Part shown: positions 1 to 32,000 of the stretch, in pieces
Layout of the letters: each line of letters opens with the position of its first letter
Numbering within the stretch: the stretch's first letter is position 1
Source of the DNA: Kiritimatiella glycovorans
GTDB taxonomy: Bacteria; Verrucomicrobiota; Kiritimatiellia; Kiritimatiellales; Kiritimatiellaceae
Direction of reading: 5' to 3'
Assembly (NCBI RefSeq): GCF_001017655.1
Contig: NZ_CP010904.1
Coordinates: 2,580,001-2,612,000 of the forward strand
DNA length: 32,000 bases
Position numbers and translations under genes: made by a program
The notes under the pieces: model-generated
What the model was told of the DNA's origin: nothing
What the model saw: only the letters and a program-made list of their open reading frames with translations
Database searches by the model: none

Positions 1-834
1 ATTCCACCGAACGTCCGTATACCAGTTCTTCAGGATCAGGGGCTGAACGTCCACCGAATCCCCATAGGAAAAGGTCTCCTCCGGAAAGTAGGAACAGGTA
101 AATAAATGGCGTGCGGCCGTATCGAACAGCCCCGCATTAAAGCTGTTCACCTCGCCGAGATTGACCGCCCGCACCCACCGGTCTTCGGCCCTGTCACGGT
201 TGTAGACGAACGCCTTTTCCAGATCCTCTTCATCCTCGTCCTGACGAAACTCGTCGAGCAGGTCCTTGCTCAGATACAGGTTCTTCCGCTGGACGTCGTT
301 CGTGCGCTCGTAGCTGAAAATCCGGTTCACGTCGAGAAGCCCTGAATTGTTGATCACCAGGCCGGCCCAGCGTCCGACGACTTCCCCCCCCGCCGTCACG
401 GAAGTCCATCCCATCCGTTCCGACTGCTCATCCACGGCATCCCACAGATCCGACGGGATCCACTCATCGTAATAAAAGCAATCCGGAATCATGACCCTGT
501 CCGCACCCGTCCCCGATACGCCCCATACATCGGGGTCCCCGCTCACGAGTCTGAAATCCGGAAAATACTGATCTTCATCGTTCATGAACGTGTCGACGAG
601 GAACATCGTCCTGCTCGCTGCCGCATCCAGCATCAGGCTCGTCTGCGTCTCATGCAACGCCGCCCTCGAGACCAGCCGTTCCGTCCGCATTGAGATCGCA
701 AAAGCCACGGCCATAATCATCAACAGCGCCAGAAACCCGAGAACCATTACGAGGGCCACGCCGCTGCGCCCCGCCTCCGTCAGCGCACCCTTTCCTCTAG
801 CCCCCGGGTTGTGGTCCCAGCTGTTCATGATCAT
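1..834 (-). CDS. Prepilin-like / GspK-like minor pseudopilin, N-terminal 278 codons (3' part runs off the left edge)
   Basis: Absent from the ORF track because it has no stop in the window. My minus-strand translation from ATG 834..832 stays open to nt 1 (834 nt = 278 codons). The N-terminus MIMNSWDHNPGARGKGALTEAGRSGVALVMVLGFLALLMIMAVAFAISMRTERL is a short polar leader plus one hydrophobic helix, as in T2SS/T4P pseudopilins (GspK-like R-G-x-A-L-x-x-V-L). Family call by pattern only. Confidence 0.5.
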   Translation of the reverse strand, partial: MIMNSWDHNPGARGKGALTEAGRSGVALVMVLGFLALLMIMAVAFAISMRTERLVSRAALHETQTSLMLDAAASRTMFLVDTFMNDEDQYFPDFRLVSGDPDVWGVSGTGADRVMIPDCFYYDEWIPSDLWDAVDEQSERMGWTSVTAGGEVVGRWAGLVINNSGLLDVNRIFSYERTNDVQRKNLYLSKDLLDEFRQDEDEEDLEKAFVYNRDRAEDRWVRAVNLGEVNSFNAGLFDTAARHLFTCSYFPEETFSYGDSVDVQPLILKNWYTDVRWN

Positions 835-888
835 GGGTTTTTACGCGCCCTCAGCACCGCCCTTTGGCGACAGGCCCGCGCTGCGGAC

Positions 889-2841
889 TCATTGTCTCTT
901 CCTCTTGCCGTCGAAATTCCATTCGCGCAGCAGCGAGCCGTCATCGTTATGCACCCGAATGGAACGGATACGCGTCGAGCCGTCCGCGCCGGGCGGATCG
1001 ATCCGCAGCGCGGTCAGGGGGCCGGCCTTATCGAACTCGACCCGCACCGGCACCCAGCGGTCGGTGGTGCGGACGGCGGCGACCTCGTAGCTGCCGGGCA
1101 CATAGGGCGCGTGATCCCAGCCGGCGAAGACCATCAGGGCGCCCTGCTCTTCCGCGCGGACTTCCAGCGAGACGGATACCGGTCCGTCGACCTCCGGATC
1201 GATGTTCGTTTCGATCCACGGGTCGCCCGCGGTGGAGTGGATTACCAGCGCGCCGTCCAGGACTTCGAGCCCGACGGTGCGTCCTTTGGACCTCCAGCCG
1301 CCCGCCGCGCGATGACCTTCGGCCTTCGGGCCGGTTGTTTTCCTCGGCTTGCTGCGGTCGCGCCCGACCCCGATCTTCTCCGGCTCGAACTGTTCGGGAT
1401 CGAAGTCGGGGTTCGGTTCGGGCGTTACGGCATCCACCTCCTCGAGATGCCGCTGCATCATGCGATCGAGCAGGGCAACCTTTTCGGGATAGGCTTCGGC
1501 GAGGTTGCGGGTCTCGCCGATGTCCTCGGCGAGATTGTAGAGCCGGTACTCGTGCCCCCCGTCTTCGCCGAAATGGAACGTGCGGATCAGTTTCCAGTTA
1601 TCGTAGTGCACGGTCATCGACGGCGGCAGCCAGTCGGGCACCCTGGGATCGTGGGGGAAATAGCCGAAGATCGGGCCGCGGTCGAACGAACGTCCGCGCA
1701 GCACGGGCGTGAAGTCCACGCCGTCGAACTCGTACCCCTCCGGAAGCGGCATATCGAGCAGACGATGAAGCGTGGGGTAGAAGTCGGTGCTCTGGATCAT
1801 GGCGTCGGTCCGGCTGCCCGGCTCCGTCAGTCCCGGCCAGGCGACGATGCAGGGGACGCGCATCCCGCCGTCGAAGACCGTCGCCTTACCGCCGCGGAGC
1901 GGTTTGTTGCTCGTGGGAGGACGGCCTTCGACCACGTCGTACATGTTCCCGCCGTTGTCCGAGAAAAACACGAACGCGGTCCGGTCGGCGATCCCCCGTT
2001 CTTCTACGGCGTCGAGCAGCGTCCCGACGGCGTCGTCGAGCGAATGGACCATGGCGGCATAGGTCGCGCAGCGCTGCGGGTCGTCCGGATCGAGTTCCTC
2101 TTCGATCTTCCGTTCGTAGTATTCGATCAGCTCCTGCTTGGCGTCGAAGGGCGCGTGCACGGAGAACTGCCAGTAGTTCATGTAGAACGGCTGATCGTCG
2201 GGGAGTGACTTCATCCAGGCCACGGCCTCTTCGGCCATGCGGTCCTCGATGTGCTCCTTCGGGTGATTCGCCTCGAACTCCGGATACTTCCACGGCGCGA
2301 CGTAGCTCCCGGCCGGACCCGGGCCGGGCCAGTGGGGGATGTCGACCTCGAACCCGTGCTCGAGCGGGCTGTAGGGTTCGTGGCCGAGATGCCACTTCCC
2401 GAAGTGCGCGGTCGCGTATCCCGCCTGTTTGAGGTGTTTGCCGAGCGTGGGCAGGCGGGTGTCGAGGCGACTGACGGATACGCAGTGGCGCGATTTGTCG
2501 CCGGGTTCGACGGCCTCGACCACGGACGGTTCCAGGCGCACTGCGGGGCTATGACAGCAGGGCGCGGTCAGCCCCGTACGCGCCGCCGTACGTCCGGTAA
2601 GGATCGTGGCCCGGGTCGGCGAACAGAGCGGGCTGGCGGTGTAGGCGCGGGTAAAGGTCATCCCGCGCTTCGCGAGCCGTTCGAGATTCGGTGTCTCGTA
2701 CAGATCCGTGTGCCCGTACAGCGTCGTATCCGCCCAGCCGAGGTCGTCGGCCAGGATAAAGATGACATTCATGCGCTCCCGGGCCTCGCCGGCCAGCGCG
2801 AACAGCGTCGTACACACAAACAGCAGCATTTTCCTGATCAT
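889..2841 (-). CDS. Secreted Cys-type (formylglycine) sulfatase with an extra ~130-aa C-terminal beta-rich domain
   Basis: Sulfatase signature ILADDLGWAD ... SPLCSPTRATILTGR (C-x-P-x-R). N-terminal signal peptide. The track start at 2850 is GTG directly abutting the SD. ATG 2841 sits 8 nt after AAGGAG and is preferred. Residues ~517-648 follow the normal sulfatase C-terminus (LYNLAEDIGETRNL). Confidence 0.9.
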   Translation of the reverse strand: MIRKMLLFVCTTLFALAGEARERMNVIFILADDLGWADTTLYGHTDLYETPNLERLAKRGMTFTRAYTASPLCSPTRATILTGRTAARTGLTAPCCHSPAVRLEPSVVEAVEPGDKSRHCVSVSRLDTRLPTLGKHLKQAGYATAHFGKWHLGHEPYSPLEHGFEVDIPHWPGPGPAGSYVAPWKYPEFEANHPKEHIEDRMAEEAVAWMKSLPDDQPFYMNYWQFSVHAPFDAKQELIEYYERKIEEELDPDDPQRCATYAAMVHSLDDAVGTLLDAVEERGIADRTAFVFFSDNGGNMYDVVEGRPPTSNKPLRGGKATVFDGGMRVPCIVAWPGLTEPGSRTDAMIQSTDFYPTLHRLLDMPLPEGYEFDGVDFTPVLRGRSFDRGPIFGYFPHDPRVPDWLPPSMTVHYDNWKLIRTFHFGEDGGHEYRLYNLAEDIGETRNLAEAYPEKVALLDRMMQRHLEEVDAVTPEPNPDFDPEQFEPEKIGVGRDRSKPRKTTGPKAEGHRAAGGWRSKGRTVGLEVLDGALVIHSTAGDPWIETNIDPEVDGPVSVSLEVRAEEQGALMVFAGWDHAPYVPGSYEVAAVRTTDRWVPVRVEFDKAGPLTALRIDPPGADGSTRIRSIRVHNDDGSLLREWNFDGKRKRQ

Positions 2842-2904
2842 GCGTCTCACTCCTTTTTTTAGGTTCCGAATAACCTTTTTTTACGCCGGCATCCCGGCGA
2901 CGCC

Positions 2905-5070
2905 CTACCGGCTGAACCGCGCGATTCCCGGTTGCGTCAAAACTCTGGTTGTTTCCCCGAGTGTGATCCGGATCGGTTTAGGGGGATGACGAGGCAATTC
3001 AACCGCGGCGCGTCCGGGGGCGACGGTAATGTCGAGGGGCACCCCGCGGTAACGCAGGTTGCGCACGCGCATCGCCGGACAGGCTTCGGGCAGCCGCGGT
3101 TCGATGTGCAGCGTGTCTCCGTCGGGCTGCAGCCCCATGAAGCCGAGCGGGACGACGGCGGCGAGCATGCTGCTTTCGGTGAATTCGAAGTCGATGCCGA
3201 TTCCGCCCGCGGTGCCGCCGCCCTGCAGCGTGGTCCCTCCCCTGCCCTCGGCGTAGTACTTCCGGTACCCGCCGTACGCCTGCACCTCCTCATCCCAGGC
3301 GCGGATCTCCATCAGGCGCGTCCAGGCGTTGTCGGCGCCGAGCGTCCGGATACGGCTCATGATGTCGTAAAACGAGAACCCCAGCACGGCGCCCCCGTCC
3401 TGGATCTGTCCGCCGAAGGGATTGACCTCGGGCGAGAACCACGAAAAGGTGTACCAGTCGATGTTCCGCCGGGTCGTGGCGCGCGGGGCGAGGCGGTAGG
3501 CGTAGATGTCTTCGCCGGTCGCCGTGTCGCCTTCCACGATCCGATCGCCTTCGATCCAGGTCATGATCCGCTCCGCGTGCGGTTCAGTGGCGATGCCGTA
3601 ATGGATCGCTTCGAGGTTGACGAACGTGAACCCGTAGTCGTGCGCCACCCCGTCGCGGTCGATGCACCCTACGAACCGCCCGTCTTCGCGATCCCAGAAT
3701 TTCCTGTTGACCGTCTCCTTCACCGCCGCCGCATGCGTGCGCAGCGCGGCGGGGTCGAACGCCGCGAAGCCGTCCGGGATCGCCCATCCGGGATGCGCAT
3801 CGGCGGCCTCTTCGAGTTCGGCCATGGCCCGCAGCGCGGCATAGTAGTGGGTGGTCGTGTACAGGTCGTCCCAGCCGAACGGGAGCAGATCCCAGTAGCT
3901 GCCGCCCTTGCCGTGGCCGGGGTGGGGCGTCTTGGACCCGTCGTCATGCACGGTAAACCCCGGACGTCCGTCGTGTCCGGGCCAGGTACAGCGAATATGG
4001 TTCAGCTCGCGCGCATGGCCCTCGTCCATCATGAACCGCAGCGCCCGCCGCATCCGAGGCAGCATGACGCGCAGGAAATCGAGATCGCCGGTCCACCGGA
4101 AGTGTTCCCATGCGGCCTTGATGTAGATGGCGTTATTGACCAGATGGCGCGTGTCCCAGTGGGTGAAGATCGAGCGGATGAAGAACGGCCGGTCCTGCGC
4201 GATTTCGGGGAAGCGGAAACGGATGCGCTCGATCGTGCCCGTCCAGGCGGGGTGCCGGTGGAGCGGCAGTTCGGCGTGGCGCATGCCGGTCGTAGCGCTG
4301 TGCGGGGTCGTCTCGGGCCGGAAGTACATGCGGCGCGACGCGCTCCAGTCTTCGTCGCCCGCCCGCCGCCAATCCATGCAGGCGTCCCGCAGGCCTGCGG
4401 CCTTCATGCGAATCTGGATATACGGACAATTGAACGCATCGAGTTTCACCTCCTCCGGCCCGGTCAGGGTCGGGAGCTTGCCCGCCGGAGCGAGCGTCCA
4501 GGCGTGGCGGCCGGCATCCAGTCCGTGATCGTCGAGGTCCGTCAGCTCCCACGCCGCGCGAGCCCCTTTCCCCAGAAACGGCGGGGAACCCGGCGCCGGG
4601 TTCACATGATGGCGGAGCACGATCTCCCACTCCTGCGGCTGATCATAGAAATGCCAGCCGAAGGTGGTCCCCTCGTACCCGGTTTCGCCGGGCACCTGCG
4701 GCCAGACGGGAAACGGCCAGCCGTCGTCCTGCGAACTCGAGATATGCTGCTGCGCGGAGACGTATCCCTCGACACTGAGGGGGGTGTCGAGCAGCCGCGT
4801 GCGCTTGCGCTCCTGGATAAGGCGGCCACCCATGAAGGCGTCGTGGAGCCAGGAGTCGGCGATCGCCTGGTACTCGAGGGCATAGGTCGCGCCCTCATCA
4901 ACCCGGTTCGTGAAGAACCGTCGGATGCAGGTATTCACCCAGGCGTCCGCCCCCGGCGCGCCCCGGAACGAGAAGCGGGTTGCGTCCCCGCCCATGCGGC
5001 CCCCGGGGCATGCCGCGGCGGTCAGCACCAGCCAGAGACTTATCCATCTGACTTCAGGCTTAATTTTCAT
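2905..5070 (-). CDS. Secreted protein, putative (alpha/alpha)6 six-hairpin glycoside-hydrolase-like, family unassigned
   Basis: 721-aa ORF with hydrophobic N-terminal signal (WISLWLVLTAAAC). The central and C-terminal regions resemble six-hairpin glycosidases (GGSYWDLLPFGWDDLYTTTHYYAALRAMAELEEAAD; terminal beta-sandwich-like LHIEPRLP...VRNLRYRGVPLDITV). It lies between sulfatases and a GH78. Function is inferred, not recognised. Confidence 0.5.
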   Translation of the reverse strand: MKIKPEVRWISLWLVLTAAACPGGRMGGDATRFSFRGAPGADAWVNTCIRRFFTNRVDEGATYALEYQAIADSWLHDAFMGGRLIQERKRTRLLDTPLSVEGYVSAQQHISSSQDDGWPFPVWPQVPGETGYEGTTFGWHFYDQPQEWEIVLRHHVNPAPGSPPFLGKGARAAWELTDLDDHGLDAGRHAWTLAPAGKLPTLTGPEEVKLDAFNCPYIQIRMKAAGLRDACMDWRRAGDEDWSASRRMYFRPETTPHSATTGMRHAELPLHRHPAWTGTIERIRFRFPEIAQDRPFFIRSIFTHWDTRHLVNNAIYIKAAWEHFRWTGDLDFLRVMLPRMRRALRFMMDEGHARELNHIRCTWPGHDGRPGFTVHDDGSKTPHPGHGKGGSYWDLLPFGWDDLYTTTHYYAALRAMAELEEAADAHPGWAIPDGFAAFDPAALRTHAAAVKETVNRKFWDREDGRFVGCIDRDGVAHDYGFTFVNLEAIHYGIATEPHAERIMTWIEGDRIVEGDTATGEDIYAYRLAPRATTRRNIDWYTFSWFSPEVNPFGGQIQDGGAVLGFSFYDIMSRIRTLGADNAWTRLMEIRAWDEEVQAYGGYRKYYAEGRGGTTLQGGGTAGGIGIDFEFTESSMLAAVVPLGFMGLQPDGDTLHIEPRLPEACPAMRVRNLRYRGVPLDITVAPGRAAVELPRHPPKPIRITLGETTRVLTQPGIARFSR

Positions 5071-5095
5071 AATTCGACACCACGATCATGGATGT

Positions 5096-6547
5096 TCAGT
5101 CCAGATAGTGTGCGTACCACTTCTCCTCCTGGGAGTTGAGGGGTTCGTCGGGAAGGCCGGCGGGCCGGTTCCCGGCGGCCCAGTCCTCGAGTTTCCCGCG
5201 CAGTTCGGCGGCACGCTCGGGGTGGGTCCGGATCAGGTTGCGATGTTCGTGCTGATCGCTCTCCAGGTCGAAGAGGTATTCGCGGCCGTCGCTCAGCCTC
5301 AGGTATTTCCAGCGTCCCCGCCGGACGGCGGCCTGCCGCCAGAACTTCCAGTACAGCTCGCGGTCCGGCAGCGCATCGATCTCTCCCCTGAGGCGCGGGA
5401 GCAGGTTGACCCCCTCCAGTTCCGCAGCCTCCGGTTCGCCCGCGGCGGCCAGGCAGGTGGGAGCCACATCGAGCGAGATAACCGGGTCTTCGCAGACCTG
5501 GCCGGACGGGATCGTGCCCGGCCAGGCGGCCAGGAACGGGACGTGCACGCCTCCCTCCATAATCGTGCCCTTCTCCCCCGTCCAGGGGGTGTTCATCGAC
5601 CCGTCCCACGCGCCGCCCCTGAAAGAGATGGGAAGGTCCTTCATGTCGATCTTCAGCGGCGCGCCGTTGTCGCTGATGAAAAAGATGAGCGTATCGCGTT
5701 CGATCCCGAGGTCCGCCAGTTTATCCCGCACCTTCCCCACGCCGTCGTCGACGGCGGAGATCATCGCCAGCGCATAGCGCCGCCGCTCCGGCATCTCGCC
5801 CGGGAAGCGCGCGAGGTACTGTTCCGTCGCCTCGAGCGGAACGTGCGGGGCGAAGTAGGCCACGTAGAGGAAGAAGGGATTCTCGTGATTCCGGTCGATG
5901 AACTCCAGCGCGGCTTCGGTCTGGAGTTCGAGCCGGTAGCCCTTCTTATTGACCCATTCCCCGTCGTCCGCGCGTTCGGCTCCGTCGAGGCCGTAATTGA
6001 CCCAGTACCGCTTGAGTTCCCCCTTGTAGTAGTCGTCGAATCCGCGTGCCCCCGGATAATAAGGAAGTATCTTCCTGAACGGGATGCGCAGGCCCGGTTT
6101 CGGGTCGGGTTCGTTCAGGACGCGCGCGGTCCAGTCCCGCATCGTCCAGTTCGGCTCGAGATGCCACTTGCCGATCATCCCGGTACGGTATCCCGCTCTG
6201 CTCATCCGGTCGGCGAGCGTGACTTCGTCCAGCGGCAGCGGGCCGGCGGCGTTGTGCTCGAAACCGAACCGCTGCTGGTAACGTCCGGTCATCAGTCCCG
6301 CACGCGAGGGCGAACACTGCGGCGCGGTGACGTACCCGTCGGTGAACCGCACCCCGTCGCGGGCGAGTTGGTCGAGGTTCGGCGTGCGCACATCGTCACA
6401 CTGCCCGTGAACGCCGAGGTCGGCGTACCCGTGATCGTCGGTAAAAAAGACGACCACGTTGGGCGGATCAAAGAGGGACCGGCCCGCAGCCCCGGCCATG
6501 GGTATCCAGGCCAGAACCCCCGCAGCCACCATAATCTTTTTCAGCAT
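5096..6547 (-). CDS. Secreted Cys-type sulfatase (arylsulfatase A-like)
   Basis: FFTDDHGYADLG ... APQCSPSRAGLMTGRY (C-x-P-x-R), signal peptide. The track start 6550 is GTG. ATG 6547 follows GGAGG by 6 nt and is preferred. Confidence 0.9.
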   Translation of the reverse strand: MLKKIMVAAGVLAWIPMAGAAGRSLFDPPNVVVFFTDDHGYADLGVHGQCDDVRTPNLDQLARDGVRFTDGYVTAPQCSPSRAGLMTGRYQQRFGFEHNAAGPLPLDEVTLADRMSRAGYRTGMIGKWHLEPNWTMRDWTARVLNEPDPKPGLRIPFRKILPYYPGARGFDDYYKGELKRYWVNYGLDGAERADDGEWVNKKGYRLELQTEAALEFIDRNHENPFFLYVAYFAPHVPLEATEQYLARFPGEMPERRRYALAMISAVDDGVGKVRDKLADLGIERDTLIFFISDNGAPLKIDMKDLPISFRGGAWDGSMNTPWTGEKGTIMEGGVHVPFLAAWPGTIPSGQVCEDPVISLDVAPTCLAAAGEPEAAELEGVNLLPRLRGEIDALPDRELYWKFWRQAAVRRGRWKYLRLSDGREYLFDLESDQHEHRNLIRTHPERAAELRGKLEDWAAGNRPAGLPDEPLNSQEEKWYAHYLD

Positions 6548-6620
6548 CACTTCCCTCCTGTTTTACCCCTGGAACAGGACATTGAACCATTACGAATACC
6601 GGCAGTCTTTTAAGGTTTTT

Positions 6621-8150
6621 TCATTGCAGCATCTTGTCATGCGGATTCGGATGATCTCCCGTTCGTTCCATCCAGGCGTCCAGCGCCTTCCGGAAACGAT
6701 CCCGCACCTCGCGGCATTCGGGATCGTCCGCGAGGTTGTGCATTTCATACGGATCGTTCCTGAGATCGTAGAGTTCCTCCGGGGGACGGTAAAAAGCGGC
6801 CTTCAAAAGGCGGTAGGGTTCGGGATATTCCTCGCGGTGCTTCACGATGGTCTCAAAGGCGCGGTTCCCCCAGGGGCCGCCGGGCGTAGCGTCCCAGGGC
6901 ATCCACGCGAGGGCCTTGGGCCTGTCGCGGAACGCCGCATCCTCGACAAACCGTTCCATCGGATACCCGGGCGTCTTTTCGTGCCGCAGGTTGCGGATAT
7001 ACCGCCAGCGTCCGTCGGTGATGCCGCGGGTGGGATAGTATTCATCGGGGTGCGGGCCGTGCGCATGATGTTCGGAAACGACGTAGCGCCGGTCGAGTTC
7101 CCGCGCGCGTCCCGACAACAGCGGGCGCAGGGAACGCCCCTGGACCTCTTCCGGAACGGGAATCCCCGCATAATCGAGGAGGGTCGGGACGAGATCGATA
7201 TGACCGACCGGCTCTTCGGTCCGCCGCCCCGGCGCAATGCCCGGACCCGCGATCGCGAGCGGCACGTGTACGCCCCAGTCGTAGGTCGTGGCCTTGGCGC
7301 GGTGGTAGCAGAAGCCGTGATCGCTGCTGAAGATGATCAGCGTATCGCCGCCGCGTCCCGACCGGCGCAGCGCGTCGAGCACTGCACCCGCGACTGCGTC
7401 GGCGGCCTGCACGGAGGACAGGTACGCGGCGTAGTCGCGGCGCATGGCCGGCGTGTCCGGCCAGTTCGGCGGGATCTCGATCTCGCCCGGATCGACGCGC
7501 GGCGTCCCGGCGGCGCGGACGTGCTGAAGAAAGGGGCGGTGGGTATGGCGTATGTTCGCCATGAGGAAGAAGGGCGCGTCGCCGGCCTCCTCCAGGAAAC
7601 GGGCGGTCGCGCGGCCGCTGGCCTCCGGCGTCAGCCCGACCGGGTAGCGGTGATCGAACGGGAATTTCCAGGGCGGACTGAGATGAAACTTGTCGGTGAT
7701 CCCGGTCACGTACCCGCGCCCGTTCAGGATTTCAATCAGCGTGGGAATATGCTCGTGCACGCCGACCGGATCGACCTTGCGGCTCCGGCGCGTGAAGGCC
7801 ACGTCGGGATCGTCGAGGGTGGGCCCCTCGGTATTGCGCCAGTGGCCGTTGGTGTGCGGCATCGTGCCGGTCAGGAGGGCGCTGCGGCAGGGAGCGCAGG
7901 AGGCGGCGGCGGAATACGCGCGGGCAAAGAACATGCCGGCGCGCGCGACGCGGTCCATGTGCGGCGTCTCCAGCCCGGGCACGTCGAGCATCCCGAGATG
8001 GTGCGACTGGTCGTCGGTGAGTATGAGCAGCACATTCGGCCGCCGCGCGGGTGCGCCGCCCGCCGCCCGCGCGGCGGCTGCGATCCCGCCCGCCAGGGCC
8101 AGCATGCACCACACCCGCCTGATCGGGGTCGCCCCTTTTAAACCCGGCAT
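6621..8150 (-). CDS. Secreted Cys-type sulfatase
   Basis: LLILTDDQSHH ... AAASCAPCRSALLTG (C-x-P-x-R). Signal peptide with Ala-rich cleavage region. SD GGAGGGAG lies upstream of ATG 8150. Confidence 0.9.
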   Translation of the reverse strand: MPGLKGATPIRRVWCMLALAGGIAAAARAAGGAPARRPNVLLILTDDQSHHLGMLDVPGLETPHMDRVARAGMFFARAYSAAASCAPCRSALLTGTMPHTNGHWRNTEGPTLDDPDVAFTRRSRKVDPVGVHEHIPTLIEILNGRGYVTGITDKFHLSPPWKFPFDHRYPVGLTPEASGRATARFLEEAGDAPFFLMANIRHTHRPFLQHVRAAGTPRVDPGEIEIPPNWPDTPAMRRDYAAYLSSVQAADAVAGAVLDALRRSGRGGDTLIIFSSDHGFCYHRAKATTYDWGVHVPLAIAGPGIAPGRRTEEPVGHIDLVPTLLDYAGIPVPEEVQGRSLRPLLSGRARELDRRYVVSEHHAHGPHPDEYYPTRGITDGRWRYIRNLRHEKTPGYPMERFVEDAAFRDRPKALAWMPWDATPGGPWGNRAFETIVKHREEYPEPYRLLKAAFYRPPEELYDLRNDPYEMHNLADDPECREVRDRFRKALDAWMERTGDHPNPHDKMLQ

Positions 8151-8171
8151 CGATCTCCCTCCATGTATCCG

Positions 8172-10400
8172 TCAGCTCCCGAACTCAAAATCGTGCTCGC
8201 CCGGGTCAACCTCCTGAACACCGTCCGGGAGGTGAACCTCCGCCGGAACCGGCGTCGCGATCAAGAGATGATATCCGCTGTCGGTCTGTTCCCACGCCAC
8301 GCCGATGAGACCGTGCGGCGATTCGTACGAGAGCTTCACCCGGTCGAGCGACGGCGTGCATCCCGGAACGACCCGCAGCCTGCCGAACCCGGGCGCGGCG
8401 GGCTGAAGCCCGGCGAGCGATTCAATCATCCACTCGCAGACGGCCCCGAAGGCGTAGTGGTTGAACGAGTTCATGGCCGCGTCGCCGAAGCCGTGTTCGT
8501 GCGACCATGAGTTCCAGCGTTCCCAGATCGTGGTAGCCCCGTTTTTCACTTCATAGAGCCACGAGGGATAGTCCTCTCTCAAAAGCAGCTCCACGGCGAG
8601 GTCATGCCGCCCGGAGCGGGTCAGGGCGGGACAGAGAAGGCCCGTACCGACAAATCCGGTGGTGAGGTGGCCGCATTGCTCGACATCGGCGGCGAGGTCG
8701 TTCGCCGCACTTTGCCATGCGTCACCCTCGAGCAGGTCGAACGCGACCGCCAGCGCCGCGGCGGTCTGGGTGCGGACGGCGAGATGGCCGTCCGCGTCGA
8801 GAAACCGTTCCCTGAAGTCGTCGCGCGCCCTCCGCTCCTGCCCGGCGAGCCGCGCTTCGTCGTCGTGGTACCCGAGTGCCTGCGCCATCTCGCGCATCAG
8901 CCGCACATCGTAAGCGCGGTAGGCCTTGCCGATGTATTCGTCGGGGGTGGGGCTGTCGAGGTTCAGCCAGTCTCCGTAGGACCATGCGTTCGGGCCGTTA
9001 TGCGTATTGCCGGGCGTAAACAGGTAGTCGATGTAGCGATTCATCGCATCCCACCAGCGTTCGGCGAAGCGAAGTTCCCCGTACGTGCGCCACAGCATGT
9101 ACGGACAGATAATCCCCGCATCACCCCACGCGGCCCGGCCGTGGCCGAGCCGCTCGAGATCGGGCGCGACATCCGGATACGCGCCATCCGCACGCTGGGC
9201 GTCGTGCAGGTCCTGCAGCCACTTTTCGTAAAACGCGCGCACGTCCGAGAGATACGTGGCGGTCTTCATAAAGATCTGCGCGTCGCCGGTCCAGCCCAGC
9301 CGTTCGTCCCGCTGCGGGCAGTCGGTGGGCACCTCGAGGTAGTTGCCGAGAAACCCCCACCAGGCGTTTTCGAAGAGACGGTTCACGCGCGGGTCGGAGC
9401 ACTGAAACTCCGCGGTGCGGTTATGAACGGAGGAGAATACGACGCCTGTCACGGTGTCACACGGCGGCGCGACGGGCAGACCGGCAATCTGCACATACCG
9501 GAAGCCGTGGAAGGTGAAACGCGGCTGCCAGGTCTCGTCCGTCGCCCCCTTCGCGGTGTAGCGGTCCTCCGCCCGCGCGGCCCGAAGATTATCCGTGTAC
9601 ACCGATCCGTCCGCCTCGAGCATCTCGCCGTGACGCAGCACGAGTTCGGTGTCGCGCGGGACGTTGAGTTTCAGCCGGCATGCCCCGACCATGTTCTGGC
9701 CCAAATCGAAAACATGATCTCCGTTCGGGAGGGCGTGGACTGCGACCGCGGGGAGTTCGTCGACCGCCCGCACCGGAATGCCGGGACACGGCTCGACTGT
9801 GACCGTAGCGGGCGGCTCCCGCACCGCGACCGGGCCCCACTTTCCCGGCGGGGTGAGCATGCCGGGATCGAATTCGGGCTCGTATTCCGACGCGCTCCAG
9901 TCCCCGGGTTCCTCGCGCGCGTCGTACCACTCGCCCATCAGCAGGTCGGCGCGAAGGACAGGGCTCGCGCGCCCGATCCAGGACTCATCGGAGACGATCG
10001 TCTCCGTGGCGCCGTCCGCGCCCGTGAGGTGCAGCTCGCAGGAGAAGAGGGCCTCGGGCCCGTAAAACCCCTTGTCCTCGAAAGGCCCGATGTACCCCGC
10101 GTACCAGCCGGGGGCCAGCACGGCGCCGAGGACATTCGTGCCCGGCCGGATGCGGCCGGTGAGGTCGTACTCCTGAACATAGACGCGCTTGCGGTAATCG
10201 CTCCACCCCGGGCGGAACAGGTCGTCGGTCACGCGTTCCCCGTTGAGCCACAATTCGCAGATCCCCAGCGCCGTCGCGCGCAGGCGGGCCTGCGCGAGCG
10301 TCCGCGGCGCCTCGAAGGCCCTCCTCAGCAACGGCACCGTCGGATTCCACCCGAACCGTATCCACTCCCCCTGCCAAACCGTTGTCCGTTCCGATTGCAT
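8172..10400 (-). CDS. Alpha-L-rhamnosidase, glycoside hydrolase family 78
   Basis: GH78 hallmarks: LRATALGICELWLNGERV, GWYAGYIG, CPQRDERLGWTGDAQIF, WLNLDSPTP, TIWERWNSW. The ORF stays open to 10550 but that start is TTG. ATG 10400 (MQSERTTVWQGEWI) follows GGGGAGA and matches typical GH78 N-termini. ATG 10448 is also possible. Confidence 0.9.
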   Translation of the reverse strand: MQSERTTVWQGEWIRFGWNPTVPLLRRAFEAPRTLAQARLRATALGICELWLNGERVTDDLFRPGWSDYRKRVYVQEYDLTGRIRPGTNVLGAVLAPGWYAGYIGPFEDKGFYGPEALFSCELHLTGADGATETIVSDESWIGRASPVLRADLLMGEWYDAREEPGDWSASEYEPEFDPGMLTPPGKWGPVAVREPPATVTVEPCPGIPVRAVDELPAVAVHALPNGDHVFDLGQNMVGACRLKLNVPRDTELVLRHGEMLEADGSVYTDNLRAARAEDRYTAKGATDETWQPRFTFHGFRYVQIAGLPVAPPCDTVTGVVFSSVHNRTAEFQCSDPRVNRLFENAWWGFLGNYLEVPTDCPQRDERLGWTGDAQIFMKTATYLSDVRAFYEKWLQDLHDAQRADGAYPDVAPDLERLGHGRAAWGDAGIICPYMLWRTYGELRFAERWWDAMNRYIDYLFTPGNTHNGPNAWSYGDWLNLDSPTPDEYIGKAYRAYDVRLMREMAQALGYHDDEARLAGQERRARDDFRERFLDADGHLAVRTQTAAALAVAFDLLEGDAWQSAANDLAADVEQCGHLTTGFVGTGLLCPALTRSGRHDLAVELLLREDYPSWLYEVKNGATTIWERWNSWSHEHGFGDAAMNSFNHYAFGAVCEWMIESLAGLQPAAPGFGRLRVVPGCTPSLDRVKLSYESPHGLIGVAWEQTDSGYHLLIATPVPAEVHLPDGVQEVDPGEHDFEFGS

Positions 10401-10584
10401 CCGGTCTCCCCGTGCGTTTATATCCGCGGTTTTTTGCATGCGATCCATGGCACGCCCTGTGTCCTTCGCGCTTTTCCGGGCGTGGGCTTCCTCCGGCGGG
10501 GCGTGAAGCAGTCCGCGCCGGGGAAAACGCGGGTTGAAAAGGCGATGCAACCGCGCTCCGAAGCTCGCTCATGCGCGTGAATTG

Positions 10585-10615
10585 AAAAAGCCCCCTGCCC
10601 TCGCGGGGAGGGGGC
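10585..10615 (-). terminator. Rho-independent terminator after the PEP-CTERM gene
   Basis: Minus strand reads GCCCCCTCCCC-GCGA-GGGCAGGGGGC (11-bp GC stem, one mismatch) followed by TTTTTCAATT. It lies 22 nt downstream of the stop at 10637. Confidence 0.75.
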
Positions 10616-10636
10616 ATTCAGCGCGTACGACCCGGA

Positions 10637-11626
10637 TCAGGCCATGATCCGGCGACGCAGGACCATCAGCAGGCCGAACAGACCGAGCAGACCGAACGTC
10701 GCCGGCTCCGGAATGACGGTCCCCGAAAATTCCAGTTCCTTATTCGAGGCCTCACGGCTCAGCGTCCAGTCCTCAATATTCACCGTCTGGAGCACACCGG
10801 TGAGCGCATTGAACGCATCCAGCGTAATGGCATTGGTCGTCTTAAACAACGTTACCGAGAACGCACCATCAGGCGCGTCGCCGGCATCAATGGTGAAACC
10901 AATGTCATCGCCATCGTCCCGGACGGTGAGCCCTTGAGCCGAAATCGTGGATACCCCGGCCGAATCCGAGAGGCGGAACGAGACATCCGCGGAACCGGTA
11001 TGGTTCGTATCGCCCCATGCAAACACCGCATTGTTCACGCGGATTGAAGCATCGTCGTCAAGCACCTGAAACGAGCAGTCGCTCAGCCACATATTGCCGT
11101 CGCCGTTCAGGGTCAACGAGCCGCCGCTTACCTTCATATATCCCCGGCCGCGATGGCCGATGAACGCATTCCGGTCTACCGTCAACGAACCGCTGTTGAG
11201 ATTTACCGTCGATCCGTCTTCTGCGACACCGTCGGCGTCCAAGTCAGACGCAATGAAGAGATCCTGTCCCATACCCACGGAACCCCCGTCCAGGGTCAGC
11301 GTACCGACACCCTCATACCCGACGTACACTTTGGCTGCGCATTCAACAGCGCCCCCCGAATTGATCGTCAAGCTGTTGGCCGGTGGATCGTCCTTCCCCC
11401 GCGCCACCTGGATATTAAGAATCGTGCCGACGTCGTCGTTGAGATAACCGCCTTTACCGTCCTGGGTAAACAGCGCATTATCTCCCACGCCGGGGAGCGA
11501 TCCCCCCTGGTTCCAGCTCGCCCCGTTCGTCCACTGTGTGCCGTTACCGATCCAGACGAAGTTATCCCCCCCCTGCGCGCCCGCCGCAAACAGGATCAGC
11601 GCAACCATTACGCAAAACCTCTTCAT
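10637..11626 (-). CDS. PEP-CTERM-anchored secreted protein with beta-strand repeat body
   Basis: The C-terminus VIPEPATFGLLGLFGLLMVLRRRIMA is a PEP motif plus TM helix plus basic tail (exosortase sorting signal). N-terminal signal peptide. Gly/Asn/Thr/Ser-rich repeats (NFVWIGNGTQWTNGASWNQGG). SD AAGGAGG before ATG 11626. Confidence 0.9.
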   Translation of the reverse strand: MKRFCVMVALILFAAGAQGGDNFVWIGNGTQWTNGASWNQGGSLPGVGDNALFTQDGKGGYLNDDVGTILNIQVARGKDDPPANSLTINSGGAVECAAKVYVGYEGVGTLTLDGGSVGMGQDLFIASDLDADGVAEDGSTVNLNSGSLTVDRNAFIGHRGRGYMKVSGGSLTLNGDGNMWLSDCSFQVLDDDASIRVNNAVFAWGDTNHTGSADVSFRLSDSAGVSTISAQGLTVRDDGDDIGFTIDAGDAPDGAFSVTLFKTTNAITLDAFNALTGVLQTVNIEDWTLSREASNKELEFSGTVIPEPATFGLLGLFGLLMVLRRRIMA

Positions 11627-11687
11627 TCTCGTACCTCCTTGTGTTTGCTGTCTCCCCTCACACCATTCAAAGGCAATCCCCGCATCG

Positions 11688-11700
11688 TGGTCTTATACCA
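11688..11700. promoter_or_regulatory. Candidate GntR-type operator (TGGT-N5-ACCA) in the divergent intergenic region
   Basis: TGGTCTTATACCA lies between the PEP-CTERM gene and the GntR-family gene. The outer TGGT/ACCA half-sites are palindromic, like FadR-type GntR operators. Single occurrence, unverified. Confidence 0.25.
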
Positions 11701-11810
11701 TAGGACATACATGCATCCGGACGCGGCTGTCCAGATTTTTTATCTATATTTTTTCCGGCCCGGAATCCGCTTGATTTTCGCGACGGGGGTCGTCATAGGG
11801 TTTTCAGCCC

Positions 11811-12941
11811 ATGGGAACCCGCACTCAAAGCAAACATCGTGTCATCAGCGCCGAACTGCTCGGCAGGATCCGCGCCGGAAAGCTGAAGCCCGGGGAGCGC
11901 CTCCCCTCCGAACGGGCCCTGGCCGCCGAGTACGGGGTGGCGCGGCTGACCGCACGGCGGGCGTTGTCCGACCTCGAAGAGCGGGGGCTGGTCCGGCGCA
12001 ACGGACAGCGGGGCACGACGGTGCTCGACGATCTCAACCGGGAAGCGCGCACCCTCACGTTACTTTGTTCGGCCGCACCGTTTTCGATCACGGAGGAGAC
12101 GATCCGGCTGGTGCTGCAGAAGGCGGAGGATCGCGACTACGGGGTGCGGGTCATCCGCGTGATGGAGAACGATGAAAAACCGATGCTCGAGGCCCTGAAG
12201 GTCGGCAACCCCACCATGATCTTCGGGTGGCCGGAGGAGATCTCGCCTTACGGCAGACTCGAACGGGCCGTGCGCAACGCCGGCGATCACGTCGCACTGA
12301 TCGCGGGGCGCATCGAGGGCGATCCGGTGCCGACGGTCACCTGCGACGACCGACGGGGCGTAAAGATGGCCGTCGACCATCTCAGGAAAGCCGGGCACAA
12401 AAAGATCGCGCTCATCGCCCCGAACATCGATCCGGCCCACTCCGTGCTCTCCGTTCAGATCGAGACGTGGCGTGAGGCGGTGTGCGATGTAATGAATGAA
12501 GACGAGATGCGTCGACACTGTATCGCCTTTGACAGCCAGTACGCCAAACATGCACTGATCGAGACCTTCAACCGGTTAAAAAAATACCTTCGCGCCGCGG
12601 AATCGGACTCTGTCACCGCCCTGCTGTGCCTGACGGAAGAACTCGCCACCGCCGCCCTCGCCGCCTGCCGGGCCAAGGGACGATCCGTACCGGACGATAT
12701 GTCAATTATGGAATACGCCTGGACGCCGCGCAGCGAATTGTTCAACCCGCCGCGCACGGGTGTTAATCCTCACCTCGACCGCCATGTCGAGATCGCCTTC
12801 GATCTGCTGGAGCAATGCAGGGCCGGCAAGACCCCCTCCGGGCTTCACCGGCTCGTCCGCCCGGAACTGATCGAGCGCGAGACCGTCGGCCCCATGATGC
12901 GATCATGCCCGCAGGTCCGCGCAGCGGGGCCAGGGCCGTGA
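11811..12941 (+). CDS. Transcriptional regulator: GntR-type winged HTH fused to a LacI/PBP1-type sugar-binding domain
   Basis: N-terminus RVISAELLGRIRAGKLKPGERLPSERALAAEYGVARLTARRALSDLEERGLVRRNGQRGTTV is a GntR HTH. The remainder resembles a periplasmic-binding-protein type 1 effector domain (HKKIALIAPN..., LLCLTEELATAALAACRAKGRSVPDDMSI). The last ~11 codons and the stop lie inside a REP-like repeat. Confidence 0.85.
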   Translation: MGTRTQSKHRVISAELLGRIRAGKLKPGERLPSERALAAEYGVARLTARRALSDLEERGLVRRNGQRGTTVLDDLNREARTLTLLCSAAPFSITEETIRLVLQKAEDRDYGVRVIRVMENDEKPMLEALKVGNPTMIFGWPEEISPYGRLERAVRNAGDHVALIAGRIEGDPVPTVTCDDRRGVKMAVDHLRKAGHKKIALIAPNIDPAHSVLSVQIETWREAVCDVMNEDEMRRHCIAFDSQYAKHALIETFNRLKKYLRAAESDSVTALLCLTEELATAALAACRAKGRSVPDDMSIMEYAWTPRSELFNPPRTGVNPHLDRHVEIAFDLLEQCRAGKTPSGLHRLVRPELIERETVGPMMRSCPQVRAAGPGP

Positions 12942-13022
12942 TCTTATAACGCGCCTGGCCTGCCGGGGGGCAGGCTTACGGCGCTACTACGAACGATATC
13001 ACGCGCCTTGGCCCTTCGAACG
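12908..13022. repeat. REP-like repeat, locus 1 (leader + one stem-loop unit + degenerate second unit)
   Basis: GCCCGCAGGTCCGCGCAGCGGGGCCAGGGCCGTGATCTT...GCCTGGCCTGCCGGGGGGCAGGCTTACGGCGCTACTACGAACGATATCACGC closely matches 30862-30975. It contains the hairpin GCCTGCC-GGGG-GGCAGGC. Confidence 0.8.
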
Positions 13023-13138
13023 CTGGCGGCGCGGCTGCGGCCCGCAGGTCCGCGGGCTTTTATTCGCCGGTCTTTACCGGTAGACTGTCCGGCGTCGAAG
13101 CGCAGCACAGTACACATCCGCAAGGGGAGACGGCAGCT

Positions 13139-15805
13139 ATGGACGATGACCCGCGACCGCGAGAGGATCTCGAAAAGCAGGACTGGCTGGAGGCGCTCGA
13201 CGAGCTGATCGACACGTCCGGGCCGGAGCGCGTGAAGGACATCCTGCACGACCTGCAGGTCCGCGCCCACCAGCGCGAGGTCCGCCTCCCCTACTCGGCC
13301 AACACGCCCTACATCAACACCATCCCCGTCAGCCGGCAGCCGCGCTATCCCGGCGACCGCGAGATGGAACGCCGCATCAAGAGCCTGATCCGGTGGAACG
13401 CGATGGCGATGGTCGTGCGCGCCAACCGCGAGGAGGACGGGATCGGCGGTCACATCTCAACCTATCAGTCGATGGCCACGCTCTACGAGGTCGGGTTCAA
13501 CCATTTCTTCCGCGGACGCACCGAAACCTTCCCCGGCGACCTCGTCTATTTCCAGGGTCACGCCTCCCCCGGCAACTACGCCCGCGCGTTCCTCGAAGGG
13601 CGGCTCTCGGTCGACGACATCGACAACTTCCGCCACGAGCTGCACGAAAAGCCCGGCCTCTCCTCGTATCCGCACCCCTGGCTGATGCCCGATTTCTGGC
13701 AGTTTCCCACCGTGTCGATGGGCCTCGGGCCGATCACGGCCATCTACCAGGCGCGCTTCATCCGCTACCTGGAGGACCGCGGGATGCGCAAACCCGCCGG
13801 ACAGCGCGTGTGGGCCTTCCTCGGCGACGGCGAATGCGACGAGCCCGAGACGCTCGGCGCCATCGCGCTGGCGGCGCGCGAGAAGCTCGACAACCTCACC
13901 TTCGTGATCAACTGCAACCTGCAGCGGCTCGACGGGCCGGTCCGCGGCAACGGGAAGATCATCCAGGAACTCGAGGCCGACTTCCGCGGCGCGGGCTGGA
14001 ACGTGATCAAGGTCATCTGGGGCGCGGACTGGGATCCGCTGCTCGAGCGCGACGAGGACGGCGTACTGGTCAGGCGGATGAACGAGACGGTCGACGGCCG
14101 GTTCCAGAAGTACACGGTCGAGGACGGCGCGTACATCCGTGAGGATTTCTTCGGGGCGGACCCCCGGCTGGAGAAACGGGTCGAGCATCTCTCCGACGAT
14201 CAGCTCCGGCGTCTGCGCCGCGGCGGGCACGACCCGGAAAAGGTCTACGCCGCCTACCGCGCCGCGACCGGGCATGCCGGCGCGCCGACGGTGATCATCG
14301 CCAAGACGGTCAAGGGCTACGGGCTCGGACGCGCGGGCGAGGGGCAGAACATCACACACGCCCAGAAAAAGCTGAACGAGGAGGCGCTGCGCGAATTCCG
14401 CGACCGTTTCGGCATCCCGATCTCCGACGACCAGCTCAGTACCGTACCCTTTTACCGCCCCCCCGAAGACAGCCCCGAACTCCGCTACCTGATGGAACGC
14501 CGGAACGAACTGGGCGGGTTTCTTCCGCAGCGGACGGAGGACGCGCCGCCGCTGGGCGGGGCGGACGACTCCGTGTTCGAGGAATTCCTGGGCGGAACCG
14601 ACCGGCCGGCCTCGACCACGATGGTCTACGTGCGGCTGCTCGGGAAACTGCTGCGCGACAAGAATATCGGGCGCCACCTCGTCCCCATCGTCCCGGACGA
14701 GGCGCGCACGTTCGGGATGGAGGCGCTCTTCCGGCAGTGCGGCATCTACTCGCATCCCGGCCAGCTCTACGAGCCGGTGGACAAGGAAAACCTCCTGTAC
14801 TACAAGGAGGTGAAGGACGGGCAGATCCTCGAGGAGGGGATCACCGAGGCGGGCGGCATGTCGTCGTTCATCGCGGCGGGGAGCGCCTACGCGACCCACG
14901 GGATCAACATGATCCCGTTCTTCGCCTTCTACTCCATGTTCGGCTTCCAGCGCGTCGGCGATCTCGCTTGGCTGGCGGGGGATTCGCGCTGCAAGGGGTT
15001 CCTGCTCGGCGCGACCGCCGGGCGCACGTCGCTGCCGGGCGAGGGGCTGCAGCACCAGGACGGACAGAGCCACGTCTACGCCCTGTCGATCCCCAACCTG
15101 CCGGCCTTTGATCCGGCCTACGCGTGCGAACTGGCGGTGATCATCCGCGACGGGCTGCGGCGGATGTACGTCGAGAACGAACCGGTCTTCTACTACATCA
15201 CCCTCGGCAATGAGAACTACCCCCAGGCGGCCCTGCCCGAGGGCGCGCAGGAAGGCGTGCTGAAAGGGATGTACATGCTCCAGGAACCCGAAGGGGACGA
15301 CGGACCCGAGGTGCAGCTTCTCGCCAGCGGCGCGATCGTCAATGAGGCGCGCAGGGCGGCAGATGAACTCAGAGAACACGCCGGCGTCCGCGCGACGGTC
15401 TGGTCGGTGACGAGCTGGAAGGCCCTGCTCATGGACGCACAGGACTGCGAGCGCCAACAGAGCCGGAAGGCCGGGGTGGAGGCGAGCAAGCGCAAACCGT
15501 ACGTGACGCAGTGCCTGGAAGAGACGGCCGGACCGATTATCGGCGCCTCGGACTATCTGAAAACGCTGCCGGCGTCGCTGGGGCCGTGGACGCCCCGGAA
15601 GATCGTACCGCTGGGCACGGACGGGTTCGGACGCAGCGACGGACGCGAGGCGCTGCGCGAGTTCTTCGAGGTGGACGCCGCGGCCATTGCGTGGACCGCC
15701 GCGACCGAACTCGTCCGGGCCGGGACCATGAAGGCCGGACGGCTGCAGGATCTCCGCAAACAGTGGAATGTCGACGGAGATAAACCGAACCCGGTGAATG
15801 AATGA
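13139..15805 (+). CDS. aceE: Pyruvate dehydrogenase E1 component, homodimeric type
   Basis: 888 aa with characteristic AceE motifs: IRWNAMAMVVRAN, GGHISTYQSMATLYEVGFNHFFRG, FLGDGECDEPETLGA, GYGLGRAGEGQNITHAQKK. SD GGGGAGA upstream. Confidence 0.95.
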   Translation: MDDDPRPREDLEKQDWLEALDELIDTSGPERVKDILHDLQVRAHQREVRLPYSANTPYINTIPVSRQPRYPGDREMERRIKSLIRWNAMAMVVRANREEDGIGGHISTYQSMATLYEVGFNHFFRGRTETFPGDLVYFQGHASPGNYARAFLEGRLSVDDIDNFRHELHEKPGLSSYPHPWLMPDFWQFPTVSMGLGPITAIYQARFIRYLEDRGMRKPAGQRVWAFLGDGECDEPETLGAIALAAREKLDNLTFVINCNLQRLDGPVRGNGKIIQELEADFRGAGWNVIKVIWGADWDPLLERDEDGVLVRRMNETVDGRFQKYTVEDGAYIREDFFGADPRLEKRVEHLSDDQLRRLRRGGHDPEKVYAAYRAATGHAGAPTVIIAKTVKGYGLGRAGEGQNITHAQKKLNEEALREFRDRFGIPISDDQLSTVPFYRPPEDSPELRYLMERRNELGGFLPQRTEDAPPLGGADDSVFEEFLGGTDRPASTTMVYVRLLGKLLRDKNIGRHLVPIVPDEARTFGMEALFRQCGIYSHPGQLYEPVDKENLLYYKEVKDGQILEEGITEAGGMSSFIAAGSAYATHGINMIPFFAFYSMFGFQRVGDLAWLAGDSRCKGFLLGATAGRTSLPGEGLQHQDGQSHVYALSIPNLPAFDPAYACELAVIIRDGLRRMYVENEPVFYYITLGNENYPQAALPEGAQEGVLKGMYMLQEPEGDDGPEVQLLASGAIVNEARRAADELREHAGVRATVWSVTSWKALLMDAQDCERQQSRKAGVEASKRKPYVTQCLEETAGPIIGASDYLKTLPASLGPWTPRKIVPLGTDGFGRSDGREALREFFEVDAAAIAWTAATELVRAGTMKAGRLQDLRKQWNVDGDKPNPVNE

Positions 15806-15856
15806 CCGCGAATTTAACGCAAGCACGGAAGATCACGAAAAACGGACGGTGAGACA

Positions 15857-17215
15857 ATGAGTACGAAGATGATGCTGCCCGAGCTGGGCGAAAATGTTGA
15901 AAACGGCGACATCGTACAGGTCATGGTGAGCCCCGGCGACACGATTGCGAAGGACCAGCCGGTCCTGGAGATCGAGGCCGGCAAGGCGAGCATGGAGGTC
16001 CCCTCCACCGTCGAAGGCGAGATCGAAGAGGTCCATATCAAGGAAGGCCAGACCGTCTCGGTCGGCGATGTCGTGCTGTCGGTGAAGTCGGAAACTGGGG
16101 CAGAGACAGAGGCAGAATCAGAGTTAGAGTCAGAGTCAGAATCAGAGTCAGAGTTAGAGGCAGAGGCAGAGTTAGAGGCAGAGTCGGGATCGGGGGAGGC
16201 GTCGGCGGAAGAGGAACAGGAACCGGAGCCGCCGCCGAAACGGGAAGCGCCTGAAGGACCGGCAAAGCAGGAGAAGAGGGCGGCCGGCAAGGCGGTAGCC
16301 GCGTCGCCGAAGGTGCGGCGGCTCGCCCGTGAACTGGGCGTCGACATCCATGAGGTTCCCGCCTCCAAACCCGACGAGCGGATCAGCGAAGAGGACGTAA
16401 AGAACTTCGCCCGCTCCCTGCTCGAGGACCGCGAACGCGGCGGCGGGCCTTCACCCGCGCGCCCCTCGCTCCACCACGCCATGCCCCTTCCGGACTTCAG
16501 CCGCTGGGGCGAGGTCCGCCGCGAGCGGATGAGCCAGACCCGCAAGGCGACGATGGAGCATCTGACCTCGGCGTGGTTTGCGATTCCCCACGTGACGCAG
16601 CACGACCGCGCGGAGATCACGCGGCTCGAGGAACTCCGTGAAAAGTTTCAGCCGAACGTGGAGAAGGAGGGCGGCAAGCTCACCCTGACCGCCATCCTCA
16701 TCAAGATGCTGGCGGGCGCGCTCAAGGTCTTCCCGCGGCTGAACTGCAGCATCGATCCCGCGAACGAGGAAATCATCTACAAGGACTACGTCCACATCGG
16801 CGTCGCGGTCGACACCGATCGCGGGCTGCTGGTGCCGGTGCTCCGCGACGCGGACCGGAAGAACATCAAGCAGATCGCCGTGGAGACCGGGGAGCTGGCC
16901 CGGAAGGCGCGCGAGGGGAAGATGAGCCGCGAGGATCTGGAGGGCGGCACCTTCACGCTCACGAACATCGGGGGGATCGGCGGATCCTTTTTCACGCCGA
17001 TCATCAACGCGCCGGAGGTGGCGATTCTCGGTGTCGGCCGCGCCACGCTGGAACCCTGCATGGGACGGGATGAGAATCTCTGTCGGCCCCGGCTCCGGCT
17101 CCCGCTCTCCCTGAGCTACGACCACCGGATCATCGACGGCGCCGACGGCGCCCGCTTCCTGAAATGGGTCGTCGATGCGCTGGAAGAACCGATGCTTCTT
17201 TCGCTGGAGGGCTGA
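15857..17215 (+). CDS. aceF: Dihydrolipoamide acetyltransferase (PDH E2), single lipoyl domain
   Basis: Lipoyl domain (VLEIEAGKASMEVPS; lipoyl-Lys codon 15983-15985). E3/E1-binding domain (ASPKVRRLARELGVDIHEV). Catalytic domain with DHRIIDGADGARFL. Confidence 0.93.
   Translation: MSTKMMLPELGENVENGDIVQVMVSPGDTIAKDQPVLEIEAGKASMEVPSTVEGEIEEVHIKEGQTVSVGDVVLSVKSETGAETEAESELESESESESELEAEAELEAESGSGEASAEEEQEPEPPPKREAPEGPAKQEKRAAGKAVAASPKVRRLARELGVDIHEVPASKPDERISEEDVKNFARSLLEDRERGGGPSPARPSLHHAMPLPDFSRWGEVRRERMSQTRKATMEHLTSAWFAIPHVTQHDRAEITRLEELREKFQPNVEKEGGKLTLTAILIKMLAGALKVFPRLNCSIDPANEEIIYKDYVHIGVAVDTDRGLLVPVLRDADRKNIKQIAVETGELARKAREGKMSREDLEGGTFTLTNIGGIGGSFFTPIINAPEVAILGVGRATLEPCMGRDENLCRPRLRLPLSLSYDHRIIDGADGARFLKWVVDALEEPMLLSLEG
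16100..16183 (+). repeat. 14 tandem hexanucleotide units (NNA-GAR) encoding an (X-Glu)14 acidic linker in E2
   Basis: gcagag acagag gcagaa tcagag ttagag tcagag tcagaa tcagag tcagag ttagag gcagag gcagag ttagag gcagag, in frame, gives AETEAESELESESESESELEAEAELEAE. Confidence 0.9.
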
Positions 17216-17216
17216 A

Positions 17217-17615
17217 ATGCGACACCACCGCGCCACCGAGTGGGAACAGCGGCTCGAGGACGTCTTCGACGAGATCGACGCCGAGCTGGAAGAGACGTAC
17301 GGAGACCGCTACCGGCGCTATGCCGGCCGGCCCGGCGCGGGCGAGACCTCGGACCCCTCCGCCGACGGACTGTTCAACATCGGCGCGCAGTTCTCGCCGG
17401 GCTACAGCTCAGGCCGCGGCCCCGGGTACGTGGTCGAGATCCGCACCGCCACACGGGAAGACGTCACGGACGAGTTCCGTGAGAAGCTCTTCGATGAAGT
17501 CCGCGAGCGGCTCGAAAAGAAGCTTCCGCAGAGCTTCCCCGGAAAGACCCTGAGCGTCGAACGCTACGGATCGCGCCTGCATATCTCCGGCGACCTGAGT
17601 CTCGGGGAAGCTTAA
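17217..17615 (+). CDS. Hypothetical 132-aa acidic/basic protein, closely coupled to aceF
   Basis: ATG 17217 lies 1 nt after the aceF stop (TGAaATG). The track ORF from 17175 overlaps aceF. MRHHRATEWEQRLEDVFDEIDAELEETYGDRY... has no recognisable family. Confidence 0.6.
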   Translation: MRHHRATEWEQRLEDVFDEIDAELEETYGDRYRRYAGRPGAGETSDPSADGLFNIGAQFSPGYSSGRGPGYVVEIRTATREDVTDEFREKLFDEVRERLEKKLPQSFPGKTLSVERYGSRLHISGDLSLGEA

Positions 17616-17649
17616 TGACGATTATTCGTGGATTTATCTTGCCACACCG

Positions 17650-17793
17650 CAGCGATTCTCATTATGGCTTCACCCTTTTCGGTCGGGGTGGCACCCGACC
17701 CTCCCAGTGCCCGAAAATGCGTCGGATATCGACTCGGGAGGGACGGCTGCCACGCCGTCCGCGGTCGGAATGCGGCCATAATGAGAACTGCTG
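17650..17793 (+). mobile_element. 144-bp MITE, copy 1
   Basis: Terminal inverted repeats CAGCGATTCTCATTATGGC / GCCATAATGAGAACTGCTG (13 bp perfect, 19 bp with 2 mismatches). Flanked by the 9-bp direct duplication GCCACACCG (17641-17649 and 17794-17802). By my alignment identical to the copies at 29719 and 30294. Confidence 0.85.
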
Positions 17794-20457
17794 GCCACAC
17801 CGCCCCTGATTAATAATCTGGTTTAGTAAACCAGTAGGGTGCAGACATGTCTTTCTATAAATCCCGACCTCCCTGATGAAGATCGCAGCCTTCTCGTCTT
17901 CGCAGACAAAGCGAAAGCGAACCCGAGCATCAGTCGAGAATGTTTCAGGATTGTGTTCGACCCGAATATATCCGTAGTCGGTCGAGCGATTGTTGAAATC
18001 TCCCCTGCCAGGTCCGTGTCCTCGCTCGAATTTCCGCAGATTCACCCAGTCCCCATCCGACCAAAGATCGACGAAGAGTGTTCCGCCTGATGCCACTCCC
18101 TCTGGCAGGTAGCGAAATGCAATCTTCATTTCCTCGCTGGAGGAAAGGTCTATCGGTTCCCGAAGTACCAATTCGGAACCTGGCTTCATTTTGACCGCCT
18201 CTTTCTCAAGATCGAGGGAGCAGTGATTGCCTTCACAAGCAAACCCTTCGAGGTTTTCGGTGAATGTCGCGCGGCGTATTTCATCGAATTGGTTTGGAAT
18301 GTAGATATCGTTGAGAAACCGGATGACGGCGCCGGCCACTCCTTCGGGATCATCTTCAGGTGAATAGTGACCCGTCTTGAATTGCGGTTGCTCCAGACCA
18401 AATGCGCCTGGGATGCTTGAAATGTATTCGTCTCGCCGATTCCGCTCATCGGGCATGTCCATGCTCTCCCAGATGACCAGATAGGGCCTGTCATAGGAGG
18501 AAGTCAGGAAATCCCAGGCTTTCTGATTGGCCTTCGCTTCCGGCCAGGTGGCATCTTCAGGGACCATTTCAGGAAATGCGCGAATCGAAGCCTGATAGTC
18601 CCCCGTTGGATAAGGAGCGTCGTAGCCTCCTTTCTCGGCGTTCGTGCCGGGAGGCAAGCCCATGTTCTGCCGGGCGTCATTACGGAAGACCACCGCGCCG
18701 ATAGGAACCTTAGGAACCGAACGGACAAAACTTCGCCAGCGATCATGGCGCTTTGCGATTCCCCATCGCCCTCGGTTCAGTCCCGCATTCCCATTGATGA
18801 ATCCATCAAAACGATCCGGGTAATGCTCCGCCATCAGGCGCGCGCCCAGCGGATGGCCGTAGTCGTGACCGAACAGAACGACTTCTTTGAGAGCGAGTTC
18901 AGGGTCTTCGTCCAGTTGCTTGAACGCCTGCCGGATCCACTCAAGGTGGCGATCATACGTGTAGTCGGACTCTGTTGCCGGTTTGTCGGATTTCCCGTGG
19001 CCGACATAATCAATCATAATCGTCCGATAACCCGCTTCGTTGATCAGCGGTACAACCTTGCGAAAGAGATACGACCATGACGGGTTTCCGTGGAGCATCA
19101 GCAAGGTGGGCCGATTGGCCGGGCCGGAGACCGCGTAATGCATGCGGATTCGGCGGTTGCCGTCTGGCAGATTCGGATCATCCACATAGAGATAATGCGG
19201 CTCAAATGGATAACCGCACAGCTTGGCGAAGTGTTCATCCGGAGTGCGCAGCAGTTCCATTGCGCCGTTCTCGGGGGCCTTCTGCTTGCTCTGTGGACTG
19301 TCGGCCTTGCGTGCATGCTTCTGGAAAAAATCCCACATGAGGTCATTGGCGGAGATATCTGTGGTGGATTCACCAAGCATGGCAACGGGCGGTTCCATAC
19401 CGGGCCAGGTGTGGCCGCCGCCGTCAATTTCATACAACACCACCTCTGAACCGTTCTTCCCTTCGCCCCAAACCTTGCGGATCACCCGCATGCCGTCATC
19501 TGCCGTGTCGGGCATTGGGGTAACGGTTGGTTCTTTTGCGCAGCCGTTGGCTTCAACCCAGCAGTTGATCGAATGCTCCACCGAAAAAAACTCCGGTCGC
19601 ATGGATGCCGGAACATTTGAAGTGCCTTTTCCCCGCCCGCCGTTAAACGGAGCCAGTTCGTCCGCCGTCCCGTGGAAGTGGATGACCGACACTGGCCGGG
19701 AGGGGGTGCACGTCTCGGTCCCCATCGGCCCGCCGACCGGAGCGATCGCGGCGAACCGGTCGGCCAGTTCGGACGCTACCCGGTACGCCATCATCCCACC
19801 GTTGGAGATGCCGGTTGCGAAGACCCGTTCCTTGTCCACATTCACGACTGCTTCCAGGTCGCCGAGCAAAGCCTTTGTGAACCCCACGTCGTCGATCTTC
19901 TTCCGCTTGGCATACCCACCGACGTTGCCGGCGTTGAACGTCAGATTCTTGTCTTTGTCGGTCCCACTGCCGAACGGGTAGACGACAACGAATCCGGCTT
20001 CGTCTGCTTTTTCGTTCAGCCCGCTCAGCCGGATCATACTCTGCGGATTGCCGCCGCCGCCGTGAAATGCGACTACAACTGGCGTTTTTCGATCCGCCGT
20101 GTAATTCGGAGGAACGTGGACTTGGTAGCGGCGTTCTTGTCCTTCTACGTCAATGGTCCGGATGCGATCGCCCGCTCCGAAGGTGCCCCCGGCTTCCCCG
20201 GGCTGCGTTTGACCACGCATGGATCGCGCGATCGCACCGGCGAATTCCCGGAAGCTGAGCAAACCGTCGTTGTCTTGGTCAGCCCCCTCCAGACGCGATT
20301 CTAACCGTGGAACGGTTTTGAGTTCAGTCGCCGATAGCTGACCGTCTTTGTTGGCGTCCAGCCGCTCAAACCCTTGCCGCAGGCGGGAGCCGTCCTGAGC
20401 GGCCGCACAACAGACCAAGAAATACAGCAAGCATAAAAGGACGGATGTCTGTCTCAT
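17662..20457 (-). CDS. Secreted multidomain protein A: EF-hand pair + PHB-depolymerase/CE1-like esterase + haloalkane-dehalogenase-like alpha/beta hydrolase + C-terminal beta-rich domain
   Basis: Signal peptide MRQTSVLLCLLYFLVCCAAAQ. Canonical EF loops DANKDGQLSATE and DQDNDGLLSFRE. Esterase motifs VVAFHGGGGN and GISNGG (G-x-S-x-G). Second hydrolase with RTPDEHF..YPFEPHY, LHGNPSWSYLFRK, GHGKSDKP, GHDYG and GHYSPEDDPEG. SD AGGAGGA before ATG 20457. The last ~45-60 codons run through AT-rich intergenic-looking sequence and into MITE copy 1, which supplies the stop. Confidence 0.85.
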   Translation of the reverse strand: MRQTSVLLCLLYFLVCCAAAQDGSRLRQGFERLDANKDGQLSATELKTVPRLESRLEGADQDNDGLLSFREFAGAIARSMRGQTQPGEAGGTFGAGDRIRTIDVEGQERRYQVHVPPNYTADRKTPVVVAFHGGGGNPQSMIRLSGLNEKADEAGFVVVYPFGSGTDKDKNLTFNAGNVGGYAKRKKIDDVGFTKALLGDLEAVVNVDKERVFATGISNGGMMAYRVASELADRFAAIAPVGGPMGTETCTPSRPVSVIHFHGTADELAPFNGGRGKGTSNVPASMRPEFFSVEHSINCWVEANGCAKEPTVTPMPDTADDGMRVIRKVWGEGKNGSEVVLYEIDGGGHTWPGMEPPVAMLGESTTDISANDLMWDFFQKHARKADSPQSKQKAPENGAMELLRTPDEHFAKLCGYPFEPHYLYVDDPNLPDGNRRIRMHYAVSGPANRPTLLMLHGNPSWSYLFRKVVPLINEAGYRTIMIDYVGHGKSDKPATESDYTYDRHLEWIRQAFKQLDEDPELALKEVVLFGHDYGHPLGARLMAEHYPDRFDGFINGNAGLNRGRWGIAKRHDRWRSFVRSVPKVPIGAVVFRNDARQNMGLPPGTNAEKGGYDAPYPTGDYQASIRAFPEMVPEDATWPEAKANQKAWDFLTSSYDRPYLVIWESMDMPDERNRRDEYISSIPGAFGLEQPQFKTGHYSPEDDPEGVAGAVIRFLNDIYIPNQFDEIRRATFTENLEGFACEGNHCSLDLEKEAVKMKPGSELVLREPIDLSSSEEMKIAFRYLPEGVASGGTLFVDLWSDGDWVNLRKFERGHGPGRGDFNNRSTDYGYIRVEHNPETFSTDARVRFRFVCEDEKAAIFIREVGIYRKTCLHPTGLLNQIINQGRCGQQFSLWPHSDRGRRGSRPSRVDIRRIFGHWEGRVPPRPKRVKP

Positions 20458-20488
20458 GTAAGATTCCTCCTGTCTATCGCCAGAACGA
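19313..20488 (-). repeat. 1.18-kb duplicated 5' module (RBS + signal peptide + EF pair + esterase), copy in gene A
   Basis: Aligns with 26397-27571, including long identical runs (e.g. gcatgcttctggaaaaaatcccacatgaggtcattggcggagatatctgtggtgga). The encoded residues 1-382 are collinear, with about 25 differences by eye. Confidence 0.9.
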
Positions 20489-20547
20489 CAACAATCACCT
20501 CTTGGGGTGCCTACACGACAACAAGGTGAATGATTTTGTTCAGTTTC

Positions 20548-23202
20548 CTATTTCATGATGCCTTTGAATATCCAGGCGGTGTTGTGGTTCTTGCGATCGT
20601 TGGCCGCGCCGTCGTAGCCGCCGGTGTAGAATTCGCGGGTATTCCAGGGCGCGAACTCGAGGGTGCGGGTGGAGACAAGCAGCGGATGCGGATCAAGGTT
20701 CGGATCGAACACGCGGACCGTGTCGTAGGTGGCGTCGGCGTGCCGAATCAGCAGCCAGGCGGCGCGGGTGTCGTTGGGCTTGATTCCCGCCACGGTGACC
20801 CAGTGGATCGGTTGGCCGGTAACCGGATGCCGGCCGGGAACGAGGCGGTTGTAGGCGACCAGCCTGCCGCCGCGGAAGTTGCCGAGCTGCTCTTTGAGGA
20901 ATTGCTGGGAGTTGAGTTCATCGGTGACCTTGTGCCCATCTTCAGGGTCGATGCGGAGGATGCGGCCTTCCTGTTCTCTGGAGCCGAGTATGACCTCGTG
21001 GGTGCCGTCGGGCGCGGCTACGGCTGTTATTCCGCGCAAGCCAGCGCCGGGCCGCTGTTCCGGTTTCCAGCGAAAGACCGCCGTCCACCTCGGCTCGGGG
21101 CCGTCGCGACGTACCAACAATCGCGGCGACACGGAGGCGTAGAGCCGGCCGTTGGCCACGGCAAAACCCTGGCAGCGCTTAAACGGGCTGTCATCAAAAT
21201 CGGGGTTCGCATACTCCGGCGTCGATTCCCACCGGATGCGCCCGGGCACGGTAGCGTCGTAGCTGCCGCGGTAGACCTCGCCGGCGCCGGTGCCCGCAAA
21301 CAGGTATTCGACGCCGGTCTTCGCGTCCCGGTGAAAGCCGAAGGCGCGGATGTAGGCCCGGTTCGCATTCGTCACGATCCGGCTTTCGTCCCACCCGCCC
21401 GATCCGTCGTTTCTGACGAAACACACGAGCGCGCCCGACCCCCGGGAACGAATCAGCCCGGCGTCGGCAACGAGCAGGGTAACGGGCGATCCCAGTTTCT
21501 CGCCACGGTGATCGACCGAGAAGGTCACCGAGTCCATCGCGTTGATTCGAAGAGCCCCCGAGAAATTGTGTTCCAGGCGCCACAATTGGTCGGGCCCATC
21601 CTTGCGGAGGATCTGCGCGCCGGGCCGTGGGTCGCTGCCGGGTTGATCGGTCCAGTAGCCGAGACCGGCGAACAATTTTCCTTCGTGCGCAACCAGATGC
21701 ATGGTCTCGGTGCCGCCCAGGAAATGCCCCTCGGGATCGCGCGTTCCCGCAAGATAACTATGTTCGAAGGTCACGCTATTTTGGCTCCCCGCGCCCTCAC
21801 GATCGGGCGGTTCCGCAGCGTAGGCGGTGATCCGGGCGGGAAATCGCGAAGCATCGTCGCCAGCGTGCAGCCGCATGATCAGCGCTGTCATCGGATCGTC
21901 CACCGTGCCAATGAAGGCATTGATCTGACCGTGATCAAGCGGAGCGACATCGATGGCTTGCGCCGGCGTGCAAGCCTCCCGGAGCGCGCGTGCGAAGTCC
22001 GGCGCGAAGCGGTTCAGGAGCATCCGCGTGCCGCCGTAGAAGATCAGGGTGGGCGGAATCTGCTTGTCAGGCTTTACGTGCAATCGGGGCGAGGCGTCGC
22101 GCCAGTTGGCCGGTTTGTCCGTGAAAGCGTTGTGATAGAGTGCCGTCATGCCTTTGCCGTCTTGCGCCTCGAGGTAGCCCGCGATGTCCAGTGCGGCGGT
22201 GTCCAGCAACACGTTGCTCTTGAGGATCGCCAGAGATTTGCCTTCGGCCTTGAGGAAGCGATCGTTCGTGCCGATCAGGCCGGCCAGGTGCGCTCCGGCA
22301 GAGTGCCCCATCAAATGTATGCCAGCCGGATCACCCCCATAGTCATCGATGTGATCGTGAATCCAGGCTATCGCCTTGGCGCAGTCCTGCGCGTGAACCG
22401 GATGCTGCACGCCCGCGTCGTTCGGCCCTTGCGGCGACAAGCGATAATTGATCGAGGCGTAGATATAGCCGTTACTGACGAAATGGTGCATCTTGCCGCC
22501 GACGATGGCTCGATTGGCCTTGTCGCCTCCCCGCCAGCCGCCACCATGAATCATGACAAGAACTGGGCGCCCCGTTTGCGTCGTTTTGCCTTCCGGCACG
22601 TAGAGGTCCAAGCTCAGCAGGTTCGGGTCGACGCCCTCGATCTCGTCGTAGCGGAGATCGAGATGGGCGGTGTGCGGGGGTTCCGGCGGCATCGCAGGCG
22701 CATTTCGTTCCGTTTCCGTCCTGCGATTCCGCGGCCCCGCGTTGTTGCCCGGCAGTTCGTTCTGCTCGATAACCCCGTCGCCATTGCGATCGAGCCTGTC
22801 GAACCAATCTGGGCCACCGGCTTCGGCCTGGGTGACCTTGCCGTCGTTGTCAGCATCGAGTCGTTGGAACAGGCGTTCTTGACGGGTCACCTCAGACTCC
22901 GTCTCTGGCAATGCACCGTTCATGGCCGCGGGCGCCGGCCGGTTCTGGCGACGTTCCTCCCGTCGCCAGCTGCGGGCTTCATCCGGGGTGATTGTGCCGT
23001 CGCCGTTTGCGTCGGCATCGGCTCCCGCCAAGCGTTCGGCAACCGGGGCAAAGCGGGGCGCCTCCTCGTGCGACAAACTGCCGTTGCGGTCGGAGTCGAG
23101 ACGTTTGAAGGCGCGGTCGAGACGATCACCGGCGGCTTGGGCATAGACCGGGCCAGGCTGCAGCATCGCCGCGAAACAGACGAGTGCTAGGACAGACTTC
23201 AT
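20548..23202 (-). CDS. Secreted multidomain protein B: four EF-hand loops + HGGG-type carboxylesterase/lipase-like alpha/beta hydrolase + uncharacterised ~410-aa C-terminal module
   Basis: Signal peptide ...QPGPVYAQA. EF loops DSDRNGSLSHEE, DADANGDGTITPDE, DADNDGKVTQAE and DRNGDGVIEQNE. Hydrolase motifs VLVMIHGGGW and LMGHSAGAHL (G-x-S-x-G). The C-terminal module is homologous to that of protein C. Confidence 0.9.
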   Translation of the reverse strand: MKSVLALVCFAAMLQPGPVYAQAAGDRLDRAFKRLDSDRNGSLSHEEAPRFAPVAERLAGADADANGDGTITPDEARSWRREERRQNRPAPAAMNGALPETESEVTRQERLFQRLDADNDGKVTQAEAGGPDWFDRLDRNGDGVIEQNELPGNNAGPRNRRTETERNAPAMPPEPPHTAHLDLRYDEIEGVDPNLLSLDLYVPEGKTTQTGRPVLVMIHGGGWRGGDKANRAIVGGKMHHFVSNGYIYASINYRLSPQGPNDAGVQHPVHAQDCAKAIAWIHDHIDDYGGDPAGIHLMGHSAGAHLAGLIGTNDRFLKAEGKSLAILKSNVLLDTAALDIAGYLEAQDGKGMTALYHNAFTDKPANWRDASPRLHVKPDKQIPPTLIFYGGTRMLLNRFAPDFARALREACTPAQAIDVAPLDHGQINAFIGTVDDPMTALIMRLHAGDDASRFPARITAYAAEPPDREGAGSQNSVTFEHSYLAGTRDPEGHFLGGTETMHLVAHEGKLFAGLGYWTDQPGSDPRPGAQILRKDGPDQLWRLEHNFSGALRINAMDSVTFSVDHRGEKLGSPVTLLVADAGLIRSRGSGALVCFVRNDGSGGWDESRIVTNANRAYIRAFGFHRDAKTGVEYLFAGTGAGEVYRGSYDATVPGRIRWESTPEYANPDFDDSPFKRCQGFAVANGRLYASVSPRLLVRRDGPEPRWTAVFRWKPEQRPGAGLRGITAVAAPDGTHEVILGSREQEGRILRIDPEDGHKVTDELNSQQFLKEQLGNFRGGRLVAYNRLVPGRHPVTGQPIHWVTVAGIKPNDTRAAWLLIRHADATYDTVRVFDPNLDPHPLLVSTRTLEFAPWNTREFYTGGYDGAANDRKNHNTAWIFKGIMK
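22822..22904 (-). repeat. 83-bp EF-hand cassette shared with gene C
   Basis: 78/83 identical to 26159-26241 while the flanks are unrelated. Encodes ...RLFQRLDADNDGKVTQAE. Confidence 0.85.
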
Positions 23203-23363
23203 AGCGTCTCCAGGGAAGGCATTGGGGGAACGGAAGCAAGTATGATGGTCAAGCCGATGGTGATGATTACTTTCATGGTGACGAGCCCCTTCATACAGGG
23301 CGACCCTGCCGCCACGGCGGAGATTTCATTGCCCATGATTTGAGCCGCCCGGAGCGCCTTCAT
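23199..23363 (-). CDS. Candidate 54-aa small membrane protein bridging genes C and B (not in the ORF track)
   Basis: My translation: MKALRAAQIMGNEISAVAAGSPCMKGLVTMKVIITIGLTIILASVPPMPSLETL*. The ATG (23363-23361) overlaps the stop of C as ATGA, and its TGA (23201-23199) overlaps the ATG of B as ATGA. Third-codon positions are mostly G/C. The hydrophobic stretch VIITIGLTIILASV could span a membrane. An internal ATG (MKVIIT...) follows GAAGGGG. Confidence 0.35.
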   Translation of the reverse strand: MKALRAAQIMGNEISAVAAGSPCMKGLVTMKVIITIGLTIILASVPPMPSLETL

Positions 23364-26300
23364 GGCTTGTACTCCTCGCCTTTTTGCAGCGTGCCCTTGT
23401 AGATCCAGGCCGTGTCGCGCACGTAAGCGAAATCGGCGGCGAAACCACCGAAATACCAGACCTTACCCTTTTCGTCCGGAAAGGGCGACGGTTCAATGGT
23501 GCGCACCCCCTGAAGCCGGACGCCATCGGGCTGGTTCGCGGGATCGTTGATCGCGCCCCAATCATAGGAACCGGGACCGTTGCGCACCAGGAAGTAGGCG
23601 CCGTTAGAGCCCGCCTGCGGACTGCGCGGGTGGATGACGAAAGTGGTGACCAGATAAACCGCCCGGCCGTCATCCGGGCGGGTGAACGGCGTGAACCGGT
23701 TCAACGCGGCGCCAGTCATGAAGACACCGACGTTCGGCCAGGCATCGAACACGTTCGCGAAGTAGTTCTCGTAGTTGATTTCGTCCGTGGCGGCGAACTC
23801 GTTCGTGGGTTCGATGCGCCGGATGACCGGTAGCGGCGGGCGCTCCAGGGCACCAAGCAGCGCCGGTTTGCCATCGCTTCCGGTCACCGTGGTCAGGCCG
23901 CGCATCAGGAATTCGAACGGACCCTCATTTTCAAACCAGGAATAGACCCGTTCCCAGCGCGGTTTCGCTCCGGAGATGCGCCGAAACAGCCCGCCTTGCT
24001 TGCCCCGCTGCCGTTGATTCGAGTAACCGAAAGCCGCGTAGAGAACGCCATCGCAAATTTCCATGCGCTGCGGACGGCCATACGGGCCACCTGCCATCTC
24101 GTTTTCCGGGGTCCAGCGCAGCCGCCCTGGTGCTTGCGGATCGTAGACGCCCCGATAGATGCCGCCGAAGTCCGCGGCGGCGAAAACCTCGCCGTCGTGC
24201 ACAATCAGGTCCCGGATGCCTGCATAACCGGGCTGATCCTCTGGAAGGGGCGCGATCCGTGAAAGGGTCCACGTGCCGGTTTCGTCATTGCGAACCGCGA
24301 CGGTGAGCCACTTCTCTCCCCTGCGGATGTCGTAAAGTCCGGCCGCCAGGAGCGAGACCGGCTTCGGCAACGGTTTGCCGTCAGGATCTTCGGTGAACCG
24401 CAGCACTTCCAGGCAGTTGATGCGCAGGTGGTCCCGGCCGAAGGACTCCTCGGCGATCCACGGCCCGTCGCCGCGGTCCTTGCGCAAAATCTGCGGTCCG
24501 GGATAGCCGGGGTAGGGTTTCACGGTAACATCGCTCTTCAACATGCTGGTGCCGGCGAAGAGCTTGCCCTCGTGGGCGGTGAGCCACATCAGTTCAGTGC
24601 CGCCGAGAAGCTGCCCGTTCGGGTCGCGCGTGCCGGGGAAGTAGTCCTTCTTGAAAGTGAACCAATCGACCTGCTCGCCGATGGGAACGAGCGCCGATTC
24701 CGGCGTGATCGGCCCGCGCTCCGCGCTCTTCCCCAGCTTGGCGACGAATTCCGTCCGGGTGATCTCCCCACTGCGATCCTGGTCGAAGACCTTGAAGATG
24801 GTTTGGTTGGGGAATTCCCGTTGGGTTACCACGCCGTCTCCGTCGAAGTCCATGGCGTGATACCTCAGGTTCAGCGCCTTGTTGGCGGCTTTGTCCGCGT
24901 CGTCTTTGGGTTTGTCTGAACCGGCGGGGGCAGGCTTGGCTTCGGACGTTCCGCCAGGTGAAGCCTCCCTGCCGGGCCAGCGTGCCGATACCGTGCGAAG
25001 CTCCTCGATCGACAAAGCTCCATCCTGGTCGCGGTCCGCGAATCTGAGTATCCTGGCGAGGCTGGGAAACTGCGTGAGTTCGTTGCCGGAGAGCTTCCCG
25101 TCGCCGTTCCGGTCGGCATTGCGGAAGAGGCTTTCGATGCGGTTGTCCGGCAGGGCGGGTGGCATCCCACTCCCGGTGTTTTTCCTCTCCGGCCCCACGA
25201 ATTCGAAGATGCCACCGCCGGGTCCGTAAGCCATGAGGACAGCGTTTTGCCGGTAGCGGACCGGCTTTCCGGTTCCCGCGAGTTTGATTCCGTGGGCCTT
25301 CATGGCCTCGAAGACCGCGGTCACATTCCGGACGGTATGCGTGATGTAGCGGAAGCCGATGGCGTCGGCGGGGCGCCCCTCGAATGTCTGGCGTTCTCCC
25401 GGCGGCGCCAGGAAACGGATGACCGATTGCCCCAGCCCATAGCACACTTCCCTCTGCCCGGGCAGCACGATCGACTCGATCCCGGGCAGCGGTGTCAGGC
25501 CCAGTACATCGCCGGCGAACGATTTGGCGGCCGCGAGATCATCGACAACGAGCCCGAGTTCGATGCCGCGTCTGGTGGCGCCTTCGCCGGCCTCGATCAG
25601 CTCGAGGCGATTGCCGTCCGGATCGGCGACCACCGCAACGCGCGCGCCATCGCGTTCGCTTTCCCGTTCAACGGTAAAACCGAGTCTTTTCAGCTGGTCC
25701 AGCACCGGAGTCAGGCCGGCAACGGGCACACCGATAAAACGGATGCCGTTGACCGCGGCCACCGCTCGGCCGCGATTTGGCGGAGGCGTGGCGTAGACCC
25801 GCAGCTTGATGGCGGATGCGCCGGCGCGGTAGATGTGCATCATGGACGAGTCCGGCATCCGCCGCGGTTGGGCGAACGAACGCAGTCCGAGGCCTTCGGC
25901 ATAGAAACGCCGGGCCTTTTCGAGATCACTGACCACTACGCTGGTTTGCAGGGCTTCGGCCGCCAGCAAAGCGGGTAGGTCGAGGCTTTCGGGAGCGGCT
26001 TCCTTTTTCTGCGCCGCCGGCACCGGCGACCGGTTTGCGGCCGGCTCCACGCTAGGAGACGCTGTTAAGGCAGTCCAAATTTGCCGGTCTTCGGTCGGGT
26101 CCTGCTCCGGTTCGGCAGCTTCGGCCTCGACGGCTTCGGCCTCGGGCTCGGCGGCCGGTTCGGCCTGGGTGACCTTGCCGTCGTTGTCAGCATCGAGTCG
26201 CTGGAACAGGCGCTCTGGACGGGTCAGCTCAGACCCCGTCTGCTGGTTTTGCCGCCACTCCACAAATTCAAAGATGGCACCTCCCGGACCGTGATACATC

Positions 26301-27541
26301 AGCACATTGCCGCGTGGGTTGACCGAGCCGGACAATCCCTCCTCGGTGAGCCCCGTGTGGACAGCGTCGGCGCTCTTGACCTTGTGCGCACGCTTCGCAT
26401 GCTTCTGGAAAAAATCCCACATGAGGTCATTGGCGGAGATATCTGTGGTGGATGCGCCAAGCATGGCAACGGGCGGTTCCATACCGGGCCAGGTGTGGCC
26501 GCCGCCGTCAATTTCATACAACACCACCTCTGAACCGTTCTTCCCTTCGCCCCAAACCTTGCGGATCACCCGCATGCCGTCATCTGTCGTGTCGGGCATT
26601 GGGGTAACGGTTGGTTCTTTTGCGCAGCCGTTGGCTTCAACCCAGCAGTTGATCGAATGCTCCACCGAAAAAAACTCCGGTCGCATGGATGCCGGAACAT
26701 TTGAAGTGCCTTTTCCCCGCCCGCCGTTAAACGGAGCCAGTTCGTCGGCGGTGCCGTGGAAATGAATGACCGATACCGGCGAGGCCGGGTTGCACTCCGC
26801 GGTGCCCATCGGCCCGCCGACCGGAGCGATCGCGGCGAACCGGTCGGCCAGTTCGGACGCTACCCGGTACGCCATCATCCCACCGTTGGAGATGCCAGTT
26901 GCGAAGACCCGTTCCTTGTCCACATTCACGACTGCTTCCAGGTCGCCGAGCAAAGCCTTTGTGAACCCCACGTCGTCGATCTTCTTCCGCTTGGCATACC
27001 CACCGACGTTGCCGGCGTTGAACGTCAGATTCTTGTCTTGGTCGGCCCCACTGCCGAACGGGTAGACGACAACGAATCCGGCGTCATCCGCCTTCTCATT
27101 AAGACCACTAAGTCGGATCATACTCTGCGGATTGCCGCCGCCGCCGTGAAATGCAACTACAACTGGCGTTTTTCGATCCGCCGTGTAATTAGGAGGAACG
27201 TGGACTTGGTAGCGGCGTTCTTGTCCTTCTACGTCAATGGTCCGGATGCGATCGCCCGCTCCGAAGGCGCCCCCGGCTTCCTCGGGCTGCGCAGGACGAC
27301 GCATGGATCGCGCGATCGCACCGGCGAATTCCCGGAAGCTGAGCAAACCGTCGTTGTCTTGGTCAGCCCCCTCCAGACGCGATTCTAACCGTGGGACGGT
27401 TTTGAGTTCAGTCGCCGACAGCTGACCGTCTTTGTTGGCGTCCAGCCGCTCAAACCCTTTCCGCAGGCGGGAGCCGCCCTGGGCAACCGCGCAATTGACG
27501 AAGATACACACCGAGCACAAAAGGATGAATGTCGGTCTCAT
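23360..27541 (-). CDS. Secreted multidomain protein C: EF pair + PHB-depolymerase/CE1-like esterase + VOC remnant + EF loop + acidic linker + two VOC/glyoxalase domains + two EF pairs + uncharacterised ~440-aa C-terminal module
   Basis: Signal peptide MRPTFILLCSVCIFVNCAVAQ. Seven canonical EF loops: DANKDGQLSATE, DQDNDGLLSFRE, DADNDGKVTQAE, DRNGDGKLSGNE, DRDQDGALSIEE, DFDGDGVVTQRE, DQDRSGEITRTE. Esterase GISNGG. VOC motifs VVVSDLEKARRFYAEGLGL...VADPDGNRLELIE and LVVDDLAAAKSFAGDVLGL...YGPGGGIFEFV. SD GGAGGA before ATG 27541. Confidence 0.9.
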   Translation of the reverse strand: MRPTFILLCSVCIFVNCAVAQGGSRLRKGFERLDANKDGQLSATELKTVPRLESRLEGADQDNDGLLSFREFAGAIARSMRRPAQPEEAGGAFGAGDRIRTIDVEGQERRYQVHVPPNYTADRKTPVVVAFHGGGGNPQSMIRLSGLNEKADDAGFVVVYPFGSGADQDKNLTFNAGNVGGYAKRKKIDDVGFTKALLGDLEAVVNVDKERVFATGISNGGMMAYRVASELADRFAAIAPVGGPMGTAECNPASPVSVIHFHGTADELAPFNGGRGKGTSNVPASMRPEFFSVEHSINCWVEANGCAKEPTVTPMPDTTDDGMRVIRKVWGEGKNGSEVVLYEIDGGGHTWPGMEPPVAMLGASTTDISANDLMWDFFQKHAKRAHKVKSADAVHTGLTEEGLSGSVNPRGNVLMYHGPGGAIFEFVEWRQNQQTGSELTRPERLFQRLDADNDGKVTQAEPAAEPEAEAVEAEAAEPEQDPTEDRQIWTALTASPSVEPAANRSPVPAAQKKEAAPESLDLPALLAAEALQTSVVVSDLEKARRFYAEGLGLRSFAQPRRMPDSSMMHIYRAGASAIKLRVYATPPPNRGRAVAAVNGIRFIGVPVAGLTPVLDQLKRLGFTVERESERDGARVAVVADPDGNRLELIEAGEGATRRGIELGLVVDDLAAAKSFAGDVLGLTPLPGIESIVLPGQREVCYGLGQSVIRFLAPPGERQTFEGRPADAIGFRYITHTVRNVTAVFEAMKAHGIKLAGTGKPVRYRQNAVLMAYGPGGGIFEFVGPERKNTGSGMPPALPDNRIESLFRNADRNGDGKLSGNELTQFPSLARILRFADRDQDGALSIEELRTVSARWPGREASPGGTSEAKPAPAGSDKPKDDADKAANKALNLRYHAMDFDGDGVVTQREFPNQTIFKVFDQDRSGEITRTEFVAKLGKSAERGPITPESALVPIGEQVDWFTFKKDYFPGTRDPNGQLLGGTELMWLTAHEGKLFAGTSMLKSDVTVKPYPGYPGPQILRKDRGDGPWIAEESFGRDHLRINCLEVLRFTEDPDGKPLPKPVSLLAAGLYDIRRGEKWLTVAVRNDETGTWTLSRIAPLPEDQPGYAGIRDLIVHDGEVFAAADFGGIYRGVYDPQAPGRLRWTPENEMAGGPYGRPQRMEICDGVLYAAFGYSNQRQRGKQGGLFRRISGAKPRWERVYSWFENEGPFEFLMRGLTTVTGSDGKPALLGALERPPLPVIRRIEPTNEFAATDEINYENYFANVFDAWPNVGVFMTGAALNRFTPFTRPDDGRAVYLVTTFVIHPRSPQAGSNGAYFLVRNGPGSYDWGAINDPANQPDGVRLQGVRTIEPSPFPDEKGKVWYFGGFAADFAYVRDTAWIYKGTLQKGEEYKP
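26159..26241 (-). repeat. 83-bp EF-hand cassette shared with gene B
   Basis: See 22822-22904. Confidence 0.85.
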
Positions 27542-27571
27542 GGAAGATCCTCCGGTCTATCAGCAGAACGT
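26397..27571 (-). repeat. 1.18-kb duplicated 5' module, copy in gene C
   Basis: See 19313-20488. Similarity extends ~30 nt upstream of the ATG through the RBS, with one 1-nt indel. Confidence 0.9.
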
Positions 27572-27577
27572 CGCGGG

Positions 27578-27976
27578 TCAGCGTTTTCTGGAAGGGCGCG
27601 CCCTTCCAGAAATACGTTGCGCCCGCTTGTTCTCTCCATACCGGGCTCTCTCCTCCCGCAGCAAATGCACACAGTGCTCGTTAAGGCTTTCTCCGTGGCG
27701 CATGGCACCGATGGCCAAGGCTTTGTGCAGATCCTGGCCGACGCGAACAACAAATTTCCCTGAGTATTCTCTTCCTGCTGTCGCCTCGGGCAGGGGTTCA
27801 CCATCCTGCTCATAGATGTCGATCCACTCTTCGACCACCTGACAGAGCTCGCGATACACCTTGGCCTCTTCATCTCCGTGAATGCCACCGAGCATGAGGC
27901 CCGGACACGTCCCAACGTAGCACTGGTCTTCTTCCGACCACTCAACAATCTTGAGGTATCGATCACTCGTCTTCAT
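27578..27976 (-). CDS. hicB: HicB-family antitoxin (RNase H-like fold N-domain + C-terminal ribbon-helix-helix)
   Basis: MKTSDRYLKIVEWSEEDQCYVGTCPGLMLGGIHGDEEAKVYRELCQVVEEWI is HicB-like. The C-terminal SGKFVVRVGQDLHKALAIGAMRHGESLNEHCVHLL is RHH-like. The ATG overlaps the hicA stop (ATGA). Confidence 0.85.
   Translation of the reverse strand: MKTSDRYLKIVEWSEEDQCYVGTCPGLMLGGIHGDEEAKVYRELCQVVEEWIDIYEQDGEPLPEATAGREYSGKFVVRVGQDLHKALAIGAMRHGESLNEHCVHLLREERARYGENKRAQRISGRARPSRKR
27586..27611. other. 26-bp perfect palindrome TTCTGGAAGGGCG/CGCCCTTCCAGAA
   Basis: Read directly from the sequence. It lies in the last 11 codons of hicB, 45-70 nt upstream of the ATG of gene C. Confidence 0.9.
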
Positions 27977-28167
27977 TCTGTCACCTCGCGAACTGCTCTC
28001 TCAACATCTCGCTCCTGATACCGCTTCGCATCATGCGAAAGGCCACCGCTGAGCGTTATCTTCGCCCCTTTGGCGTGGGTGAAGTTGCGGTGGCTACCCT
28101 TGCCGCCGCGATCCACGAAACCAGCCTTCTTCAGGTCCCGAATCAGCTCACGTATCTTCCTTGGCAC
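27973..28167 (-). CDS. hicA: HicA-family mRNA interferase toxin
   Basis: 64 aa, (M)PRKIRELIRDLKKAGFVDRGGKGSHRNFTHAKGAKITLSGGLSHDAKRYQ, with the typical HicA G-S-H core. The start is GTG. Confidence 0.85.
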   Translation of the reverse strand: MPRKIRELIRDLKKAGFVDRGGKGSHRNFTHAKGAKITLSGGLSHDAKRYQERDVERAVREVTE

Positions 28168-28173
28168 GGAAGT

Positions 28174-28203
28174 ATAGTACTACGGCGATACTACTCGAGT
28201 CAA
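28174..28203 (-). promoter_or_regulatory. Candidate sigma70-like hicAB promoter (TTGACT-18 nt-TACTAT), possibly leaderless
   Basis: Minus strand reads TTGACTcgagtagtatcgccgtagTACTATacttccGTG. The -10 element ends 6 nt before the GTG start and no SD is present. The 8-bp palindrome TAGTACTA overlaps the -10. Confidence 0.35.
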
Positions 28204-28439
28204 CAGGTGATCCGTTGTTCCGGAGAGAACGCTACCGTTCAGCCGCTTCGGGAGCCGACGCCTGAGCGGTGGTCCCGATAGCGGAGCCAGTTTTTTCGAA
28301 CTTTAAGTCAGCATCAGGGCTCCCGCTTCCTGCGAGTGTTCTGCCACAACTCCGGCGAGTTGTCCATAGCCTGCGGCCGTCGAGAATGGGTCATTGAACT
28401 CGTCGGAGACGGTCGCATGGCTGTGGGCAACTCGCCTCT

Positions 28440-29336
28440 TCATGCCGCTCTCCATTTCGACTCCGCCTCGATTCCGAAGTACGCCTCATCGGGCGTTCGA
28501 TCCCCGATCGATGAATGCGGACGTTCGGTATTGTAGCGCTCCAGCCACGCCCCCACGCCGCGCCCGGTTTCCCGGGGCGTTTCATAGCTTTTCAGATAAA
28601 CATCCTCATACTTCAGGCTCCACCACAGCCGCTCGATGAACACATTGTCCACCCAGCGGCCCGTCCCATCCATGCTGATTTTTAAGCCCTCGTGCTGTTT
28701 CATCTCCCTGATCCAATCCGTCGACGTGAACTGCGAGCCTTGATCGGTATTCATGATCTCCGGCGCCCGCCCGGCCGTGGCCACCGCCGATCGAAAGGCC
28801 CGCAGGCAGAACGCGGTATCCATCGTGGTGCTCAGTTCCCACCCGAGCACTTTCCGGCTGTACCAGTCCATCACGGCCACCAGGTAGCAATACCCTCTCG
28901 GCATCGGGATATAGGTGATATCGGCGCACCAGACCTGATTCGGCCGCGTAACCGCCACTCCACGCAGCAAATACGGATAGATGCGATGCCCCTTGCCCGG
29001 TGCGCTGGTCCGCGGCCGCGGGCGGAGAGCCGAGATATGCGCGAGCCTCATCAGCCGGCGAAGCCGCTTTCGCCCCACGTTCAACCCCTGTTCGCGCTTG
29101 AGCAAGCGCCTTAACCCCCGCGTGCCGAACGTCGGGAAACGCAGATGAAGTTCGTCGAGCATCCTCATAACCCGTAAGTCCGTGATCGTCGCCCTGGGCT
29201 CCGGCGGCGTCAACCGGTTCCGGTTGACGCCCAGCAGAGCACATTGGCGCCGCAGCGAGCGTTGAGCATCAGAAGGATCCACCAGAGCCTTCCTCACGGA
29301 TCGATCCCCAACTCGACGCATTTTTTTTCCATCCAC
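28440..29336 (-). CDS. IS3-family transposase OrfB (DDE integrase core), expressed as an OrfAB fusion by -1 frameshift
   Basis: NQVWCADITYIPM, MNTDQGSQFTS, NVFIERLWWSLKYE, YNTERPHSSIGDRTPDEAY. Confidence 0.9.
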   Translation of the reverse strand: MDGKKMRRVGDRSVRKALVDPSDAQRSLRRQCALLGVNRNRLTPPEPRATITDLRVMRMLDELHLRFPTFGTRGLRRLLKREQGLNVGRKRLRRLMRLAHISALRPRPRTSAPGKGHRIYPYLLRGVAVTRPNQVWCADITYIPMPRGYCYLVAVMDWYSRKVLGWELSTTMDTAFCLRAFRSAVATAGRAPEIMNTDQGSQFTSTDWIREMKQHEGLKISMDGTGRWVDNVFIERLWWSLKYEDVYLKSYETPRETGRGVGAWLERYNTERPHSSIGDRTPDEAYFGIEAESKWRAA

Positions 29337-29599
29337 TCCTTCTCAATCACCAGCTGACCTACTTTTCGCTCCAGCCGCTCGCAGTTCTTTTCCAGCCCGC
29401 GCTTTTCTAGGTCCGGCGCGTTCTTGCGCTCAAAGAGATCGGCTGCGCCCTCTGTGAGCTCCGTCTTCCATCGAGTCACCATGGTCGGATGCACGTTGTT
29501 TTCCGCCGCGATCTCCGCCACGGTCTTGATGCCGCGCAACGCTTCCATCGCGATACGCGCCTTGAACTGCGCGCTGTGATTTCGTCTCGGCTTCTTCAT
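29294..29599 (-). CDS. IS3-family transposase OrfA (HTH + leucine-zipper-like)
   Basis: MKKPRRNHSAQFKARIAMEALRGIKTVAEIAAENNVHPTMVTRWK... Confidence 0.9.
   Translation of the reverse strand: MKKPRRNHSAQFKARIAMEALRGIKTVAEIAAENNVHPTMVTRWKTELTEGAADLFERKNAPDLEKRGLEKNCERLERKVGQLVIEKEWMEKKCVELGIDP
29321..29328 (-). promoter_or_regulatory. Programmed -1 ribosomal frameshift site (A AAA AAA) of the IS3 element
   Basis: Minus strand reads atg gaA AAA AAA tgc in the orfA frame. orfB is in the -1 frame and overlaps from here. Confidence 0.8.
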
Positions 29600-29718
29600 C
29601 GGTTCTCCTTTCGGTCTCCTTTTTACCGGGAGAACCCGATGCGGTCTATCCGCCCCTCACTGGCTCCGTTTTCCGGGACCACCGCTGAACCTCTCGGACT
29701 TCAGGTCGCGGTCACGGA

Positions 29719-29862
29719 CAGCGATTCTCATTATGGCTTCACCCTTTTCGGTCGGGGTGGCACCCGACCCTCCCAGTGCCCGAAAATGCGTCGGATATCG
29801 ACTCGGGAGGGACGGCTGCCACGCCGTCCGCGGTCGGAATGCGGCCATAATGAGAACTGCTG
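29719..29862 (+). mobile_element. 144-bp MITE, copy 2 (inside the transposase pseudogene)
   Basis: Same sequence as copy 1. 9-bp TSD GGTCACGGA (29710-29718 and 29863-29871). Confidence 0.85.
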
Positions 29863-30293
29863 GGTCACGGAGCTTCTGTATGCGCTGTCGGCCCTCGACA
29901 ATCCAGGCGCGGGAAACCCTGCTGCGTCCGGGCGCTGAATCGGGATACAAGGTTTTCTGATCACGTGAACTGACTCCGGCAGCTGTGGCACGCAAGATAC
30001 GGTCACGAAGATCGTCGGCCCTGTTGACCGCGTCGTAACTTTTAAGCCTGACCTCCTTCGATGTGTCTGCCTCATGGCGACGTACACGCGGCTTGCGGAT
30101 CTCCTCATCAATACCGTCAATTCGAAGTCCTACGCGGGTTCCGCCGGCACGTCGGCAGCCTCTGTCCCCTGCCGGCTTGTAGGCCGGACCACACAGTTCT
30201 GTGACCTCTTCAGCCAGAATATCGGCGATCAGGGTTCGCATTTCACCACGCAGCCAGTCACGGAAAACATCTCCTGCTGCAGACGGTTCAACT

Positions 30294-30437
30294 CAGCAGT
30301 TCTCATTATGGCCGCATTCCGACCGCGGACGGCGTGGCAGCCGTCCCTCCCGAGTCGATATCCGACGCATTTTCGGGCACTGGGAGGGTCGGGTGCCACC
30401 CCGACCGAAAAGGGTGAAGCCATAATGAGAATCGCTG
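30294..30437 (-). mobile_element. 144-bp MITE, copy 3 (inverted; inside the transposase pseudogene)
   Basis: Reverse complement of copy 1. 9-bp TSD GGTTCAACT (30285-30293 and 30438-30446). Confidence 0.85.
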
Positions 30438-30481
30438 GGTTCAACTTGTCCACGGGCTTCAAGGACGCTATTGTCACTCAT

Positions 30482-30545
30482 GGCGGTCTCCTTTCGGGTT
30501 GGTTTGCCCCGAGCGTCCAACATGGACGCTCCTCAGGAGACCGCC
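30482..30545 (-). promoter_or_regulatory. Nested hairpin able to sequester the SD of the IS256-like transposase
   Basis: GGCGGTCTCCT (30482-30492) pairs with AGGAGACCGCC (30535-30545), 11 bp perfect. Inner 9-bp perfect stem GAGCGTCCA/TGGACGCTC (30511-30531). On the mRNA the 3' arm contains AGGAG directly before ATG 30481. Confidence 0.5.
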
Positions 30546-30861
30546 TTCAAGTTTCAACAGTCAACGGGACACTTCCTGGCGCACAGAACCGGCGCACAAC
30601 TGATCACGCTGGACGACGATCTATTGAAGCTGCGATCCGAGTGTGCGTTTATATGTGCGCCGTGCGACATTACGTTTTCATGAATCGCCTCAGGAAATGA
30701 ACTTCAGGGTTGCGCCGGATCGGTTACCGCGGCCCGCTGTCGCCCAGGACCTTCAACCGCACGGACTGGGAGGACGATCTGGAGCGTGTCGCACGCCGGG
30801 GCGTGGAACGGATTCGTTCCCTGACCGGCGAACTCCGGATAGCGGAAAAAGTTCGCAGTAG

Positions 30862-31009
30862 GCCCGCAGACCCGCGCAGCGGGACCAGGGCCGTGATCTT
30901 TCACGTGCCTGGCCTGCCGGAGGCAGGCGTACGGCGCTACTACGAACGATATCACGCGCCTGGCCTGCCCGAGGGGCAGGCGTGCGGCGCTACTACGAAC
31001 TTATCTACG
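30862..31009. repeat. REP-like repeat, locus 2 (leader + two tandem stem-loop units)
   Basis: The leader GCCCGCAGACCCGCGCAGCGGGACCAGGGCCGTGATCTT is followed by unit b 30907-30957 (GCCTGCC-GGA-GGCAGGC) and unit c 30958-31009 (GCCTGCCC-GAG-GGGCAGGC). Each unit ends ...CGGCGCTACTACGAAC. It abuts the ahcY stop. Confidence 0.8.
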
Positions 31010-31010
31010 A

Positions 31011-32000
31011 TCAGTACCGATAGTGCGCCGGCTTGAACGGTCCGTTCTGCGGGATGCCGAGGTACTTCGCCTGCTTCTTATTGAGCTTGTCGGTCTCAAT
31101 GCCGAGTCGCTCGATATGAAGCCGCGCGACTTCCTCGTCGAGCAGTTTCGGGAGCGTGTACACATCCAGCTCATACTTGCCGGGATTGCAGTACAGTTCC
31201 ATCTGGGCGAGCACCTGGTTCGTGAAGCTGTTGGACATCACGAAGCTCGGATGGCCCGTGGCGCAGCCGAGGTTCATCAGCCGTCCCTGCGCGAGCAGGA
31301 TAATGCTCTTCTTGTTCGGGAAGGTGATCTTGTCGACCTGCGGCTTGATGTTCGTCCACTGGTACTTGTTCAGCTTCGCCACCTGGATCTCGCTGTCGAA
31401 GTGCCCGATGTTGCAGACGATCGCCATGTCTTTCATCCTGCGCATATGGCGCTCGGTGATCGCGTCGCAGCAGCCGGTGGCCGTCACGAAGATATCGCCG
31501 ATCTGAGAGGCCTCGTCCATCGGCATGACCTCGAAGCCTTCCATGGCCGCCTGCAGGGCGCAGATGGGATCGATCTCGGTCACGATCACGCGCGCACCCT
31601 GGCCGCGGAGCGACTGGGCGCTGCCCTTGCCGACATCCCCGTAGCCGGCCACGACGGCGACCTTGCCCGAGAGCATCACGTCGGTGGCCCGCATCAGGCC
31701 GTCGACCATCGAATGGCGGCAGCCGTAGAGATTGTCGAACTTCGACTTGGTGACCGAATCGTTGACGTTGAACGCGGGGAAGAGCAGTTCGCCCTTGTCG
31801 CGCATCTGGTAGAGGCGGTGGACGCCGGTGGTCGTCTCTTCGCTGACGCCGCGGATATTCTTCGCGGTGCGCGAGAAACGGTTCGGATCCTTCTTCAACG
31901 CCTTTTTGAGCTGGTTGTAGAGGACCTCTTCCTCTTCACTTCCGGGCTTCCTGTCGAGGATCGACGGATTCTGCTCGGCCTTGTAACCGAGGTGCATGAA
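31011..32000 (-). CDS. ahcY: S-adenosyl-L-homocysteine hydrolase, C-terminal ~330 codons (5' end beyond the right edge)
   Basis: [31 protein letters not shown]-binding [20 protein letters not shown]-terminal KPAHYRY*. Confidence 0.95.

Follow-up and report, generated by a model that had tools for sequence, protein, structure and literature searches.

We consider it moderately probable that three co-directional minus-strand genes (A, B and C) form a mobile C-B-A operon for secreted, Ca2+-stabilized multi-modular esterases acting on decorated (acylated, sulfated) exopolymers. The genes lie in the window, the stretch of 32,000 nucleotides of Kiritimatiella glycovorans DNA that was analyzed. The reading builds on domain identities, two modeled folds and shuffling scars, on the finding of the block in a second genome, and on ortholog neighborhoods that hold sulfatases and glycosidases. 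Sec export would deliver the multi-modular hydrolases A, B and C to a Ca2+-rich, gypsum-bearing hypersaline mat, where their EF-hand pairs would take up Ca2+ and, once loaded, stiffen and stabilize the N-terminus and inter-domain linkers. Complex sulfated/acylated exopolymers would then lose their side-group decorations, ester-linked or other, to the esterase and hydrolase domains, and a carbohydrate-binding module (CBM)-like domain and a beta-propeller would hold, or process further, the anionic glycan. The exposed polymer could next be attacked by sulfatases and glycosidases whose genes lie elsewhere. The habitat from which the organism came has large calcium sulfate deposits (PMC5148204).

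Organization of the locus

The order in the direction of transcription is C (23360..27541, 1393 aa), a small gap ORF, B (20548..23202, 884 aa) and A (17662..20457, 931 aa), with intergenic gaps of 157 nt (B-C) and 90 nt (A-B); these sizes and gaps agree with the preliminary description of the locus. C, B and A would be co-transcribed; neither a sigma-70-like promoter nor a clear terminator delimiting an operon was found at the trio. Directly upstream of C is a hicA-hicB toxin-antitoxin pair (27578..28167, minus strand), whose hicB stop codon begins 39 nt upstream of the C ATG (36 nt between), and an IS3-family transposase (orfA and orfB) occupies 28440..29599 of the same strand. Protein C shares all of its 1393 aa (100% identity) with P0131, annotated as 'EF-hand domain-containing protein [Kiritimatiella glycovorans]'. 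The N-termini have the n-h-c features of signal peptides and AxA-type sites (CAAA/Q, AVA/Q and VYA/Q) that can be read from the sequence, as had been reported for each protein, making the export of A, B and C plausible.

The small ORF described earlier in the C-B gap is present (23199..23363, minus strand, 54 aa), fills the gap with an ATGA overlap at each end, and is 98% conserved in L012, where it is called as a gene. Homologous genes in L003 encode signal peptides (MKRIITVLGLSPILIC and MKTTITIISLSFILA) similar to its MKVIITIGLTIILAS segment. Thus, rather than a gene, the ORF is probably the relic signal-peptide-coding start of a displaced gene 5' end.

Modular composition of the proteins

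All three proteins have a serine esterase with a G-x-S-x-G lipase box (GISNG in A and C, GHSAG in B). In A and C, a CE1/PHA-depolymerase-type esterase follows the signal peptide and an EF-hand pair. Both esterases exceed the cut-off of 150 of NF050058, the catalytic domain of type-1 scl-PHA-depolymerases, with scores of 176.6 (A) and 172.2 (C, aa 105–378, 26408..27229, minus strand). A PDB sequence search identified the feruloyl esterase 9j07 (E = 2e-24) as the nearest solved relative of the A domain. B has a signal peptide, four EF loops and a BD-FAE/COesterase-type esterase (aa 164–450, 21853..22713, minus strand) that scores 107.1 bits with PF20434 (BD-FAE, cut-off 26.8) and 69.6 bits with COesterase. 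BD-FAE enzymes are bifunctional feruloyl/acetyl-xylan esterases. The trio thus resembles the multi-modular secreted carbohydrate esterases (CE1-type, BD-FAE) in its signal peptides and G-x-S-x-G serine alpha/beta-hydrolase domains, in the feruloyl esterase relative of A/C and BD-FAE membership of B, in the CBM-like beta-sandwich appended to A, and in having relatives with tandem fusions of several catalytic modules. Unlike in those enzymes, the modules are linked by EF-hand pairs rather than Pro/Thr linkers, and the partners are a haloalkane dehalogenase (HLD)-like hydrolase, VOC domains and an unclassified 7-bladed propeller.

The HLD-I-like alpha/beta-hydrolase of A (aa 400–716, 18310..19260, minus strand) scores 267.4 against a cut-off of 265 with the haloalkane dehalogenase model NF002043. 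It aligns over its full length (E from 4e-57 to 4e-54) with its best PDB matches 5esr, 6f9o and 4mj3, which are all titled 'Haloalkane dehalogenase' and which we take to be DccA, DpcA and DmrA, respectively. Furthermore, it keeps the Asp nucleophile (motif GHDYG), catalytic His, acidic residue and cap-domain Trp of HLD-I enzymes. Unlike them, it is fused and predicted from sequence to be exported, and a Tyr replaces the halide-stabilizing Trp beside the nucleophile in the whole subfamily, where HDYG is near-invariant. DatA is an active HLD with Tyr at this position, and A may, by analogy, have haloalkane dehalogenase activity. Also unlike in HLD-I, the HLD-like domain of the A subfamily always has the CBM-like domain downstream. 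In A, this domain (aa 717–874, 17836..18309, minus strand; AF2 pLDDT 91.9), first noted only as beta-rich, is modeled as a beta-sandwich whose top Foldseek matches are CBMs (8xmz, porphyran-binding, TM 0.62/0.70; CBM27, CBM15, CBM22 and CBM16), a likeness at the fold level only (9–15% identity). No CAZy-classified CBM sequence family was detected in the trio.

The orthologs of A terminate 4–10 residues past GIYRKT (~aa 874) and homology to them stops at ~aa 870. The last 57 aa of the ORF (17662..17835, minus strand) are a non-native extension that comprises a 7-bp palindromic hairpin (17818–17834) and then a 145-nt repeat element, within which the last 44 codons sit.

The esterase of C is followed by a VOC remnant, a lone EF loop, an acidic linker, two VOC domains, four EF loops and a 7-bladed beta-propeller. 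The VOC domains (glyoxalase/bleomycin-resistance fold; aa 533–648 and 662–790, 25172..25945, minus strand) match Pfam Glyoxalase on two stretches (65.3 versus a cut-off of 20.6) and Ble-like_N (31 versus 24.5); in the PDB, the nearest sequence match (4hc5) is a weak one at E = 0.006. By eye, the first strands of the VOC domains are without the metal-binding His, as is the case in binding-type VOCs. A stand-alone two-VOC relative has its own signal peptide, indicating that the VOC lineage of C includes exported members. The remnant (aa 385–437, 26231..26389, minus strand) is homologous to the C-terminal end of VOC2 (aa 734–791), with a local score of 80 compared to 25.8 +/- 4.1 (maximum 46) in shuffles. 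We infer a role for the VOC domains in the enzyme set; to our knowledge, however, neither HLD-like nor VOC domains have an established part in glycan degradation, which counts against the exopolymer reading.

B (aa 478–884, 20551..21771) and C (aa 962–1393, 23363..24658), both on the minus strand, end in the module of ~410 aa that the preliminary description regarded as shared. The two copies are indeed homologous (36% identity over ~440 aa, E = 1e-54). The B module is modeled with high confidence (AF2 pLDDT 94.7, pTM 0.93) as a propeller of about seven 4-stranded blades. No Pfam or PDB sequence match was found for the module, and Foldseek searches of the PDB retrieved generic propellers only (TM ~0.5; WD40, LRRK2 and, at the top, virginiamycin B lyase 2z2o). 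The family lacks characterization and numbers 1276 sequence clusters at E <= 1e-10. Its fusion partners elsewhere include sulfatases, EF-hands plus sulfatase, phosphodiesterase, BD-FAE, PKD and Ig-like domains, and a T9SS sorting tail. The propeller could have a glycan-directed role, as proposed above. Taken together, the Pfam and NCBIfam profile matches bear out the EF-hand, serine hydrolase, haloalkane dehalogenase and VOC assignments made earlier, including the two VOC domains of C.

Relatives and candidate substrates

The architectures had initially seemed impossible to place, yet ten or more further full-length proteins (46–92% identity) have the complete layout of A, and VOC-VOC-EF-propeller and EF-esterase-propeller proteins are present in other genomes. 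The lack of a described function did hold: the literature searched yielded no functional characterization of trio-type proteins. Looser tandem arrays of the modules are found in Verrucomicrobiota, Brocadiaceae and Planctomycetota MAGs; those in PVC MAGs include VOC-VOC-EF-propeller, EF-propeller, EF-BD-FAE-propeller, FG-GAP/ASPIC and sulfatase fusions. Orthologs of the A type (61–65% identity) adjoin sulfatases, an FGE-sulfatase, GH30, BNR-sulfatase fusions and a LacI-type regulator, and share their loci with other EF-hand multi-domain genes. Against the exopolymer reading, no sulfatase or glycoside hydrolase adjoins the trio in the window, the structural neighbors of the propeller are generic, and the CBM likeness of A is confined to the fold. 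The organism was proposed by its describers as a specialist of sulfated exopolymers (PMC5148204). The sulfatase/glycosidase context and the CBM-like domain of A suggest that glycopolymers are processed, and make the xenobiotic-degrading role envisaged in the preliminary description the less probable one.

The scores of the A and C esterases above the NF050058 cut-off point to polyesters rather than glycans and, in this respect, count against exopolymers as the substrate. The enzymes would then be an extracellular polyester (PHA) depolymerase set in which the A and C esterases attack PHB/PHBV from lysing mat organisms, with the propeller and beta-sandwich standing in for the classical substrate-binding domain. 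Like extracellular type-1 scl-PHA depolymerases, they have a signal peptide, a lipase box and, N-terminal to it, an oxyanion His that can be read from the sequence; TIGR01840 and Esterase_PHB also match, and the PDB relative 8daj is named 'Esterase, PHB depolymerase family'. We nevertheless regard this interpretation as unlikely. NF050058 is a 'hypoth_equivalog' model, and 8daj (3e-13) is a more distant relative than the feruloyl esterase 9j07. Unlike PHA depolymerases, the trio has no known PHA substrate-binding domain or classical Fn3/Thr-rich linker in the Pfam scans, its esterases are fused to unrelated enzymes, and its relatives reside in a glycan-degradation context of sulfatase and GH loci. 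The esterase of B belongs to the BD-FAE family. Furthermore, the few substrates described for K. glycovorans are all sugars (PMC5148204).

A role in extracellular detoxification, with the array inactivating or sequestering halogenated depsipeptide or lactone toxins of mat cyanobacteria and other neighbors, appears slightly less likely still. It would accommodate the HLD-I-like domain, the Ble-like_N matches of VOC domains without the metal-binding His, and the virginiamycin B lyase at the top of the propeller matches. Related arrays also contain beta-lactamase-fold and PAF-AH-like domains, with a flavin halogenase gene close to the arrays, and B weakly matches a chloramphenicol hydrolase model. 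However, the lyase match is no better than those to WD40 proteins (TM ~0.5, 9% identity), every resistance-type match is far under its cut-off, the halide-stabilizing Trp is replaced family-wide, and the CBM-like domain and sulfatase/GH context suit glycans better.

Module shuffling and mobility

The shuffling of modules among the three genes that was first suspected from a 1.18-kb duplication, an 83-bp cassette and the VOC remnant is real in each instance. The duplication spans 1175 bp (19313..20487 versus 26397–27570, minus strand; 94.5%) and carries in both copies the RBS (GGAGG), signal peptide, EF pair and esterase. At the protein level, aa 1–390 of A and C share 92% identity. An EF-loop cassette (ERLFQRLDADNDGKVTQAE; 26155..26246, minus strand) is common to C and B (22817–22908), with an 83-nt match at 94% (22822–22904 versus 26159–26241). 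Furthermore, the N-terminal cassette of B is also on an A-type protein (P0122).

The same C-small ORF-B-A block is present in Sedimentisphaera cyanobacteriorum (CP019633), a member of the Planctomycetota from the same Lake-21 mat, which argues against a purely local duplication. The two blocks are 99–100% identical over ~26700–20500 (the 3' two-thirds of C, the C-B gap and B), and 881 of the 884 residues of B are the same. The C gene of S. cyanobacteriorum lacks 1.04 kb, corresponding to 25116–26154 of the window and holding both VOC domains. The ERLFQRLDADNDGKVTQAE cassette is the joint at which it departs from the window C, and the VOC indel starts and stops in EF-loop coding sequence (DADNDGKVTQAE ... 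DRNGDG). Thus, the EF-hand-coding repeats most likely double as recombination joints: near-identical EF-loop and signal-peptide/EF cassettes would recombine homologously, allowing catalytic modules to be swapped, duplicated or deleted.

The block in S. cyanobacteriorum is a high-GC island, with 61–63% GC in surroundings of ~36–53% GC, and is flanked by a DDE transposase on one side and a serine recombinase on the other. In the window, the GC3 of the trio is 0.64–0.76 versus 0.83–0.89 in adjacent housekeeping genes. A 145-nt hairpin-forming (MITE-like) repeat (17650..17794, plus strand) recurs identically at 29719–29863 (plus strand) and 30294–30437 (inverted), the first two copies being direct repeats with the trio, hicAB and the IS3 element between them. 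The stretch with the first copy (17646–17850) has a fold z-score of -6.1. From these sequence comparisons, the block most likely moved between phyla recently. Because it is nearly unchanged in a mat bacterium of another phylum, we interpret the trio as a set of enzymes exchanged recently and not as a system of a wholly new kind, and, the locus being a mobile island, the 'system' is better read as a transferable operon.

Several of the scars (the lone EF loop, the VOC remnant and the extended tail of A) could mean that some products are partly degenerate. Taken to the extreme, the locus would be evolutionary debris, a recombination hot spot whose partly non-functional chimeras ride on a mobile island. 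The VOC remnant, lone EF loop, relic signal peptide and loss of the A stop codon to a repeat-derived tail fit this scenario, as do the IS and MITE elements active around the trio and a paralog (P0125) that ends in IS-like sequence. Yet it is improbable: reading frames of 884–1393 aa are intact in two genomes, catalytic motifs are kept, all modules are from families conserved across many genomes, and A differs from its Sedimentisphaera copy (A') by 80 synonymous and 76 non-synonymous codons (rough dN/dS ~0.3).

EF-hand loops

A scan for the strict pattern D-x-[DN]-x-[DNS]-G-x-[LVIM]-x-x-x-E recovered the 13 textbook loops originally counted (two in A, four in B and seven in C), compared to 0.007 in shuffles of the three proteins and zero in every other frame of the window. 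EF-hand families also score above their Pfam cut-offs; for example, EF-hand_7 covers the N-terminal pair of C (aa 25–75, 27317..27469, minus strand; loops at aa 34 and 60). Four further loops of C are internal (aa 810, 836, 898 and 920; 24749..25114, minus strand). Paired loops are short-spaced (22–28 residues start to start). These features predict that the EF pairs bind Ca2+, which would have the stabilizing role proposed above.

Dockerin loops end in Asp. The scaffold-docking role once considered for the EF pairs, in which they would tether the enzymes to the cell surface or, through a cohesin-like scaffold, into a cellulosome-like complex, is the least probable reading: the trio shares with cellulosomal dockerin enzymes predicted secretion, short-spaced pairs of 12-residue Ca2+ loops, one kind of N-terminal cassette on every catalytic body of related arrays and a faint Dockerin_1 match in C (E = 0.0016), but this match is sub-threshold (19.0 bits versus 22.9) over 20 residues only, Glu occupies position 12 in each of the 13 loops, whose scores with canonical EF-hand models far exceed the cut-offs, loops are also internal, single and interdomain rather than terminal only, and a cohesin-like gene is absent from the window and from 18 related loci examined.

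Adjacent EF loops lie only ~10–16 residues apart, as in lanmodulin and XopAW, whose NCBIfam models match weakly. Unlike these proteins, however, the trio scores at most 49 versus 135 (LanM) and 64 versus 120 (XopAW). Pro at loop position 2, the LanM hallmark, is found in 0 of the 13 loops, and the EF pairs are built into large enzymes.

Organization of the putative operon and its proposed function

Minus-strand genes A (17662–20457), B (20548–23202) and C (23360–27541) encode proteins of 931, 884 and 1393 amino acids and are separated by gaps of 90 and 157 nt, in agreement with the sizes and spacing in the preliminary description. The C product matches an annotated K. glycovorans protein (P0131) along its entire 1393 residues with 100% identity, which places the window in this species; exact-sequence look-ups of B, of C (P0131) and of the neighboring E2 protein returned no record. 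Strong GGAGG ribosome-binding sites precede A and C. A scan for promoters and terminators performed no better than on shuffled sequences, yielded no convincing promoter or terminator for the trio and so speaks neither for nor against an operon. The three genes are presumably co-transcribed. Profile searches (Pfam, NCBIfam) recovered every domain previously named in the proteins, and a strict pattern retrieved the 13 EF-hand loops (12-residue Ca2+-loop motifs) that had been counted, with 2 in A, 4 in B and 7 in C. Shuffles of the three proteins gave a chance expectation of 0.007 loops, and the other reading frames of the window contained none. All 13 loops have Asp at position 1, Gly at position 6, a hydrophobic residue at position 8 and Glu at position 12. 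With a gathering threshold of 25.9, the Pfam EF-hand_5 profile reached 30.7 in A, 53.2 in B and 101.4 in C; for EF-hand_1 (threshold 25.4) the scores were 30.8, 53.7 and 99.6. The lanmodulin model (NF053806, cut-off 135) gave 22–49 bits, and the Pro expected of lanmodulin at position 2 is found in none of the 13 loops.

On balance, we favor reading the trio as a mobile operon whose products are multi-modular hydrolases, exported by the Sec route, that bind Ca2+ and take side groups off complex exopolymers. This reading builds on the domains, motifs, folds, shuffling scars, second genomic copy and glycan-degradation context of orthologues that we report here as observations. The EF-hand cassettes would bind Ca2+, with a stabilizing or spacing effect; the gypsum-rich habitat (PMC5148204) makes this plausible. 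The hydrolases would strip side-group decorations from the exopolymers, a substrate class that we infer, and modules resembling carbohydrate-binding modules (CBMs) or beta-propellers would hold the polymer or process it further; the contributions of the propeller and of the pair of VOC domains are likewise presumptive. The trio is best filed with multi-modular secreted polymer-processing enzymes. Should our reading hold, the PVC bacteria (Planctomycetota/Verrucomicrobiota group) that dominate the turnover of sulfated exopolymers would be using an undescribed EF-hand-linked toolkit of esterase, haloalkane dehalogenase (HLD)-like, VOC and new propeller domains, the last from a family of more than 1,000 clusters that has no Pfam model. 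Such a toolkit could close gaps in the current picture of how recalcitrant polymers from mats and algae lose their decorations.

Esterase, dehalogenase-like and VOC domains

Proteins A and C contain a CE1/PHA-depolymerase-type esterase with the lipase box GISNG. The type 1 scl-PHA depolymerase model NF050058, which is of the 'hypoth_equivalog' type, matched at full length (amino acids 105–378) with scores of 176.6 in A and 172.2 in C, above the cut-off of 150. This score is what favors a set of PHA depolymerases as the function of the trio. However, the closest solved relative of the esterase is the feruloyl esterase 9j07 (E = 2e-24), with the 'PHB depolymerase family' esterase 8daj ranking behind it (E = 3e-13). 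Whereas scl-PHA depolymerases carry a C-terminal binding domain, the region downstream of the esterase consists of HLD-like and CBM-like domains in A and of VOC, EF-hand and propeller modules in C, and Pfam and NCBIfam scans found no PHA substrate-binding domain with its linker in either protein. With this domain absent and the genomic context pointing to glycan degradation, we regard PHA depolymerization as unlikely. The esterase of protein B is of a different type, a BD-FAE/COesterase domain (PF20434, 107.1 bits versus 26.8) with a GHSAG motif at amino acid 299.

The HLD-like domain of A passed the NF002043 model marginally (267.4 versus a cut-off of 265) and fell far under the cut-offs of two equivalog models, NF002938 and NF002873. 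Its alignments to the HLD-I structures 5esr, 6f9o and 4mj3 (E = 4e-57 to 4e-54) span the full length, and the residues needed for catalysis (Asp as nucleophile, His as base and an acidic residue) are all retained. In the alignment to 5esr and 6f9o, GHDYG lies opposite cqDWG and tgHyspeD opposite ggHfvqeD, with the acidic residue kept. Unlike HLD-I enzymes, which have the halide-stabilizing Trp next to the nucleophile Asp, A has Tyr at this position, and the HDYG motif is nearly invariant in an alignment of the 23-sequence A family. Because of this near-invariant substitution, the A-type domains appear to form an exported subfamily of their own, which may well act on something other than a haloalkane. 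The active dehalogenase DatA likewise has Tyr at that position, so the A domain could still have dehalogenase activity. An extracellular system for detoxifying halogenated or ester-containing toxins is an attractive alternative for the trio, but the similarities that would support it are sub-threshold or generic, and we consider it quite improbable.

Within the 23-sequence A family, the HLD-like domain is always followed by a CBM-like domain. This C-terminal domain of A (158 residues) was modeled as a beta-sandwich from 23 sequences (pLDDT 91.9). Its top Foldseek entries (8xmz, 1of3, 1gny, 4xup and 2zew; TM range 0.5–0.7) are CBMs: a porphyran-binding one (8xmz, TM 0.62/0.70), CBM27, CBM15, CBM22 and CBM16. 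A Pfam search at E ≤ 10 found no match between the domain and the sequence-defined CBM families. The exported subfamily, with Tyr in place of Trp and a CBM-like domain always next to it, is an attractive target for enzymology.

Protein C also carries two VOC domains, detected by the Pfam Glyoxalase profile in two stretches (65.3 versus 20.6). By eye, their first strands (QTSVVVSD and ELGLVVDD) seem to lack the usual metal-ligand His. The pair is remote from any solved protein, its nearest solved relative being a weak match, and a word-index protein search returned only four homologues. Such domains had been described as normally cytoplasmic, but the closest free-standing relative of the pair, P0378, consists of two VOC domains with its own signal peptide, so at least one relative is predicted to be exported.

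A family of predicted extracellular beta-propellers

The C-terminal module of about 410 amino acids shared by B and C had no Pfam match even at E = 10, including to the Kelch, WD40, BNR, FG-GAP and PQQ profiles, and a profile search against PDB sequences returned nothing significant, with no match below E = 0.02. Under a lax Pfam scan, faint Kelch-motif matches appeared in at most 4 of 52 relatives of the module. An AlphaFold model built from the 52-sequence alignment is all-beta and of very high confidence (pLDDT 94.7, pTM 0.93), with the strand pattern of a seven-bladed propeller. Foldseek comparison with the PDB matched it to generic propellers only, at TM scores of about 0.5 (virginiamycin B lyase, WD40 proteins, LRRK2 and paraoxonase).

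An exhaustive profile search found the propeller in 1276 representative clusters (E ≤ 1e-10), and a scan of genome contigs with 13 closer propeller sequences gave a best match of 65%. The module occurs alone after a signal peptide, after an EF-hand pair, after a BD-FAE esterase or after a VOC pair. It is also fused to sulfatases (in one case via an EF hand) or a phosphodiesterase, and is found with PKD or Ig-like domains and once with a T9SS sorting tail. Given the number of clusters and these settings, the propeller probably represents a sizeable, extracellular and uncharacterized domain family. Conserved arginines lie near the strand starts of successive blades (R150, R207, R254 and R377 in the numbering of the B module, plus R351) and may form an anion-binding face.

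Recurrence in other genomes

The preliminary description could not place these architectures in any described system, yet they are recurrent. At least 10 other full-length proteins share the full architecture of A (46–92% identity), and metagenome-assembled genomes of Verrucomicrobiota, Brocadiaceae and Planctomycetota carry the propeller gene in co-directional arrays of large genes. These arrays run from VOC-VOC-EF-propeller to EF-propeller, EF-BD-FAE-propeller and EF-BD-FAE, and also hold FG-GAP/ASPIC, sulfatase, beta-lactamase-fold and PAF-AH-like fusions; one of them adjoins a phage-type integrase. Orthologues of A with 61–65% identity adjoin sulfatases, an FGE-sulfatase, GH30, BNR-sulfatase fusions and a LacI-type regulator, and their loci hold further EF-hand multi-domain genes. 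In the two public genomes that carry the trio, K. glycovorans and Sedimentisphaera cyanobacteriorum, the genes bear automatic annotations such as "Haloalkane dehalogenase", "EF-hand domain-containing protein" and "Esterase, PHB depolymerase family", and the literature searched contained no published study of the trio proteins or of the propeller family. At one Verrucomicrobiia locus (L003), an array of EF-hand multi-domain genes ends in a gene for a flavin-dependent halogenase of the tryptophan type (19893–21179), possibly relevant to the HLD-like domain of A.

A near-identical copy in a planctomycete

A search for the same neighborhood in other genomes recovered the trio together with the small open reading frame (ORF) that fills the gap between C and B. 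This copy, ordered C'-(54-aa ORF)-B'-A', lies in the planctomycete Sedimentisphaera cyanobacteriorum L21-RPul-D3 (CP019633, 2032231–2054855). The type strain K. glycovorans L21-Fru-AB, with which it shares the L21 prefix, is an anaerobic, halophilic and saccharolytic bacterium isolated from a gypsum-bearing cyanobacterial mat of Lake 21, Kiritimati (PMC5148204); the paper describing it does not mention EF-hands, esterases or dehalogenases.

By BLASTN, window positions 27569–26155 and 25115–17848 align to the planctomycete locus at 97.3–97.5% overall. In 300-nt windows, identity is 99–100% between about 26700 and about 20500, a span that takes in the 3' two-thirds of C, the gap and the whole of B; across A and the 5' end of C it falls to 74–98%. 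Only 3 of 884 residues differ between B and B', compared with 76 of 874 between A and A'. The shared block begins 28–31 nt upstream of the ATG of C and stops four codons before the natural stop of A, so that the shared sequence is in effect exactly three genes, in an operon of about 9.7 kb in the window and about 8.7 kb in Sedimentisphaera. The Sedimentisphaera block has 61–63% GC in surroundings of about 36–53% GC. A DDE transposase borders it at one end, and DUF2924, a serine recombinase and a transposase fragment lie at the opposite end. The near-identity points to a very recent transfer between Kiritimatiellota and Planctomycetota. Furthermore, the GC3 of the trio (0.64–0.76) is lower than that of the adjacent E1 and E2 genes (0.83–0.89), and the block may therefore have been acquired by K. 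glycovorans too. On the reading favored here, the locus documents a very recent inter-phylum transfer; both strains come from the same Lake 21 mat.

Assembly contamination as the source of the cross-phylum identity was ruled out because the two copies differ structurally (a 1.04-kb indel and a diverged A) and each sits in the flanks of its own genome. Within A', otherwise 92–98% identical to A, a patch matching about 19419–19715 (approximately esterase residues 250–350) has 74% nucleotide identity and looks like a gene conversion from another paralogue.

The same planctomycete contains a second, older mosaic locus (L001; CP019633 1159158–1181272, locus positions 7360–15360) of elevated GC (55–60%), whose pieces share 83–87% nucleotide identity with those of the window. 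Its A-like gene lacks EF hands; the locus further holds an EF-FG-GAP-half-propeller chimera, an esterase-FG-GAP gene and a fragment of a recombinase. The chimera (P0017) is 88% identical to the B propeller over its own C-terminal half.

EF-loop and signal-peptide cassettes as probable recombination joints

The scars of module shuffling noted earlier stood up to alignment. A 1175-bp duplication (19313–20487 versus 26397–27570; 94.5%) covers the ribosome-binding site, signal peptide, EF pair and esterase, an EF-loop cassette of 83–93 nt is common to B and C, and a VOC remnant after the C esterase aligns with a score of 80 versus 25.8 ± 4.1 for shuffles. The 54-aa ORF in the C–B gap (23199–23363) is also present, with an ATGA overlap at either end.

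The joints themselves are visible in several comparisons. K. glycovorans C is distinguished from Sedimentisphaera C' by a 1.04-kb block (25116–26154) holding an acidic linker and both VOC domains. Its left junction lies inside the DADNDGKVTQAE cassette common to B and its right junction inside a DRNGDG loop; the Sedimentisphaera joint reads exactly as the EF pair of B (95.6% identical over 136 nt). Similarly, the signal peptide and first EF pair of B are nearly the same as in P0122, a protein with the A architecture. In P0125, a K. glycovorans paralogue of 777 aa, the HLD-like domain switches to a PAF-AH-like domain directly past GHDYGHPLGA. In its second half (MKVIITIGLTIILAS), the gap ORF is similar to the signal peptides MKRIITVLGLSPILIC and MKTTITIISLSFILA of homologues at L003, and because of this resemblance the ORF is better read as a displaced former 5' end than as a functional small gene; its ATGA overlaps would also fit the latter. 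Taken together, cassette sharing, the ends of the VOC block, P0122, P0125 and the gap ORF argue that the repeated EF-loop and signal-peptide/EF sequences act as homologous joints for module exchange. The locus would then show domain shuffling in nature with its joints, the EF-loop and signal-peptide cassettes, plainly visible.

A role for the gap ORF as a conserved partner gene was rejected: its sole real match lies in the uninformative 97%-identical island, and it resembles a relic signal peptide.

More tentatively, the propeller may be the founder of a new catalytic or anionic-glycan-binding PVC family and the EF repeats, beyond linking domains, the joints of a combinatorial, horizontally mobile 'cassette secretome'. 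In this speculative scheme, esterase, HLD-like, VOC, sulfatase, FG-GAP/ASPIC and beta-lactamase-fold bodies would be continually re-assorted and traded between mat-sharing phyla. The points of interest are the unclassified propeller family, the EF cassettes as joints and the near-identical inter-phylum transfer. That the trio is recombinational debris is very unlikely, as its long frames are intact in two genomes, its catalytic motifs are retained and a rough dN/dS is about 0.3. Dockerin-type docking by the EF pairs, a scaffold role raised in the preliminary description, is most improbable, for the dockerin profile PF00404 matched 20 residues of C only and at 19.0 bits (gathering threshold 22.9), the loops have the canonical Glu at position 12 and are also internal, and no cohesin was seen among the genes and ORFs examined in the window or related loci.

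Mobile elements around the trio

A 145-nt repeat is present in three 100%-identical copies at 17650–17794 (+), 29719–29863 (+) and 30294–30437 (inverted). The two direct copies bracket the trio, a hicA/hicB toxin-antitoxin pair (27578–28167) upstream of C and, beyond it, an IS3-family element (28440–29599). Its predicted fold is a long, imperfect hairpin (z = -6.1 for 17646–17850, the stretch holding the first copy), and the repeat resembles a MITE that was active recently; an Rfam search gave no RNA family for it or for any other part of the window. The first copy also provides the final 44 codons of ORF A. Indeed, the C-terminal 57 residues of A are non-native: its orthologues end a few residues past GIYRKT, and in the window the ORF continues through a small palindrome into the repeat. 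This palindrome (17818–17834, minus strand; CTGGTTTACTAAACCAG) consists of a perfect 7-bp stem with a 3-nt loop directly past the natural end of A, between the island boundary (17848) and the 145-nt repeat, and might be what is left of a terminator, or else a site of recombination.

The hicB stop codon begins 39 nt upstream of the C ATG, and the trio may be transcribed from the toxin-antitoxin promoter. On the minus strand, sigma-70-like sites occur solely upstream of hicA and where hicA and hicB meet. The end of P0125 (ISTPSRFRSTPHREF...) is similar to the peptide ISTPPRFRSTPHRAF encoded at the outer end of the IS3 element (about 28394–28520, +), and a related IS copy may have truncated this paralogue. 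Between and across the two right-hand 145-nt copies, a 194-aa ORF (29657–30241, minus strand) with no Pfam match may be a piece of some disrupted gene. Outside the trio, a repeat of about 107 nt (12907–13013 versus 30862–30965) has 90.7% identity, and 12945–12994 is also repeated at 30950–31000.
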